This document shows, in pieces, positions 1-64,000 of a stretch of DNA of 64,000 nucleotides. Under the pieces are notes generated by a model that searched no databases, was not told the DNA's origin, and was given only the letters and a program-made list of their open reading frames with translations. The first letter of the stretch is position 1. The number at the start of each line of letters is the position of its first letter. A program made the translations under genes and the position numbers. The DNA is from an uncultured bacterium (lineage in GTDB: Bacteria; Spirochaetota; B62-G9; DRHN01). Where the stretch lies: the NCBI GenBank assembly GCA_965603595.1, contig CBFDDP010000003.1, positions 1,309 to 65,308 of the forward strand, in the 5' to 3' direction.

Positions 1-121
1 GTTCGCTTATCGGACATTTCAGGATTGTGTAGGAGAGGTTAAAGGGTAAGGTGTACGCTACTGGCATGTGACTGGGTTCCCGGCTGTACAGGGGACAGGT
101 GAGTTATGGAGCGAGGCGAAT

Positions 122-397
122 ATGAAACTCGGTAAAGTTATCGGCAACGTGGTCTGCACGCAGAAGGTCGATTCCTTCGAAGGGGTGAAGCTCCTCCTCG
201 TACAGCCCCTGGATGAGAAGCTGGAGAAGCAGGGTGATCCCCTAGTCGCCTGTGATACGGTGCAGGCAGGGCTCGGCGACACTGTTTTCTATGAAGGGGG
301 AAGGGAAGCTGCACTCGGCCTTGAAAACTGGTTCAACCCCTCCGACGCCACGATCATGGGAATTGTGGATGAAGTGGAGCTGGAGAAACTGACATGA
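122..397 (+). CDS. BMC vertex (pentamer) protein, EutN/PduN/CcmL family
   Basis: About 92 aa reading MKLGKVIGNVVCTQK...VQPLDE...ACDTVQAGLGDTV, typical of BMC-P. SD gGGAGcgagg lies upstream of the ATG at 122. The ORF-track start at 68 is rejected as an upstream extension. Confidence 0.8.
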   Translation: MKLGKVIGNVVCTQKVDSFEGVKLLLVQPLDEKLEKQGDPLVACDTVQAGLGDTVFYEGGREAALGLENWFNPSDATIMGIVDEVELEKLT

Positions 398-660
398 TTC
401 TGGGAAAGATTGTCGGCACTGTGGTGTCGACCATGAAGCTGAAGATATACGAGGGCTACAAGATACTCGTGGTGCAGCCCATACAGCCTGACGGTAGTTT
501 CAAGGGAAGCACTTTCCTTGCCATCGACACGGTGCAGGCTGGACCAGGCGATACGGTCATTGTCATTGATGAGGGAAACTCGGCACGGCAGATCATAGAC
601 AATAAAACCGCACCGGTGCGAAGCGTCATAGCCGGTGTTGTGGATGAGGTCAACATCTAG
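394..660 (+). CDS. Second BMC vertex protein, EutN/PduN/CcmL family
   Basis: 88 aa reading MILGKIVGTVVSTMK...VVQPIQPDG...AIDTVQAGPGDTV. Its ATGA start overlaps the stop of the previous gene, suggesting translational coupling. Confidence 0.8.
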   Translation: MILGKIVGTVVSTMKLKIYEGYKILVVQPIQPDGSFKGSTFLAIDTVQAGPGDTVIVIDEGNSARQIIDNKTAPVRSVIAGVVDEVNI

Positions 661-707
661 GATCACAGGGATGTGAGCTGTCAGAACATGGTTAGAGGAG
701 CAGGAGT

Positions 708-1262
708 ATGGCAGAGCAGGATTCGGGAAGTATCATACGAAACGTGGTGACCAGCATGCACACGGCAGACGTCACACCGCAACCCGAAGGTGAGGAGTTG
801 AACCTCAGGGACAATGTACGAAGGGTGGCGATCGGTGCAGATCATGGTGGCTATGAAGTAAAGGAAAAGATCAAAAGCTTTTTACAGACACTCGGATACC
901 ATGTAACCGATGTGGGAACTGACACTAAAGAGAGCGTCGACTATCCTGACTTTGCGGAGAAGGTTGCCAGGAAGGTTGCAAGCGGTGACTGCGACCGGGG
1001 TATTATGATAGATGGAGCGGGTATCGGCTCTTCCATGGCCTGCAACAAGGTGAAGGGCATACGGGCGGCCCTCTGCTACAATGTAAAAACCGTCATCAAC
1101 AGCAGGGAGCACAACAACGCCAATGTCCTCACCCTTGGAGGACCCCTTCACAGTGCTGAGGAGTTCTACGAAATGATAAAGATCTGGCTCAAGACCCGGT
1201 TTGCCGGTGGGAGGCACTGGCAAAGGGTAAACAAGATTATGGCGCTCGAGCGTGGGAGGTAG
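708..1262 (+). CDS. rpiB: Ribose-5-phosphate isomerase B (RpiB/LacAB family) with an N-terminal extension of about 40 aa
   Basis: The core reads VAIGADHGGYEVKEK...GIMIDGAGIGSSMACNKVKGIRAALCYN, as in RpiB. The leader MAEQDSGSIIRNVVTSMHT plus a linker precedes the usual MKIAIG-type start. Confidence 0.8.
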   Translation: MAEQDSGSIIRNVVTSMHTADVTPQPEGEELNLRDNVRRVAIGADHGGYEVKEKIKSFLQTLGYHVTDVGTDTKESVDYPDFAEKVARKVASGDCDRGIMIDGAGIGSSMACNKVKGIRAALCYNVKTVINSREHNNANVLTLGGPLHSAEEFYEMIKIWLKTRFAGGRHWQRVNKIMALERGR

Positions 1263-1265
1263 AAG

Positions 1266-2138
1266 ATGGATCAGCAGCAACTGATCGATAAAATCACCAG
1301 CGAGGTGATGAGTAAGCTCAATATCACGGAATGCACGCCTGTTTCTCCGGCAACTGAAGCAGTATGCCCGCCTGACTGTACGGGGTGTTACCTATGCGTG
1401 ACAAACAATCTCTCGGGTGTGAAAACCATACTGAACGGAGGTGCGAGCAGGGTATCGAGCACCATTGGTATTGTCAATGTTCCTGCCGACGTGGCTCAGT
1501 ACATCGACCACACCCTGCTGAAACCTGATGCAACGCAGGACCAGTTCGAACAGCTCTGCAACGAAGCAGTGGAGTACAGCTTTTATTCCGTGTGCGTCAA
1601 CTCCTACTGGGTACCCTTCTGTGCGAAGAGGCTCAGGGGTAAGAATGTGGCTGTGTGCTCCGTGATCGGTTTCCCACTGGGTGCCATGGACAGCAGGTCC
1701 AAAGGATTCGAAACGCGAAACGCCATAGAGAACGGCGCTTCTGAAATAGATATGGTGATCAATATTGGAGCACTGAAGTCGGGAAACCTCGATGCCGTTG
1801 AAAAGGACATACGCGCCGTTCGCAGGGCATGCAGGGCAACAACGTTACTCAAGGTTATCATCGAGACATGCCTTCTCACCGATGACGAGAAGGTGCTTGC
1901 CTGCGAAATATCCAAACAGGCAGGTGCGGATTATGTGAAGACCTCAACGGGATTTGCCGAGGGTGGTGCAACGGCGCACGATATTGCGCTCATGAAAAGG
2001 GTGGTTGGTTCTTCCCTGGGCGTTAAGGCGAGCGGCGGTGTACGCACCTTCGAGGATGCGAAGCTGATGATCGAGTCAGGCGCGACCCGTATCGGTGCCA
2101 GCGCAAGCGTGAAGATCGTATCGACCAGGGCTGCATAA
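1266..2138 (+). CDS. deoC: Deoxyribose-phosphate aldolase (DeoC/DERA) with an N-terminal extension of about 70 aa
   Basis: DeoC core from [12 protein letters not shown]...DYVKTSTGF...VKASGGVRT. The N-terminus [18 protein letters not shown] is amphipathic and is followed by a Cys-rich linker [23 protein letters not shown]. Confidence 0.8.
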
Positions 2139-2163
2139 ACCATTCTATGCAAAACATGCCTTT

Positions 2164-2205
2164 CACGGAGAACCCCTCATAAAGAGGTATCTCCGTGCTT
2201 TTTTC
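2164..2205 (+). terminator. Rho-independent terminator after deoC
   Basis: CACGGAGA, a loop, then TCTCCGTG followed by TTTTTT. Confidence 0.6.
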
Positions 2206-2262
2206 TTGACAAGATTTTTAAATTAAATAACTTGTAATAATAAGATTACAGGATAATATGAT
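2206..2262 (+). promoter_or_regulatory. Promoter/operator module, instance 1
   Basis: TTGACAA, then 20 nt, then aCTTGTAAT-aataag-ATTACAGG inverted repeat, then ATAATATGA. There is a TTGTAA-N16-TAATAT sigma70-like promoter. Lies upstream of the gene at 2323. Confidence 0.45.
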
Positions 2263-2322
2263 AATATATAAATGCTCGATGTGAAGTGAGAAGAGACGGC
2301 ACATCAAAGGAGACAGAACAGG

Positions 2323-3168
2323 ATGGCAAAAAAGATTGATCGATTGAGTGTTTGCATTGAAACGATTTTTCCCTACACGGTCCCATATGAAGAGCAGATC
2401 AGGACCTGTGCTGAGCTGGGGTTCAAGGCCTATGAGTTCTGGTATCACGATATGATGCGGGACGGGAAGGGCGGTTGGCTGGAGAAGGAAAAGGCAAAGG
2501 ATCTGGATGTTATACACCGGATGAATGGGGAACTGGACATGAAGCTCGTGACCTTTGCACTCAATTCACCGCACGCCGATCATGGCGGGAACCTGGTGAG
2601 TGACAGAGGTACGGATATGATGTTCAGGGAGCTCGACCGTCTCATCCCCATAGTACAGAAGCTTGGGGTTCTGCAGCTGATTACCTTCGTGGGAAAGGAG
2701 GTGCCGGGAGAGAAGCGCTCCACCCTGTTGAAGAGGATTGTCTCTTCTCTACGGAAGTTGGATAGTAAAGTCGAGGGAACGGGAATCATGCTGACAGTCG
2801 AGCCTCTGAGTCTGCCCAAGTACAAGGGATGTCTTCTGACCACGGTCAAAGAAACGGGCGATTTGCTTCGCGAAGTGGGGGGCAAAAATGTGAAGATGCT
2901 CTACGACGTGTTCCATGTACAGATTATGACGGGGAATATACTCGCCTCCCTGCAGGAGTACATCGAGTATATCGGACACATCCATATCTCGGGAATTCCG
3001 GGACAACACGAACTTGCCGAGGGCGAGCTCAACCTACCACTCATTCTCAAGAAGCTCGACGAAATGGGGTACAGGGGCTATTATGGGCTCGAGTACTATC
3101 CGCTGAAGGAGGTCGTTCCCTCTCTTCAGGAGACGATCGAATACCTGACAGATGTGGCGAGCTTCTAG
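2323..3168 (+). CDS. Sugar phosphate isomerase/epimerase (xylose-isomerase-like TIM barrel; Hyi/OtnI/EryC-like)
   Basis: 281 aa reading ...IHISGIPGQHELAEGELNLPLILKKLDEMGYRGYYGLEYYP, as in hydroxypyruvate-isomerase-like proteins. Confidence 0.7.
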   Translation: MAKKIDRLSVCIETIFPYTVPYEEQIRTCAELGFKAYEFWYHDMMRDGKGGWLEKEKAKDLDVIHRMNGELDMKLVTFALNSPHADHGGNLVSDRGTDMMFRELDRLIPIVQKLGVLQLITFVGKEVPGEKRSTLLKRIVSSLRKLDSKVEGTGIMLTVEPLSLPKYKGCLLTTVKETGDLLREVGGKNVKMLYDVFHVQIMTGNILASLQEYIEYIGHIHISGIPGQHELAEGELNLPLILKKLDEMGYRGYYGLEYYPLKEVVPSLQETIEYLTDVASF

Positions 3169-3231
3169 GTGCAGGTTAAAAGGGTATCAGGCTGAGTGCC
3201 GGATTATAGAGGTATGAGAGCGGAATCAACC

Positions 3232-4467
3232 TCAGCCATCCTTTCCAACGATATGCACGACATTGGTGGTCGCAGATCCCCCGATATTCAGTGTAGCAAT
3301 CCGTTTGGCTCCTGGAACCTGATAGTCTCCCGCCTTCCCGGTAATCTGCAGATAGGCATCGTAGAGCTGCCGTGTTCCGGTGGCACCAACTGGATGTCCT
3401 CCTCCTATGAGTCCTCCCGATGGATTTATGGGGCAGGAACCATCGAATCGGATGGTCCCCTCTTCGATAGCTTTCCAGCCCTCGCCCGGACTGGTGAGGC
3501 CAAAGTGCTCGATGGCTGCATATTCGGTAATGGTAAAGCAGTCATGGGTTTCAATACACGAAATATCCTGCACCCCGCGAATGTGTGCTCTCCTGAAAGC
3601 GTCGGTAAGAGCCTTTCTGGTATGGGGCAGCACGTATTCGTTGTGTCTAGCTTCTTCAGCTTTGTCGTCAAAACGGATGGGAGCTGTTCTGTGGCCCCAC
3701 CCCTGAATGAAAGGGATATGCGCGAGCTTTGAGCCCCGTTTCTTTGCATACTTCTGGGCATAGTCCTGGGAGGCAAGAATAATCGCAGCCCCGCCGTCAG
3801 TGACCTGTGAGCAATCCGATGCGCGGAGTCGTGTGCCAATTGTTCGGTTATAGTCCCCTACGCTGCACGCATGTTTTTTGTTCATGTACCAGCCTCTTGT
3901 TTGGGCTTTTGGATTTCTTTTGGCGTTTTCATAGTTGATGACTGCTATCTCTGCCAGATGCTCGTATTCCACACCGTAGAGTTCTTCGTACACATCGTAC
4001 AGCCGATCGAAAAGCTTGGGGAAGGGGAATTCTATACCCACACATTCCTTTTCATACCACGCTGCTGTGCCTAAATAATTACCACCGATTTTTGAATCTA
4101 CACCTTTCATGAGCTCAATACCCAGAACCACGATGAGATCGTAGATGCCGGCCTCGATTTCTGCCCGAGCCATGAGTGCAGCGATTGAACCGGATGCACA
4201 CGCAGCCTCATGGCGTGCGGTCGGGATACCCCGCAGGATTGAATCATAGTTCAGAGGAAATGAGCCAAGATGGGCCTGCATCATGTAAAGCTCTCCCGCG
4301 AAGTTTCCCACATGGATCGCTTGAATATCCTTTATATCAATTTCCGTGGTGTTTAAAGCCCCATCCATGATTTCATTGATCATTGCCTGAATGCCTTTTC
4401 CCTCTCTAGACCAGTTCCGGGCAAAATCCGTTTGATAGCCCCCAAGAATGTATACCTTTGACGGCAT
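3232..4467 (-). CDS. Thiolase-family protein (SCP-x / acetyl-CoA C-acyltransferase-like)
   Basis: 411 aa with an active-site Cys context AACASGS, plus HDCF and GGLIGGGHPVGATG near the C-terminus. Confidence 0.7.
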   Translation of the reverse strand: MPSKVYILGGYQTDFARNWSREGKGIQAMINEIMDGALNTTEIDIKDIQAIHVGNFAGELYMMQAHLGSFPLNYDSILRGIPTARHEAACASGSIAALMARAEIEAGIYDLIVVLGIELMKGVDSKIGGNYLGTAAWYEKECVGIEFPFPKLFDRLYDVYEELYGVEYEHLAEIAVINYENAKRNPKAQTRGWYMNKKHACSVGDYNRTIGTRLRASDCSQVTDGGAAIILASQDYAQKYAKKRGSKLAHIPFIQGWGHRTAPIRFDDKAEEARHNEYVLPHTRKALTDAFRRAHIRGVQDISCIETHDCFTITEYAAIEHFGLTSPGEGWKAIEEGTIRFDGSCPINPSGGLIGGGHPVGATGTRQLYDAYLQITGKAGDYQVPGAKRIATLNIGGSATTNVVHIVGKDG

Positions 4468-4501
4468 GTCAATTCTCCTTTTTACAGGTTTAAAATTTTT
4501 A

Positions 4502-5788
4502 TTAGTAAGCGATGAAAAACTTCGTCACCTCGGGTATCCGGCACTGCTTTCCTTCATCTGTACCCGCTAACTGATCGGGTATGGTAAATCCTGATTGCTC
4601 CAACAGTTTTATCGTTTCTTTTGGACCACCAAGAAAATCGACCCATGCGGATGGAGGAAGCCAGGAAAAGCCATAGGACATGACCCTGTCGATTCCATGA
4701 ATCCCGTCTTCTACCGGTGTTATTTCTCCGATACGTGTGTAGCTGTACGCGATATACCCCGCTATGAAATGCCTTATTATTGACATTGGTTCAGAAATAT
4801 CATTTTGAATCAGGGAAACAGCTTTTTTATATTCCCCGTCATGGATATGCAGTTTAATTCTCTCGATCGAATCGATCCTGCTGTTCTCCAGATGCTCATG
4901 TTCCAGGCTCGAGGGATTTATGACCAGCTTCTCCTTCCTTTCGTTGTATTGGTAAAATCCTCCCACTGGGCCACTTTTGAGGCCAAACATTTTTTTTTCG
5001 ATCATCCTCTGTACATAATCAGGTATACGGAATGTGTCGTGTCGTTCATCATTGATTTTCTCGTAAATGTTGTCAACAATGGCCTTATGCACATCGAGCC
5101 CAACCAGATCGATTGTTGTAAGGGGTGAAAGTGTCCTTCCAGTAAAAGGACCAAGAAGATAGTCTATTCTTTCAACACCGTACTTTTCTGCGTAAAGAGC
5201 TGCTTCATTCAGGAACTGAAAACCGATCCGGTTCCCCGCAAATCCCGGTTCATTGTAGGTTACAATATTTATCCTTCTCAAAACATTTTCACAGAATTCA
5301 TATACATCTTTCTTGAGTGTCGTAGTATTGCTCGGATGAAAGATGAGTTCATTGGCGAGTAATTTACCGGGGGGATTGAAAAAATGAACACCCATGAAAT
5401 GTGCCCTGAAATCATCACTACACTCCCGGGTCATGTCTTCAATTGACAGGCCCGAAGATATGGTGGATACAATGCTTCCCTTTTTACGGGAGGCGTCCAC
5501 TCTTTGATAGTAATCACGTTTCAGTTCAAGATTTTCAGCCACAGCCTCCATTATCCAGTCACAGTCAGGCAGTTCCTCTTCCAGGGACTCATAGGTTTTC
5601 GGAACGATATAGTCCCTGATCACGTCACTCCGCGCCTGTTTAACCGCATTTTCAATTCCTCGTTTAGCCTTTTCCATGGATCGTGCAAAGTATACACACC
5701 TGATACCTGCCTGAGCAAAAATACCGCCAGAAAGGGAACCCATGGTCCCGTTTGCTCCGAGAACGGACACTTTTTTAATTGCAATCAT
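4502..5788 (-). CDS. 3-hydroxyacyl-CoA dehydrogenase family protein
   Basis: 428 aa. The N-terminal Rossmann start is VSVLGANGTMGSLSGGIFAQAGI, followed by HADH-like C-terminal domains. Reads as an operon with the thiolase gene. Confidence 0.7.
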   Translation of the reverse strand: MIAIKKVSVLGANGTMGSLSGGIFAQAGIRCVYFARSMEKAKRGIENAVKQARSDVIRDYIVPKTYESLEEELPDCDWIMEAVAENLELKRDYYQRVDASRKKGSIVSTISSGLSIEDMTRECSDDFRAHFMGVHFFNPPGKLLANELIFHPSNTTTLKKDVYEFCENVLRRINIVTYNEPGFAGNRIGFQFLNEAALYAEKYGVERIDYLLGPFTGRTLSPLTTIDLVGLDVHKAIVDNIYEKINDERHDTFRIPDYVQRMIEKKMFGLKSGPVGGFYQYNERKEKLVINPSSLEHEHLENSRIDSIERIKLHIHDGEYKKAVSLIQNDISEPMSIIRHFIAGYIAYSYTRIGEITPVEDGIHGIDRVMSYGFSWLPPSAWVDFLGGPKETIKLLEQSGFTIPDQLAGTDEGKQCRIPEVTKFFIAY

Positions 5789-5818
5789 GTATATCCCCTT
5801 AATTGGGAATTGTTTTTC

Positions 5819-5899
5819 TTGACAATTTGTATTTGTATGATAAAATAAGACTTGTAATAATAGGATAATAGGATAATATGATTACATTGATTTTGTCAA
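5819..5899. promoter_or_regulatory. Divergent promoter/operator module, instance 2
   Basis: Plus-strand TTGACAA at 5819, then CTTGTAATAATAGGATAATAGGATAATATGATTAC, then a minus-strand TTGACAA (TTGTCAA on the plus strand) at 5893. Lies between the divergent genes 5788(-) and 5948(+). Confidence 0.45.
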
Positions 5900-5947
5900 T
5901 AGTTTTTCAGAACATAGCAGAGGGGATAATACTATCATAGAGGTTAT

Positions 5948-6709
5948 ATGTCCATGCAAAGACTGAGAGGAAAAACGGCAATTGTCACCGGGTCCAGCTA
6001 TGGCATCGGAAGGGGAATAGCGATTTTTTTTGCACAGGAAGGGGCGAATGTTGTTGTGAACTATTCGAAGTCAGAGGAAAAGGCACAACAGGTTGTTTCT
6101 GAGATTATAGAGGAAGGGTTAACAGCCATTGCCGTCAAGGCCGATGTTTCTCGATCAGATGAAGTAAAGAAGCTGATAGATACATGTGTTCGCAGCTACG
6201 GCAGGCTCGATATTCTGGTCAATAATGCGGGGATACTGCCATTCGGTTCCATTGAGGAGATAACCGATGATATTCTCGACAGGGTGTTCAAGGTGAATTT
6301 TTACGGTACATTCTACTGCTGCCGTGAAGCCGTTCCAATAATGAAGAAACAGAAGTATGGGAAGATCGTAAACATCTCATCTATTGCAGGTCAGCGGGGT
6401 GATCATACCACGGCAGCTTGTTACGGTTCTTCGAAAGGTGCCATGTCGGTGCTCACAAAATCGCTGGCACGGCAGCTCGGCCCATTCGGCATAAACGTCA
6501 ATGCAGTCGCGCCTCATGCAATCATTACCCCGATGATGGACTACTGGGGCGAGGATAAGAGAAATGAGATGATGGAAAAAATTCCAATTCGGCGACTTGG
6601 TACACCCCGTGATGTGGCTGTTGCAGTACTGTTTCTCGTGTCTGACGAGGCGGATTTCATCACCGGCCAGATCATCAATGTAAACGGCGGGTATCTCATG
6701 GATTCCTAG
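5948..6709 (+). CDS. SDR-family oxidoreductase (FabG-like)
   Basis: TGSSYGIGRGIAI glycine motif; YxxxK context; 253 aa. Confidence 0.8.
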   Translation: MSMQRLRGKTAIVTGSSYGIGRGIAIFFAQEGANVVVNYSKSEEKAQQVVSEIIEEGLTAIAVKADVSRSDEVKKLIDTCVRSYGRLDILVNNAGILPFGSIEEITDDILDRVFKVNFYGTFYCCREAVPIMKKQKYGKIVNISSIAGQRGDHTTAACYGSSKGAMSVLTKSLARQLGPFGINVNAVAPHAIITPMMDYWGEDKRNEMMEKIPIRRLGTPRDVAVAVLFLVSDEADFITGQIINVNGGYLMDS

Positions 6710-6737
6710 TGAAGCACAGGTGAGGAGATGGGCAGGT

Positions 6738-7289
6738 ATGAAGAATGAAAGACTGATAAAAGCTGCGTTCAACCGCGGGTTCGAGTACGAAAAAACCTAT
6801 CGCGGTTGCGCGCAGTCTACCGTAGCTGCTATTCAGGACACGCTTGGAATAAGGAACGATTTCGTATTTAAGGCAGCCAGCGGTTTTGCCGCAGGCTGCG
6901 GTATGCTCTGTGATGGAATCTGCGGTGGATATACAGGCGGCATCATGATGATGAGTTTATTCTTCGGACGACGACGTAATAAATTCGATAGTGATCGCGA
7001 AGAGAATTACCATTCTTTTCATATGGCAGGTGCGCTTCATGACAGGTTCATAATCGAGTATGGTACCGTGCTCTGTAAGGCAATACATGAAAAAATTTTC
7101 AGGCGATCATTCGATTTGTGGAATCAAGAGGAGAAAAACCAATTCGAAGAGGCGGGTGCACATATGGACAAGTGCACATCAGTGGTGGCACATGCCTCTG
7201 CGTGGTCCACTGAAATAATCCTGCAGGAGATCAATAAAGAGAAATTGGACGCACAGGATTTTTCATATCTTGTCCATCTGTCTGAATAG
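6738..7289 (+). CDS. C_GCAxxG_C_C family putative redox-active protein (paralog 1)
   Basis: Motifs GCAQSTVAA...GFAAGCG...CGGYTGG with conserved Cys. The ATG at 6738 follows SD GAGGAG with a 10-nt spacer. The GTG at 6720 is rejected. Confidence 0.65.
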   Translation: MKNERLIKAAFNRGFEYEKTYRGCAQSTVAAIQDTLGIRNDFVFKAASGFAAGCGMLCDGICGGYTGGIMMMSLFFGRRRNKFDSDREENYHSFHMAGALHDRFIIEYGTVLCKAIHEKIFRRSFDLWNQEEKNQFEEAGAHMDKCTSVVAHASAWSTEIILQEINKEKLDAQDFSYLVHLSE

Positions 7290-7360
7290 ACCGGCCGATT
7301 ATAAACAGGTGAGCATAACAGATGAGCTGAGGAACATGACCGATGATGTTCTATTTTTTC

Positions 7361-7425
7361 TTGATATAAACCATGCAACCTGTAATATTGTTCGTATAGT
7401 GCGATATGATAACATGTATACAGGG
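7361..7425 (+). promoter_or_regulatory. Candidate autoregulatory site upstream of the GntR gene
   Basis: TTGATA, then CCTGTAAT...GATATGATAACATGTATACAGG. The CCTGTA/TACAGG inverted repeat is related to the operator half-sites. Confidence 0.3.
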
Positions 7426-7453
7426 TGAGTATTGACAGGTATAGGGAGAGTCG

Positions 7454-8242
7454 ATGGAAAAGACGGTGCAATTACAGAATGATTTTTTCATTGATAAGGG
7501 TAGCGCTGTACCGTACTATCATCAGCTGAAAATGTATCTCTTGCGTGAGATCGATTCCGGTAACTGGTCACCGGCGCTGAAACTCCCATCTGAGGCCGAG
7601 TTCTGTGAACACTTCGATATCAGTAGAACTGTTGTACGACAGGCGATCAAGGAACTGCAGAATGCGGGATACCTTTCGACCGAAAAGGGGAAGGGAACTT
7701 TTATCGCCCGTCCAAAAATCATTGAAGGGTTTGTACAGAGCCTCACAGGATTTTATGAGGAGATGGTCAAACGGGGATATAGCGTAACCACGCATATCCT
7801 GAAGCAGGAGCTTGCACCCGCATCACGAAACGTTGCAGAAGCCCTTGAAGTCGATATAAATACACCAGTCATAACACTCAGTCGTCTTCGCAAGCTCAAT
7901 GAAGAGCCTTCTGTGTATGTGACGACATATATACCACAAGGATTATGTCCTGAACTGCTTATAGCCGACCTGGAAAACAAGTCCCTCTACGCCATTCTGG
8001 AAAAGTGCGGGTGTGGTTTGATGATGCACAAGGGGCGTCGGTACATCAGTGTCAGTTTGGCAAATGAATACGAGGCATCACTGTTGAATATCGAAGTGGG
8101 ATCACCCTTGATCGAGCTCGACAGTGTTACCTATCTCAAGGACGGGAGGCCTCTCGAGTACTTTCACGCATTACACCGGGGCGATAGGACACGATTCGAA
8201 GTTGAGCTGATAAAGTTCCAACAACCCGATCAGGGCCAGTAG
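7454..8242 (+). CDS. GntR-family regulator, HutC subfamily (HTH plus UTRA domain)
   Basis: YYHQLKMYLLREIDSGNWSPALKLPSEAEFCEHFDISRTVVRQAIKELQNAGYLSTEKGKGTFIA. Confidence 0.85.
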   Translation: MEKTVQLQNDFFIDKGSAVPYYHQLKMYLLREIDSGNWSPALKLPSEAEFCEHFDISRTVVRQAIKELQNAGYLSTEKGKGTFIARPKIIEGFVQSLTGFYEEMVKRGYSVTTHILKQELAPASRNVAEALEVDINTPVITLSRLRKLNEEPSVYVTTYIPQGLCPELLIADLENKSLYAILEKCGCGLMMHKGRRYISVSLANEYEASLLNIEVGSPLIELDSVTYLKDGRPLEYFHALHRGDRTRFEVELIKFQQPDQGQ

Positions 8243-8278
8243 CGCTTTATCTCAATTGGAAGAGGGATAATTTATATC

Positions 8279-8340
8279 TTGACAAAAGGAGCAATTTGTT
8301 TATAATTGCCTGTAATTACAAGATAATAAGATTATATGAT
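8279..8340 (+). promoter_or_regulatory. Promoter/operator module, instance 3
   Basis: TTGACAA, then cCTGTAATTACAAG (a perfect 14-bp palindrome), then ATAATAAGATTATATGATTAC. Lies upstream of the E1-beta gene. Confidence 0.45.
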
Positions 8341-8382
8341 TACGTTATGTCAACCTATACCTTGTAGGAAAGTTGGGGCATC

Positions 8383-9372
8383 ATGCGAGAGATAACATAT
8401 GTAGAGGCAATCAATGAGGCACTCATTGAAGAGATGGAGCAGGATCAAAGAGTTTTCATATTCGGGGAGGATATCACCGTCGGATATGGCGGTGGAGGTA
8501 TGTTTGGAGCGACGAGGGGGCTCGTTGATCGCTTTGGATTGGATAGGGTCATCGACACGCCCCTTTCCGAGGTCGCGATAACGGGAGCTGCGCTCGGTGC
8601 CGCCATGGTGGGACTCCGGCCAATAGCGGAAATCATGTTCGGTGATTTTATCGCCATCATTATGGATCAACTGGTGAACAATGTCGCAAAGATGAGATGG
8701 GTGTTGAACGATGAGGTGGACGTACCCATCGTGTACCGGACCTCCTATGGGGCAGGAATCGGCGCAGGATTTCACCATTCACAGAGTTTCGAGGCATGGC
8801 TCGCTCACGTGCCCGGATTAAAGGTGGTCATGCCATCGGATCCCGCAGATGCGAAGGGTCTGTTGAAATCGGCCATCCGGGACAATGATCCGGTCATGTT
8901 CATGGAACACAAGCTTTTGTACAAGAGGTTGAGTGGCCCGGTACCGGAGGATGAGTATCTCATTCCTCTGGGTAAGGGTGATATAAAGAAAGAGGGCGAC
9001 GATGTCACCATTATTGCAACCGGAGCGATGGTTCGACGGTCTCTGGAAGCGGCAGAAGCTCTCGAGCAGAGAGGGGTATCTGCTGAGGTAATCGATCCAC
9101 GGACCATACAACCTCTTGATGAAAACCTTATTCTGAAGTCGGTTGAGAAAACCGGGAGGGCTGTCGTGGTTCATGAGGCGCCTGTATTCGGAGGCTACGG
9201 CGGAGAAATTGCAGCCATCCTTGCAGATAAAGCGATCGATTATCTGGATGGTCCTGTAAAGAGGGTTGGGGCTCCGTTCACACCCATACCGAACTGGATC
9301 AAAATGGAGGAATACTACCTTCCCAATGTTGAGAAGATTCTTGATGCGGTGACGGAAGTCATACAGTTTTAG
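8383..9372 (+). CDS. 2-oxoacid dehydrogenase E1 beta subunit (transketolase-like; PdhB/AcoB type)
   Basis: 329 aa with SYGAGIGAGFHHSQS and pyrimidine- and C-terminal transketolase-like domains. Confidence 0.85.
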   Translation: MREITYVEAINEALIEEMEQDQRVFIFGEDITVGYGGGGMFGATRGLVDRFGLDRVIDTPLSEVAITGAALGAAMVGLRPIAEIMFGDFIAIIMDQLVNNVAKMRWVLNDEVDVPIVYRTSYGAGIGAGFHHSQSFEAWLAHVPGLKVVMPSDPADAKGLLKSAIRDNDPVMFMEHKLLYKRLSGPVPEDEYLIPLGKGDIKKEGDDVTIIATGAMVRRSLEAAEALEQRGVSAEVIDPRTIQPLDENLILKSVEKTGRAVVVHEAPVFGGYGGEIAAILADKAIDYLDGPVKRVGAPFTPIPNWIKMEEYYLPNVEKILDAVTEVIQF

Positions 9373-9381
9373 GAGCAATCG

Positions 9382-10614
9382 ATGGTACAGATCAAGATGC
9401 CTGAGGCAGGTTTCAGCATTACAGAGGGAACGGTAATCGAATGGTACAAAGAAGTTGGGGACAGCATCAAAGAGGGAGAAAACGTGGTCTGCGTGGAGAC
9501 TGATAAGCTCGCAGTTGATATCCCGGCTGAAAGGAGTGGTGTGCTCAACGAAGTGAAGTACAGGGCGGGAGAGGTGGTGACTGTTGGTGAAGTGATGGGA
9601 ATCATGCTGGAGGGCGAGGAAAAACCGCCGGAAGCGGGGGATGAGGCTTTACCGAAGGCCGAAGCAGAGATTACCGGGGAATCAGTCCAGGTGAAGGAAA
9701 AAGCTCGGATGGAGGAGGGCAGAAAGATATCGCCTGCTGCCAAGGCTGTTGCACGGTCAAAGGGGATCGACCTTTCTCAGATAGTGACCGGCAGTGGCCC
9801 GCATGGCCGTATAGTGAAGCAGGATGTGATTGATTTTATTACACGGTATGATGTGGAGCGAAAAGAGACATTAGCGGCTCCAGCGGCTACGTCGAAAACG
9901 TCTGTTATGTCGACAGCCGGCGTCAAGCCCGGACAGAGGGTCGAATTTAAGGGCTGGAGAAAGGTCATTGCGGACCGCATGCTGGCCAGCAAGACCGAGA
10001 TACCACACTACACCATGTCCGTTGAGGCGGATGTCACCGAACTTTCGCACTTCATACAGCGTATACGCGAGCTGGAGGGTCTCAGAATCACATACCTCCC
10101 GTTTATGATGAAGGCCCTTGAGCACGGGATTCAGGAAGTGCCTATCGTCAATGCACATTGCGACGGAAAGGGTTTTACCGTTCTTGAAGAAATAAACATG
10201 GGTATAGCTATAGATCTTGGCGAGAAACTTCTTGTACCTGTGATCAAGGATATACGGAGCAAGTCCGTCCTTGAGCTGGTTGATGAGCTCGGGGTCCTGA
10301 TCAAAAAGACTCGGGACGAAAGGCTCGAACCTTCAGATGTGGAGGGTGGCACCATGACTCTCACCAACGTCGGGATGTTTCAAATCCATTCGGCTACGTC
10401 GGTGATACTACAGCCGCAGGTCTCGATCATCTATATGGGCACTGCACGGGAGGCCCCGGGAGTGCGGGACGGAAGGATAGAGATTCGTAAGAAGATGATA
10501 TGTGGTTCAACATTCGACCACAGGGTGGTGAACGGGGCTTCTGGAGGGAGGTTCCTCATGAAGGTAATGGAGTATCTAGAGGATATGGGGAGATTCGTTA
10601 TGCATCTCCGTTAA
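9382..10614 (+). CDS. Dihydrolipoamide acyltransferase E2 with a lipoyl domain
   Basis: The N-terminal lipoyl motif is VETDKLAVDIPAERSG. It also has a subunit-binding domain and a catalytic DHRVVNGASGGRF motif. Confidence 0.85.
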   Translation: MVQIKMPEAGFSITEGTVIEWYKEVGDSIKEGENVVCVETDKLAVDIPAERSGVLNEVKYRAGEVVTVGEVMGIMLEGEEKPPEAGDEALPKAEAEITGESVQVKEKARMEEGRKISPAAKAVARSKGIDLSQIVTGSGPHGRIVKQDVIDFITRYDVERKETLAAPAATSKTSVMSTAGVKPGQRVEFKGWRKVIADRMLASKTEIPHYTMSVEADVTELSHFIQRIRELEGLRITYLPFMMKALEHGIQEVPIVNAHCDGKGFTVLEEINMGIAIDLGEKLLVPVIKDIRSKSVLELVDELGVLIKKTRDERLEPSDVEGGTMTLTNVGMFQIHSATSVILQPQVSIIYMGTAREAPGVRDGRIEIRKKMICGSTFDHRVVNGASGGRFLMKVMEYLEDMGRFVMHLR

Positions 10615-10701
10615 CAGGCAAAGTTCCAGGAATGCGATGAAATCCTCGCAACAGTAACATGTGGAATAAACTGAAATGAAGGCGAAGGGGAGGAAAGGTC
10701 A

Positions 10702-11679
10702 TTGAAGCTATCTGCAGAAGTACAAAAAAGAATGATGTACTGGATGGTTCTGGGCAGGAAGATCGAGGAGACAATTACGCTGCTCTTCAAGGAGGGAAGG
10801 GTGCGCGGGCATCACCATCCAGGTATAGGCGTAGAGGGAATACACGTTGGCTGCTGTTATGATCTTAATCCCGCGGAAGATTATATAGTCCCCTCCCACA
10901 GGGGGAAGCTGCCTGAGCTTATGATGGGGCTGGACCTAAAATTTTTAATGGCAGGATACTACAATAAAAAGGAAGGGCTCGGGGGAGGACGGGTTCCCAC
11001 TGGGTCGCATATGTACGGTGATATGAGCAAACACATCATTCCGGGAACCGGCATTATCGGTTCACTCATACCTGTTGCAATGGGGGCTGGCCTCGGGTTG
11101 AAGGTAAAAAAGTCGAAGGGCGTGGCCATGACCTTTTTTGGGGATGGTGCTGCAAACCGCGGCGATTTCCACGAGGCTTTGAACATGGCGGCTGCCTTGA
11201 AATTACCCGTGGTGTTCGTGCTCCAGAACAACCGGTATTCAATTTCGGTGTCCGTTAAAAAATCGACGGGTATGGACCATCTGTCCGTGCGCGCAAAAGC
11301 CTACAATATACCCGGTGTCACAGTTGAGGGACGTGACGTGCTCGCCGTGTACAGAGAGGCTCAAAAAGCGATAAAACGGGCACGCGAGGGTGAAGGACCG
11401 ACACTCCTTGAAGGGATGTGGCACCGCTGGACAGGACATTCCATCAGCGATGGAGACATATACAGAACCGACAAGGAGAGACGGGAGGGTGAGAAGCAGT
11501 GCCCCGTTGTGACGTTCAAAAAAAAGCTCAAGGATGAAGGTTTGCTGACAGAGAGGGAGTATCACGATATGGAAAATCGTGCTGCAGAGGAAATAGAGGC
11601 AGCGATTCAGTACAGTGAGAAGGAATGCACCGATCCAGATCCGGCCGATATTCTCCGGGGCGTGTATTCAAGTACCTGA
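10702..11679 (+). CDS. 2-oxoacid dehydrogenase E1 alpha subunit (thiamine diphosphate)
   Basis: GDGAANRGDFHEALNMAA...VVFVLQNNRYSIS, plus a TGHSISDGDIYR loop. TTG start with an upstream GGGGAGGAAAGG SD. Confidence 0.8.
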   Translation: MKLSAEVQKRMMYWMVLGRKIEETITLLFKEGRVRGHHHPGIGVEGIHVGCCYDLNPAEDYIVPSHRGKLPELMMGLDLKFLMAGYYNKKEGLGGGRVPTGSHMYGDMSKHIIPGTGIIGSLIPVAMGAGLGLKVKKSKGVAMTFFGDGAANRGDFHEALNMAAALKLPVVFVLQNNRYSISVSVKKSTGMDHLSVRAKAYNIPGVTVEGRDVLAVYREAQKAIKRAREGEGPTLLEGMWHRWTGHSISDGDIYRTDKERREGEKQCPVVTFKKKLKDEGLLTEREYHDMENRAAEEIEAAIQYSEKECTDPDPADILRGVYSST

Positions 11680-11710
11680 AGGCGAATTCCGGAAGGACGT
11701 TTAAAGAGGT

Positions 11711-12505
11711 ATGGAACGAGAAGTTGAATTCAACGAGTACTATGGTATCGATAAGGAGAGCCCCGTACCCTACTATCATCAGTTGAAGGAGTTTATACGC
11801 GGTCAGATTGAGTCGGGGAACTGGTCGCCTAACTGGAAGCTGCCATCTGAGACGGCGTTCTGTGAGCGATTTGATATAAGCAGGACCGTTGTGCGCCAGG
11901 CGATCAAGGAACTGCAGAATGAGGGTTACTTATCTACAGCGAAGGGGAAAGGGACCTTCATTGCAAGTATAAAGATCACTTCTGGTTTCGTCGAAAATCT
12001 AGCCGGTTTCCACGAGGTATTTCAAAAACAGGGCTATAGAGTAACGACCAGAATTCTCAAGCAGGAGATCGTGCCGGCCCCCCCTATCATAGCTAAAACA
12101 CTGCATCTGCAGATTAACGCACCCCTCATATTCCTCAGCCGTTTACGGGAGCTCAATAACGAGCCCTCTGTGTATTCAGACAACTACGTACCGGAGGACC
12201 TGTGTCCTCGTCTTATCAATGTAAATATGGAGAACAGGTCCCTCTATGCCTATCTGGAGGAAGCCTGCGGTTTCGAGATCTATAAGGGGCATCGCTACAT
12301 CGGAGTAACACCAGCAAACGAATATGAAGCTTCACTGCTTGGTATTGCCGTGGGGTCTCCACTTATTGAGGTAGAGAGTGTGACATACCAGAGGAATGGG
12401 AGACCCCTTGAGTGTTTCCATTCACTTCACCGGGGAGACAAGACGCGGTTCGAGGTGAATCTACTGAAATACGAAAGTAAAGGGCATCCTGCATCATCGC
12501 AATGA
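11711..12505 (+). CDS. GntR-family regulator, HutC subfamily (paralog of 7454-8242)
   Basis: YYHQLKEFIRGQIESGNWSPNWKLPSETAFCERFDISRTVVRQAIKELQNEGYLSTAKGKGTFIA. Nearly identical HTH to the first copy. Confidence 0.85.
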   Translation: MEREVEFNEYYGIDKESPVPYYHQLKEFIRGQIESGNWSPNWKLPSETAFCERFDISRTVVRQAIKELQNEGYLSTAKGKGTFIASIKITSGFVENLAGFHEVFQKQGYRVTTRILKQEIVPAPPIIAKTLHLQINAPLIFLSRLRELNNEPSVYSDNYVPEDLCPRLINVNMENRSLYAYLEEACGFEIYKGHRYIGVTPANEYEASLLGIAVGSPLIEVESVTYQRNGRPLECFHSLHRGDKTRFEVNLLKYESKGHPASSQ

Positions 12506-12523
12506 CATTTCATATAAAGGTGT

Positions 12524-13654
12524 ATGAGAAAAATGACAGTGGAAAAAGACACGGGCAGCAGTGGGGGTGAAGATCTTCTGGTTCTAAGGGGCGTTTTGAA
12601 GAACTATGGGAGTGTTGAGGCATTAAGGGGAATCGATCTTGCTGCAAAGAGGGGTGAATGTCTTGTGATTCTCGGCCCATCCGGTGCGGGGAAGACCACG
12701 ACATTAAAAGTCATCGCCGGCCTTGAATCGGTAAAACAGGGTAAAATTTATTTCAATAAACGCATGGTCAACAACCTTGAGCCGAAGGAACGGAACGTAG
12801 CAATGGTCTTTGAGACCTATGCGTTGTATCCCCATATCACTGTGTACGAGAACCTTGCAAGTTCTCTTCGTGCCCTGCATATGGAGGAGAAAGAGATCGA
12901 GGACAGGGTACGAAACATTGCTACTATGCTGGGTATCTATCCCTTTCTCGACCGCAGACCCGGGTTTCTCTCCGGAGGGCAGAGACAACGTGTAGCGTTG
13001 GGGAGAGCTCTCGTTAAACCGGTTGATCTCTATCTCATGGATGAACCCATTGCACATCTGGACGCGAAACTTCGGTATCAGATGATCGGTGAGTTCAAGC
13101 ATCTGCAGGAGACGCTCAAGATATCGATTATTTACGTAACCCATGACTGGCGTGAGGCGATGAGCCTGGGTAACCATATCATTGTTCTCAATAAGGGGAA
13201 GGTTGAGCAGTATGGAACCAAGAAGGAGATTTTTAGACGACCCAGCAACACCTTTGTTGCACAAATCATCGGTGATCCTCCCATGAATCTGCTGCCGGGT
13301 ACTATATCAGACGAAAAGGAACAATCCGTATTTCGGGCGGGTGATATTTCATTGCACCTTGGAAAACAGCTTCAGGAGGGAAATGCCATTCTAGGAATCA
13401 GACCTTCGAAGATCCATCTTGCCACAACAACGGGCAATAACAGGATCTCGGCAGAGGTATATTCGTCAGGGAGGCATGGTATGAACACCGTTGTCTCCAT
13501 GAAAGTCGGTGATGAAATATTCAAGACCGAATTCAGGGGCCATCAGCAGTTTGAGATCGGACAGAATATCACGGTTCAGGTCGATTTGAATGGTGCGTGC
13601 ATCTTCAATGAAAATAAAAAACTCATAAGAGTTCTCGGGGAGAAAGATGGATAA
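12524..13654 (+). CDS. Sugar ABC transporter ATP-binding protein (MalK/UgpC-like with a C-terminal TOBE domain)
   Basis: Walker A GPSGAGKTT, signature LSGGQRQRV, and a C-terminal regulatory domain. Confidence 0.85.
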   Translation: MRKMTVEKDTGSSGGEDLLVLRGVLKNYGSVEALRGIDLAAKRGECLVILGPSGAGKTTTLKVIAGLESVKQGKIYFNKRMVNNLEPKERNVAMVFETYALYPHITVYENLASSLRALHMEEKEIEDRVRNIATMLGIYPFLDRRPGFLSGGQRQRVALGRALVKPVDLYLMDEPIAHLDAKLRYQMIGEFKHLQETLKISIIYVTHDWREAMSLGNHIIVLNKGKVEQYGTKKEIFRRPSNTFVAQIIGDPPMNLLPGTISDEKEQSVFRAGDISLHLGKQLQEGNAILGIRPSKIHLATTTGNNRISAEVYSSGRHGMNTVVSMKVGDEIFKTEFRGHQQFEIGQNITVQVDLNGACIFNENKKLIRVLGEKDG

Positions 13655-14744
13655 GCTCGTACTGGAGAAGGTGTACAAAAACTACGGTGAGGTAGAAGCG
13701 GTCAAGGACCTGTGCTTTACCGTGAAGGACAGAGAGTTCCTCACCATCGTGGGTCCTTCGGGCTGTGGCAAATCTTCGACCCTCCGAATGATAGCGGGGC
13801 TTGAGGTCATTACTGCCGGAAATATCCTTCTCGACGGAGTAAAGATAAACGGTATCAGAGCCCGTGAGCGGGACATTGCGCTGGCCTTTGAAAGCTATGC
13901 ACTATACCCCCACCTCACAACATACAAGAACCTGGCCTTTCCTCTTCAGACGAAGAAGGTGAGCAAGGGTGAGATTCGAGAGAGGGTGAAGTCCATTCTA
14001 TCGCTGCTTCATCTGGGGGACTACCAAAACATGAAACCCGGTGAGCTGTCAGGTGGACAGCAGCAGCGAATATCCCTCGGTCGAGCCCTTATCAGGGGTG
14101 CCTCGGTGTATCTGCTCGACGAGCCGCTTTCGCATCTTGATGCGCAGGAAAGGGTGGATCTCAGGGTTCAGCTGCAGAGAATTCAGAAGCTCAATGAGTT
14201 GACTTTCATTCTCGTTACTCATGATCAGCTCGAGGCACTTGCCATGTCCGATCGGATACTCGTCATGAATGAGGGTCGGCTGCAGCAGATCGGTACACCG
14301 GAAGAGCTTTACGATGATCCAATAAATCTCTTTGTCGCGGATTTTATCGGTGAGCCACCCATGAACTTTGCCTACGGGACGCTCGGGAAAAACGGAACCA
14401 GTGGGATTGCCGTACAGTGTGAGGAACGAAAATTTTCTCTATCCGAGCGGCTCATGTCCGGAAAGGATCTGTCCGGCTATTTGAACGAAAAGGTGGTACT
14501 GGGCGTCAGGCCCGAGTACATCCATCTCTGCAGGAAGAAGGAAGAGGGAGCGATTGAGGGGAGAATATACTCCTATGAGGACCTCGGGGAGACCGGATTC
14601 CTCATGGTTGTCTGCGACGGTGAAAAGTTTCTCATTGAGGTTGAAAGTGGTGTGCCCTACAAGATGCATGAAGAGGTGTCCTTTCGCTTTGAGGAGGAGC
14701 GGGTCTGCATATTTGCTGAATCAAGCGGCGAGCGAGTGCTGTGA
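13647..14744 (+). CDS. Second MalK-like ABC ATP-binding protein
   Basis: GPSGCGKSS; LSGGQQQRISLGRAL. Overlaps the previous gene by 8 nt. Confidence 0.85.
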   Translation: MDKLVLEKVYKNYGEVEAVKDLCFTVKDREFLTIVGPSGCGKSSTLRMIAGLEVITAGNILLDGVKINGIRARERDIALAFESYALYPHLTTYKNLAFPLQTKKVSKGEIRERVKSILSLLHLGDYQNMKPGELSGGQQQRISLGRALIRGASVYLLDEPLSHLDAQERVDLRVQLQRIQKLNELTFILVTHDQLEALAMSDRILVMNEGRLQQIGTPEELYDDPINLFVADFIGEPPMNFAYGTLGKNGTSGIAVQCEERKFSLSERLMSGKDLSGYLNEKVVLGVRPEYIHLCRKKEEGAIEGRIYSYEDLGETGFLMVVCDGEKFLIEVESGVPYKMHEEVSFRFEEERVCIFAESSGERVL

Positions 14745-14877
14745 TGAAGACCTCCGTGAGCGCAGCCGGTATGTACGGAAAGGGGGGATGCAGTCAAAAA
14801 GAAGAAAACTGAAGGCGTAGAATGAGATGTGTTGGGCCCATGGGAATGAGAATAACCCAACATTGAAGGAGGAGGAA

Positions 14878-16380
14878 ATGAGAGTACATAGAATTGTGGT
14901 ATCAGTAGTCATTCTCTCAATTCTCATGACATTCGGCGCTCTGTGTTTTGCCGGAGGAAAAGGTGAAAAGGAGGATATGCCCGCAGAAGCGGGGGAGATG
15001 ACTGTAACCCCGGGCACAAAGATCAATGTCTTTGTTGACGGGGGCATCAACGTTTTTCCCTTTGAGCTGTTCAAGGAACAGATCAAGGAAGAGTCGGGCA
15101 TCGAGATAATTTTAAATCCCGTTGCGCAGGCCGATGTGTACACGAAGCTGAAGAATGAATTCGTGAGTGGCACGGGTGCCTTTGACCTGGTGGTCTTTTT
15201 CCCAATGCTGCTTCCTGAGTTCGTCAACATGGGAAATCTGCGGCCAATGGATGATCTTATCGGGGTGAGGGACCCGGACCTTGATGACATCATAACACCC
15301 TACCGTAAGCTCTACTGCACATACGAGGATAAGCTGTATGCCCTGCCCTATGACGGTGACCTTCATGTATACTACTACAGGAAGGACCTGTTTGAAGATA
15401 CCGATGAGCGGGCCAGCTTTAAGAAGAAGTATGGCTATGGGCTGACCGTGCCTGAAACGTGGAAGCAGGCCCGGGACGTTGCGGAGTTCTTCACCCGAAA
15501 GAAAGGTGAGAAGCTCGCGGGCGAGAGCCTTGCAAACGACTTCTATGGCAATGGCATGCTTCTCGGCAGGGGATGGTGCCATTTCGAATGGATGGATCAC
15601 TTCACTGCGTACGGTGGAATCTATTTCGATGAAAATTTGGAACCAATGATCAACAGTGATGCTGGATTGCGGGCACTCGCTGATCTGAGGGAAATGGCCA
15701 AGTTTGCACCTCCTGGTATCCTCTCTTGGGGGTACATGGAGAATAGGGGCAGTTTCCTTGGAGGGAACCTCGCTACATTCATCCTGTGGACCGATCTGTT
15801 TAAGTTCAGCTACAACCAGGAAGAGTCCGTTGTGGCTGGCAAGGTGGGGATATCTCACATTCCCGGCGCCATGGAAGGCGGGAAACTTCAGTACAAGGCT
15901 ACGATGCCCTTCGGGCGGGTACTGGCAATCACTTCTACCACAAAACATCCGGCCGAGGCCTTCTGGGTTGCATCTTTCATGAGCCAAGAGGCAAGCATCG
16001 ACTTCTGCTTTGATCCAAGAACGGGGGAGGATCCTTTTAGGTACTCTCATGTAAACGCACCTGAAAAGCTTTCACAGTATCTTGCTGACTTTTCCCAGGG
16101 TGAGGTGCCTGTGGATGACTGCAGGAATTACCTCGATGCGATACAGGCGAATCTGGAAAAAGGGTATCCCGATCTGAGCATCCCGGGTTCCAATGAATAT
16201 ATGGACATCCTTGACCTGTACATACATAAGGCCCTCTCAGGTGAAATCGGTCATAGGGAAGCACTTGATAAGGTCGCCGAAGAGTGGAACAAGATCAGTG
16301 ATTCCCTGGGATTCGACAGTCAGAAGGCAATATGGCTTTCACAACTCAAGGCGTGGAAGGACCTTGGATACATAGATTGA
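14878..16380 (+). CDS. Extracellular solute-binding protein (family-1 sugar SBP)
   Basis: Signal peptide MRVHRIVVSVVILSILMTFGALCFAGG, then a sugar-SBP-like body. SD AAGGAGGAGG lies before the ATG. Confidence 0.75.
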   Translation: MRVHRIVVSVVILSILMTFGALCFAGGKGEKEDMPAEAGEMTVTPGTKINVFVDGGINVFPFELFKEQIKEESGIEIILNPVAQADVYTKLKNEFVSGTGAFDLVVFFPMLLPEFVNMGNLRPMDDLIGVRDPDLDDIITPYRKLYCTYEDKLYALPYDGDLHVYYYRKDLFEDTDERASFKKKYGYGLTVPETWKQARDVAEFFTRKKGEKLAGESLANDFYGNGMLLGRGWCHFEWMDHFTAYGGIYFDENLEPMINSDAGLRALADLREMAKFAPPGILSWGYMENRGSFLGGNLATFILWTDLFKFSYNQEESVVAGKVGISHIPGAMEGGKLQYKATMPFGRVLAITSTTKHPAEAFWVASFMSQEASIDFCFDPRTGEDPFRYSHVNAPEKLSQYLADFSQGEVPVDDCRNYLDAIQANLEKGYPDLSIPGSNEYMDILDLYIHKALSGEIGHREALDKVAEEWNKISDSLGFDSQKAIWLSQLKAWKDLGYID

Positions 16381-16390
16381 CGTCCCGTCG

Positions 16391-17413
16391 ATGATCTGTG
16401 AATTGCTTTCAAGGGGTATCGGCCCATCAGGGCCGATACCCGCATGTAACACGCATCATGATGAAAAGATGCAAAAGAAAGGAACAAACATGAATGGTCA
16501 TCCGGCGAGTAGCACATACAAAACGATCTTCTGGGACAAGCAAACGCGTCTAGCATACGGCATGATAGCGCCTGCATTTATCATCCTCTTATTTCTAGCG
16601 ATAGGGCCGATGTTCTTCATGTTTGTGAATGCATTCAGAACCTGGAAGCTTGCGGTTCCCACCCCGCCACGATTCTGCGGATTCAAGAACTTCCTCAACC
16701 TCTTTCAGGATTCAAGGTTTGGAAATGCCTTTTCAAACACGGTCTTACTCATGGTATGTGGCATCATTATTCAGTCCGTAGTTGGACTTGGGATCGCACT
16801 CCTGTTAAAAAAACCCTTCAAGTTACGATCCGTCGCGATGGCGCTGTTACTGATTCCGGTATTGATCGCTCCTGTGGTAACCGGTCTCAACTGGAAGCTC
16901 ATTCTGAACGATGTGTTTGGTCCACTCAACTATGTCCTGGGTCAACTGGGGATGAAGGAACCCCTGTGGGTGAGCAGCAATCGTTTCTGGGGATTACTCT
17001 CAATACTTATCGTTGATACATGGCAGTGGACCCCCTTTGTGGCACTGGTGCTTCTTGCCGGCCTCGAGAGCATTCCGGAGCAGGTGTACGAGGCGGCGGA
17101 TGTGGACGGAGCCAAACCGATCATGGTATTCCTTCGTGTGACCCTTCCGCTGCTCAGGCCGATGTTCGTCCTCATCGTACTTTTAAGAACCATTTTCATC
17201 TTCAAGATATTCGACCCGGTCATGATACTGACCCAGGGGGGTCCCGGTTCTGCAACAGAAACATTGAGCCTGCTCACCTACTATACGGGTTTGAAGTATC
17301 TCGACATAGGGTATGCAATGGCAATGGGGGTTTTACAAATCATTTTTATGATTATTCTGGCGAACATTTTCCTGAGATTCACGACCAGTAGTAAGATCAG
17401 TGTACAGGGGTGA
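16391..17413 (+). CDS. ABC permease (MalF/UgpA-like)
   Basis: Multi-TM protein with an EAA-like loop. The true start may be the internal ATG at 16469. Confidence 0.8.
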   Translation: MICELLSRGIGPSGPIPACNTHHDEKMQKKGTNMNGHPASSTYKTIFWDKQTRLAYGMIAPAFIILLFLAIGPMFFMFVNAFRTWKLAVPTPPRFCGFKNFLNLFQDSRFGNAFSNTVLLMVCGIIIQSVVGLGIALLLKKPFKLRSVAMALLLIPVLIAPVVTGLNWKLILNDVFGPLNYVLGQLGMKEPLWVSSNRFWGLLSILIVDTWQWTPFVALVLLAGLESIPEQVYEAADVDGAKPIMVFLRVTLPLLRPMFVLIVLLRTIFIFKIFDPVMILTQGGPGSATETLSLLTYYTGLKYLDIGYAMAMGVLQIIFMIILANIFLRFTTSSKISVQG

Positions 17414-17419
17414 TAGGAA

Positions 17420-18274
17420 ATGAAAAGAGATCTTCTCAAAGCAGGGGAGAGAGCGGGTGCGAAAGCTGCTCTGGCAGTGATGCGGTGGATTCTCATCGTT
17501 ATCGTGCTTCTCGCATTCCTCTTTCCCGTGTACTGGATTATTAGTGGGTCCTTCAAGGAGCTTGGCGAATTCTACACCCGCCCACCATCGATGATTCCGA
17601 AACAGTTAATGTTTGAGAACTTCAAGAACGCCCTGTCGGTACGAGGAACAAAGGGACTGATTGACAGCGCTATCATCAGCATAACCGTTACCATCATCAC
17701 GATGATTATATCGGTACCGGCCAGTTATTCGATTGCGCGGTACAGGCCGGGAGGGCAGCATATTTCTTTCTTCATTCTTTCCATACTATTCCTCCCACCT
17801 GTGATCGGGGTTATCCCTCTTTTTTTTATTTTTAAAACATTAAAGCTGCTGGACACCTATTTTGTATTCTTTCTGAGCTACATGTTTTTTAATCTGCCCT
17901 TCTGTATATGGATCATGAAGGGTTTCTTCGAGGACATACCCTTCGAACTGGAACAGGCGGCGATGGTTGATGGGCACAGCAGATTCAAGGTATTCTTCAA
18001 GATCGCGATTCCCCTTGCACGGGCTGGTATTGCGGTTGCAAGCCTCTTTGCATTTATATTTGCATGGAACGAGCTCATGTTCGCCTCGATATTCGGCAGA
18101 AATAACGTGCAGACATTGCCTCTGGCCCTGCAGGATTACATCGGGAGTACGGGTGTTGCGTGGGGCGAATTGTCCGCACTCGCCACAATCGCCGCTATTC
18201 CCGGCATACTGCTTGCGGTGTTTATGCAGCGGTATATCGTGCGTGGACTCACCTTCGGTGCGGTGAAGGGATAA
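17420..18274 (+). CDS. ABC permease (MalG/UgpE-like)
   Basis: Has the EQAAMVDGHSRFKVFFKIAIPL EAA motif. Confidence 0.8.
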   Translation: MKRDLLKAGERAGAKAALAVMRWILIVIVLLAFLFPVYWIISGSFKELGEFYTRPPSMIPKQLMFENFKNALSVRGTKGLIDSAIISITVTIITMIISVPASYSIARYRPGGQHISFFILSILFLPPVIGVIPLFFIFKTLKLLDTYFVFFLSYMFFNLPFCIWIMKGFFEDIPFELEQAAMVDGHSRFKVFFKIAIPLARAGIAVASLFAFIFAWNELMFASIFGRNNVQTLPLALQDYIGSTGVAWGELSALATIAAIPGILLAVFMQRYIVRGLTFGAVKG

Positions 18275-18304
18275 ACGATATCATCGTATATTGAGAGGTG
18301 AAAG

Positions 18305-19474
18305 ATGGAGAATTTTGTCTATTACAATCCAACAAAGATAATCTTTGGAAGAGAAACTGAGATGAAGGTCGGCGATGAGACGAAGCTGTACGGTTCGAAG
18401 GTTCTGCTCCATCACTATGGGGATGAGTTTGTAAAGAAAACCGGTCTCCTTGACAGGATACTTTCGTCTCTCAAAGATGAGGGGCTTGAGGTATTTGAGC
18501 TGACCGGTGTCAAACCGAATCCCCGGGTGAGCCTCGTTCGGGAGGGTATCAGTCTGGCAAGAAAAAAGAACATCGATTTCATTCTGGCATTGGGTGGCGG
18601 GAGTGTAATCGATTCATCGAAAGCCATCGCCATCGGTGTGCCTTATAAAGGGGATGTGTGGGACTTTTTTTCAGGAGGTGCGGAAGTCAAGGAAACGCTT
18701 CCTGTGGGGGTCATTCTCACCATACCGGCTGCTGGGAGTGAATCGAGCGGCAGTGCGGTAATCACCAATGAGGACGGATGGTATAAACGTTCTATCGATG
18801 GTATCGACATCGTTCGGCCGAAATTTGCCATCATGAACCCTGAATTGACCTTTACGCTCCCCGCGTATCAAACTGCCTCCGGAGGTTGCGATATCATGTC
18901 GCATGTGATGGAGCGGTACTTCTCGGTCACACAGCATGTCGATCTGACGGATAAGCTCTGTGAAGGTATACTCAAAACGGTAATTAAAAACCTACCCATC
19001 GTATTGAAGGAACCCGAAAACTACGACGCAAAAGCAGAGATCATGTGGGCGGGATCGATTGCGCACAATGACATCGTCGGCACGGGACGAATACCGGCAT
19101 GGGCATGCCACAAGATTGAGCATGAGCTTGGTGGTATCTACGATGTTGCCCATGGAGCCGGATTAACCGCAATTACACACTCCTGGATGCGATACGTGTA
19201 CCGGGAGAGACTGGACATGTTTATCAAGTTTGCAATGAGGGTCTGGGATGTTGAATACAATTTCGATGATCCCGAAAGGACAGCCCTGGAGGGAATCAAC
19301 AGGCTCGAGGAATTTTTTCGAAAGGTGGAAATGCCTGTCACTCTTAATGAGCTGGGCGTCAAAGATGACCGCTTTGATGAGCTTGCCTCCAAATGCGTTG
19401 AGAATGGTCCGGTCGGCTGGTTTAGACCCCTCGATAAACAGGATGTGATCGAGGTGCTGCAGTTGGCGCGATAA
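18305..19474 (+). CDS. Iron-containing alcohol dehydrogenase
   Basis: GGGSVIDSSKAIA with Fe-ADH His motifs; 389 aa. Confidence 0.85.
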   Translation: MENFVYYNPTKIIFGRETEMKVGDETKLYGSKVLLHHYGDEFVKKTGLLDRILSSLKDEGLEVFELTGVKPNPRVSLVREGISLARKKNIDFILALGGGSVIDSSKAIAIGVPYKGDVWDFFSGGAEVKETLPVGVILTIPAAGSESSGSAVITNEDGWYKRSIDGIDIVRPKFAIMNPELTFTLPAYQTASGGCDIMSHVMERYFSVTQHVDLTDKLCEGILKTVIKNLPIVLKEPENYDAKAEIMWAGSIAHNDIVGTGRIPAWACHKIEHELGGIYDVAHGAGLTAITHSWMRYVYRERLDMFIKFAMRVWDVEYNFDDPERTALEGINRLEEFFRKVEMPVTLNELGVKDDRFDELASKCVENGPVGWFRPLDKQDVIEVLQLAR

Positions 19475-19510
19475 CCTATTACAGGAAACAGGTATGTGAG
19501 GTGAAAAACC

Positions 19511-20140
19511 ATGTATGTGGTACTGTGCTACGGTGATTCGAATACATACGGGAGGGACGCAGTCACGAAGGGACGGCTGGAGAGGAACAAACGATGGCCT
19601 GGTTTTCTCCAGAAGCTCCTCGGGGAAGAGTATTATGTCATTGAGGAGGGGTTGAACGGGAGGACCACGGTCTGGGACGATCCTGTACGGGGGCAGAGCA
19701 TGCGCAACGGCAGTATGTACCTGATTCCCTGCCTCGGATCACACAGCCCGATCGACCTCGTTATCCTCATGCTTGGAACCAACGACTGCAAAGCCCGATT
19801 TTGTGTCACACCCTACGATATCGGGCAGAGCCTCGGTTATCTGGTCGAGATCATTCAGAAGAGCAACTGCGGCCGTGACGGCTCACCGAAGATACTGATA
19901 ATGGCCCCGCCTCATCTGGGAAAACTGACCGAGTATGCGGAGACCTTCTCCGGAGGTGTGGAGAAGTCTCGGGAACTGGCAAGGCACTATAAAACCATCG
20001 CCGAGCAGTATGGATGCGCATTCTTCGATACCTCAACAGTGATACAATCGAGCAAGCTCGACGGCCTGCACATTGACCTTGAGGACCATGAAAAACTGGC
20101 AGTAGCGCTTTCAGAACAGGTGAGAATTATTGCCACGTAA
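19511..20140 (+). CDS. SGNH/GDSL hydrolase (esterase)
   Basis: N-terminal CYGDSNTYG block; GTNDC block. Confidence 0.7.
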   Translation: MYVVLCYGDSNTYGRDAVTKGRLERNKRWPGFLQKLLGEEYYVIEEGLNGRTTVWDDPVRGQSMRNGSMYLIPCLGSHSPIDLVILMLGTNDCKARFCVTPYDIGQSLGYLVEIIQKSNCGRDGSPKILIMAPPHLGKLTEYAETFSGGVEKSRELARHYKTIAEQYGCAFFDTSTVIQSSKLDGLHIDLEDHEKLAVALSEQVRIIAT

Positions 20141-20161
20141 TGGTTCTCGAAAGATAGAGAC

Positions 20162-21109
20162 ATGATACAGGTAACAAAACTTAATAAAAGATATGGTAAT
20201 CAAACGGTACTAAACGATATTTCTTTTACTGTGAAAAAGGGTGAAATCGTAGGTGTGTTGGGACCGAACGGGGCTGGCAAATCCACACTGATGAAGATTA
20301 TTGCCTGTTTCATTCCGGCAACTTCCGGATCGGTGAAGATAGATGGATTGGACGTAATTGCCGACTCGCTCGAAGTGCGAAAACGAATCGGCTATCTTCC
20401 GGAGAAGGTGCAGCTCTACAGGGACTTGACTGTGCAGAAGCTTCTCGAGTATATCGCGCTCATTAAACAGATGCCTCGTTCGAAGTACAAGGACCAGGTT
20501 ACTGATTTGATGAATATATGTGGCATTGCCCATGTTGCGCATAAGCATGTAAGAAAGCTATCGAAGGGGTACTGTCAAAGAGTCGGTATTGCACAGGCAC
20601 TTCTTGGCAAACCAGAGTTGTTGATCCTTGACGAGCCGACCGTTGGGCTTGATCCGCGGCAAATCGTTGATATACGCCGGATTATCAAGCAGCAATCAGG
20701 AAAAAAGACAGTAATCATCAGCACGCACATGCTCCATGAGGCAAGTATGCTCTGTGATTCAGTGATAATAATTGTAAATGGGCGTATAGTTGCCAAGGAA
20801 ATACAGCACGGTTTGAAAGATTCACTCTTCAGTAATACCTGTTTGCGCTTGCGTGTTCAGGGACCACTTCATCAGGTGAGATCAGAGATACGAGCGTTGG
20901 GACATGAATTAATACTGCAGCAAACCATTTCGAACGTGGATCAGGTTTATGACTTCATCGTTTCAGGTGTTGATGACAGCAGATCACAGGGGGATATCGC
21001 CCGTTTCATTGCAGGCAAATGGACACTTCTTGAATTAACTCACGTAAAAAAATCCCTTGAAGACTTTTTTCTTAATGTCACAGGATATAGTGAAGAGGAT
21101 GTTTCTTGA
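20162..21109 (+). CDS. ABC-2 type transporter ATP-binding protein (GldA-like)
   Basis: GPNGAGKSTLMK; LSKGYCQRVGIAQAL. Confidence 0.8.
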   Translation: MIQVTKLNKRYGNQTVLNDISFTVKKGEIVGVLGPNGAGKSTLMKIIACFIPATSGSVKIDGLDVIADSLEVRKRIGYLPEKVQLYRDLTVQKLLEYIALIKQMPRSKYKDQVTDLMNICGIAHVAHKHVRKLSKGYCQRVGIAQALLGKPELLILDEPTVGLDPRQIVDIRRIIKQQSGKKTVIISTHMLHEASMLCDSVIIIVNGRIVAKEIQHGLKDSLFSNTCLRLRVQGPLHQVRSEIRALGHELILQQTISNVDQVYDFIVSGVDDSRSQGDIARFIAGKWTLLELTHVKKSLEDFFLNVTGYSEEDVS

Positions 21110-21882
21110 GGAACCTCAAGTACATTGCGAGAATGGAACTGCGTATATATTTCACAACGCCGATTATATATATTCTGGCCACGGTGTTTTTCGGGATCTG
21201 TGGGTATATCTTCTATGATCTATTCGTGAATTTCAGTGAATACAGCTTCAGGGCGATCAATCTTGACAGAATGGTCCTGAATGAAAATATCAGCGCCAAT
21301 ACGCTTGTTTTCATGCCCCTTTTCTCATACATGGGATTCTTTCTATTACTCATCGTACCGCTCATGACCATGAGGCTTTTTGCAGAAGAAAAGAAAATAG
21401 GAACGATTGAGCTGCTTGTTACGTATCCAACCACGAAGGCTGAGATTCTCGGTGGTAAGTTTGTGGCGAGTAGTTGCGTTCTGGTGCTCATGCTGGGAGC
21501 GACTTTTATTTATCCAGTGCTGACAGGAATGTTTGGAACGGTGTATTTCGGCCCTCTCCTATCGGGTTATTTGGGGTTGCTGTTGCAGGGACTGACAATT
21601 ATGTCGATAGGTATATTTTCTTCTTCACTCACTGAAAATCAGATTGTTTCTGCCATCATCACCTATGGCATTGTGGTTATTCTGTCATCCTTACAGTGGA
21701 CTGCTGATTCCATTCCGCAGGCTGCGCGTCAGGTTTTACAATACATTTCAATGAGTGCACATTTATCCTCCCTAACCAGTGGGGTAATCGATACACGCGA
21801 TATTGTATATTTCGTTCTCATCTCAGCTTTCTTTTTTTGGCTTACCTTGAGATCGCTTGAATCTGAACGGTGGAGAAAGTAA
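21106..21882 (+). CDS. ABC-2 permease (GldF-like)
   Basis: Six hydrophobic TM segments. Coupled to the ATPase gene. Confidence 0.65.
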   Translation: MRNLKYIARMELRIYFTTPIIYILATVFFGICGYIFYDLFVNFSEYSFRAINLDRMVLNENISANTLVFMPLFSYMGFFLLLIVPLMTMRLFAEEKKIGTIELLVTYPTTKAEILGGKFVASSCVLVLMLGATFIYPVLTGMFGTVYFGPLLSGYLGLLLQGLTIMSIGIFSSSLTENQIVSAIITYGIVVILSSLQWTADSIPQAARQVLQYISMSAHLSSLTSGVIDTRDIVYFVLISAFFFWLTLRSLESERWRK

Positions 21883-23258
21883 ACTTGTCCCGAGAGGGTA
21901 AGAAACAATTTTTCCTAACGCCTTTGCAGGTAAGCGTGCTCGCCACTCTTCTCCTTCTCGCGATTCTCACCGTTGTCGCAATGACCTCGTTGAAACTCTA
22001 CGGTAGATACGATACAACAGTGACGAGAAGATATAGCCTCTCTGAACAGACACTGAGCGTACTTGAAAACATACACAGAGAAGTACGAGCACTTGGTTTT
22101 TTTACGCCTGCTCATCCCCATGAAGAGAAAACAGTAGAACTGTTGAAGCAAATCTCCGATGCTACAAAGTATTTCACCTTTGAGATTATCAATCCGGAGA
22201 AAAATCCGGGACGAACCCGGAAATATGGAAAAATCGTATCGGGGACTCTTGTATTAGAATCAGGTGAAAGATGGGAAAAGGTTTTAAAACCAAACGAGAA
22301 TACTATTTTGAGTGCAGTTATAAGAATAACAGGGGACGAGGAAAGGGGTATATACTTCACCGTCGGACATGGCGAGCAGAGTCTTGATGATACTGCTGAA
22401 TCGGGATTAGCAAAAGCAATGAATGCACTTGGTTCACTTGCTTTTGACGCATCTCCTGTTAACCTGCTCAAATTGGAGAACGTACCGGAAGACGCTGATG
22501 TGGTCGTTATTTCTGGACCGACAAAGGATTTCTTTGTCGATGAACTGGATAACCTGTACGCTTATATTGAAAAAGGAGGCTCTCTCCTGATAATGATGGA
22601 TCCGGACCACTTGCCGGAACTTGAGCAGTTTTGTCAGAGGTTCGGTATCCATCTAGGAAGGGGTGTAATCATAGATAAATCAAAGAAAATCACAGGTTCT
22701 GATTTTCTCATGACTCTGGTCGATCAGTATAGCAACCATGATATTACCGGAGAAATCGATTCAGTTTCGATCTTCCCTCTTTCCCGCTCAGTTCAGGTAT
22801 CAGGAGTGAGAAGGGAAGGCATTACTCTTTTCCCTCTCGTAAGAACGAGTGATGAAAGCTGGATTGAAACTGATGTATTCAATCTTTTTAACAATGGCAT
22901 ATGTAGATTCGATGAACTAGAGGATGAAAGGGGGCCGCATACTATTGCAGTTGCCTGTGAGGTGGAAGGTGTTTCTGAAGATATGCAGAATAAAGTTGGG
23001 AGGATTATAGTATTTGGGGATTCGGACTTCGTTCAGAATACCTATTTTGATCAGGGTGCAAATGGTGATTTATTTATGAACAGTGTACTGTGGTTGAGCA
23101 GGGAGAAGGACATAATTGCGTCTCCTCCTGTTGTTCACGAGTTCTATCCTATAATTCTCACAAAGCCTCAACTACAGCTTCTCTTCTGGCTGGCGGTTAT
23201 CCTCTTACCACTTCTATCATTGTTTATTGGGATATTTGTCATCAGGAAGATTCGATGA
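21870..23258 (+). CDS. GldG-like ABC transporter auxiliary protein
   Basis: N- and C-terminal TM helices flank a large extracytoplasmic domain. GTG start overlaps the upstream stop. Confidence 0.55.
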   Translation: MEKVNLSREGKKQFFLTPLQVSVLATLLLLAILTVVAMTSLKLYGRYDTTVTRRYSLSEQTLSVLENIHREVRALGFFTPAHPHEEKTVELLKQISDATKYFTFEIINPEKNPGRTRKYGKIVSGTLVLESGERWEKVLKPNENTILSAVIRITGDEERGIYFTVGHGEQSLDDTAESGLAKAMNALGSLAFDASPVNLLKLENVPEDADVVVISGPTKDFFVDELDNLYAYIEKGGSLLIMMDPDHLPELEQFCQRFGIHLGRGVIIDKSKKITGSDFLMTLVDQYSNHDITGEIDSVSIFPLSRSVQVSGVRREGITLFPLVRTSDESWIETDVFNLFNNGICRFDELEDERGPHTIAVACEVEGVSEDMQNKVGRIIVFGDSDFVQNTYFDQGANGDLFMNSVLWLSREKDIIASPPVVHEFYPIILTKPQLQLLFWLAVILLPLLSLFIGIFVIRKIR

Positions 23259-25045
23259 CAAAGCTAAAGCAGGGCTATAAAACCCTTCTTGTACTTTTCT
23301 TTGCCCTCCTTGCCACACTTTCGTTCTATTTTTTATATGTTGTTCCACAAAGGGAAAAACAATTGCAAGCCTCTCGGGGAGAAACGCAACAAATTACTAT
23401 CTCCCCCAATGAGGTACAGAGACTTGAATTAAAAAACAAACACGGTAGTTTTTCCTTTATGAAAACGGACAACTCCTGGCATATGATACGCCCTTTGGAA
23501 AAAGAAGGTGATAATTTCGCTCTTAATACTATCGTTGATTACTTCAAAGTCCTGAAGCTCAGAACCGTGGTACCCGAGAGAGCTACTGATTCGGTATTAC
23601 ATCGATTCGGTCTTTTGAAACCTGGGATTGAATTAACACTCTGGAGAGAGGATGGTAATAAACTATTCACCTTATATCTCGGTGACCTCACGCCTGATCG
23701 AATGAGTGTGTATGGGTATTTCGATGATGAAGACGGAATTGCCATCCTGCCAATGTATCTGATTATACTTCTTGACAAGAACCTCTATGATCTACGGGAC
23801 AAATCGGTTTTCACATTTGATGCTGAGAACGTATCAAGGGTGGTCATGGATTTTGCTGGTTCGGGAATAGATATTGAAAAAATAGAAGAACGAAATTGGG
23901 TATTTAAAAGTCCAGTTTGTGGTGCTGCTGATGCCAGGTCAGTGGAGCATCTTTTAAACCAGTTGAGGTGGATTGCTGTAGCTGAGTTTTTTAACAATCG
24001 GCAACCAGAACCGCAGTCAGTCGGACTCGACCGTCCATGGGCGAGGATCTCGGTGACAGAGACTGCAACGAACTCATCTCAGAGCATTTCTTTCGGTTTC
24101 ATCGATGAGCAGAAAGGTATCTATGCACAATCCGATGATACTGGCGAAATGTTCTTATTACCAATTGAGACAACAAGATTCTTCATGGAGGATGTCCACT
24201 ACCTGAGAGATCAATCGGTTTTCAAATTCGAAGACAACGATATTCGAGGGTTTGAATTGGACTATCCCGGTGATAAGGATGATTTCCTAGTGGAGAGAGA
24301 TCCAAGAGGTGATTGGATCATTGTTATACCAGAACGCAAAAAAGCCGATGCCGATGCAGTTGAGAAGTATTTCAAAGAGCTTCGAGCACTTGAAAGTAAA
24401 GAATTCTTACCCTTGCATTTGTTTAATAAAACGGAAGCAGCACTTTTACGTCCAGATTTCAGATTGATACTCGAGAGGAGTGATGGAAAAGCAGTTACTC
24501 TCTCCTTTGGCCTACATCCTGAAGAAAATCCTGAATTTATCTATGCCCGGCTGAATCATCATGACGAAGTGATGCTCCTCGACGCTCACATAGCGAATAA
24601 TCTTCAAAAGGAGCAGAGGTACTTTGAGTTTCGATACCTCTATCTATTTAATATCAGGGACGTATACAAGGTCGATTTGCTCTTTAAGGGCACTGAGACG
24701 AGTGTCCAGCGGATAAAAGACGACAAGTGGAAAATGTCATCTCCTCATAAGCGAATAGTAAACAGGTTTCAAGTTTTGATGGTGTTACGAGATCTGTGGA
24801 GGCTGAAGTCAGACCAAGACCTCTCGCCAGTTGAAATGGCGAGAGTTATTGAAGAGAGACCAAATATTGAGATCCATTTGTGGATTGAATCGGTAAGCAT
24901 ACCGGTACGTTATTCGTTTTGGGAGCCATATGGTAACAACCATTTCTTCATTGTGAAGGTAGATGAAGAACTGCATATGGTTGGAGACGAAAAGGTACAG
25001 ACACTGAAAAACCGTCTTGATCAGATTTATGCGCAAACGATGTAA
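23255..25045 (+). CDS. DUF4340-like protein (usual partner of GldG)
   Basis: N-terminal TM helix, then a repetitive beta-rich body of about 600 aa. Its ATGA start overlaps the GldG stop. The ORF-track start at 23090 is rejected. Confidence 0.45.
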   Translation: MTKLKQGYKTLLVLFFALLATLSFYFLYVVPQREKQLQASRGETQQITISPNEVQRLELKNKHGSFSFMKTDNSWHMIRPLEKEGDNFALNTIVDYFKVLKLRTVVPERATDSVLHRFGLLKPGIELTLWREDGNKLFTLYLGDLTPDRMSVYGYFDDEDGIAILPMYLIILLDKNLYDLRDKSVFTFDAENVSRVVMDFAGSGIDIEKIEERNWVFKSPVCGAADARSVEHLLNQLRWIAVAEFFNNRQPEPQSVGLDRPWARISVTETATNSSQSISFGFIDEQKGIYAQSDDTGEMFLLPIETTRFFMEDVHYLRDQSVFKFEDNDIRGFELDYPGDKDDFLVERDPRGDWIIVIPERKKADADAVEKYFKELRALESKEFLPLHLFNKTEAALLRPDFRLILERSDGKAVTLSFGLHPEENPEFIYARLNHHDEVMLLDAHIANNLQKEQRYFEFRYLYLFNIRDVYKVDLLFKGTETSVQRIKDDKWKMSSPHKRIVNRFQVLMVLRDLWRLKSDQDLSPVEMARVIEERPNIEIHLWIESVSIPVRYSFWEPYGNNHFFIVKVDEELHMVGDEKVQTLKNRLDQIYAQTM

Positions 25046-25046
25046 A

Positions 25047-25090
25047 CAAAAGTGCCCATTGGTTGAATGACCAATGGGCACTTTTAAAAT
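25047..25090. terminator. Bidirectional hairpin terminator
   Basis: AAAAGTGCCCATTGGT, tgaatg, then ACCAATGGGCACTTTT. Perfect 15-bp stem between convergent genes. Confidence 0.65.
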
Positions 25091-25142
25091 ATGGTAATAA
25101 AGGAGGTTTGTTACCTGTTCAGATTAATAGGGGTCGGCCCAC

Positions 25143-25775
25143 CTATTTCGGTTTCTTCTCAAATCCCCAGCCGGCACCCTTTCTTCCCGTTAGTTTCACC
25201 AAGTCAAGATCTTTTGGAACCTCATCACCAGGACCCGGGATCATCGACATATCCAGGCCTTTTGGTATTTCATCCCAGAGTATATCCACCGTCCATGCCG
25301 ATACCTTTGCGCACACAACGGTGCATCCTATACTGTGCGCCCCCATTTCCTCAAATGTATCAAAATCTTTCTTATTACTGAAATCAAAGTTTCTGCCGTA
25401 CAGTTTCTGATGTATTTCAGGACAGATTGCCGACCCCCATTCCTGAACAAATTTGTCATAGAGCTTCTGTCCAAGGAACGATGACTTCAAATACTTTTCA
25501 GACCTGAGCCATTGGTCATATGTTCTACCGAAAAAGTAGCTGAATGCCAGCATTGCACCCGACCATGCTCCGCAAGCAACCTTTGCCGTGCAGGCACCAC
25601 CTCCCTCAAGCGCTGAGCTCAACTTAAAGATGAGATCGTTTTTTATACCCAGGACTTCCGATACGGCATTCCACGTAGCTTGCGAACAAGCCTGCCGGAG
25701 CCCTTCCCCTTCGAACGCTATTTTATAGGCTTTTTCCATCGCTTGTTCTCTCGTTAAGCCATTGATTGTGTCCAT
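25143..25775 (-). CDS. C_GCAxxG_C_C family protein (paralog 2)
   Basis: MDTINGLTREQAMEKAYKIAF...CSQATWNAV...GGGACTAKVACGAWSG. ATG start with an AAGGGGG SD. Confidence 0.65.
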   Translation of the reverse strand: MDTINGLTREQAMEKAYKIAFEGEGLRQACSQATWNAVSEVLGIKNDLIFKLSSALEGGGACTAKVACGAWSGAMLAFSYFFGRTYDQWLRSEKYLKSSFLGQKLYDKFVQEWGSAICPEIHQKLYGRNFDFSNKKDFDTFEEMGAHSIGCTVVCAKVSAWTVDILWDEIPKGLDMSMIPGPGDEVPKDLDLVKLTGRKGAGWGFEKKPK

Positions 25776-25793
25776 ATAAGCCCCCTTAATCAA

Positions 25794-26127
25794 TTATAGT
25801 AATTTATTTTACTATACATAGTAATCTTTGCAAGGATTTTTTTAATATAATACCTGAAAATTAAATATTAATTCATTAAATTGTATATACTTAATTATTG
25901 ATTACATAATTATTTATAATATAATAAATAATATGATAAACAGACAAAAATAATTTATGTTGCTCATGGTGATCAAAATATAAAAGATAGCTATAAATTT
26001 AAATAAATAAAGAATTTATATTGACAAAGATTACTATAAAATATATGATTTATGAAACGTTAGGTGTAAACACGGATAAAATACTTAGCACAAGTATTTT
26101 ATATAAAATTTCAAAGGAGGGAGTGCT
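25794..26127. other. Extremely AT-rich 334-bp intergenic region
   Basis: About 20% GC in a roughly 50% GC background. Contains TTGACAAAG...TATAAAAT and ATAATATGATAAACAG / TTGATTACAT elements. Confidence 0.5.
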
Positions 26128-27372
26128 ATGAAGAGGAACCGAATCGTATTTCTTTTGTGTTTGCTCTGCTTTCTTTTGCCTGCGCTGCTATTCGCCGGAG
26201 GTGAAAGAGAATCTACAGAGAAACCGGAACCGGTAGCAAAATCTGAGTATGAGAACAAAATTCTCCACCCCTACACTACATTGGAGAATGAATACTTCAA
26301 GATGTGGGCACAGGGGCAGACTGAGGCTGCTGAGGCTCTGGGGTATGAGAGCCTGCCGGTCATCAACGAAGGTGACACAGATAAACAGGTGTCACAGATT
26401 GAGACAATGGTATCGGCAGGCGTCCAGATCGTGCAAAACGTATCTCCTGACAGCAGTAATATTGCTACCATCGCAAAGCTCTGCCAGCAGAATAAGGTGT
26501 GGCTCGTAAACAGCCACGAGACGCCCGAATGGCTGACGCCTCCGGATATCGGAGACTACTATACTGTGGCGAATTTTGCGGATAACTACGGGTACGGTTA
26601 TCAGATGGCGAAACTGCTTTTCGACAAGATCGGCGGAAAAGGAAAACTTCTGCACATCAGCGGCTGGCCGGGGAATCTTCCCAACAAGTTCAGGACCATG
26701 GGCCTTGAAAAGGCTCTGGAGGAGTATCCTGATATCGAATTACTCGCAAGTCAGCCTGGAAAATGGAACCGGGTGGACTCGCGTAAGGTTATGGAGGATT
26801 TCATCATTGCATACCCCGAATTTGACGCCGTGTTCGGACAGAACGATGATGTCGGCATAGGTGCAATGATCGCCTGTGAAGAGGCTGGAATCAGTGTACC
26901 GATCATCGGAATCGATGGAAACAAGGAAACCATGGAGTACATCGATCAGGGGCGGTACTATGCGGTCATGTCGCAGCATCCCGGTTGGCATTCCGGGTGG
27001 AGCACGGTCATCGCGTACGATGCAGCACATGGTTGGAAGCCGTCAATTGCGGAGAGAATGGTGCAGTTCGACGGTACCGTGATTACCAAGGAAAATGTTG
27101 ACTGGTATTACAATCTCATGTGGGGTGAGGATAATCTGCCCTTCGACTGGAAGAAGATGTCAAAGGTTCTTCATCCTGATGATTGGGATCTGCAGAACGG
27201 GGTGCGGCCACTCGATCCCAGAGATCTCTGGGCCGGTATGGATAAACCGGCAGGCTACTCGCTACCTGAAGAGTACGACTATGAGAAGGGGTACAGGGAC
27301 GACTATGAGCGGGTCAAGAAGATGTATGAGGATCATTACAAGTCGAAGACTCTACACCCCCATCTCAAGTAA
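26128..27372 (+). CDS. Periplasmic sugar-binding protein (RbsB-like PBP type I) with a C-terminal extension
   Basis: Signal peptide MKRNRIVFLLCLLCFLLPALLFAGG, then a type-I PBP body. SD AAAGGAGGG lies upstream. Confidence 0.75.
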   Translation: MKRNRIVFLLCLLCFLLPALLFAGGERESTEKPEPVAKSEYENKILHPYTTLENEYFKMWAQGQTEAAEALGYESLPVINEGDTDKQVSQIETMVSAGVQIVQNVSPDSSNIATIAKLCQQNKVWLVNSHETPEWLTPPDIGDYYTVANFADNYGYGYQMAKLLFDKIGGKGKLLHISGWPGNLPNKFRTMGLEKALEEYPDIELLASQPGKWNRVDSRKVMEDFIIAYPEFDAVFGQNDDVGIGAMIACEEAGISVPIIGIDGNKETMEYIDQGRYYAVMSQHPGWHSGWSTVIAYDAAHGWKPSIAERMVQFDGTVITKENVDWYYNLMWGEDNLPFDWKKMSKVLHPDDWDLQNGVRPLDPRDLWAGMDKPAGYSLPEEYDYEKGYRDDYERVKKMYEDHYKSKTLHPHLK

Positions 27373-27501
27373 TGAGGGAGATTCATTTCACTGTTCTTGA
27401 AATGGTATGCGGAAAAGTAATCTCTTTTCCGCATACCTTTTTTTCTGAAATCGTAATATCATGAACGATGCTCGTAAAGGGTTAAACAAGACAATGGGGA
27501 A

Positions 27502-28488
27502 ATGCATTTCATGAACAGTATAATAAAATTGTGGAACAGCTTCGTCCTGTTTGTTCGCAGGAAAAAACTTGTAGACCTTTTACCCTACGTCATGCTTTTA
27601 GTGCTTGTTATTACATTTTACCTCATTACGCCCATCTTTCTCTCCCGTGAAAACATTCTGGTGCTTCTTGCCCAGGGTATGGTGCTGCTCCTTGTAGGAA
27701 CAGCATCCACGTTTCCCATTTTAATGGGCTCGATTGATCTTTCGGTAGCGGCAAATACGACACTGACGGGAATTGTGGCCGCGCTCTTTATACCAAACAT
27801 TGGAGTATGGGCCGCAGTACCCGCTATACTGGTTGGTCTCGGGTTTGGGTTTATAAATGGCATGGTAAGCGTAAAGTTCAAACTACCTTCATTCATAATT
27901 ACACTTGGAACCATGTCGATCATGAATGGTACGGGTCTGTTGCTCAGTGGTGGGAGCCCGATCTGGTTTCAAAATGATGCCTTCAACTGGATTTCGAAAG
28001 GAACGATATTTGGGGGCCTTCAAAATATCGTTGTTTGGTCAGTCCTCATCTATATTTTATTTTCTTTCCTGGGGTCCTATACACGGTTCGGCAGATATCT
28101 CGTTGCCATTGGTGGAGGCGAGAAAATTGCAAAGCTTTCTGGTATCAATGTTGAGAAATACAGAGTAATGGCGTTCACCTTCGCCGGGCTGTTATGCGGC
28201 ATAGCGGGAGTTTTACAGATATCGCGGGTTGAGTCCGCATCTCCGCACTTCGGAGCAAAGCTCCTTATGGATGCAATTGCTTCCGTCGTCATTGGTGGAA
28301 CACCCGTATCGGGAGGGGTAGGTGGTATACACAGAACCTTTATCGGGGTGCTGGTTATTACGGTTCTGAGCAACGGACTCGATGTATCACTTGTACACCC
28401 CTACTATCAGTCGATCATTAAGGGTATTGTTGTTTTGTCGGCTGTTGTCTTAACACTTGATCGGTCGAAGCTTGCACTGGTTAAGTGA
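27502..28488 (+). CDS. Sugar ABC permease (RbsC/BPD-2 family)
   Basis: Hydrophobic 10-TM-like protein with an IDLSV motif. Confidence 0.8.
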   Translation: MHFMNSIIKLWNSFVLFVRRKKLVDLLPYVMLLVLVITFYLITPIFLSRENILVLLAQGMVLLLVGTASTFPILMGSIDLSVAANTTLTGIVAALFIPNIGVWAAVPAILVGLGFGFINGMVSVKFKLPSFIITLGTMSIMNGTGLLLSGGSPIWFQNDAFNWISKGTIFGGLQNIVVWSVLIYILFSFLGSYTRFGRYLVAIGGGEKIAKLSGINVEKYRVMAFTFAGLLCGIAGVLQISRVESASPHFGAKLLMDAIASVVIGGTPVSGGVGGIHRTFIGVLVITVLSNGLDVSLVHPYYQSIIKGIVVLSAVVLTLDRSKLALVK

Positions 28489-28515
28489 TATTGATAGAGC
28501 AGAGGATGCATTTGC

Positions 28516-29466
28516 ATGCCGGATAAATTGGTGAGGCGCAAGTCGTTAGGTACCATACTGCCTCTTGGATTCATTTTCGTATTGGTGTTGTTTTTTGGGT
28601 CCATAAACCCGCGATTTCTTTCGATTGCCAATCTATATAACCTGATACGGCAAACATCGGTTCTCATGATTGTAGCAATTGGTGCGACCTTCGTGATTCT
28701 CATGGGAAGCATCGATCTGTCGGTTGGTTCGATAGTTACACTCTCTGGAATCGTTTCTGCACTGTTTGTTCCGAGAATCGGGATTGGTTCAATCTTCATA
28801 GGTGTCGTCATTGGAGGATTGGCCGGCACAATTAATGGGCTTGTCTTCGTCTACGGACGTGTGCCCTCATTCTTAGTCACGCTGGCAATGGGACCGATAT
28901 TGGAGGGGATTGCACTTATCATCTGCAAAGGTTCACCGGTCGTTATCAAGGATATGAATTTCCTGAAAATAGCCTCAGGTAGACTAATAGGAAATTTTCC
29001 GAATATTGGGATCTGGGCCATTCTCATCTACTGTTTTTTTACCTTTATAGCTTTCAGGACCCGGTATGGACGATACGTATTTACCATCGGAGCAGGTGAG
29101 AAGGCTTCTCAATTCTCCGGTGTTTCTGTGAAGCGTATTAAAATAATGACCTATTTTGTATCGGGTTTTCTCAGTGGACTTGCCGGTGTCCTCTTCAGTG
29201 CCAGATGCCAATCCGGTACTGCGCGAATGGGAGAGCCTTTTATTCTTGATTCTATTGCGGCTACTGTGGTTGGAGGAACGGCACTGACCGGGGGTTCAGG
29301 CGGACCGCATAGGACAATTCTCGGTGTAATCATCATGGGCATTTTAAGCAACGGCATGAATCTACTGAACGTTCATCCACATGTGCAAATAATTATCAAG
29401 GGAGTCGTTACAATTCTGGCTGTTGCGGCGACATTGGATAGGTCGCGTCTGGAATTTGTGAAATGA
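28516..29466 (+). CDS. Second RbsC-like ABC permease
   Basis: GSIDLSVGS; paralogous to the previous gene. Confidence 0.8.
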   Translation: MPDKLVRRKSLGTILPLGFIFVLVLFFGSINPRFLSIANLYNLIRQTSVLMIVAIGATFVILMGSIDLSVGSIVTLSGIVSALFVPRIGIGSIFIGVVIGGLAGTINGLVFVYGRVPSFLVTLAMGPILEGIALIICKGSPVVIKDMNFLKIASGRLIGNFPNIGIWAILIYCFFTFIAFRTRYGRYVFTIGAGEKASQFSGVSVKRIKIMTYFVSGFLSGLAGVLFSARCQSGTARMGEPFILDSIAATVVGGTALTGGSGGPHRTILGVIIMGILSNGMNLLNVHPHVQIIIKGVVTILAVAATLDRSRLEFVK

Positions 29467-29489
29467 ATATGGGGGAGGTGCTTTAAGTC

Positions 29490-31037
29490 ATGCCAGAGAG
29501 GATGGAAATGGAGAACAGTGCAAATATATTAAATGCTGAAAACATAACGAAATCCTTCCCCGGCGTGCTTGCACTGGACAATGTATCGATCGAGGTGAAA
29601 CAGGGAGAAATCATAGGTATTGCCGGTGAAAACGGAGCTGGAAAATCCACCCTTTTGAATATCATTGCAGGTATCTATCAACCGGATAGTGGTCAGCTTT
29701 TCCTGAGATCTAAATTGTACTCACCATTAAATTATCAACAGGCGAACAGGAATGGTGTTTTCATGGTTTTTCAAGAACAGGGACTTGTACCGAGTCTGTA
29801 TGTCTATGAGAACCTATTCCTGGCCAATGAGGGCAGTTTTATCACAAAGGGCATCCTTAACAAGAAAAGAATGATCAAAGAGGCTGCCGATGCAATGGAG
29901 AGCCTCAACCTGAAAATCGATCCGACGAAACTGACGTGGAATTACTCCTTTCATGAGAGGCAGATGATCGAGATATCAAAGGCGTTTACACTGGCAAAGA
30001 TATTAGAAATTGAAATGCCGCTCATACTGCTGGACGAACCCACATCCGGTTTAAGTGATGCGGAGATTGCAACTCTTTTTGGCAAGGTGAAGGAGTACAG
30101 TGAGAGAGCCTCTTTTCTTTTCATTTCTCACCGACTGTCAGAGTTAATCGAACTGTGCGACAGACTCTATATATTTAAGGATGGGAAGAACATTGAATCA
30201 CTTTCTACCGAGCATACTTCGGAGGCTGATATTCATGAATATATGGTAGGACGAAAGAGGGAAAGCGAATTCTACCGGGAGGACCTTCAAATAAGCAGTA
30301 CTGGAAAAGAAATCTTTGCTGTTAACGGACTGATGAAGGAAGACGCCTTTTCAGATGTCACCTTTGGATTAAATCGAAAGGAGATTCTGGGTATTGGTGG
30401 CATTGTTGGATGTGGAAAGACCGAACTGGGTATCTGTTTAGCGGGGATTGAGAAACTCGATCGTGGCAGTATCACAATCGAAGGGTATGATATACACAAG
30501 GTTACGCTGCAGAATATGATGAAACGGGGCGTTGGATATGTGCCCGGGGATAGAAAGAATGAAGGAATTATTGGCTACCTGCCCGTCAACTGGAATGTCA
30601 CGCTTCCCAGTATACCGGATATCGTATTGAACGGCCTCCCTCTTTTAAATATCAAGAGGGAAAATGAAATAACACGTACCTTTGTCTCGAAGTTCAAGAT
30701 TAAAACGCCGCGTATCACCACAATGTGCTACAGTCTCAGTGGCGGTAATCAACAGAAAGTATTGATGGCAAAATGGGTGGCAAAAAATCTGAAAGTCATA
30801 ATTCTCGACAACCCAACGCGCGGCATTGATGTGGGTGCAAAGGAAGAAATCTACAAAATTTTGAGAGACCTTGTAGAGCAGGGTCTCTCAATCATACTCA
30901 TAACGGACGACCTTCTTGAGCTCATCGGTCTCAGTAATCGGATTGTGATTATGAAAGACGGCATCATCACAAATGAATTCGAATCACCGCCGGAGAACAA
31001 AACAACTGAGAATGAACTGGTTAAATATATGGTCTAG
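29490..31037 (+). CDS. Sugar ABC ATP-binding protein with duplicated ABC domains (RbsA-like)
   Basis: GENGAGKSTLL; LSGGNQQKV; two nucleotide-binding domains. Confidence 0.85.
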   Translation: MPERMEMENSANILNAENITKSFPGVLALDNVSIEVKQGEIIGIAGENGAGKSTLLNIIAGIYQPDSGQLFLRSKLYSPLNYQQANRNGVFMVFQEQGLVPSLYVYENLFLANEGSFITKGILNKKRMIKEAADAMESLNLKIDPTKLTWNYSFHERQMIEISKAFTLAKILEIEMPLILLDEPTSGLSDAEIATLFGKVKEYSERASFLFISHRLSELIELCDRLYIFKDGKNIESLSTEHTSEADIHEYMVGRKRESEFYREDLQISSTGKEIFAVNGLMKEDAFSDVTFGLNRKEILGIGGIVGCGKTELGICLAGIEKLDRGSITIEGYDIHKVTLQNMMKRGVGYVPGDRKNEGIIGYLPVNWNVTLPSIPDIVLNGLPLLNIKRENEITRTFVSKFKIKTPRITTMCYSLSGGNQQKVLMAKWVAKNLKVIILDNPTRGIDVGAKEEIYKILRDLVEQGLSIILITDDLLELIGLSNRIVIMKDGIITNEFESPPENKTTENELVKYMV

Positions 31038-31112
31038 TCATGTATGGTATGCAACACATATCATAAGTATTTTCATAATGGCAAGTCACTTTAAAACGAG
31101 GATTGATTAATC

Positions 31113-31853
31113 ATGTCAAACTCAGGAAAAGAACCATTATATAAAAAAGTAGTACATGAGCTGCGTGACGAAATCACAGGGGGTAAATACGAGGTGGGTG
31201 ATCTGTTACCCACCGAGGATGAACTTATTAAGAGATTTAGCCTCAGCAGGACAACTATCAGGAGTGCAATCGGTGTACTCGAGAAGGAGGGTATTGTCTC
31301 GAGAAAACAGGGTAAGGGCACTATTGTCATGGATCAAAAAATTTCACAGAACTATAATTTCCTGAGTTCGTTTACAGAGACACTTGCAGAGAAAGGACTT
31401 AAAGTTGAGACGAATAATATCTCCGTAGGTCTCCAGCAACCACCTGAGAGTGTCCAACTGGCACTCCGAATACCCGATGACGAAGAGGTTTATCTGGTGC
31501 AACGCACCAAGTTGCTGGAGGGTAAACCGATTTGTTTCATGCGTAATTATTTATTAGCAAGATACGTTCCCCGTCTCGAGGAATACGTTGATGATTTGAA
31601 GCATGCTGGATTGTATGAATTGATTGAGCGTGTTTATTTATTAAATATTGATAGGGCCGTTGATATAATTACTACCTATATGAGCGGTCCGCTTGAATCT
31701 GAAATTCTACATTTTGATGAACCTATCGCATTATTCCGTAACATGAGAACAACATTTCTTGATAATGGCGATGCATTCGAGTATGTCATCTCCATAATAA
31801 GGGGGGATGTATACGAGTATAAAGTGTATTTACAGGGAAGGCCACCGAGATAA
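31113..31853 (+). CDS. GntR/HutC-family regulator (third, divergent copy)
   Basis: LPTEDELIKRFSLSRTTIRSAIGVLEKEGIVSRKQGKGTIV plus a UTRA-like C-terminus. Confidence 0.8.
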   Translation: MSNSGKEPLYKKVVHELRDEITGGKYEVGDLLPTEDELIKRFSLSRTTIRSAIGVLEKEGIVSRKQGKGTIVMDQKISQNYNFLSSFTETLAEKGLKVETNNISVGLQQPPESVQLALRIPDDEEVYLVQRTKLLEGKPICFMRNYLLARYVPRLEEYVDDLKHAGLYELIERVYLLNIDRAVDIITTYMSGPLESEILHFDEPIALFRNMRTTFLDNGDAFEYVISIIRGDVYEYKVYLQGRPPR

Positions 31854-31977
31854 CAGTCCTGGGCTTTGTAGCGGGTAACATGACATTGTCCAAATTTTTT
31901 GATATCTGCGCTGACTATAAAAGTGATGAATCTTTAAAACTAAACTGATCATTTGATGTATTCAGAGGAGATACAGG

Positions 31978-32688
31978 GTGGAATTAAAAGCAATAGATAT
32001 CGCACGATTAATTGATATAAGTGCAGTTCGAACACCACATGGCGAAGCTGAAATCGAGGAACTTGTGATGTGTGCAAAGGAATATCATTTTATAGCCGTT
32101 CATGTTCTTCCATCCTGGGTTTCGTTTCTGAGGGAAAGGATATCTGAGAAGGATGAAATACTAATTGGATCACCTGCGGGCTTTCCTTCCGGAGGACATC
32201 GGACGGATACGAAGGTCCATGAAGTAAAGCAGCTGATCGCTGATGGAGTTCAGGAAATTGATATGATGATGAATGTGGGGATGCTCCGGTCAAAAAACTA
32301 CAGGTATGTCGAGGATGATATTCATGCGGTCATTGAAGCTTCTGGTAAGATACCTGTGAAAGTTATTCTTGAGACCTGTTATTTATCAGGAGATGAGATT
32401 AAAAAAGCGTGTGAGCTGTGCATCAAGGCTGGTGCAGCATATGTGAAAACGTCCTCAGGGTGGACACAGGTGGGAGCCACACTGGAAAATATCCGTCTGA
32501 TTACTACGTTCGTGGGAGACAGAATAAAGGTCAAGGCAGCAGGAGGAGTAAGGGATCTCAAGACAATGATCGAGATGTACAAAATGGGGGTTTCACGGTT
32601 TGGTATAAATGTGCAAGCTTCGATAAAAATTATTGAAGCGTGCAAGAGTCTTCCCGGGGGTGTGGTGAGAGTAGGTACAATGATTTAA
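31978..32688 (+). CDS. deoC: Deoxyribose-phosphate aldolase (DeoC), short form without an N-terminal extension
   Basis: 236 aa reading GGHRTDTKVHEVKQ...AYVKTSSGW...VKAAGGVRD. GTG start 8 nt after GAGGAG. Confidence 0.8.
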   Translation: MELKAIDIARLIDISAVRTPHGEAEIEELVMCAKEYHFIAVHVLPSWVSFLRERISEKDEILIGSPAGFPSGGHRTDTKVHEVKQLIADGVQEIDMMMNVGMLRSKNYRYVEDDIHAVIEASGKIPVKVILETCYLSGDEIKKACELCIKAGAAYVKTSSGWTQVGATLENIRLITTFVGDRIKVKAAGGVRDLKTMIEMYKMGVSRFGINVQASIKIIEACKSLPGGVVRVGTMI

Positions 32689-32725
32689 ACACTTTCCGGG
32701 TATGATATCGAGGGAGTGATACGTT

Positions 32726-33919
32726 ATGGAGAACTTTGAATTTTATAATCCGGTGAGGATCATTTTCGGTTCTGGAGAGGTCTCTAAAACGGGGGTTGAA
32801 GCGTCCAAGATCGGATTAAAAGCGCTGCTGGTGTCATACAAAGAGCACGATTTTCTTAAGGAACTCCTGTCAAAACTCGAGTCTATACTTCAAGATGCGG
32901 GCGTAAAAGTCGTACCGTTCTTTGAGGTCACGGCAAATCCCAGAATGTGCCAGATACACGATGGGGTAGGTCTTTGTAAAGACGAGAGTATCGACCTTAT
33001 CATTGGCGTTGGTGGGGGAAGTGCCATGGATGCTGCAAAAGCCATTGCAGCCGGTGTTTTTTATAAGGGTGACCTCTGGAATATGGTGGTGAGCCGGCAT
33101 GACAACATAACCGCGGTGCCTCCTGAGAAGGCCCTTCCACTTCTCATGATACCAACCCTGCCTGCCACTGGTAGTGAAATGAATTGCTGTGCCGTTGTAA
33201 CCAACGAGAAGACCACGGAAAAATCCTACATCTATGCCCCGTGTCTATTTCCAAAACTATCCATCGCCGATCCATCTTTAACATGTAGTTTACCTCCCTA
33301 CCAGACAGCATGTGGGGCAGCGGATACTATATCCCACGTTTTAGAGTTCTATCTTAACGGTCAGTATGATGCGCCTCTCCAGAATCGTATAGAGGAGGGT
33401 GTGATCCTAACTGTCATGGAGAATGTAAATAAGGCATTGGAAAATCCGAATGATGTTGCTGTCCGAGGACATTTGCAACTGGCCTCAATTGTTGCTTTAA
33501 ACGGGTGGTCGCAGCCTGGCGATGCATGGACCCCCATGCATCAGCTCGGCCATGTACTATCTGCCCGTTATGATCTTGCTCATGGCGTTACGCTCTCGAT
33601 TGTAATGCCTGCATGGATGAAGTGCCTCTACGAGAGAAGGGTTGAAAGCTATGTTCAATTTGCTAACCGTATATTCAGCATTGAAATCGATGGAAAATCG
33701 CAGGGAGAAGTGGCTTTAAAAGGGATTGAACGTTTTGAGAAGTTCCTGAAATCAATCAATGTACCGACACGTCTTTCTGATGTACATATCAAGGCTGATG
33801 TAATCGATGATTTAACAGCTGACGTTGTACGAATCAGCTTTGGAGCGGATGGATTTCTGAGCAGTCGTCCTCCTGTTGATAGAAACAGTGTGCGAAAGGT
33901 GTTCGAAGCAGCATTGTAG
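32726..33919 (+). CDS. Iron-containing alcohol dehydrogenase
   Basis: GVGGGSAMDAAKAIA with Fe-ADH His motifs. Confidence 0.85.
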   Translation: MENFEFYNPVRIIFGSGEVSKTGVEASKIGLKALLVSYKEHDFLKELLSKLESILQDAGVKVVPFFEVTANPRMCQIHDGVGLCKDESIDLIIGVGGGSAMDAAKAIAAGVFYKGDLWNMVVSRHDNITAVPPEKALPLLMIPTLPATGSEMNCCAVVTNEKTTEKSYIYAPCLFPKLSIADPSLTCSLPPYQTACGAADTISHVLEFYLNGQYDAPLQNRIEEGVILTVMENVNKALENPNDVAVRGHLQLASIVALNGWSQPGDAWTPMHQLGHVLSARYDLAHGVTLSIVMPAWMKCLYERRVESYVQFANRIFSIEIDGKSQGEVALKGIERFEKFLKSINVPTRLSDVHIKADVIDDLTADVVRISFGADGFLSSRPPVDRNSVRKVFEAAL

Positions 33920-33960
33920 GGGATCAGTAGACTCTACTCAGTAATGAGAAAGCAGTACAA

Positions 33961-35076
33961 ATAGGCAATTACATTATCGCATATGATCTCGGTACGGGCG
34001 GCAATAAGGCTTCACTGTATAACAGAGAGGGGGAGTGTATCAAGACTACCTTTGTTCCCTATGAGACGCTGTATCCCGTTGCGGGCTGGCATGAACAGAG
34101 ACCGACCGATTGGTGGGATGCCGTTGTCGAATCCACGCATACTCTTCTCTCATCACCGGACGTATCGCATGATGATGTTGAATGCCTTGCTCTCTCTGGG
34201 CAGAGTCTTGGGGTAGTTCCCATTGACAAACATGGGAATCTGCTTCGTGAGACGGTTCCTATCTGGTCTGATACGCGCACTGCAAAGCAGACGGATGAGT
34301 TCTTTTCTGAGATCGACCCCACTGAATGGTACATGACGACGGGCAATGATTCGAGGCTGATGGAGGCGAGTGGTCTCCCACCAACGTTGTTCCCAGATAT
34401 TGTACCCTCCACGTATATAATCGGTGAAATAGCAAAGGACGTATCAGAAGTCATAGGATTATCAAATAGAGTAAAGGTGGTTTGTGGTGGTGTTGACAAT
34501 TCCTGTATGGCTTTGGGTGCGGGGAACATAACAGAGGGCAGGCTCTACCTCTCCCTGGGCTCTTCAGCGTGGATCGCAGTCTCATCCCACGGACCAATTG
34601 TAGATGTTAAAATTAAACCCTTTGTCTTTACCCATGTTATTCCAGAGATGTTTACCTCTGCTACCGCAATTTTTTCTGCAGGTAATTCCTTGAAGTGGGT
34701 GAGGGATACACTCTGTAAGGATATAAAAGAGGTGGCTGAAAGAGAGAACAGGGATCCATATGAAATGATGCCTATAACTGCAGAGGAATCGCCGATTGGA
34801 GCACACAAGCTCATTTTTAATCCCAGCCTTGCAGGAGGATCGGCGGCTCACTTGAGTCCTCAGATTCAGGGGGCATTTCTCGGCATTGATCTTTCGCACA
34901 CTCAGGCCGATGTGATAAGCTGTTGCAGAAGTGGGACGGAGGCGATACGGCGGATGTTAAAGATGCAGATAAGCTTGCAGTACTTGCAGACAAGGGGATA
35001 TTTGGTCCGATTAAGAAGCTCCGAACGGAGGATATACTCTGCAATAATGCCGAGGCTCTGCGATTTGGCGCCGTAG
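33961..35076 (+). pseudogene. Decayed FGGY carbohydrate kinase
   Basis: In-frame FGGY N-terminus IGNYIIAYDLGTGG, but no ATG, GTG or TTG anywhere in the 5' ~125 codons; the initiator position reads ATA. An internal deletion of about 55 aa is apparent against the intact paralog at 62328. The C-terminus is lost after HTQADVI. Confidence 0.6.
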
Positions 35077-35214
35077 TGAAGAAACGGATGATATCCTATT
35101 TCCGCAGCCTTCTCAATGAAACGAGAGACCCTGATGCCAGGCGGGTACTGGAGGATATCATCAAACAGGAAGAGCGGCATCTCGATAGATTGAATCTTCT
35201 CCTGGCATACTAGC

Positions 35215-36204
35215 CTATGCCTCCTTCCGGTGCTGTACCCTGTCGATGACCACTGTTACGATGATCAGTGCACCGATAAAAACCCTCTGCCAGTAGGGAG
35301 TGACACCGATCAGATTCAGTCCGTTGCGCAGTATGCCGAGTATCAGCGTTCCAGTGAGCGTCTTCCCAACCCCTCCGCGCCCGCCAAACAGACTCGTGCC
35401 GCCGATGATAACAGACGCAATGGCATCGAGGTTGTGGGTTTCACCGGCAATGGGCTGCCCGCTGTTTACCCGTCCGGCTAAAATGGTTCCGGATAGAGCT
35501 GCCATTGCAGAACACACCCCGAATATGATGATCTTGTACAGGTCCACCGGTATTCCCGACAACCTGGACGCCTCCTTGTTCCCGCCTATCGAGTAGATGC
35601 CCCTTCCGAACTTCGTCTGAGAGAGAATGAACCAGCAGATCACCACAATGATGAGGAACAGCACTGCAGGAAAGGGAAAGATGCCGATCTTGCCCTGGCC
35701 GAGGTATTTGAAGCTGTCGGTAAGTCCGGAGATCGGATGCCCCTCCGATATGATCAACGCGAAACCGCGTGCGATGGTGAGCATCCCGAGGGTCACCACA
35801 AATGAGTGCACACCCAGCTTGGCTACAACGATCCCCATGACAATGCCGATCCCGAAGCATACGACGATCGTTAAGGCGATTGCAGGCATGGTCGTCCAAC
35901 CGTGCATTACCTGAAACTTCGCCGCCAGCACACCGGCAAAGGCAGCCACTGACCCTACCGATAAATCGATTTCCGCCATCAGTATCACGAAGGTCATGCC
36001 GCATGCGGTGATGCCGATCATGGAGCTCTGGAGGAAGATATTCAGCAGATTTCTCCTGGTGAGGAAAACGGGCGATGATATACCCATTCCAATAATGATG
36101 AACCCGAAAACGATGAGTATTGTCTGTTCCTTGAATATGGTCAGGAAAAAGTTTCCGATTGACTGGGATATGTTCTTCTTTTCCAGGTTGTTCATCATCT
36201 GCAT
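35215..36204 (-). CDS. Sugar ABC permease (RbsC-like)
   Basis: AEIDLSVGS; multi-TM. Confidence 0.8.
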   Translation of the reverse strand: MQMMNNLEKKNISQSIGNFFLTIFKEQTILIVFGFIIIGMGISSPVFLTRRNLLNIFLQSSMIGITACGMTFVILMAEIDLSVGSVAAFAGVLAAKFQVMHGWTTMPAIALTIVVCFGIGIVMGIVVAKLGVHSFVVTLGMLTIARGFALIISEGHPISGLTDSFKYLGQGKIGIFPFPAVLFLIIVVICWFILSQTKFGRGIYSIGGNKEASRLSGIPVDLYKIIIFGVCSAMAALSGTILAGRVNSGQPIAGETHNLDAIASVIIGGTSLFGGRGGVGKTLTGTLILGILRNGLNLIGVTPYWQRVFIGALIIVTVVIDRVQHRKEA

Positions 36205-36242
36205 GTTTATTTCCTCTTCATTGTGAAATTGAACCGCACGTG

Positions 36243-37760
36243 TTACACGGCCTCCCTCTTCGTCCGTCCAAAGGCCGCGTTCAGTATCATATCCGAAGTC
36301 AGGCCTTCAGTAGTAAACTCCCCGGATATACTCCCTTCATGCATGACGTATATGCGATCGCATATCTTCATGAGCTCCGGAATTTCAGAAGACACTACAA
36401 GAATCGCCGCCCCCTGCTGTGCCAGGTTCTTCATGAGGTTGTGCACTTCCTGTTTCGCCCCCACATCAATTCCTCTCGTGGGCTCATCGAATAGGAGCAC
36501 TTCGCACTCGGCACACAGCCACCGGGCGATGATAACTTTCTGCTGATTTCCGCCGCTCAAAAACATGACCAGCTGCTTGCGACCGGGAGTTTTTATATCC
36601 AGTTTTTGAATAAAATTGAGAACCCGTTTCAGTATCTTTCCTTTTTCCAGAATCCCCGCTGTGGACACCGAATCAAGGGACGAGAGGATGATGTTCTCGT
36701 CCACGGGTCGGCACATCACAAGACCGTCGGCCTTACGGTCTTCAGGGAGAAGTGCGATTTTCCGATCGAGGGCGTGTTTCGGTTCTCTTATCCTGATATT
36801 TTCTCCCTTGAGGAATACCGACCCTTCTTTTACCCGATCCGCTCCAAAGATCGTTCGAAGCACCTCCGTTCTGCCGGAGCCCACCAGGCCGGCAAGCCCG
36901 ACAATCTCTCCCTCACGTACGTTGAGGCTCACATTTCTGAACTTCTCACCTGTCAATTCTTCGATCCTTAAAACCTCCGGACCTATTTTCCGTCCGGTGT
37001 CCAGTCGTGTTTCCTCTATCTTTCTCCCCACCATCATTTCAACTAGATCAGCGGTACTCACCTCGTCGGCGTTTTTTGTGTCCACGTACTGACCGTTTCT
37101 CAATACAGTGATCCGGGTACCGATCGTAAAAACCTCCTCAAGCCGGTGAGAAATGTATATGATTCCTACACCGTCAGATTTGAGTCTCTTGATAAGTACA
37201 AAGAGTTCCTGTATTTCGTTCGGGGTGAGTGCAGCCGTTGGCTCATCGAAGATGCAGATCTTCGACTGTACGGAGAAAGTCTTGGCAATCTCAACCATCT
37301 GCTTCTGAGCGATTCCAAGCTTGTGTATGATAATTTTAGGGTCTATATCAATCTCGAGGGAATTCAGCAGTTCCTTGGCCTCCCTGTTCATCTTCGGTTT
37401 GTCGATTGTACGTAGGAGGCCTCTTTTTAGGGGCTGTCGTCCAAGAAAGATGTTCTCGGCTACACTCAAGTAGGGTATGAGGTTGAACTCCTGATAGACC
37501 GTTGCGATTCCCAGTTCCTGCGCATGACGGGGGTTGTGTATCTCCAACTCATTTCCATCCATGATTATGGTGCCTGAATCCTTTTTATATGCTCCAGAAA
37601 TTATTTTGATGAGGGTTGACTTCCCCGCTCCGTTTTCACCAATCAGGACATGTGCCTCTCCTTGTCTGAGATTGAAATCGACTCTATCGAGGGCGAGAAC
37701 ACCGGGAAAGGTTTTCGTAATTCCCTTGAGTTCCATGATTACGTCGTTGGTATTCGCCAC
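36243..37760 (-). CDS. Sugar ABC ATP-binding protein with duplicated ABC domains
   Basis: GENGAGKSTLIK; LSGGNQQKV; 505 aa. Confidence 0.85.
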   Translation of the reverse strand: MANTNDVIMELKGITKTFPGVLALDRVDFNLRQGEAHVLIGENGAGKSTLIKIISGAYKKDSGTIIMDGNELEIHNPRHAQELGIATVYQEFNLIPYLSVAENIFLGRQPLKRGLLRTIDKPKMNREAKELLNSLEIDIDPKIIIHKLGIAQKQMVEIAKTFSVQSKICIFDEPTAALTPNEIQELFVLIKRLKSDGVGIIYISHRLEEVFTIGTRITVLRNGQYVDTKNADEVSTADLVEMMVGRKIEETRLDTGRKIGPEVLRIEELTGEKFRNVSLNVREGEIVGLAGLVGSGRTEVLRTIFGADRVKEGSVFLKGENIRIREPKHALDRKIALLPEDRKADGLVMCRPVDENIILSSLDSVSTAGILEKGKILKRVLNFIQKLDIKTPGRKQLVMFLSGGNQQKVIIARWLCAECEVLLFDEPTRGIDVGAKQEVHNLMKNLAQQGAAILVVSSEIPELMKICDRIYVMHEGSISGEFTTEGLTSDMILNAAFGRTKREAV

Positions 37761-37833
37761 CTACCCCTCCTTCATCTAACCATAGCATACACGATTTCTT
37801 GTAAAATTATGAGATAAAAATGAAAAAAAGTTC

Positions 37834-37941
37834 TTGACAATACGTGACGATCTGGTAAAATAACTTGTTATTACAAGATTATATAATAACAGGATAATAT
37901 GAGCACAATACTTTGTAGCAAATATAACATAGTTTGTCAAT
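37834..37941. promoter_or_regulatory. Divergent promoter/operator module, instance 4
   Basis: Plus-strand TTGACAA at 37834, then CTTGTTATTACAAG...ATAACAGGATAATATGA, then a minus-strand TTGACAA at 37935-37941. Lies between 37760(-) and 38089(+). Confidence 0.45.
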
Positions 37942-38088
37942 ACTTTTCGGATAATTTCACCCTTCACGTACTCGAAGGGTATGAAGTGCGGTTACACGAT
38001 TAAACATGAAAGGAGGCAATCAGGAAGCGTTCCACAATCAATTATAGCATAATCTTTTCATCAATTTACTAAAGAGAGGTAAAAAGAG

Positions 38089-39060
38089 ATGAAGAAAATG
38101 AGATTTCTTGTAACAATTCTCTGTATCATGGCACTGCTCGCTGCCAGTGTTGGTCTCTTATTTGCACGTGGCAAGGAAGAGGAGGGAGAGGGGCTCGTTA
38201 TCGGGTTCGATGCATTCAACGTAAGCATGACGTGGATGAAGTTTGCACATGACGCCATGGTTGAAGAGGCAGAGAATTTGGGTGTCAAGCTGATTGTTCT
38301 TGATTCAGAGAATGAGGCGAGCAAGCAAGCTTCCAACATGGAAGACTTGGTGGCACTGGGAGTTGACGGGGTCGTTGCAAACCCGATTGATGTTGACTCT
38401 CTTACTCCCGCGATCAACAATGCAGCAGCGGCGGGTGTTGCGGTCGCGACCTTTGACAGGGCTGCTAAAAATGCCGAGTATGTATTCTATGTAGGCTGCG
38501 ATGATGTGGAGGGCGGTAGATTGGTCGCTGAATTTGTGGCAGATAAGCTGGGTGGCAAGGGAAAGATTGTACTCCTTACCGGTACTCCCGGGTCATCTCC
38601 TGCCAGAGACCGTACGACGGGTTTCTTTGAGAAGCTTGAAGAGTATCCCGGGCTCGAGGTTGTTTTCAATCAGACCGGTGAATTCTGGCGAGAGAAGGGT
38701 ATGCAGGTCATGGAGGATGCAATTACAGCAACAGGTGGTGATTTCGACGCTGTGGTGTGCCAGAACGACGATATGATGATGGGCGCGATTCAGGCAATCC
38801 AGTCTGCCGGTATCGATGTGGATGACGTCGTGATTACAGGCTATGACGGGGTACCCGATGGGCTTCGCGCTGTACGGGATGGACTTGCCGACTGCACGGT
38901 GCAGTATCCAATTGGACAGGCACCTGAAGTTCTCAAACGGCTGGTGAAATATCTCGAGGGTCAAGCGCCGGCTGAGAAGGATTATGAAATGCCGCCGTGG
39001 GTAATCACAAAAGAGAATCTGGACACGGGAGATTTCTATTCACTCATAGCAGACGAATAA
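38089..39060 (+). CDS. Periplasmic sugar-binding protein (RbsB-like)
   Basis: Signal peptide MKKMRFLVTILCIMALLAASVGLLFA, then a PBP-I body. Confidence 0.8.
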   Translation: MKKMRFLVTILCIMALLAASVGLLFARGKEEEGEGLVIGFDAFNVSMTWMKFAHDAMVEEAENLGVKLIVLDSENEASKQASNMEDLVALGVDGVVANPIDVDSLTPAINNAAAAGVAVATFDRAAKNAEYVFYVGCDDVEGGRLVAEFVADKLGGKGKIVLLTGTPGSSPARDRTTGFFEKLEEYPGLEVVFNQTGEFWREKGMQVMEDAITATGGDFDAVVCQNDDMMMGAIQAIQSAGIDVDDVVITGYDGVPDGLRAVRDGLADCTVQYPIGQAPEVLKRLVKYLEGQAPAEKDYEMPPWVITKENLDTGDFYSLIADE

Positions 39061-39205
39061 TATCTTGATCGAACCATACCCATGGGCCAGTTTCAGAGAG
39101 TAGGGGACTCAGGCGAGTCCCTTACTCATTGTTTTACATAGAGTGAAAACTGCAGAAAGATTTCAGCAATTTATTCATATACCGTACTACCAGGAGGAAT
39201 TTTTA

Positions 39206-39829
39206 ATGAAAGAAACAATCAACGGGTATACCAAAGAGGAAGCGATGGAGAAGGCTTTCAAGATTGGATTCGAGAGCGAGAAAAACCGGCTCTCCTGCTC
39301 CCAGTCAAGTTTTCATGCAATCACCACGGTACTTGGGTATCGAAATCCACAGCTCTTCAAGAGCATCGTCGCCCTACAGGGAGGGGGCGCCGACTCGGGT
39401 CTGAATTCCTGCGGTGCTTTCTGCGGCCCCCTTGTGGTTTTCGGCTACTTCTTTGGAAGGGACTACAAGCTGTGGGAACAGGGTGAGATGGACCTTACGG
39501 CATCGATGCTCGGCCAGAAGCTCTTGAAAAAGTTTCAGGAAACCTATGGGTCGGCAGTGTGTAAGGATATTCAGACCCAGTGTCTGGGTTTCCCCACACA
39601 ATTCCTGGAAGGAGATATATTCAACGAGGAAGCCTTTGATAAATTCGAAGCTCATGGGGGTCATGAATTGGTTGCACCTACGGTTGTGGGAAGAGCAGCT
39701 GCCTGGGCAATTGAAATACTCTGGGATAAGCTTCCAAAGGATCAGGATATAGACTTATCATCAATTCCTTCATTTGAAGAAGCCGAAAAGAGGCTTAAGG
39801 AAAAGATAGCGAATTTGAAAAAAGAATGA
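39206..39829 (+). CDS. C_GCAxxG_C_C family protein (paralog 3)
   Basis: MKETINGYTKEEAMEKAFKIGF...CSQSSFHAI...GGGADSGLNSCGAFCG. SD AGGAGG lies 8 nt upstream. Confidence 0.65.
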   Translation: MKETINGYTKEEAMEKAFKIGFESEKNRLSCSQSSFHAITTVLGYRNPQLFKSIVALQGGGADSGLNSCGAFCGPLVVFGYFFGRDYKLWEQGEMDLTASMLGQKLLKKFQETYGSAVCKDIQTQCLGFPTQFLEGDIFNEEAFDKFEAHGGHELVAPTVVGRAAAWAIEILWDKLPKDQDIDLSSIPSFEEAEKRLKEKIANLKKE

Positions 39830-39884
39830 GCCCCCTTCGAAAGAGACGTGAAACCTCCTTCATAACGCCCACTAGGGGGACAAA

Positions 39885-39927
39885 GGGGGGGATTGTTTCC
39901 TGATCTTGGGAAGCAATCCCCCTTATT
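39885..39927. terminator. Bidirectional hairpin terminator
   Basis: GGGGGGGATTGTTTCC, a loop, then GGAAGCAATCCCCC, then TTATT. Lies between convergent genes. Confidence 0.55.
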
Positions 39928-39944
39928 AATTACCACCAAAGCAA

Positions 39945-40919
39945 TTAAAACGTGTTGAGCTCTTCGTCACGCTCCTTTAAAAGCTTGTCGATTTCACTGA
40001 TATCATCGTTGCTGAGTATCCAGTTTCCTGCTATAACGGTCTCCTCGACCTGTGAGGGTCGTCGAGCGCCAACGATGGCCGCAGTCACTTCAGGCCTTCT
40101 GAGTACCCAGGCAATGGCCAGCTGTGCAAGAGATTTACCATTCCTTTCGGCAATCGGTTTTAATCGGTCGACCAACTTCAGGTTAACACTAAACTCTGGT
40201 TCCTGAAAATAGGGCTCCCCAAGTCGGTGGTCCTTCCTATCCAGTTTCTGAATGCTTTCCTTCGTGTATTTGCCTGTGAGCAGTCCACGCTGCATGGGGC
40301 TGTAGGGTATGACACCTATGTTCTTTTTGCCGCAGTATGGAAGAATGTCTTTCTCGATATCGCGAATGATCATGCTGTAGGGCGGCTGCAGTGATGCGAC
40401 AGGAAGGATGGATTGCAGTCTTTCCATCTGCTCGACGCTGCAGTTGCTGACACCAATGTATCTGACTTTTCCTTCCTCGACGAGTGCGGCCATTTCCGTC
40501 CACGCCTCTTCCAGATCTTCATCCGGATTGGGCCAGTGTATCTGATAGAGATCAATGACATCTGTGCCTAGCCGATGTAGACTGGCGTCGACCTCTTTTC
40601 GTACACTGTCTCGTTTCAATGTACCGCTGATGTTGCGGTTTTCGTCCCAAACCAGCCCAAGCTTTGTTGCGATAATGGGTTTTTCTTTCACATCTTTCAG
40701 TGCTTCTCGCACAATCTCTTCTGCTTTACCGAGACCATAAACCGGTGCCGTATCAATCCAGTTGATCCCCACGTCCAGCGCCTTTTGAATGGCGGTTATC
40801 GAGTCATGGTCATCCTGAGGACCCCAACCTGCGTCCCAGTCGGGACCGCCGATAGCAAATGTTCCAAGTCCGACGGTTGTCAGTTCCAGGTCCGTATTAC
40901 CAAGTCTTTTCGTTCTCAT
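39945..40919 (-). CDS. Aldo/keto reductase
   Basis: MRTKRLGNTDLELTTVGLGTFAIGG...IDTAPVYG. The ORF-track start at 40976 is rejected as an upstream extension. Confidence 0.8.
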   Translation of the reverse strand: MRTKRLGNTDLELTTVGLGTFAIGGPDWDAGWGPQDDHDSITAIQKALDVGINWIDTAPVYGLGKAEEIVREALKDVKEKPIIATKLGLVWDENRNISGTLKRDSVRKEVDASLHRLGTDVIDLYQIHWPNPDEDLEEAWTEMAALVEEGKVRYIGVSNCSVEQMERLQSILPVASLQPPYSMIIRDIEKDILPYCGKKNIGVIPYSPMQRGLLTGKYTKESIQKLDRKDHRLGEPYFQEPEFSVNLKLVDRLKPIAERNGKSLAQLAIAWVLRRPEVTAAIVGARRPSQVEETVIAGNWILSNDDISEIDKLLKERDEELNTF

Positions 40920-41043
40920 TGAGTACCATCCCCGTATATTTGTTGAGATTAATATAATAAACAATTGATGTTTCATGCAAATGAGATCTTACATCGGTGT
41001 AAAATAAACGTATCTCTGGCAAAGTATTAAGCTGGTAGCACCC

Positions 41044-41919
41044 TTAAAAGAGTGAATTTTTTATAAGTGCTTCGGAAGATTTTTCGATCATTTTTACTGA
41101 TGTGGCAAAATCCGACACTGCGAGTGTAGCGTATATGATATCGACGATGAGTATCTGTGCGACCCTTGAGGGCATTGATTCCTGAAAAAATGCAAGGTCT
41201 TCAGTGGAGCTGAACAGTTTGATATCAGCGCATGCCGTGATAGGAGATTTATCATAATTTGTGATACAGATTGTATTTGCCCCGCATTCCTTTGCGGTTT
41301 TCAATGCCATCACCGTTGATTTCGTACGTCCTGAATTGCTTATCCCCAGTGCGACATCTCTGTCTGTGAGGAGCGATGCGGAGACAATCTGCTGATTTCC
41401 ATCACTTGTAGCACAACACTGCTTACCAATTCGGTAAAATCTCAAACGTGCATTATCAGCGGCTATGAAGGAGCCACCGGCACCATAAATATCTATTTTT
41501 CTTGCATTCTTTATAGCTTCAACAGCCCTATCAATTTCTCCACTGTCAATTCTTTTAATTGTGTCCTGAAGGCTTTTTATATTCCTGTGAACGATTTTAG
41601 TGATTATGCTGTCGGTTGAGTCATTTTTCGATATATCATCATAGACGTACTCCTCCTCACTCAACTCTCCAAGGTCCTGCTGGGTTAAAATTTCCGTAAT
41701 TATAATCTTGAGCTGATTGAAACTATCGAGTCCTATAGTCTGCACGAATCGCATGACAGTCGATTCTGAAACATTACAGGCCTGCGCCAGGTCTTTGATC
41801 CGTATATATTTAATTCTTGAAGGGTCAAGCAGAATATAGTCTGCAATCCTTCGAAGGGCAGGATTGAGAGATGGTGCAAGTCCCCGTATTCTTAATAACA
41901 AAGTTTCACTGGTATCCAT
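41044..41919 (-). CDS. MurR/RpiR-family regulator (HTH plus SIS domain)
   Basis: N-terminal HTH_6 region IKDLAQACNVSESTVMRF, and a C-terminal SIS domain IDIYGAGGS. Confidence 0.8.
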   Translation of the reverse strand: MDTSETLLLRIRGLAPSLNPALRRIADYILLDPSRIKYIRIKDLAQACNVSESTVMRFVQTIGLDSFNQLKIIITEILTQQDLGELSEEEYVYDDISKNDSTDSIITKIVHRNIKSLQDTIKRIDSGEIDRAVEAIKNARKIDIYGAGGSFIAADNARLRFYRIGKQCCATSDGNQQIVSASLLTDRDVALGISNSGRTKSTVMALKTAKECGANTICITNYDKSPITACADIKLFSSTEDLAFFQESMPSRVAQILIVDIIYATLAVSDFATSVKMIEKSSEALIKNSLF

Positions 41920-42180
41920 GGGATTTCCTTTTTTCAGAGAATTTATTAAAAATATGTTGACAAGACACGTTACATCATGTAATAGTAATAAATATTTTTA
42001 TTAAAAATTAAATAAAAAATTTTTTTTCTATTTAGTATACTTTACATTCCCTTTCGTGTCTTTGCAAGAACTTTTTCAATATCCTGTTGTTTACGAGTTG
42101 TGAAGAGAAGTAAGAAAAAATAAACTGGGTACTCGTCTGCATAATAGGTCCGCTATAAAACATCTCAACGGAGCCCAACG

Positions 42181-43194
42181 ATGGATGTACTGAGATTTTG
42201 TCTCATCGGCGCAGGAAGAGCAGGAATGGTACATGCACGTAACATTGTGCATACCGTTTCAAATGCAGAGCTGGTTGCTATCGTTGATTTGAATGAGAGG
42301 CAGCTCAAAGAGAAAGGAGAAGAACTTGGTGTTCATTCCCTGTACACGGATATCGATGATGCACTTGTACATGATGTATTCGACGCCGTAATCATAGGTG
42401 CTCCAACCTTTACACATCATTTCTACACGGTCAAATGTGCTGATGCAAAGAAGCACGTATTCTGTGAGAAGCCCATGGCGGTTACGGTGAGCGAAGCACG
42501 GGAAATGATTGATGTCGCTGAGAAGAATAACATGAAACTGCAGATTGCATTTATGAGAAGATTTGACTCGCTCTTTCAAAATGCAAAATTTGTTATAGAC
42601 AGCGGTGAGTTGGGTGATCCCATCATCATCAAATCACTCGCTAGAGGGCCCGGTCTTCCGGCCCCGTGGTATTACGATATATCAAAGAGCAATGGACTGC
42701 TTGCAGAGATATGCAGCCATGACTTTGATTCATCCAGGTGGTTCAGTGGGAGTGAATACAGGAGAGTATATGCTGAGGCTGTTAATAGAAAAACACCGGA
42801 AATCAGGAAAGAGTATCCTGATTTTTATGACAACGTCGTCTGCTCATTCCGTATGAAGAATGATGTGATAGGAACGATCGATTCAACATGCCCTTCAGAC
42901 TACGGATTTGATGTCAGGGGTGAAATCGTCCTCACCAAAGGATTAATTGTCATCGGTGAGGTGCAGGGTGAAGCTGTACTTACCTGCGATACGAAGGGAG
43001 TGATAGGGACACGTGCTTTCACGAGCTGGAGAACACGATTCAAAGAGTCCTATATAAAGGAGATACAGAGTTTTATCGATGTGGTACTGAAAGATGAGAC
43101 GCCGTTTGTGACCGGATATGACGGTCTTGCATCAGTCGAAGCAGTTGTTGCTGCAAACCAGTCGATAAAAGCCGGGGCGCCCGTTGAATTATAG
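42181..43194 (+). CDS. Gfo/Idh/MocA-family oxidoreductase
   Basis: FCLIGAGRAGMVHARN Rossmann start; EKP motif FCEKPMA. Confidence 0.8.
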   Translation: MDVLRFCLIGAGRAGMVHARNIVHTVSNAELVAIVDLNERQLKEKGEELGVHSLYTDIDDALVHDVFDAVIIGAPTFTHHFYTVKCADAKKHVFCEKPMAVTVSEAREMIDVAEKNNMKLQIAFMRRFDSLFQNAKFVIDSGELGDPIIIKSLARGPGLPAPWYYDISKSNGLLAEICSHDFDSSRWFSGSEYRRVYAEAVNRKTPEIRKEYPDFYDNVVCSFRMKNDVIGTIDSTCPSDYGFDVRGEIVLTKGLIVIGEVQGEAVLTCDTKGVIGTRAFTSWRTRFKESYIKEIQSFIDVVLKDETPFVTGYDGLASVEAVVAANQSIKAGAPVEL

Positions 43195-43227
43195 ACATTT
43201 CACGTCTACAAAGAGGGTAGAGAAGGT

Positions 43228-43998
43228 TTGGGCGATTATATACTTCAGACTAAAACGTTGTGTAAGGATTTCATCGGCCTCCGTGCGCTCGATAATCTCG
43301 ATATGTCTGTAAAAAAGGGAAACATACATGGGCTCATCGGCCCGAACGGATCGGGTAAGTCCACCTTTTTCAATGTTGTGTCAGGAGTGCTGAGTGCCAC
43401 TTCAGGAAACATAGTATTCGACTCGGTAGATATAACGAATCTGAAACCTCATACCATTGCACGCATGGGCATGTGCCGGACCTTTCAGGCCGGTAAGCTT
43501 GCTCCGAATCTTACCGTTCTCGAGAATGTCATGACTGGCGCGCATTCACGTACGAAAAATGATCTTTTAAATACTTTCTTTCGTCCTCCCTTTTGGACCT
43601 CACGGCAGGAAAAGCGGATACGGCACATGGCCATTGAAAGCCTCGATCGTGTCGGTTTAATGGAGCGTGTGGACAATCTTGCCGGTGATCTTGTGTGGGT
43701 AGAGCGGCAGCTTGTCCAGATTGCTCGTGCCATGGTAGCGAAACCATTGATCTTGCTCATGGATGAACCTACCGGGGGTATGGGCGCTGAAGAGTCGGAA
43801 AAGGTCGACTCCATCATAAAGAAGATCAGAGATGAGCTTGATACAACCATTGTGGTTGTTGCACATGATATGAGACTGGTCATCGGAATCTCGGATGTCA
43901 TTACATGCATCACCTTTGGTAAAAAGATATGCGAAGGAACGCCAGAGGAGGTGCGGAACGATCCTGAAGTGTTAGAGGCATACCTTGGGAAAGAGTAA
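43228..43998 (+). CDS. ABC ATP-binding protein (LivG-like)
   Basis: GPNGSGKSTFFN, and LivG-type insert before the signature. Confidence 0.8.
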   Translation: MGDYILQTKTLCKDFIGLRALDNLDMSVKKGNIHGLIGPNGSGKSTFFNVVSGVLSATSGNIVFDSVDITNLKPHTIARMGMCRTFQAGKLAPNLTVLENVMTGAHSRTKNDLLNTFFRPPFWTSRQEKRIRHMAIESLDRVGLMERVDNLAGDLVWVERQLVQIARAMVAKPLILLMDEPTGGMGAEESEKVDSIIKKIRDELDTTIVVVAHDMRLVIGISDVITCITFGKKICEGTPEEVRNDPEVLEAYLGKE

Positions 43999-44704
43999 CA
44001 TTTTAAGGGTTGAGGACCTTCATGTGTCCTATGGACCCATTAAGGCCTTACGCGGTGTTAGCATCGAGGTGAATGAAGGTGAAATTGTTGTAATGATCGG
44101 AGCAAATGGCGCCGGGAAGACAACACTTGTTGAAACCATTCTCGGGATTACCCCGGTGGAGAAGGGTCGTATCATGTTCATGGGTGAGGAGGTCACCCAG
44201 AAAAAAACAGAATATGTTGTGGCGTCGGGCCTGTGCCTCATTCCGGAAGGTCGTGGTATTTTACCTTTGATGACTGTCATGGAGAACCTCCAGCTTGGCG
44301 CCCATCATTTCAAGGGAGATACGAGTAAAAATCTGGAACTGATCTATAGATGTTTTCCTGTGCTCAAAGAGAGGAGTAAGCAGATGGCAGGTACGCTGAG
44401 TGGAGGAGAGCAACAGATGCTTTCAGTCGCTCGTGGATTGATGTCGGCTCCGAATCTCATGATGCTGGATGAACCATCACTCGGACTGGCCCCTACAGTG
44501 ATGAAGGATCTGTTTCGGACTATTGGAGAACTCAATTCTACAGGATATACAATACTTCTCTCCGAACAGAATGCACGTCAGGCCTTACGGTATGCACATC
44601 GTGGTTATGTCTTTGAAACCGGGGAGATCGTATTGAGCGGTACTGCTGAAGAGTTGATGCATAACCAAAGGGTTCAGCAGGCGTATCTTGGAGGGGTCGT
44701 GTAG
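43985..44704 (+). CDS. ABC ATP-binding protein (LivF-like)
   Basis: GANGAGKTTL; LSGGEQQML. Confidence 0.8.
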   Translation: MGKSNILRVEDLHVSYGPIKALRGVSIEVNEGEIVVMIGANGAGKTTLVETILGITPVEKGRIMFMGEEVTQKKTEYVVASGLCLIPEGRGILPLMTVMENLQLGAHHFKGDTSKNLELIYRCFPVLKERSKQMAGTLSGGEQQMLSVARGLMSAPNLMMLDEPSLGLAPTVMKDLFRTIGELNSTGYTILLSEQNARQALRYAHRGYVFETGEIVLSGTAEELMHNQRVQQAYLGGVV

Positions 44705-44728
44705 GTATCAGTATAACAGGGAAAGTCA

Positions 44729-45604
44729 ATGGAAATCTTTTTAGCGCAGCTGATTAATGCCATTGCTCTGGGAAGCGTGTACGCTCTTCTCGTAACGGGT
44801 TTCAATCTTTTGGTCGTGGTCGGGGGGATCTTTCCCTTTGCGTACTCGCACATCGTTGTGCTCTCCATGTATATGTGCTGGTTTGCAATGAAAATGACCG
44901 GAGATAATGCAGCGGTTGGAATCCTTGCCGGAGTTCTTTCAGGAACGGCATTCAGTTTCATTACAGAACCAGTGTTCAGGCCTCTGGCCAAGCGTGGTGC
45001 GGTACTCGGCTCCTTTATCGTGGCAATGGCATTGAGTTTAATCATAACAGAGATCATGGCGCAAAAACTGAACATGGGAATTGTGATAAGCTTTCCTCAG
45101 ACTTTTCAGGGAAAGGAAGCGCTTATACAATTCGGAACTGCCACGGTTACGGCGGGACAGATTGCCACTATTGTGGGAAGTATCGGTGCCGGGCTTGGGT
45201 TCTTTTATCTCCTCTATCGCACGAAACAGGGGAGAGCTTTTCGCGCGATGGGACAGAGCCCCTTTTCAGCAAGGCTTCTGGGTATTCCAATTGTTAAAAC
45301 AAGGATATATGCCTATCTCATTGCAGGTTTACTGGGAGGTATTTCGGCTGTCTTCCTGGCGATGGCCATTGGTACTGCTTCATCTTCCCTGGGGGACAAC
45401 CTGGCGCTCAAGGTAATGGCAGTTTCGATGCTTGCAGGCGTAGGAAATCTTGGAGGTGGCCTGGTCGCTGCACTCATTCTCGGTTTATCCGAGGGGATGG
45501 TGCTTGCCTATCTTCCGGGTGATTGGTCACAGGCCATTGCTTTTGGTATGATCATGGTTGTCGTTATGATCAGGCCGAAGGGACTCTTTGGTACCATGGC
45601 ATAG
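44729..45604 (+). CDS. Branched-chain-type ABC permease (LivH-like)
   Basis: Hydrophobic; 291 aa. Confidence 0.75.
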   Translation: MEIFLAQLINAIALGSVYALLVTGFNLLVVVGGIFPFAYSHIVVLSMYMCWFAMKMTGDNAAVGILAGVLSGTAFSFITEPVFRPLAKRGAVLGSFIVAMALSLIITEIMAQKLNMGIVISFPQTFQGKEALIQFGTATVTAGQIATIVGSIGAGLGFFYLLYRTKQGRAFRAMGQSPFSARLLGIPIVKTRIYAYLIAGLLGGISAVFLAMAIGTASSSLGDNLALKVMAVSMLAGVGNLGGGLVAALILGLSEGMVLAYLPGDWSQAIAFGMIMVVVMIRPKGLFGTMA

Positions 45605-45632
45605 GTATGTAAACAAAAGGAGAGCTGCCTGT

Positions 45633-46526
45633 ATGTCATTAAGTCTCTATTACTACTTTCAGCTCACTGCCATCTTTATTATGCTCGGCTGGACACTCTA
45701 CTGGATATATCGCATCGGGCAGCTGAATAATGCACCTATTGCAATTATGGCAATAGGTGCGTATCTCAGTTCCTACGCTGTACTGACGTGGGGGTGGCCC
45801 TTTGCAGCAGCCTTTGCATTCGCCGTGATATGCGGTGCGGTCTTTGCAGTTATTCCTGCTCTTGGCCTTGGACGCGCGCCCGCCTTTGCCATGGTAATAG
45901 CCACCATAGCGCTCATCTTCATAATGCAGACAGTATTCAGAAATCTTCCCTGGTTCGGGGGGGCATTAGGTTTGTTTGGCATCCCGAAGATCAAGAACCT
46001 GTTATGGATCACATACGGTTTTTTGATATTCTTCGGCATACTCATATACAGATTCGATCATTCGAGGTTGGGCAGGGCAGCAGACATCGTTTTTGAGGAT
46101 CGAGACGTGGCCAGCACATTGGGAATCAATATCTACCTGTTCAGCGTGTGTCTGCAGGTGATGACGGGCGTTATGGGTGCTGTTGCCGGTGTGCTCTATG
46201 CATTCACCATCAGGACCGTCATCCCCGTCTATTTTGGGTTTCCCTTCCTGCTTGCCATAACCACGTTCATATTTGTCGGTGGTTATACGACCATGTGGGG
46301 CGTCATAGTATTTACACCGATTCTCTGGGGAATACCGTTGATTCTCCCCGAATCCTTCGCCGCTTATCGAAATTTTATCTATGGGGTGCTTCTCATGGGA
46401 ACGCTCCTCCTGAGGTCCGAGGGAGCGATCGATAGAAGATTTCTTCGCTGGCTTCGTATACACGCAGAGCATGCGCTTGATAAGCTCACTCATAGGTGGA
46501 AAAAACTAAATCATGTAAGGGGGTGA
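45633..46526 (+). CDS. Branched-chain-type ABC permease (LivM-like)
   Basis: Hydrophobic. Starts at the ATG at 45633, inside the ORF-track frame. Confidence 0.7.
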   Translation: MSLSLYYYFQLTAIFIMLGWTLYWIYRIGQLNNAPIAIMAIGAYLSSYAVLTWGWPFAAAFAFAVICGAVFAVIPALGLGRAPAFAMVIATIALIFIMQTVFRNLPWFGGALGLFGIPKIKNLLWITYGFLIFFGILIYRFDHSRLGRAADIVFEDRDVASTLGINIYLFSVCLQVMTGVMGAVAGVLYAFTIRTVIPVYFGFPFLLAITTFIFVGGYTTMWGVIVFTPILWGIPLILPESFAAYRNFIYGVLLMGTLLLRSEGAIDRRFLRWLRIHAEHALDKLTHRWKKLNHVRG

Positions 46527-46600
46527 TAGCGAATTATGCAACACGTGCACCTTGGTATATGCTCAATCATGAGAGAATCTCAAAATGAGGAGGAGAAAAA

Positions 46601-47842
46601 ATGAAGGTTTTCAGGCTAACCTGTATTGCTCTTACAATAGTGCTTGCCGGTGCTTTTCTCTGTTTTGCCGGAAAGGGTGAAGAGGAACCAGCACCAGCGG
46701 TTGAAGAAGAGGAGGTTGAAGTCAAGGCAGCGGATGATGTATGGGTTGATGAGTGGGTATTCCCCTCGAGTAATATAATCACCGGTGTGAGTGCCTATCA
46801 CGGCATGCTGAATGAGTTTGGCGCTGATATGGCCATCGAGGAGATCAACAAGGCTGGTGGAATCAGGGGAAAGCCTGTGAGGGTCAGGTGGTACGATGAG
46901 GGAACACAGGATTCTGCGAGGGCTGTTGCTTCAATGAGTGCAATGATTGATACGGATCCACTCCTGGTTATGGGGCCCTGCAGTGACGTGAGTGTTCGTG
47001 CAGCCGTCCCACTTGCTGTTGAAGAGGGTGTGTACAGCATGTGTACATTGGCCGGATACCCCATGGCACGGGAGTTTGCGCCATACACTCTCTGCTTTTT
47101 GGCAAACGACAGGGACCAGTCAAGAGCGGCAGTGTACAAGTGGGTTGAGATCGTGCCCGGTATGAAGAAGGTCGTTCACTTTACTGCGCCGCAGAGTGGG
47201 ACCTGGATGAGCATTGCCGAGGCAGAGAACAGTGCGCTTCACGATCACGACATAGAAACGGTTGACATTGCTGTTCCCTACGATACCGTTAACTACGGTC
47301 CAATTGCCGTACGTGCTCTCGGCGAGAACCCGGATGGAATGATTTTTACGAGTCATCCTGAAGGTATTGCAAAGATAATCGTTGAGCTTCACAAACGCGG
47401 GTGGACCGACAAGTCAAAGTTTCTGCTCTCGCAGGCGGCTCCGGTCCCGGAGCTCTGGCAGATTGGGGAGGGGTACCTGGATGATTGTTACGTCTGGATG
47501 TGGTATGATCCCAATTCAACAAACCCGAGATGGCAGAATCTGTCAAAGCGTCACGAGGAGTCTTTTGGCTCCCCCGCATCATTCATGATGGTGTGGAAGG
47601 GGTATGATGAGCTCTACATCATCAAGAAGTGTTTCGAAGATCTCAAGATCACCGGGAATCCCGCAAAGCTGAAAGAGGAGAGGATTTCCATCAAAAATTA
47701 TATGAACAACTGCAGTTTTGAGAGCATCTTCGGTCATATGAAGATTGTTGATGGCGTACGGCTGAATCCGACGCTTCTCTTCACAATCGAGAACAACAGA
47801 CTGGGTGAAGTGCTCGTAGTGCCGCTTGATATCGCGATGTAA
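46601..47842 (+). CDS. Liv-type periplasmic substrate-binding protein (PBP type I)
   Basis: Signal peptide plus an LCFAGKGEEEP linker, then the family block EINKAGGIRGKPVRV. Confidence 0.7.
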   Translation: MKVFRLTCIALTIVLAGAFLCFAGKGEEEPAPAVEEEEVEVKAADDVWVDEWVFPSSNIITGVSAYHGMLNEFGADMAIEEINKAGGIRGKPVRVRWYDEGTQDSARAVASMSAMIDTDPLLVMGPCSDVSVRAAVPLAVEEGVYSMCTLAGYPMAREFAPYTLCFLANDRDQSRAAVYKWVEIVPGMKKVVHFTAPQSGTWMSIAEAENSALHDHDIETVDIAVPYDTVNYGPIAVRALGENPDGMIFTSHPEGIAKIIVELHKRGWTDKSKFLLSQAAPVPELWQIGEGYLDDCYVWMWYDPNSTNPRWQNLSKRHEESFGSPASFMMVWKGYDELYIIKKCFEDLKITGNPAKLKEERISIKNYMNNCSFESIFGHMKIVDGVRLNPTLLFTIENNRLGEVLVVPLDIAM

Positions 47843-47857
47843 TCTTTTGGTCTCAAT

Positions 47858-47923
47858 GTTTGGGGATTGCAATTGAACTTACATGCAGTGATAATGGATA
47901 TGTAATCCCCAAATTTATTTTTT
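47858..47923 (+). terminator. Putative terminator
   Basis: GTTTGGGGATT, a long loop, then AATCCCCAAA, then TTTATTTTTT. Confidence 0.45.
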
Positions 47924-48025
47924 GGAATTTGAGAAGCCCACAAAACAAATCATTGATGTCTAATCTTGACTGAATACTATAAGTTTTGAATAAAGAGAGT
48001 AAGTGGATTGAGGAGAGAGTGAAAA

Positions 48026-49105
48026 TTGAGACCCCGTGATTTGGAAGGAAAAGTACTCACCGTACTCGGTCCAGTTGATACAGATTCACTTGGCATCGTA
48101 TTGCCCCATGAACATGTTCTCGCCGACATGACCGCTTATTTCGTAGAACCAACGAAAACCACTGAAAAGCGAATGGCGAACCAGCCGGTATCAATTGAGA
48201 ACCTCTACTGGGTCCATACTCATCTGATGGGAAACAGGGATGATCTTCTCATGAAGGATGAAGAGCTTGCACGAGACGAATTAATGAGATTTAAAAATGC
48301 GGACGGTGCCGTGGTTGTTGATATGAGTTGCATAGGTCTCGGCAGGGACCCGCACGGGTTGAAGAGGATAGCGCGGGCTACTGGTTTGCATATTGTGATG
48401 GGAGCTGGCTATTATGTGAGTTGCTCGCATCCCGCTGATTTAAAAGAGAAAAACGAGAGTGAAATAGCGGATGAAATCGTGAGGGACATTGTAGAGGGGG
48501 TCGATCAATCAGGGATACGGGCAGGTATAATTGGCGAGGTTGGATGTTCGATACCTCTTGATGAGGGTGAAAAGAAGGTGCTCCGTGCAAGCGCCATTGC
48601 ACAGAGAAAAACCGGTGCTGCAGTTAACATTCATCCAAGCAGAAGTGATGAGCTTCTCATGGAGACAAAAGCTATACTGGAAGAATCGGGAGCGGACCTT
48701 TCCAGGGTAGTCATAAGCCATTCAGGTCACTTCGGTTTTAAAAAAGAGACGATTAGAGAACTTGCGATTGCGGGCTGCTATATAGAATTTGATACCTTCG
48801 GACATCCCGCCCTTCCCATTGAGTGCTTTACGCATGAGGAGAGGCTCCTTGAAATGCCGAGTGAAGTACAGCGGATATACTACATTCGAGAACTCATCGC
48901 AGAGGGTTTTTTGGATAGAATCCTTATTTCTCAGGATTGTTGTTTCAAACACAAGTATGTACGATACGGCGGTTACGGCTATGCCCACATTATTGAACAC
49001 ATCATCCCCTGGATGAAGCAGAGGGGCATCACGGATGCACAGATACACTCCATCGTTGTTGAGAACCCAAAACGTATGCTGACACTTGCAAAGATTGAAG
49101 AGTAA
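48026..49105 (+). CDS. Phosphotriesterase-family protein (PTE-like lactonase/amidohydrolase)
   Basis: GKVLTVLGPVDTDSLGIVLPHEHVL N-terminal metal-binding block. TTG start. Confidence 0.75.
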   Translation: MRPRDLEGKVLTVLGPVDTDSLGIVLPHEHVLADMTAYFVEPTKTTEKRMANQPVSIENLYWVHTHLMGNRDDLLMKDEELARDELMRFKNADGAVVVDMSCIGLGRDPHGLKRIARATGLHIVMGAGYYVSCSHPADLKEKNESEIADEIVRDIVEGVDQSGIRAGIIGEVGCSIPLDEGEKKVLRASAIAQRKTGAAVNIHPSRSDELLMETKAILEESGADLSRVVISHSGHFGFKKETIRELAIAGCYIEFDTFGHPALPIECFTHEERLLEMPSEVQRIYYIRELIAEGFLDRILISQDCCFKHKYVRYGGYGYAHIIEHIIPWMKQRGITDAQIHSIVVENPKRMLTLAKIEE

Positions 49106-49124
49106 ACCGAGTGGGGGAGTCATC

Positions 49125-50042
49125 ATGAAAAGAGAATATCACGACAAAGATGGCAGAGATATGACCAGGGAGGAGGTACAGCAGCTTCCACCAGAGGAGT
49201 TGGAGAAACGTTCCGGTATCTCCCTGCATATTCTGCCTGACTATGAAAGGCTCTACGATGCTTTTGCGGAGATGATGGTGCAATTCATACAGGAAAGGGC
49301 GGGAGAAAAGGTGGTAATGATTTTGCCCGTGGGCCCAACGCAGCAGTATCCTGTGTTTGCGAAGAAGGTCAATGAGCGCGGGGTAAATTTGAAGAACCTT
49401 TGGACGTTCAACATGGACGAATTCCTGGATAGAAATGGAAGAACGATCCCAGAATCACACCCCATGTCCTTCAAGGGTGATATGATGCGAAACTTCTATG
49501 AGCTCATTCGTCCGGAGCTCAGAATGCCGATTGATCATATGCATTTTCCGAGGCACGATAGTTACGATGAAATTGACAGGGCCTTTGATACACACGCTCC
49601 GGATGGTGTGGATCTCTGTTTGGCTGCGGTAGGACCTGAAGGGCATATCGCATTCAACGAAGATCCAAACTTCAACCATGTGGAAGTTACAGAGGAGGAA
49701 TATCTCGAAGATAGAACAAGGCTGGTGCTCGTGAAAACATCGACTGTGGACATGGATGCTCTTGTCGCAGGCTGCGGTGATAGAACTGCAATACCGCCTT
49801 TCGCAGTGACCATAGGACCCCACGATATAATGAAAGCCAGGAGAACTGAGGTTGTGTTTTTCGCAGGTCAGTGGCATCGAACATCCTTGAGGGAAACATT
49901 GTTCAGAAAACCGACGATGCATTTTCCTGGCTCCCTTTTGAAAATAAGAAAAAAAAGAGATGGCTCGCTGGAAAAACAGAATATGACGGTATGGACCACT
50001 CCTGTTGAATCGGGAACAATATTTTCAAAAACGATGTCCTGA
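49125..50042 (+). CDS. NagB/6-phosphogluconolactonase-like deaminase or isomerase
   Basis: ILPVGPTQQYPVFAKKV...NMDEFLD resembles the GlcN6P_deaminase fold. Confidence 0.55.
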   Translation: MKREYHDKDGRDMTREEVQQLPPEELEKRSGISLHILPDYERLYDAFAEMMVQFIQERAGEKVVMILPVGPTQQYPVFAKKVNERGVNLKNLWTFNMDEFLDRNGRTIPESHPMSFKGDMMRNFYELIRPELRMPIDHMHFPRHDSYDEIDRAFDTHAPDGVDLCLAAVGPEGHIAFNEDPNFNHVEVTEEEYLEDRTRLVLVKTSTVDMDALVAGCGDRTAIPPFAVTIGPHDIMKARRTEVVFFAGQWHRTSLRETLFRKPTMHFPGSLLKIRKKRDGSLEKQNMTVWTTPVESGTIFSKTMS

Positions 50043-50116
50043 AGGCATTTCGATTTCTCAATGGAAGAGCACTGATGTACATAGCTCCCTGATTTTAAAA
50101 CATAAGGAGGTCAGCA

Positions 50117-50884
50117 ATGAAAAAGCTGGAGGGGAAAACAGCAATTGTAACAGGTTCAAGCTATGGTATTGGGCGAGGGATTGCAATCCGACTCGGAAGA
50201 GATGGTGCCAATGTTGTGGTTAACTTCTCAAAATCTGAACAAAAAGCTCTGGACGTTGTCGCTGAAATCGAAAAGGAAGGGTCACAGGCCATTGCTGTAA
50301 GAGCAGATGTCTCCAGGTCAGACGAGGTGAGAACCTTGATTGAAACATGTGTGAAGTCGTATGGCGGCATAGATGTTCTTGTGAACAATGCGGGTACGAA
50401 TGGAAAGATTGCCCCAATCACGGAAATTACAGAGGCGGATTGGGATCATGTTTTTGATATCAATATGAAAGGGCATTTTTTATGCGTCATGCACGCGCTT
50501 CCTCATATGTTAAAAAATAAGAGTAGTAGAATTATCAATATGGGGTCAATAGATTCCTTTGTCGGTGATCCCAATTTCTCTCCATATGTATCTACTAAAC
50601 ATGGAATTGCAGGCCTCACGCGATCGCTTGCCCTTGAGCTGGGACCAAAGGGTATCACCGTAAATGCCATATGTCCGGGATTTGTCGATACACCAAGTGC
50701 CGATATCATTGAAAAACTCTACCCAGGCGTCAAAGAAGAGGTAGCCAACAAGGTCCCCACTGGGCGGCTTCTGAGACCTGAAGACGTTGCCGCCGTTGCC
50801 TCCTTCCTGGCTTCAGACGAGGCGGAGATGGTGAACGGCTCGTGCATAGTTGTTGATGGGGGGATGATGATCAATGTGAATTAA
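50117..50884 (+). CDS. SDR-family oxidoreductase (paralog of 5948-6709)
   Basis: TGSSYGIGRGIAI, identical glycine motif. Confidence 0.85.
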   Translation: MKKLEGKTAIVTGSSYGIGRGIAIRLGRDGANVVVNFSKSEQKALDVVAEIEKEGSQAIAVRADVSRSDEVRTLIETCVKSYGGIDVLVNNAGTNGKIAPITEITEADWDHVFDINMKGHFLCVMHALPHMLKNKSSRIINMGSIDSFVGDPNFSPYVSTKHGIAGLTRSLALELGPKGITVNAICPGFVDTPSADIIEKLYPGVKEEVANKVPTGRLLRPEDVAAVASFLASDEAEMVNGSCIVVDGGMMINVN

Positions 50885-50917
50885 TGTGTCTTGATGAGAA
50901 AAATGAGGGGGTAAATT

Positions 50918-52108
50918 ATGCAGGACAAAATGAGTTCAATGGAAAAATTCAATGAAACGGGAGATACGCTTGAAATATGGTGGGATTCATCTCCTCTGGT
51001 ATTTGATTCATGGAAGAAGGCTCGCATAAAGGCAAGGCCATTAAACGAAAGGGAGGCAGAGGAGGAGGTACTTGACAGGTATTATATATCTGATCGCCCA
51101 ATGGAGCAGCTTTTTCGGGGAGTTACCACGAATCCACCGTTATCAGGGGCTGTGATAAAGGATGACCCGGGGTTTTGGCGGGAGTGGGTTAGCGAGCAGA
51201 GGAGGAGAAATTCGAAAGCGAGTGTCAAAACGCTCTGGTGGATGATGTATAAGGAGATTGTGAAGCGAGGGGCAGAGAAATATCTTGGAGTATTCAGGCA
51301 ATCAGGATTCAAGTATGGATATTTGTCAGGTCAGGTAGATCCAAGGGAATATGAAAATGAAGAGACGATGAAGAGACAGGCTCTAGAACTTGCTGGCATG
51401 AACTCGAATATAATGATAAAGATACCAGGAACCGAACAGGGTGTGAGGGTATTGAGATATCTGACATCGAAGGGTATAGCAACAAACTGTACCCTTGCAT
51501 TTGTGTTACCGCAGTTTGTGGCAGTGGCCAAGGCCGTTAAAGAGGGGCTCGAAAAGGCAAAGAGCCATGGAGTGGACCTCAACCGCTGGAGAAGTGTGAT
51601 TACATCAATGACGGGGAGATATGAAGAGCTCGGTGATTTTGACAGGGAGGCTGAAAAGCTGGGGATGGAAATTACCGAGGCGGACAAGAGATGGGCAGGC
51701 ATCGCAATATTTAAAAAGGCGGTTAAGTATTTATCTGAAGGTGATTACCCGAGCAAAATGTTGATCTGTTCAATGAGACCCGGACCCGTGGTGGACGGAA
51801 AGAAGGAGCTCTGGCACTTTGAGAAGCTCGCGGGCGTGCATGCAGTGTTCACCTGCCCACCGAAATATATCAACCTCGTAGATGACGAGTACAGGGAGCT
51901 GGAGTATGATCCGGATGCATGGAAAGAGCCGGTTCCGGATGAGATTCTGGACAGGCTGAACAAGTTTCAGTACTTCAGGGAAGCGTATGATGCGGAGGGC
52001 ATGGAGCCCCCACAGTTCAACTCCCATCCTGCAACCATTGCAACGGCAAAATCATTCAGCAAGGCAACCGATGAGATGGAGAACTTTGTGAGGGAAGCTG
52101 TGCTGTGA
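50918..52108 (+). CDS. Transaldolase-family protein
   Basis: GVTTNPPL (TNP motif) and IMIKIPGTEQGVRVLRYLTSKGIATNCTLAF (K-containing block). Confidence 0.65.
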   Translation: MQDKMSSMEKFNETGDTLEIWWDSSPLVFDSWKKARIKARPLNEREAEEEVLDRYYISDRPMEQLFRGVTTNPPLSGAVIKDDPGFWREWVSEQRRRNSKASVKTLWWMMYKEIVKRGAEKYLGVFRQSGFKYGYLSGQVDPREYENEETMKRQALELAGMNSNIMIKIPGTEQGVRVLRYLTSKGIATNCTLAFVLPQFVAVAKAVKEGLEKAKSHGVDLNRWRSVITSMTGRYEELGDFDREAEKLGMEITEADKRWAGIAIFKKAVKYLSEGDYPSKMLICSMRPGPVVDGKKELWHFEKLAGVHAVFTCPPKYINLVDDEYRELEYDPDAWKEPVPDEILDRLNKFQYFREAYDAEGMEPPQFNSHPATIATAKSFSKATDEMENFVREAVL

Positions 52109-52146
52109 AGAAAGAGATAGGATATACAGGGTATCCATGGGTAAAC

Positions 52147-52911
52147 TCAATCCATGTAGTAACCGCCGTTTATATTGATCGTCTCACCATTGATGAACGA
52201 CGACTCGTCAGAGGCCAGGAACATCAGGAGGTATGACATGTCCTGCACGGTTCCAAGCCTTCGAACCGGTATCTTCTCCGCAACGCTTCGCTTTTTCTCA
52301 TCGTCCCAGTAGTGCATGAGGCTGGTCATCACTGCGTGGGGTGCGATGGCATTGGCGGTTATACCAAAGGGACCAAGAGCACGTGCAGTAGATCGTGTGA
52401 GAGAGATCACGGCACCCTTTGATGCTCCGTAGGCGAAGGTTGTTTTATTATCTCCCGCCTTACCGGTGATGGATGACACGTTCACGATTCTACCATACTT
52501 CTGTTTCTTCATAATCGGCGTCACGGCTCTGATGGCGTAGAGCACCCCCTTCACATTGATATTCAGGGTTCTGTCGATGAGTTCATCCGTCGTACCCTCA
52601 ATAGTACCAGGGGTGAGCAGTCCCGCATTATTGATGAGGATGTCAATCCTGCCAAAGGCGTCGACGGTTTTCTGCACCATATCATCGATCTGTTTTCTGT
52701 CCGTAACGTCACAGATGAGAGCCAGACACTCTCCACCGAGTTCTTCGATCTCCTTCCGTGTCTCTTCAAGGAGATCGGAAAGTATGTCACATATAACAAC
52801 CCGCGCTTCTTCGGAGGTCAAATCAAGCGCCACCTGCTTGCCCATGCCCTGCGCCGCACCCGTTACAATAGCGACTTTACCGACAAACCTTTCCGTAAAT
52901 CGCGCTGTCAT
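52147..52911 (-). CDS. SDR-family oxidoreductase
   Basis: VTGAAQGMGKQVA; 254 aa. Confidence 0.85.
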   Translation of the reverse strand: MTARFTERFVGKVAIVTGAAQGMGKQVALDLTSEEARVVICDILSDLLEETRKEIEELGGECLALICDVTDRKQIDDMVQKTVDAFGRIDILINNAGLLTPGTIEGTTDELIDRTLNINVKGVLYAIRAVTPIMKKQKYGRIVNVSSITGKAGDNKTTFAYGASKGAVISLTRSTARALGPFGITANAIAPHAVMTSLMHYWDDEKKRSVAEKIPVRRLGTVQDMSYLLMFLASDESSFINGETININGGYYMD

Positions 52912-53071
52912 TTTATAAGAGGCCCCCTTTCAGTATATGTACATCATGCACAGAATATAGAAAAGTCTCAGTGCAAGGTATAGTGCAAATGGGAATGAAT
53001 TCCCTTGACTAAAAATGAACAATTTTGCATAATATGAAAAAATGTAATTCGAACCCATGAGTGGAGGGGCC

Positions 53072-54238
53072 ATGAGAAATTTTGAATTTCACAATCCAAC
53101 CAGGATCATTTTCGGTGAAAACAGGGTCAAGGAAATCGGTAAAGAGGCAAAGCAGTACGGCAAGAAATGCCTGATGGTCTACGGCAAGTCGAGCATCAAG
53201 AAGAACGACGTGTACGATACCGTCGTGAAATCGCTCAATGATGCGGGCATTACCTTTGTCGAGTATTCGGGTGTGAAGTCCAACCCGATACTGTCCCATG
53301 TACAGGGTGGCGTCGATCTTGCGAAAAAGGAAAAGGTCGATTTCATACTCGCTGTCGGTGGCGGGAGTGTGGTCGACGAGTCGAAGGCGATCGCTGCCGG
53401 GGCCATGATGGAGGGGAGTATCTGGGGCTTCCTGCTCGGCGACACCGAGGTAGGAGAGGCGCTTCCGTTACTGGATATTCTCACCATTCCAGCCACGGGC
53501 ACGGAAATGAATCCCACCTTTGTGGTAACCAATGATCAGACCACTGAAAAGGTCGGCCGCGGAAGCGATCCGCTCTTTCCAAAAGTGTCTGTACTCGATC
53601 CCACAGTGACTGTTACCATCCCGGCCGATTACACAGCATACTCCGCAGTTGATGCCATATCCCACCTCATCGAGGGCTACTTCACCGGTGAAGACAGCTG
53701 GACCCCCATTCAGGACGGTTATGTGGAAAACCTGGTCAAGACTATCATTGAGTGTACAGAGCGTATTCTTAAAGACCCCAGGGATTATCAGGGCCGTGCA
53801 ACCTTTATGTGGGCAGCGACCCTTGCATGGAACGGCCTGGGCCCTTCGGGCATCGGCGGCTGGGGCGTGCCCATGCACCTGATCGAGCACCCGCTGAGCG
53901 GTATTTACGATATTGCCCACGGTGCCGGCCTCTCCATCACCATACCGGCATGGCTGACATGGAAGGCTGAAAAGGACAGCTCGAAGATTGCCCAGTTCGG
54001 CCGCAACGTGTTTGGCATAGAGGAAAAGGATCAGGGCGCTGCGGCCAAAAAGGGCATAGAGGCTCTGAAAAGCTGGTTCGACAAGATCGGAAGCCCCGTC
54101 TCCTTCGCAAAGGCCGGCATCCCTGAATCTGACATTGACAGGATAACTGACATAGCGTGCAAACTTGCCGAGACCTGGGGGATGCAAAAGGAATACACGC
54201 GGGATGTCATCATTGAGCTCTACAGACTGTGTGTGTGA
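53072..54238 (+). CDS. Iron-containing alcohol dehydrogenase
   Basis: MRNFEFHNPTRIIFG...VGGGSVVDESKAIA. SD GAGTGGAGGGG lies before the ATG at 53072. Confidence 0.85.
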   Translation: MRNFEFHNPTRIIFGENRVKEIGKEAKQYGKKCLMVYGKSSIKKNDVYDTVVKSLNDAGITFVEYSGVKSNPILSHVQGGVDLAKKEKVDFILAVGGGSVVDESKAIAAGAMMEGSIWGFLLGDTEVGEALPLLDILTIPATGTEMNPTFVVTNDQTTEKVGRGSDPLFPKVSVLDPTVTVTIPADYTAYSAVDAISHLIEGYFTGEDSWTPIQDGYVENLVKTIIECTERILKDPRDYQGRATFMWAATLAWNGLGPSGIGGWGVPMHLIEHPLSGIYDIAHGAGLSITIPAWLTWKAEKDSSKIAQFGRNVFGIEEKDQGAAAKKGIEALKSWFDKIGSPVSFAKAGIPESDIDRITDIACKLAETWGMQKEYTRDVIIELYRLCV

Positions 54239-54345
54239 AGCCCCGGATACCTGCTCGAAGGATGGTTGACATTTTTAATGAATTCCTTAGGGTACGCCCG
54301 AGAAGTACATTGATGCACACGCTGTTCTGAAAGGAGTTGCATGTA

Positions 54346-57207
54346 ATGAGTGCACATAATCTGAAAATACTCCGTGTAAACATGCAGTCCCTCACAGCGG
54401 AGTATGAACCGCTTCCCGAGGAGTGGCTGCTCATCGGTGGCAGGGGCCTTGTGGCCCGTATCATGAACCGTGAAGTCCCCCCCGATGCAGACCCCTTTGG
54501 TGCACAGAACAGACTTATCTTTGCCTGTGGTCCCCTGGCGGGTACCAATGCCCCTCAGCTCGGAAGAATATCGGTGGGAGCAAAGAGCCCGCTGACACTG
54601 GGCATCAAGGAGGCGAATGCAGGAGGTCCGGCAGCACAGAAGCTCGACCGTCTCGGTATTCGGGCAATCATCGTTGAAGACATCCCTGAAAATGGAAAGC
54701 TCTACTGCCTGAAGGTCTCAAAGGGGGAGGCAGAACTCATAGCCGCTGATGAGTACAGGGAGATGAAGGTCTATGATCTGGTCCAACGGGTCTACGAGAA
54801 TGTGGACGGCAATCCCGCAATCATGGGTATCGGTGTGGCCGGGGAGAGGAAGTACAGGGGTGCATCCGTTTTTCTCACCGACATGTACGGCGACCCCTCC
54901 CGCAATGCAGGGCGGGGCGGACTCGGTGCTGTTATGGGCTCAAAGGGCCTCAAGGCTGTTCTCATCGACGATACAGGTTGCGCATTCCCGCCCCTGGCAG
55001 ATAAGGAGCTGTACAGGAACACGGTCCGCGACTGGGTCACTATGATCAAGAAGGATGTGGTGTGCGGGCTCTTTGCCACAGAAGGCACACCCTTCACCAT
55101 CGCCTCAAACAGCTATCAGGGTACCATGCCGGGAGACAATTACCGGACCGGGAGACCCCGGGACTTCGAAAAGGTTACAGGTGAGGTCACGCGGCGGAAG
55201 GTGTGGGAGCGGCATGGCAAGATGCATGCCTGTATGCCCGGCTGCGTTGTACAGTGCTCCATCATCTACTTTGATGAGCAGGGCCACAAGACCTCTGCCT
55301 ACGAGTATGAGGCGGTGAGTATGATCGGCACCAACCTGGGTATCGCCGACACCGACCGGGTGGCGCAGTTCAAACACATATGTGATGATCTGGGGGTCGA
55401 TTTTATAGAGATCGGTTCAGCCATCGGCGTTTCGGGTGAAGCGGGAAAGATGAAACCGGGAGACCCTGACACGGTCTTCGCACTGCTCGAGGAGATGGAG
55501 CGGGGGACAGAACTTGGACGCACTATAGGAAATGGAGTGGTGTCGGCCGCCAAAGCCTTCGGGGTGTCGCGGATCCCGGCTTTCAAGGGCCAGGCCCTGC
55601 CCGCACATGATCCCCGTGCAGTTAAGGCCATGGGTGTCACCTATGCAACCAGCCCCCAGGGTGCGGACCACACGGCCGGGCTAACCTACAGGCAGCCCCT
55701 TGAAAAGAAAGGGCAGGTGGTAAACTCTCTGCGATTTCAGCTCCGGGCTGCTGCCTGCGATACCTTCGGCTATTGCCTAAACTCGGTACCCGGAGGGCAG
55801 GCGTCGATTTACAGATTCGTGTCCGACCTCCTGAGAGCACGGTTCGGTGCGGACACTACGCCCGATGACATACTCGAGGTGGCAAAGCAGAACCTGCGCG
55901 ACGAGCTTAACTTCAACGAAAAGGCCGAGTTCAGCAGTGCTCACGATTCCTTTCCTGAATTTCTTAAAAACGAGCCTCTGCCGCCGACCGGGCATGTATT
56001 CGATGTCGAACAGTCGGAGATCGAAAAGATATGGGACCTCATGGAGGTGTACAGGGAGCCCGAGAAGATATGGGAGGTGCGTTTTCCCAAGGAGCCGCAA
56101 TTTCTCTTCGGTGTCGGGGTGTACAAAAAGATCGGCGCGCAGGCTGCGCGACGTGGCATGACAAAGGCGCAGATCATTGCAGATCCCGTTATGGAGAAAT
56201 TGGGAAAAACTGCTGAGATACGGGACATGCTCGAGGAAAGCGGTGTTGCCTCCGTCCTGTACACCCGGGTTGAGCCGGATCCGCCCGTGGATTCAATCGA
56301 GCGGGCAGCCAAATTCTACCAGGATAATGGATGCGACGGGCTCATCGCCATCGGCGGGGGAAGCTCCATTGACACGACAAAGGCCACTGCCGTCAGGGTG
56401 TCGCAAAGGGGACTTCTCAGGGAATTCGAGAATATGGTGGGCGGCAAGGCAAAGATCAAGCCGCCGCTTCCGCCGATCATAGCTGTTCCCACCACGTCGG
56501 GCACGGGTTCCGAGACAAACCAGTATGCAATCATCACCGACCCGGACCGGAACGTGAAGTTCACCATTATGAGTGATTACATGGTGCCGCGGCTTGCAGT
56601 GATCGACCCACTCATGTGCCGTACCATGCCTCCCTCAATCACCGCTGAGACTGGTATCGATGCACTCTCGCACTGTGTCGAGGGTTATGTGGGTATGAAC
56701 GAGGAGTACCACCCCTACTATGAGGCCCTCGCCCTCTACAGCGTGAAGCTCATAGGCAAAAGCCTGCGGCGGGCTTACAACGACGGTGACGACATTGAGG
56801 CTAGAAGGGACATGTGCATGGCCGCCGCGTTCGGCGGTATCGCCTTTACCAAGGGCCTTGCACTGGGACACGCTATTTCCCATGTCCTTGGCGCATTTTA
56901 CCATATCTCCCATGGAACCGGATGCGCCCTTGGCCTGCTCTGCCACGTGCGCTCGAACAGGGAGGTCTGCAGAGAGCAGTTCGAGGACCTTGCATGGGCT
57001 CTGGACCGCTCGAAGGATCTGGAGGATGCACTGCTCAGGCTCTACAGTGATCTGAAGATACCGGTTCGGATGAGGGAGGCTGGCATCAGGGAGAAAGATC
57101 TGGAACGGATCGGCTTCGAAGTATCCACGAACACGGTGAACCTGGCTGCAAATCCAAAAGCTCTCACAGAGCACAGGATACTGGAGCTTTTACGGGAATT
57201 TTATTAG
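54346..57207 (+). CDS. Fusion protein: aldehyde:ferredoxin oxidoreductase (tungsten AOR family) N-terminal part plus iron-containing alcohol dehydrogenase C-terminal part
   Basis: Residues 1 to ~580 match AOR: KILRVNM, ACGPLAGTNAP, GGLGAVMGSKGLKAV and a Cys cluster ACMPGCVVQC. Residues ~590-953 match Fe-ADH: GGGSSIDTTKATAV and HAISHVLG...HGTGCA. It is a single uninterrupted ORF. Confidence 0.75.
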   Translation: MSAHNLKILRVNMQSLTAEYEPLPEEWLLIGGRGLVARIMNREVPPDADPFGAQNRLIFACGPLAGTNAPQLGRISVGAKSPLTLGIKEANAGGPAAQKLDRLGIRAIIVEDIPENGKLYCLKVSKGEAELIAADEYREMKVYDLVQRVYENVDGNPAIMGIGVAGERKYRGASVFLTDMYGDPSRNAGRGGLGAVMGSKGLKAVLIDDTGCAFPPLADKELYRNTVRDWVTMIKKDVVCGLFATEGTPFTIASNSYQGTMPGDNYRTGRPRDFEKVTGEVTRRKVWERHGKMHACMPGCVVQCSIIYFDEQGHKTSAYEYEAVSMIGTNLGIADTDRVAQFKHICDDLGVDFIEIGSAIGVSGEAGKMKPGDPDTVFALLEEMERGTELGRTIGNGVVSAAKAFGVSRIPAFKGQALPAHDPRAVKAMGVTYATSPQGADHTAGLTYRQPLEKKGQVVNSLRFQLRAAACDTFGYCLNSVPGGQASIYRFVSDLLRARFGADTTPDDILEVAKQNLRDELNFNEKAEFSSAHDSFPEFLKNEPLPPTGHVFDVEQSEIEKIWDLMEVYREPEKIWEVRFPKEPQFLFGVGVYKKIGAQAARRGMTKAQIIADPVMEKLGKTAEIRDMLEESGVASVLYTRVEPDPPVDSIERAAKFYQDNGCDGLIAIGGGSSIDTTKATAVRVSQRGLLREFENMVGGKAKIKPPLPPIIAVPTTSGTGSETNQYAIITDPDRNVKFTIMSDYMVPRLAVIDPLMCRTMPPSITAETGIDALSHCVEGYVGMNEEYHPYYEALALYSVKLIGKSLRRAYNDGDDIEARRDMCMAAAFGGIAFTKGLALGHAISHVLGAFYHISHGTGCALGLLCHVRSNREVCREQFEDLAWALDRSKDLEDALLRLYSDLKIPVRMREAGIREKDLERIGFEVSTNTVNLAANPKALTEHRILELLREFY

Positions 57208-57262
57208 TAGAGCTGGACAATAGGTAGAATCCAATGTTTATGATTAGGAAAGGAAGGAAGAT

Positions 57263-59548
57263 ATGAAAGAGATCGATGTCATGCCCTGTCATGATGAGCG
57301 GGCGACTTTGAAACTGCCGGAGATCGCACTGTATCGATACAATCCCGATCTGAAGGACGAGCTGGACAAGGGCATTATCACCAAAGACGAAGCCCTGAGG
57401 CTGTACAAGGCCATGATCATTCAGCGTGCCTTCGAGTACACCATCAGGGATCTTGACAGCAAGCGTTTCGTACCCTATGAGGGTTTCGAGTTTCGGGGTT
57501 CCACACACCTCAGTGTGGGGCAGGAGGCATCGCAGAGCGGTGCCGTCAGTGCGCTAACCAAGGACGACTACATCGCCGTGCATCACAGGGCACACGGGCA
57601 CTGTCTCGCCAAGGGGCTCTTCGCCTATTACGCGATGAGTGAAAAAGAGTTGAAGCAGGTGCTCAGCACGGCTGAGGAGAACGAGTTCGACGCTGGCGGA
57701 TACAAGGACCTCCTCGAAGCGGTTGTCGATTATCACCTCTACCGCATGATTGCAGAAGCACTGGGCATGCAGGCAGGCTACTGCCACGGCCGCGGCGGTG
57801 CAATGCATATAGCCGATTTTTCGGTGGGTCACCTGGGCGCCAATGCAATTGTCGGCGGTGGTTCGCCTATCGGCACCGGTGCAGCACTGGCCGCCTCTCT
57901 GCTCGAGGAGCAGAGGGTAGTGATCAACGCCTTCGGCGATGGCGCCATGAACAACGGAGTGGTCCACGAGTCCATGAACTTTGCCACCATGGCGCAGTTT
58001 GAGAAGGGTTTACCCGTAATCTTTTACGTTGAAAACAACCAGTACGGCATGACCGGACAGCAGAAGGGTGAGGTGACGAATATCGAGTATTTGTCCCAGC
58101 GCGGTGCTGCCTACAACGACGTGGCCATGCATGCTGAGACCATCTGCGGTATGAATATACTCACCGTTCGTGACGCTGTCAGGCGCGCCAAGGAGCTCTG
58201 CCTCAATGGAGAGGGACCGGTGCTCATCGAAGCGAACACCTACCGGTACTGGGGCCACAATTTCAAGGACAAGGGAACATCCTATCGGACGAACAAGGAA
58301 ACCGAGGCCTGGCAGACCCACGACCCGGTGGATTGGTACAAGAGAGAGCTCGAGGCAAATGACATCATCACCGTGGCTGAAGCTGACCAGATGTTCAACG
58401 AGATGCGCGAGAAGCTCAAGGAACTCACCATGATGGCTACGAAGAGCAGGTTTCCCGAGATCAAGGACATGGGGTGGGGCCTGTATGCCGATACAACTTC
58501 AGACAATGTCGGAGACGAGTACAGGACAAAAACCATACTCAAACCCTTCCGGAGAATCAAGAGGGACAGCGAGGGGATGCTGCTCGGCAGACATGCGGTA
58601 CTCGAGGCGCTCAACGAGGAGATGATGCGGGACTACAGAGTGGTAGTCTGGGGCGAGGATGTTGCCGCCTACGGCGGGGCCTATAACGCAACATTGGGAC
58701 TGTACGACACCTTCGGTCCAAAGCGCATCTTCAATGCCCCCATATCCGAAGCGGCTATCATTGGAACAGGGGTTGGCGCGGCCATGGCGGGGTTGCGGCC
58801 GGTTGTGGAGCTCATGTACATCGACTTCATCCTCATGGCCATGGATCAGGTGGGAAATCAGGCGGCCAAGACCAGGTACATGTTCGGTGGGCAGTCGGAT
58901 ATACCTTTCACCATCCGTACCACCATCGGTGGCGGCAAGGGATACGCGGGGCAGCATGCACAGAGCCTCGAGTCCATTGTCACGCAATTCCCCGGACTCA
59001 AGGTTGCCATTCCCTCCAATCCCTATGACCTGAAGGGTCTTCTGAAAACAGCGATCAGAGACGACAATCCGGTGTGCGTCATCGAGCATCAATGGGTGTA
59101 CCTGGAGAAAAATGTTGTTCCCGAAGAGGAATACACCATTCCCTTCGGACAGGCGAATGTGGTCAGGGAAGGCAAGGATATCACGGTGGTTGCCTACTCG
59201 CAGATGGTGAACATCACCAAGGAAGCTGCAGAGCTGCTCACACAGGAGGGTATCGATGTGGAGATTGTTGACCCGAGGACACTCGTACCGCTCGATGTGG
59301 AAACCATCACGAAGTCGGTGAAGAAGACTGGCCGGGGGGTGATCGTTACACAGGCGCCCTACACGGGAGGGTTCGCGAGCCATATCTCCCATGAGATTAC
59401 CAGGAACTGCTTCAGCGATATGAAATGCCCGGTGAGAATCGTGTCAGGGTACGATGTACCGCCGCCCATGTCCCATCCGCTCGAGGTGGAGAACATGCCC
59501 AACGCCGAGCGCATTGCTCGGGGTATCAAAGAGGCACTTGCGGAATAA
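57263..59548 (+). CDS. Fused E1 alpha-beta thiamine-diphosphate 2-oxoacid/acetoin-dehydrogenase-like component
   Basis: 761 aa. The alpha part reads GRGGAMH...FGDGAMNNG...FYVENNQYGM. The beta part reads RDYRVVVWGEDV...GGGKGYAGQHAQS. There is no stop between them. Confidence 0.8.
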   Translation: MKEIDVMPCHDERATLKLPEIALYRYNPDLKDELDKGIITKDEALRLYKAMIIQRAFEYTIRDLDSKRFVPYEGFEFRGSTHLSVGQEASQSGAVSALTKDDYIAVHHRAHGHCLAKGLFAYYAMSEKELKQVLSTAEENEFDAGGYKDLLEAVVDYHLYRMIAEALGMQAGYCHGRGGAMHIADFSVGHLGANAIVGGGSPIGTGAALAASLLEEQRVVINAFGDGAMNNGVVHESMNFATMAQFEKGLPVIFYVENNQYGMTGQQKGEVTNIEYLSQRGAAYNDVAMHAETICGMNILTVRDAVRRAKELCLNGEGPVLIEANTYRYWGHNFKDKGTSYRTNKETEAWQTHDPVDWYKRELEANDIITVAEADQMFNEMREKLKELTMMATKSRFPEIKDMGWGLYADTTSDNVGDEYRTKTILKPFRRIKRDSEGMLLGRHAVLEALNEEMMRDYRVVVWGEDVAAYGGAYNATLGLYDTFGPKRIFNAPISEAAIIGTGVGAAMAGLRPVVELMYIDFILMAMDQVGNQAAKTRYMFGGQSDIPFTIRTTIGGGKGYAGQHAQSLESIVTQFPGLKVAIPSNPYDLKGLLKTAIRDDNPVCVIEHQWVYLEKNVVPEEEYTIPFGQANVVREGKDITVVAYSQMVNITKEAAELLTQEGIDVEIVDPRTLVPLDVETITKSVKKTGRGVIVTQAPYTGGFASHISHEITRNCFSDMKCPVRIVSGYDVPPPMSHPLEVENMPNAERIARGIKEALAE

Positions 59549-59647
59549 CCCAATGCAGAAGCTGTGCATACCGGGAAAAGTGTCCACAGCTTCAAGTGTA
59601 CTTCTGTCTCTATTTCCTGATCTTTGGAAGAGGAGGAGCAGACTGCA

Positions 59648-60496
59648 ATGTCACTCAGCACCTTTCAAAAAATGCTTGCTGATGCAAAGGAGAGAAAATA
59701 CGCAATAGGCTCTTTCAATGCATGGGATGTGTATTCAGCGAAGAACATCACCCTCACCGCAGAGAAGATGCGTTCACCGGTTATCATTTCTCTCTGGCAG
59801 CCAGAGCTTGATTTTGCAGGCGAGAGGCAGCTCTACGAGCTCTGTGTTTCCTTTGCCGCTGCTGTCTCAGTGCCTGTGGCGATTTTCATAGATCATGCGA
59901 AGGATGTACAGGCTGTTGAAAGGGCTATCAGACTGGGAGCGACAAGTGTCATGATCGATGGTTCACATCTCCCGCTTGAGGAAAACATTGCACTCACGGC
60001 CCGGGCTGCAGAGTTAGCCCATAGTGCCGGTGTTTCAATTGAGGGTGAGATTGGTGTTCTGGGGGAAGAGGACGGCTCTGAGCCGGATGAAGCATTCTAC
60101 ACTGATGAGCATGAAGCGGAAGTTTTTGTGAGAGATACGGGGATAGATGCCTTGGCGGTAGCTATCGGAAATGCGCATGGTTACTATAAAAGAGCCCCCA
60201 GATTGGACCTTGATCGTCTGGCAGCAATAGGCTCGAGAGTTGATGTGCCCCTGGTGCTGCATGGCGGCTCCGGCATACCGCCGAATGATCTGCAGGCGGC
60301 TATTGACCGGGGGATCACCAAAGTCAATATCGGTGCTGAACCCCGCACTGCCTTCATGGACGGTTTACGGGAATCACTGGCGGAGGCAGACGAGAGTGAG
60401 AAGTTTCCTCACAGGATTTTTCCCCGTGCCCTTGAGCGCCATGCCCAGCTGATAGAGGAAAAAATGGTTTTGCTGGGTTCGGAAGGCAGGGGATGA
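59648..60496 (+). CDS. Class II ketose-bisphosphate aldolase (FbaA/GatY/KbaY family)
   Basis: MSLSTFQKMLADAKERKYAIGSFNAWD...FIDHAKD...GEIGVLGEEDG...VLHGGSG. Confidence 0.8.
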   Translation: MSLSTFQKMLADAKERKYAIGSFNAWDVYSAKNITLTAEKMRSPVIISLWQPELDFAGERQLYELCVSFAAAVSVPVAIFIDHAKDVQAVERAIRLGATSVMIDGSHLPLEENIALTARAAELAHSAGVSIEGEIGVLGEEDGSEPDEAFYTDEHEAEVFVRDTGIDALAVAIGNAHGYYKRAPRLDLDRLAAIGSRVDVPLVLHGGSGIPPNDLQAAIDRGITKVNIGAEPRTAFMDGLRESLAEADESEKFPHRIFPRALERHAQLIEEKMVLLGSEGRG

Positions 60497-60585
60497 TGAT
60501 CTAATGAAATCGAGAAGTGCTTCAATGGGTGCATCGAGGTGCTTTTCGTTTACTGAATTGATGGTCTCAATGAAAGGATTGATGG

Positions 60586-61290
60586 ATGCAACAGAGCAGG
60601 GGATCTATAGATTTTGAACCTCCCTATGAGGAATTCACAGCTCCAGCCATACGAAAAGTCATCGCACAGAGGCTGCTCGAGAGCAAACTGACTATCCCGC
60701 ACTTCTATCTCTTCGATGAAATTGATATGGAGGAAGCGGCGCTGCTGCGCGGTGAGCTGAACAGCATGAAGATCAGCTTCAACGATATGATCGTGAAAGC
60801 CGTGACAGTGGCACTGGAAATGCACCCCGAGTGCAACGTCTCCTATGCTGACGGTAAGATCCGCCGGTATCTGGAGATCAACATCAACATCGCTGTGGCC
60901 ATAGAGGGTGGCCTGCTCGTACCGGTTCTGAGAAACTGCAGGGGAAAGAGCCTCTCTGACATCAGCCGGGAAACAAAGGAGATTGTTCAGAAGGCACGAA
61001 ACAGGAAGCTCCGCCCCCATGAGGGACTGGGGGGAACCTTCACCATCTCGAATCTCGGTGTATTCGGTCTGGACGGGTCCTTCTCCATCATCAATCCTCC
61101 CCAGGCTATGATATGTACGACAGGAGCTATCAAGGAAATGCCCGTGGTGAGAGAGGGCAGCCTCGCTGTGGGGACAAGAATGAAGGTGACGCTTTCATGT
61201 GACCACCGGGCGGTTGACGGTGCTGTGGGCGCCCTGTTCCTTGCGGATCTCAGGAAGATACTCGAAAATCCACGGGAATACCTCGTTTAG
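60586..61290 (+). CDS. Stand-alone 2-oxoacid dehydrogenase acyltransferase (E2) catalytic domain with no lipoyl domain
   Basis: 234 aa ending ...SCDHRAVDGAVGALFL. Only 90 bp of non-coding sequence lie upstream, with no lipoyl or subunit-binding domain. Confidence 0.75.
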   Translation: MQQSRGSIDFEPPYEEFTAPAIRKVIAQRLLESKLTIPHFYLFDEIDMEEAALLRGELNSMKISFNDMIVKAVTVALEMHPECNVSYADGKIRRYLEININIAVAIEGGLLVPVLRNCRGKSLSDISRETKEIVQKARNRKLRPHEGLGGTFTISNLGVFGLDGSFSIINPPQAMICTTGAIKEMPVVREGSLAVGTRMKVTLSCDHRAVDGAVGALFLADLRKILENPREYLV

Positions 61291-61317
61291 ACGTGAATCG
61301 GAATCGAGGCTGAACAG

Positions 61318-62280
61318 ATGAATGAACTTGAAATGGAAAAACTGCTCCCCAAGATTGCACATCTCTACTATCTGGAGGACATGAATCAGGACAAGATCGC
61401 GGAAAAGTTCAACATCAACAGGGTCAGGGTCTCCAGGTACCTGAAAAAGGCACGCGAGATGAATATCGTTGAGATCAAGGTGAACTACTCCAAGGAGAGC
61501 TATCAGGAGCTCGAGCGGTGCATCGAGAAACGCTACGGCCTGAAGGAGTGCATCGTTATTCCCACCCACGACAACGTCCAGGGGATATTTCAGGAACTTG
61601 CGACGAGCCTTACGGGCGTGCTGAATCGTATTCTCAGGGACGGCGACAGCATCGGCGTGAACTGGGGTCTTACGCTCAAGGAGGTTATAGCCCTCATGGA
61701 CTCTCCGAAGCAGATCGATGTCAAGGTTGTACCCATGTGCGGGGGCCTGGGCAGGATCGAGCGGGGAATTCACACAAACTCAATAGCCAAATCCCTGGCC
61801 GATGTTTTCGGCGGCATCAGTTATGTGATCAATGCTCCTGCAATCCTCGACAGTAAAAAAACCAAGGAGGTGCTGCTGGAGGACAGTAACACGAAAGAGA
61901 TCTTTGAGCTGCTGAAGGGTCTGAGATGTGCCGTCTTCAGTTTCAGTGATCTGGGACCCGAGTCATCCTATGTCAAGTACGGGCTTTTCAGCAATGAAGA
62001 GATCGAGTATCTCAGGAGCAGGGGGATTGTAGGTGACGTGAACCTCGACTTTCTCGACAGAGAGGGCGCACATGTGCCCAACAAAATATACGACAGGGTC
62101 ATCGCCCTGCCGATTTCCGAGATAGTCAAGATACACAATGTGGTAGGCATCGCCTATGGCCTGAGAAAGGTGGAAATAGCAAGGGCCGTACTGCGTGGAA
62201 ATATTTTCGATATACTCGTTATAGACCTGGAGCTCGCGGAAGCAATGATTTCAGGTGTTGGTTCTGAGGGGGACAGCTGA
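61318..62280 (+). CDS. SorC-family sugar-binding transcriptional regulator
   Basis: N-terminal HTH region LYYLEDMNQDKIAEKFNINRVRVSRYLKKARE, and a C-terminal sugar-binding (CggR/DeoR-Bsu-like) domain. Confidence 0.8.
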   Translation: MNELEMEKLLPKIAHLYYLEDMNQDKIAEKFNINRVRVSRYLKKAREMNIVEIKVNYSKESYQELERCIEKRYGLKECIVIPTHDNVQGIFQELATSLTGVLNRILRDGDSIGVNWGLTLKEVIALMDSPKQIDVKVVPMCGGLGRIERGIHTNSIAKSLADVFGGISYVINAPAILDSKKTKEVLLEDSNTKEIFELLKGLRCAVFSFSDLGPESSYVKYGLFSNEEIEYLRSRGIVGDVNLDFLDREGAHVPNKIYDRVIALPISEIVKIHNVVGIAYGLRKVEIARAVLRGNIFDILVIDLELAEAMISGVGSEGDS

Positions 62281-62327
62281 GCAATATGCCATCCTTCAGC
62301 GTGATGAAAGGGAGGAAGAAATTGCAC

Positions 62328-63875
62328 ATGTCCGATTATCTCGTTGGTATCGATGTGGGAACTACCGGTGCAAAGGCGCTCGTTGTGGATCTCAAGGGGA
62401 ACCTTCTCGGCAGCGGTTACCGGGAATACCCCTGTTTATACCCGAAGCCGAACTGGGTGGAGCAGGATGCAGAGCTCGTCATACAGAAGACCTTCGAGGC
62501 CTGCCGCGAAGCCCTTGCCAACTCAGGTATCGATCCTAAGAAGGTCATCTCAGTCGGTTTCTCCACACAGAGAGCCACATTCTGTCTTCTAGATGGCGAC
62601 ATGTCGGTTATAGGCGGAAACTTTTACGGCTGGCAGGACAACCGGGCCCTCTCGGAGATGGAGTACATTGAGTCAAAGATACCTGCCCGCGAGCTGTATC
62701 AGATCCTCGGCATGCCCATTACACCAACATTCTCATTTTCCAAGGTAATCTGGATCATGCGTAACGACCCGCAGCGGTATGAGAAGGCGCGGTATATCTC
62801 ACTCATGCCAGATTATGTGCTGTACCGTTTCGGTGCAGATGAGTTCTGCTGCGAGGTCACCAATGCATGCTGTTCGAGCCTCATCGATGTGCATGAGCTC
62901 CGCTGGTCTGAAAAAATCATCGAGACCTATGGCATCGACCGGGAAAAGTTGCCGCCTCTCGTGAAACCCGGAACCCTGGTGGGCAAGATCACCGAAGAGG
63001 TTTCGGAGCGTACGGGACTCGCAGAGGGTACGCCCATCAGTACGGGAACGGGCGATCAGCAGTGCGCAGCGATCGGTGCGGGTGTCGTCAAACCAGGGTT
63101 TGCCGAACTCACACTCGGCACCTCGGGAGTACTCGTTGTGGCCACAGAGAAGCCGGTGCTTCCCGAAAGCGGCATCATGATGGTGCCGGCTTCAGGTGCG
63201 TGGGGTCTGTACGATGTGGAGGGGATACAGCTGGGTGCGGCAAGCAGCTATCGATGGCTCAGAGACGAGCTCGGAGGTCTTGAGCGGGCCTGGGGAGATG
63301 ACATCGGGGAGAATCCCTACGCCCTTATGGAGCAGCATGTGCGAAAGAGCCCTGTCGGCGCCAATGGCATCGTCTTTCTCCCCTTTCTGAACGGCTCTGG
63401 ATGTCCCTACTGGGATGTGCATGCAAAGGGGGTCTTCGCCGGGCTTACCTTTGCCCACACGAAGAGTGATCTTGTCCGGGCGGTTATGGAGGGCATTACC
63501 CTGGAGGCCAAGGATATTTACCGGGCCATGCAGGATATCGGCGTCGAAATCAAAAGGCTGGCAACAACAGGAGGAGCTGCAAACTCACCTGCATGGCAGC
63601 AGGTCATGGCAGATATGTTCGATGTTGAGATCTACAAGCTGAAGGTGTCGGAGGCCACAACCCTCGGTGCTGCGATACTTGGTGGTGTGGGTGCCGGTGT
63701 GTTCAGGGATGCAGCAGAGGGTGTTTCGCATATCGTGCACTACGAGGAGGCTATCCTACCCATCAGAGAGCATGTCGAGAAATATGATGGACTCTACGAC
63801 GTGTATCGAAATATCCACGGAGCTCTCACGGAGCACGGGAGCTACAAAATGCTTTCGAATATGCAGGGAGCGTGA
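62328..63875 (+). CDS. FGGY-family carbohydrate kinase (xylulokinase-like), intact
   Basis: MSDYLVGIDVGTTGAK...GTGDQQCAAIGAG...TTGGAANSPAWQQVMADMF. SD AAAGGGAGG lies upstream. Confidence 0.85.
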   Translation: MSDYLVGIDVGTTGAKALVVDLKGNLLGSGYREYPCLYPKPNWVEQDAELVIQKTFEACREALANSGIDPKKVISVGFSTQRATFCLLDGDMSVIGGNFYGWQDNRALSEMEYIESKIPARELYQILGMPITPTFSFSKVIWIMRNDPQRYEKARYISLMPDYVLYRFGADEFCCEVTNACCSSLIDVHELRWSEKIIETYGIDREKLPPLVKPGTLVGKITEEVSERTGLAEGTPISTGTGDQQCAAIGAGVVKPGFAELTLGTSGVLVVATEKPVLPESGIMMVPASGAWGLYDVEGIQLGAASSYRWLRDELGGLERAWGDDIGENPYALMEQHVRKSPVGANGIVFLPFLNGSGCPYWDVHAKGVFAGLTFAHTKSDLVRAVMEGITLEAKDIYRAMQDIGVEIKRLATTGGAANSPAWQQVMADMFDVEIYKLKVSEATTLGAAILGGVGAGVFRDAAEGVSHIVHYEEAILPIREHVEKYDGLYDVYRNIHGALTEHGSYKMLSNMQGA

Positions 63876-64000
63876 GTGGTCGGAGAGAAAGGAGCGGTGG
63901 AGTTTGACGAGGAGTGATAATCGGGGGTCTGTCCCGGAGCTTCATTCGGTGACAGATCTCGTGGACATTGCAGGGGCCATGAAGGCGTCCACCGTGGTAA

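Follow-up and report, generated by a model that had tools for sequence, protein, structure and literature searches.

A Spirochaetota operon encoding a fused E1 and a core-only E2 that may rely on a lipoyl carrier supplied in trans

The window analyzed here, a 64-kb stretch of DNA from an uncultured Spirochaetota bacterium, appears to carry the central part of an operon conserved in Spirochaetota, whose thiamine-diphosphate (ThDP) E1 and E2 acyltransferase would act as a lipoate-dependent dehydrogenase, with the lipoyl carrier supplied in trans and the acyl-CoA product passing into substrate-level phosphorylation. We put the probability of this reading, which is based on sequence comparison, at roughly 55%. 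What is directly observed is the anatomy of the genes, their conservation, their catalytic motifs and, in relatives, their co-localization with GcvH, lipoyl-bearing E2 and E3. Five open reading frames are closely packed on the + strand in the order E1, aldolase, E2, SorC regulator and FGGY kinase, and the gaps between them are 75, 89, 27 and 5 nt.

The E1 (57263–59548, + strand; 761 aa) joins its alpha and beta halves in one chain. The Pfam domains PF00676 (E1_dh, residues 154–400), PF02779 (443–609) and PF02780 (629–751) are all present in it, and the fusion is thus real. The alpha half matches human PDHA1 (154 bits), and the beta half matches the PDH E1beta of G. stearothermophilus (267 bits). 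The ThDP motif reads GDG225...NNQ258, and H332 (YRYWGHN, the alpha YRYxGH motif) and H565 (AGQHAQS, the alignment partner of beta-His128) are invariant across the fused-E1 family; both histidines used in reductive acylation are retained. PDH and other 2-oxoacid dehydrogenases with an alpha2beta2 E1, such as those of G. stearothermophilus and human, match the present E1 in domain content, in ThDP motif and in the pair of active-site histidines. The present E1 differs from them in its single chain and in a family-specific insertion of ~40 aa after HRAHGH108-113, which the whole fused-E1 family has. Both E1 halves, like the E2, are nearest to PDH-type proteins in a comparison set that included no acetoin E1, so that acetoin-type and PDH-type E1 are not separable by sequence affinity in this set. 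In ~9 fused-E1 loci, a thiolase takes the place of the E2.

The E2 (60586–61290, + strand; 234 aa) is a stand-alone acyltransferase core, in which PF00198 spans residues 15–233 and no second Pfam domain is found. It shares ~50% identity with the human PDH E2 core (3b8k_A, 190 bits) and retains the acyltransferase motifs DHRAVDG206 (DHRxxDG, as in PDH) and SNLG155. Unlike the E2 of PDH, it has neither a lipoyl domain nor a peripheral subunit-binding (E3/E1-binding) domain, and therefore neither a swinging arm nor a docking site for E1 and E3; the operon, again unlike PDH, has no E3. The proteins that are 52–100% identical to this E2 form ~100 clusters at 90% identity, all with PF00198 alone and with lengths of 172–313 aa (mostly 228–257 aa). 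Clustering at 50% identity merges this core-only clade into a single cluster, and full-length E2s are found among the homologs only at ≤54% identity. Because ~100 clusters have the same core-only form, we rejected the possibility that the short E2 is an assembly or annotation artefact. Nor was an in-frame lipoyl domain missed, as only 89 nt lie between the aldolase stop and the E2 start, and a lipoyl HMM run on all six-frame ORFs of at least 70 aa had as its sole match in the window the E2 at 9382–10614. These profile and motif scans bear out the anatomy given in the earlier, sequence-only reading of this DNA (a fused E1, an E2 without lipoyl or subunit-binding domain, and a window without E3), and we agree with that reading that these genes by themselves cannot provide a textbook tethered complex.

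The cassette exceeds five genes. In relatives the conserved order is an AFOR (aldehyde:ferredoxin oxidoreductase)–Fe-ADH fusion, the fused E1, the core-only E2, the SorC regulator, a Ptb-Buk fusion, a 161-aa ORF and a long Pta, and this operon core recurs in L013, L015, L099–L103 and L153/L154. The operon of L012 has no E2, which is found on L005, another contig of the same MAG. In the window, the AFOR–Fe-ADH fusion (54337–57207, + strand; AFOR_N, AFOR_C, Fe-ADH and ADH_Fe_C) is a 956-aa ORF, or 953 aa according to gene callers, and its orthologs of 66–79% identity lie directly 5′ of the fused E1 in L011, L012, L014, L015 and L153. The Fe-dependent alcohol dehydrogenase before it (53057–54238, + strand; 393 aa; PF00465, PF25137) probably also belongs to the cassette, as the possible first gene of the operon. 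Its position is kept in the same-species contigs L001–L004, and the best sigma-70-like site of the region, where the count of such sites is not above chance, lies just 5′ of it (53005–53033). Further upstream is a divergent, long protein of the transaldolase/FSA family (50918–52108, + strand; 396 aa; PF00923, E = 1.6e-27), far under the NCBIfam cut-offs. It is a recurring neighbor of fused-E1 paralogs, and its orthologs of 72–76% identity lie directly 5′ of a fused E1 and GcvH pair in L009, L024, L026 and L092–L094. The SorC-family regulator (61318–62280, + strand; 320 aa; PF04198 and an N-terminal HTH) comes after the E2 in every relative of this clade, and its top NCBIfam match is a B. subtilis-type DeoR (197 bits, below cut-off).

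The Ptb-Buk fusion (phosphate butyryltransferase and butyrate kinase, 705 aa) runs past the window end, with its first 32 codons at 63904–64000 (+ strand); 31 of the 32 residues that they encode are the same as in L001:13319-15433. The C-terminal half of the fusion scores above cut-off with the butyrate-kinase models (362 bits for a cut-off of 222, and 321 for a cut-off of 289); the match of the N-terminal half to Ptb, at 165 bits, stays under cut-off. Ptb-Buk and the long Pta fit an acyl-CoA product, and the butyrate-kinase-type domain suggests that the acyl group may be other than acetyl. In the ptb-buk-bkd clusters of Enterococcus and Bacillus, a 2-oxoacid is converted to acyl-CoA, acyl-phosphate and then ATP. 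The present operon resembles these clusters in encoding an E1 and E2 of the 2-oxoacid-dehydrogenase type together with phosphate butyryltransferase and butyrate kinase. It differs from them in that Ptb and Buk are fused, E1 and E2 are nearer to PDH than to BCKDH, an lpdV-type E3 and a lipoyl domain are absent, and the AFOR-ADH fusion and the long Pta are additional genes.

The most likely substrate of the E1 in this clade appears to be a pyruvate-type 2-oxoacid, and its rival is acyloin cleavage. In the latter case, an alpha-hydroxyketone (acetoin or a sugar-derived methyl ketol) would be split into an aldehyde and acyl-lipoyl, also on a carrier in trans, with the aldehyde going to AFOR-ADH and the acyl-CoA to Ptb-Buk or Pta, so that a single substrate would account for an aldehyde enzyme and phosphotransacylases in one operon. 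Zn-ADH and SDR proteins, of the butanediol/polyol dehydrogenase families, are the commonest neighbors after E2, and acetaldehyde-forming DeoC lies with RpiB directly 5′ of the L015 cassette. The acetoin dehydrogenase system (AcoA/B/C/L) likewise has a PDH-like alpha/beta E1, is encoded in catabolic operons with alcohol/diol dehydrogenases and yields an aldehyde and acyl-CoA, but its lipoyl-bearing AcoC and its AcoL have no counterpart here. However, no acetoin-specific model or marker was matched, and a D-2-hydroxyacid dehydrogenase, an enzyme that forms or uses up 2-oxoacids, comes after the operon in L011 and L014. We thus regard acyloin cleavage as unlikely, though worth keeping in mind.

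That the carrier acts in trans is suggested by the partners of the fused E1 in other genomes. In Planctomycetota, Victivallales and Actinomycetota, homologs of the fused E1 adjoin lipoyl-bearing E2s, in some cases with E3. The E2 that follows the fused E1 bears a single lipoyl domain or two in L044, L054, L061, L067, L087 and L091, and E3 is near the fused E1 in L044, L062, L067 and L091. The sequence-only reading had set its proposal against a cassette adjoined by E3 and lipoyl-E2 with an assigned acetoin or pyruvate function; the adjacency was seen, beside homologs of 44–52% identity, and no assigned function goes with it there. A free GcvH with an ESVK lipoyl-lysine adjoins the fused E1 in eight Spirochaetota and Bacillota loci (L009, L010, L020, L022, L023, L026, L030 and L053), and 15 further metagenome contigs also have a free GcvH beside the fused E1. 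In the clade of E1-linked GcvH proteins, the two members that were sampled, shown on 15 distinct contigs, lie directly 3′ of a fused E1. Four of the eight loci also encode a core-only E2, which is therefore encoded nearby without any other lipoyl target. Taken across these loci, the fused-E1 family appears to be lipoate-dependent, and the free GcvH of related genomes probably supplies the arm that the E2 is missing. The adjacency of GcvH could instead mean lipoyl relay or plain glycine cleavage; the GcvH beside the fused E1 of L044 is an ordinary gcvH product, encoded next to gcvPA. A carrier that visits separate enzymes untethered would resemble the glycine cleavage system, in which H shuttles between P, T and L, and the relatives' free H protein, encoded directly after E1, passes curated GcvH models. 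Unlike in glycine cleavage, the partners would be a ThDP E1 and an E2 acyltransferase rather than a PLP-dependent P protein and a T protein, and no H protein is found in this window.

An E1 enzyme normally prefers its cognate lipoyl domain to others, which counts against the one donor that the window offers, the canonical E2 at 9382–10614 (+ strand; lipoyl, E3-binding and catalytic domains PF00364, PF02817 and PF00198). No other lipoyl domain lies in the 64 kb, so this E2 is a candidate donor in trans, and its lipoyl domain could serve as swinging arm for both the fused E1 and the stand-alone E2 core with no GcvH involved. Scans with Pfam and NCBIfam, which covered the plausible ORFs of 150 aa or more apart from antisense ORFs inside called genes, found no Pyr_redox_2, GCV_H, or lipoate ligase or synthase in the window, and tblastn of the window with two E1-linked GcvH proteins as queries gave no match. 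GcvH, E3 and lipoate-handling genes are also absent within 10 kb of the cassette in the closest relatives, so that a GcvH-type carrier here is extrapolated from paralogous clades (64–68% E1 identity). The class-I disulfide-reductase motif occurs in no ORF of the window, which confirms the claimed lack of E3 across the 64 kb but is uninformative, since the canonical lipoyl-E2 set at 8383–11679 has no adjacent E3 either. An experimental precedent for supply in trans is Corynebacterium OdhA, whose E2 domain has no lipoyl domain and depends on the lipoyl groups of AceF. In actinobacterial OdhA/Kgd (E2o-E1o fusions) the E2 domain shares a chain with a homodimer-type E1o and uses the lipoyl groups of AceF in a mixed supercomplex, whereas here the E2 is separate, the E1 joins alpha and beta halves, and GcvH is the likely lipoyl donor in relatives. 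The two systems of the window are also distant (34% identity between the E2 catalytic domains and 27% between the alpha halves), lie 47 kb apart and have different regulators, and the carrier co-localized in paralogous clades is GcvH, not a second E2. Borrowing from the E2 at 9382–10614 is therefore quite doubtful, and the comparative data favor a free GcvH as the form of the lipoyl supply in trans that the sequence-only reading had named as one of two options.

The five genes had been taken as a unit, yet every relative with an E2 of 70–86% identity has the same operon without the aldolase and the FGGY kinase. Both are inside the operon only in the present species and a 91% relative (L115); the aldolase is not in the operon of L013, L015, L099–L103 or L153. 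The aldolase (59624–60496, + strand; class II ketose-bisphosphate aldolase family, PF01116, E = 1e-85) is a 290-aa ORF whose start is placed by gene callers at 59648 or 59672, and it passes only the broad TIGR00167 subfamily model, below every NCBIfam equivalog cut-off. The kinase (62286–63875, + strand; FGGY_N and FGGY_C) is a 529-aa ORF, with a likely start at 62328 that gives 515 aa, and its top match is XylB (345 bits, under the cut-off of 380). Its nearest non-orthologous relatives (59–60% identity) are followed by DeoC-type aldolases. Judging from this distribution, the two genes seem to be lineage-specific, recent insertions, which probably couple a sugar to the E1/E2 module and are not partners of the E1 chemistry; nothing therefore links the E1 to their products. 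It is very improbable that, as had been suggested, the E1 cleaves a phosphorylated ketose made by the kinase and aldolase, with the E2 moving the acyl group straight from thiamine to CoA, because, although kinase, aldolase, E1 and E2 are co-transcribed here and the surroundings of the fused E1 across the wider family repeatedly include FGGY kinases, class II aldolases and sugar regulators, those kinases are only 21–37% identical to the window's kinase and thus not its orthologs, E1 and E2 are PDH-like with the lipoamide-acylation residues kept, and the family pairs elsewhere with lipoyl-E2, E3 or GcvH. We know of no E2 that accepts an acyl group directly from ThDP, and no positive evidence for such a lipoyl-free mechanism was obtained. 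The protein families behind the proposed analogy with tetritol and erythrulose clusters (SorC, FGGY, RpiB and TIM-barrel isomerase) are generic ones.

In the lipoate-dependent dehydrogenase that we favor, we infer the carrier used in this genome, the substrate and all catalytic steps. The fused E1 would carry out a ThDP-dependent 2-oxo cleavage, likeliest of a pyruvate-type 2-oxoacid and possibly of an acetoin-like acyloin, and reductively acylate a lipoyl-lysine. This lipoyl group would sit on a separate protein untethered from the E2, a free GcvH-type H protein as in relatives or, in this genome, perhaps the canonical E2 at 9382–10614 with its lipoyl domain. The stand-alone E2 core would then take the acyl group off the dihydrolipoyl carrier and pass it to CoA, and an E3 encoded elsewhere would reoxidize the carrier. 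Ptb-Buk and Pta would convert the acyl-CoA to acyl-phosphate and ATP, and the AFOR-ADH fusion would interconvert acid or aldehyde and alcohol for redox balance. Across the fused-E1 family, polyol dehydrogenases, sugar kinases and sugar transporters are common surroundings, which argues that many fused-E1 paralogs do not act on pyruvate.

All five genes of the cassette lie on the plus strand, separated by gaps of 75, 89, 27 and 5 nucleotides. The first (57263-59548) encodes a 761-aa fused E1, in which Pfam finds E1_dh (PF00676), Transket_pyr (PF02779) and Transketolase_C (PF02780) in one chain. Next come a class II aldolase (PF01116; 59624-60496), a 234-aa E2 (60586-61290) in which the catalytic domain 2-oxoacid_dh (PF00198, residues 15-233) is the only Pfam match, a SorC-type regulator (61318-62280) and an FGGY kinase (62286-63875), the last two also assigned by Pfam. 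The E2 is an ORF separate from the E1, with the aldolase gene between the two. These results bear out what the sequence-only reading had described, namely five co-oriented ORFs, a fused E1, an E2 free of a lipoyl domain and no E3 in the 64 kb. Among NCBIfam models the kinase is nearest to XylB, with a score below the cut-off, and the aldolase passes one broad subfamily model only and falls below every equivalog cut-off. No riboswitch or other known RNA within the window was matched in Rfam. Promoter and terminator scans gave site counts not above chance, and operon boundaries drawn from them were therefore dropped.

Longer contigs of the same species (L001 to L004) show that the operon runs past the window end. 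Downstream of the kinase they carry a fusion gene (705 aa), a 161-aa ORF and two glycyl-radical enzymes, the first of them with its activase. The fusion (705-718 aa) starts at window position 63904 (63904-64000, continuing in L001:13319-15436). Its C-terminal half scores above the curated NCBIfam butyrate-kinase cut-offs and its N-terminal half is Ptb-like, below the Ptb cut-off; these matches identify it as a phosphate butyryltransferase-butyrate kinase fusion (Ptb-Buk) instead of Pta-AckA, which had also been considered. The 161-aa ORF is conserved and has no significant PDB or NCBIfam match. It is unrelated to a second ORF of 161 aa, located after an E1-linked glycine-cleavage H protein (GcvH), that was considered as its homolog. 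The two glycyl-radical enzymes belong to the PFL2/glycerol-dehydratase family and lie with the activase just past the window end (L001:15946-19446, L002:17870-18974); neither reaches a curated equivalog cut-off. Upstream of E1 are a second Fe-ADH and a fusion (54337-57207) that joins a tungsten-type aldehyde:ferredoxin oxidoreductase and an Fe-dependent alcohol dehydrogenase in a single 956-aa chain (AFOR-ADH); in several Spirochaetota an ortholog (66-79% identity) immediately precedes the fused E1. The AFOR-ADH fusion, of which no description was found in the literature searched, suggests channelled acid/aldehyde/alcohol conversion.

Across the relatives of the window, the operon consists of AFOR-ADH, E1, E2 core, SorC, Ptb-Buk, the 161-aa ORF and a long E. 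coli-type Pta with AAA_26, DRTGG and PTA_PTB domains, and it is present in this form at the homologous loci L013, L015, L099-L103 and L153/L154. Besides the window assembly, GCA_964433545.1 and GCA_964521865.1 carry the operon. The operon of L012 has no E2, and an orphan E2 core is found on a different contig of the same MAG (L005). In L011 and L014 the operon ends differently, with a D-2-hydroxyacid dehydrogenase gene and one of the hexokinase family in place of the tail. Neither the aldolase nor the FGGY kinase is part of the operon in L013, L015, L099-L103 and L153. Both are insertions, confined within this operon to the window species and one 91% relative (L114/L115). The neighbourhood comparison rules out the five genes as a conserved unit, and the analogy with tetritol and erythrulose clusters drawn in the sequence-only reading does not hold up, as kinase and aldolase are not conserved with E1 and E2 across relatives.

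Several other sugar-related genes were observed in the window. Two of them encode deoxyribose-phosphate aldolases (708-2138 and 31978-32688), one with a 75-aa N-terminal extension and RpiB before it, and in L015 orthologs of this RpiB-DeoC pair (72% identical) immediately precede the cassette. For the cassette FGGY kinase, the closest relatives that are not orthologs have DeoC-type aldolases next in line. The 247-aa ORF at 34333-35076 probably represents a sugar kinase gene that has been truncated or has become a pseudogene; its matches are confined to the end of FGGY_N and a part of FGGY_C. Dispersed between the genes for sugar catabolism are three 'putative redox-active' C_GCAxxG_C_C proteins (6720-7289, 25143-25793 on the minus strand, and 39143-39829).

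The beta half of the fused E1 falls in the NCBIfam PDH E1-beta subfamily (347 bits, cut-off 321) and aligns best with the PDH E1-beta of G. stearothermophilus (1w85_B), whose beta-His128 corresponds to H565. The alpha half matches human PDHA1 best (154 bits), whereas BCKDH alpha reaches only 61-78 bits, and its YRYxGH motif supplies H332. An alignment of 12 sequences spanning 60-100% identity shows no variation at H332 or H565; in alpha2beta2 E1 enzymes, a role of both histidines in reductive acylation of lipoamide is established. A ~40-aa insertion after the HRGHGH motif in the alpha half marks the whole fused-E1 family. Because members with a canonical lipoyl-E2 and E3 also carry it, the insertion is no marker of the split architecture, and its consideration as a GcvH-recognition element is unsupported. 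The fused E1 occurs in at least 502 loci of species-representative genomes from, among others, Spirochaetota, Armatimonadota, Planctomycetota, Zipacnadia, Bacillota, KSB1, WS1 and Actinomycetota, and the nearest relatives of the window E1 are from uncultured Spirochaetota (77-85% identity).

The E2 retains DHRAVDG at 206 and SNLG at 155, i.e., the DHRxxDG His/Asp motif and the conserved Ser. It aligns over its full length to the human PDH E2 core (3b8k_A, 190 bits, vs 94-120 bits for BCKDH E2), and its nearest NCBIfam model is the mitochondrial-type PDH E2. No peripheral subunit-binding (E3/E1-binding) domain (PF02817) was matched in the E2, the catalytic domain of which begins at about residue 15 of 234. 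A lipoyl domain overlooked in the reading frame, which would have spoken against the sequence-only reading, was looked for by Pfam and by a six-frame lipoyl HMM search, and none was found in the E2 ORF or in any cassette frame. With only 89 nucleotides upstream of the E2, there is also no room for a hidden one. The core-only relatives form ~100 clusters (at 90% identity), 52-100% identical, 172-313 aa long (most 228-257 aa) and matching PF00198 alone; lipoyl-bearing relatives turn up only at 54% identity or below. In an exhaustive search of representatives at 50% identity, one core-only protein scored 395 bits and all others at most 233 bits, the latter mostly full-length E2s of 400-560 aa. 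The truncated E2 is real, and belongs to a tight, derived clade that branched from PDH-type E2s.

Where, then, is the lipoyl carrier? Among plausible window ORFs of at least 150 aa (excluding antisense ORFs nested in called genes), no E3, GcvH, lipoate ligase or lipoate synthase was found. An E3 was also sought by redox motif and Pfam scans, and no window ORF carries the motif or, among those scanned with Pfam, a matching domain. Window tblastn with E1-linked GcvH proteins and a GcvH HMM search were negative as well, and the sole six-frame match of the lipoyl HMM among ORFs of at least 70 aa is the E2 at 9382-10614, which disposes of a hidden lipoyl domain or free lipoyl protein elsewhere in the window. 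This E2 (lipoyl, PSBD and catalytic domains) is part of a canonical set at 8383-11679, in the unusual order E1-beta, E2, E1-alpha, located beside a sugar ABC transporter and flanked by two paralogous GntR/UTRA regulators (63% identical). The absence of E3 from the window carries no weight, because the canonical set is also without an adjacent E3.

We compared the neighbourhoods of 81 non-redundant loci, using BLAST against a reference set, de novo clustering and HMMs, and four patterns can be distinguished. Besides the window clade, Spirochaetota paralogs (64-68% identity) show either GntR, VOC, long transaldolase, E1 and GcvH, or E1, E2 core and GcvH. Armatimonadota, Eubacteriales, KSB1 and Bacillota (~53% identity) show E1, thiolase, Zn-ADH and an MtlD-like dehydrogenase, or E1, MtlD-like dehydrogenase and E2 core. 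In Planctomycetota, Victivallales and Actinomycetota (44-52% identity), a DeoR regulator and an opposite-strand E3 precede E1 and an E2 that has one lipoyl domain or two; Zn-ADH, FGGY kinase and a PHP-domain protein often come next. E3 thus adjoins distant members of the family, and the gene content of these loci shows that the fused-E1 family would work with lipoamide and E3.

A free GcvH adjoins the fused E1 in eight loci of species genomes (L009, L010, L020, L022, L023, L026, L030 and L053). All eight retain the lipoyl-lysine motif (ESVK; CMK in L030), and the GcvH of L009, the one tested, passes curated GcvH models. A relay would have no lipoyl domain close by to serve in L010, L020, L022 and L023, where the only neighbouring E2 is core-only. 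The E1-linked GcvH clade comprises ~22 clusters in a homolog search, and both members that were sampled have a fused E1 immediately upstream on 15 of the 15 distinct contigs shown. Two further cases were set aside. The GcvH of the Planctomycetota locus L044 is followed by gcvPA (387 bits vs 1wyt_A), within a gcvH-gcvPA operon. The contigs of P0015 (an E2-core homolog) and P0242 (an E1-linked GcvH) were considered to be one because both measure 53,501 bp, but they come from different samples and their equal size is coincidental. These comparisons point to a free GcvH in place of the tethered arm in the Spirochaetota paralogs. GcvH is missing both from the window and, in the nearest relatives, from the surroundings of the cassette up to 10 kb away, so the carrier of the window organism is inferred, not observed; an unlinked GcvH and the lipoyl domain of the E2 at 9382-10614 are the candidates.

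Other genes recur around the fused E1. A thiolase (~413 aa) lies directly after it, at the E2-core position of sister operons, in L029, L030, L031, L036, L046, L048, L055 and L070 (Armatimonadota, Eubacteriales, KSB1 and Bacillota; L030 has GcvH too), and may stand in for E2 as the acyl-to-CoA transferase. URO-D family genes (PF01208, a fold including MtaA-like methyltransferases) are found beside E1-GcvH pairs (L009, L018, L030, L092-L113), near orphan E2 cores (L005-L008, with a B12-binding protein also in L005), and immediately downstream of FGGY kinases that share 39-42% identity with that of the cassette (L119-L125, L133, L134, L143, L150). Downstream of the E1, GcvH and URO-D genes in L009, L026 and L095-L097 lie UPF0261, in a pair with one or two PEP_hydrolase-like genes, and a Liv-type ABC transporter of the kind also encoded at window positions 43228-47842. 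Several Spirochaetota MAGs encode two fused-E1 paralogs in differing sugar or polyol contexts (L015/L021, L019/L025, L016/L027), a pairing that fits shared trans-acting E2 and carrier proteins.

The conserved operon content is predicted to comprise an acyl-thioester-forming enzyme, two phosphotransacylases, an acyl kinase and a pair of enzymes interconverting acid, aldehyde and alcohol. In the proposed route, a 2-oxo substrate would be converted to an acyl-lipoyl carrier and the acyl group moved to CoA; acyl-CoA would then yield acyl-phosphate and finally acid and ATP, with redox balance provided by AFOR-ADH. From gene content and similarity, a pyruvate-type 2-oxoacid is favoured as the substrate in the window clade, because both E1 halves and E2 are nearest to PDH, a long Pta follows the operon, and L011 and L014 have a 2-hydroxyacid dehydrogenase and a hexokinase-family gene instead of the usual tail. 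A serious alternative is an acetoin-like acyloin: its cleavage would give an aldehyde as well as acyl-CoA from one substrate, and Zn-ADH, SDR and DeoC are recurrent neighbours. The butyrate-kinase type of the kinase domain also leaves room for non-acetyl acyl groups, and free-living spirochaetes ferment branched-chain amino acids via a branched-chain acyl kinase. For cleavage of a keto-sugar with direct acyl transfer to CoA, as first proposed for the cassette, we found no positive support.

In textbooks, the 2-oxoacid dehydrogenases exemplify the swinging arm tethered within a giant complex. The present system shares with alpha2beta2-E1 complexes the E1 modules PF00676, PF02779 and PF02780, both active-site histidines and the DHRxxDG core of E2, but the tethered lipoyl domain and the subunit-binding domain of E2 are missing; as these are two defining features, we do not class it as a canonical complex. 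A stand-alone GcvH with the lipoyl-lysine, as in the glycine cleavage system, was not found in the window or near the cassette of its closest relatives, and is beside the fused E1 in the eight loci and 15 further contigs of paralogous clades. The system most resembles a hybrid of PDH chemistry and the free-carrier logic of glycine cleavage. Among systems studied by experiment, OdhA/AceF, a documented precedent for the use of lipoyl groups in trans, comes nearest. The window likewise has a lipoyl-less E2 core (60586-61290) and a separate lipoyl-E2 (9382-10614), although the E2 domain is fused to E1 in OdhA and the two are separate ORFs here. As in ptb-buk-bkd clusters, Ptb and Buk are encoded with the dehydrogenase (fusion from 63904), but E1 and E2 are not of the BCKDH type, the scores favouring PDH. 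No description of an architecture with fused E1, core-only E2 and GcvH was found in a literature search largely outside subscription journals.

The architecture itself is well supported by comparative genomics. The current database labels of these genes, 'pyruvate dehydrogenase E2' and '2-oxoisovalerate dehydrogenase E1', are misleading because they imply complete canonical complexes. We further propose, tentatively and with a probability of about 0.3, that fused-E1 paralogs of different catabolic operons share one diffusible GcvH-type carrier and one free E2 core. Such sharing would explain the several fused-E1 paralogs per genome, the orphan E2 core on another contig and the thiolase at the E2 position in some phyla, and would mean non-complexed, glycine-cleavage-style dehydrogenation of 2-oxoacids or ketols in uncultured anaerobes. 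The family would represent a widespread lineage in which the E2 arm has been cut off, the E1 subunits fused and an H protein apparently recruited as a free carrier. If the split system is true, 2-oxoacid dehydrogenase chemistry would be possible without the complex, GcvH would have a new role in metabolism, and a PDH-like route to acyl-CoA and ATP would be added in uncultured fermenters, including those of Spirochaetota and Armatimonadota.
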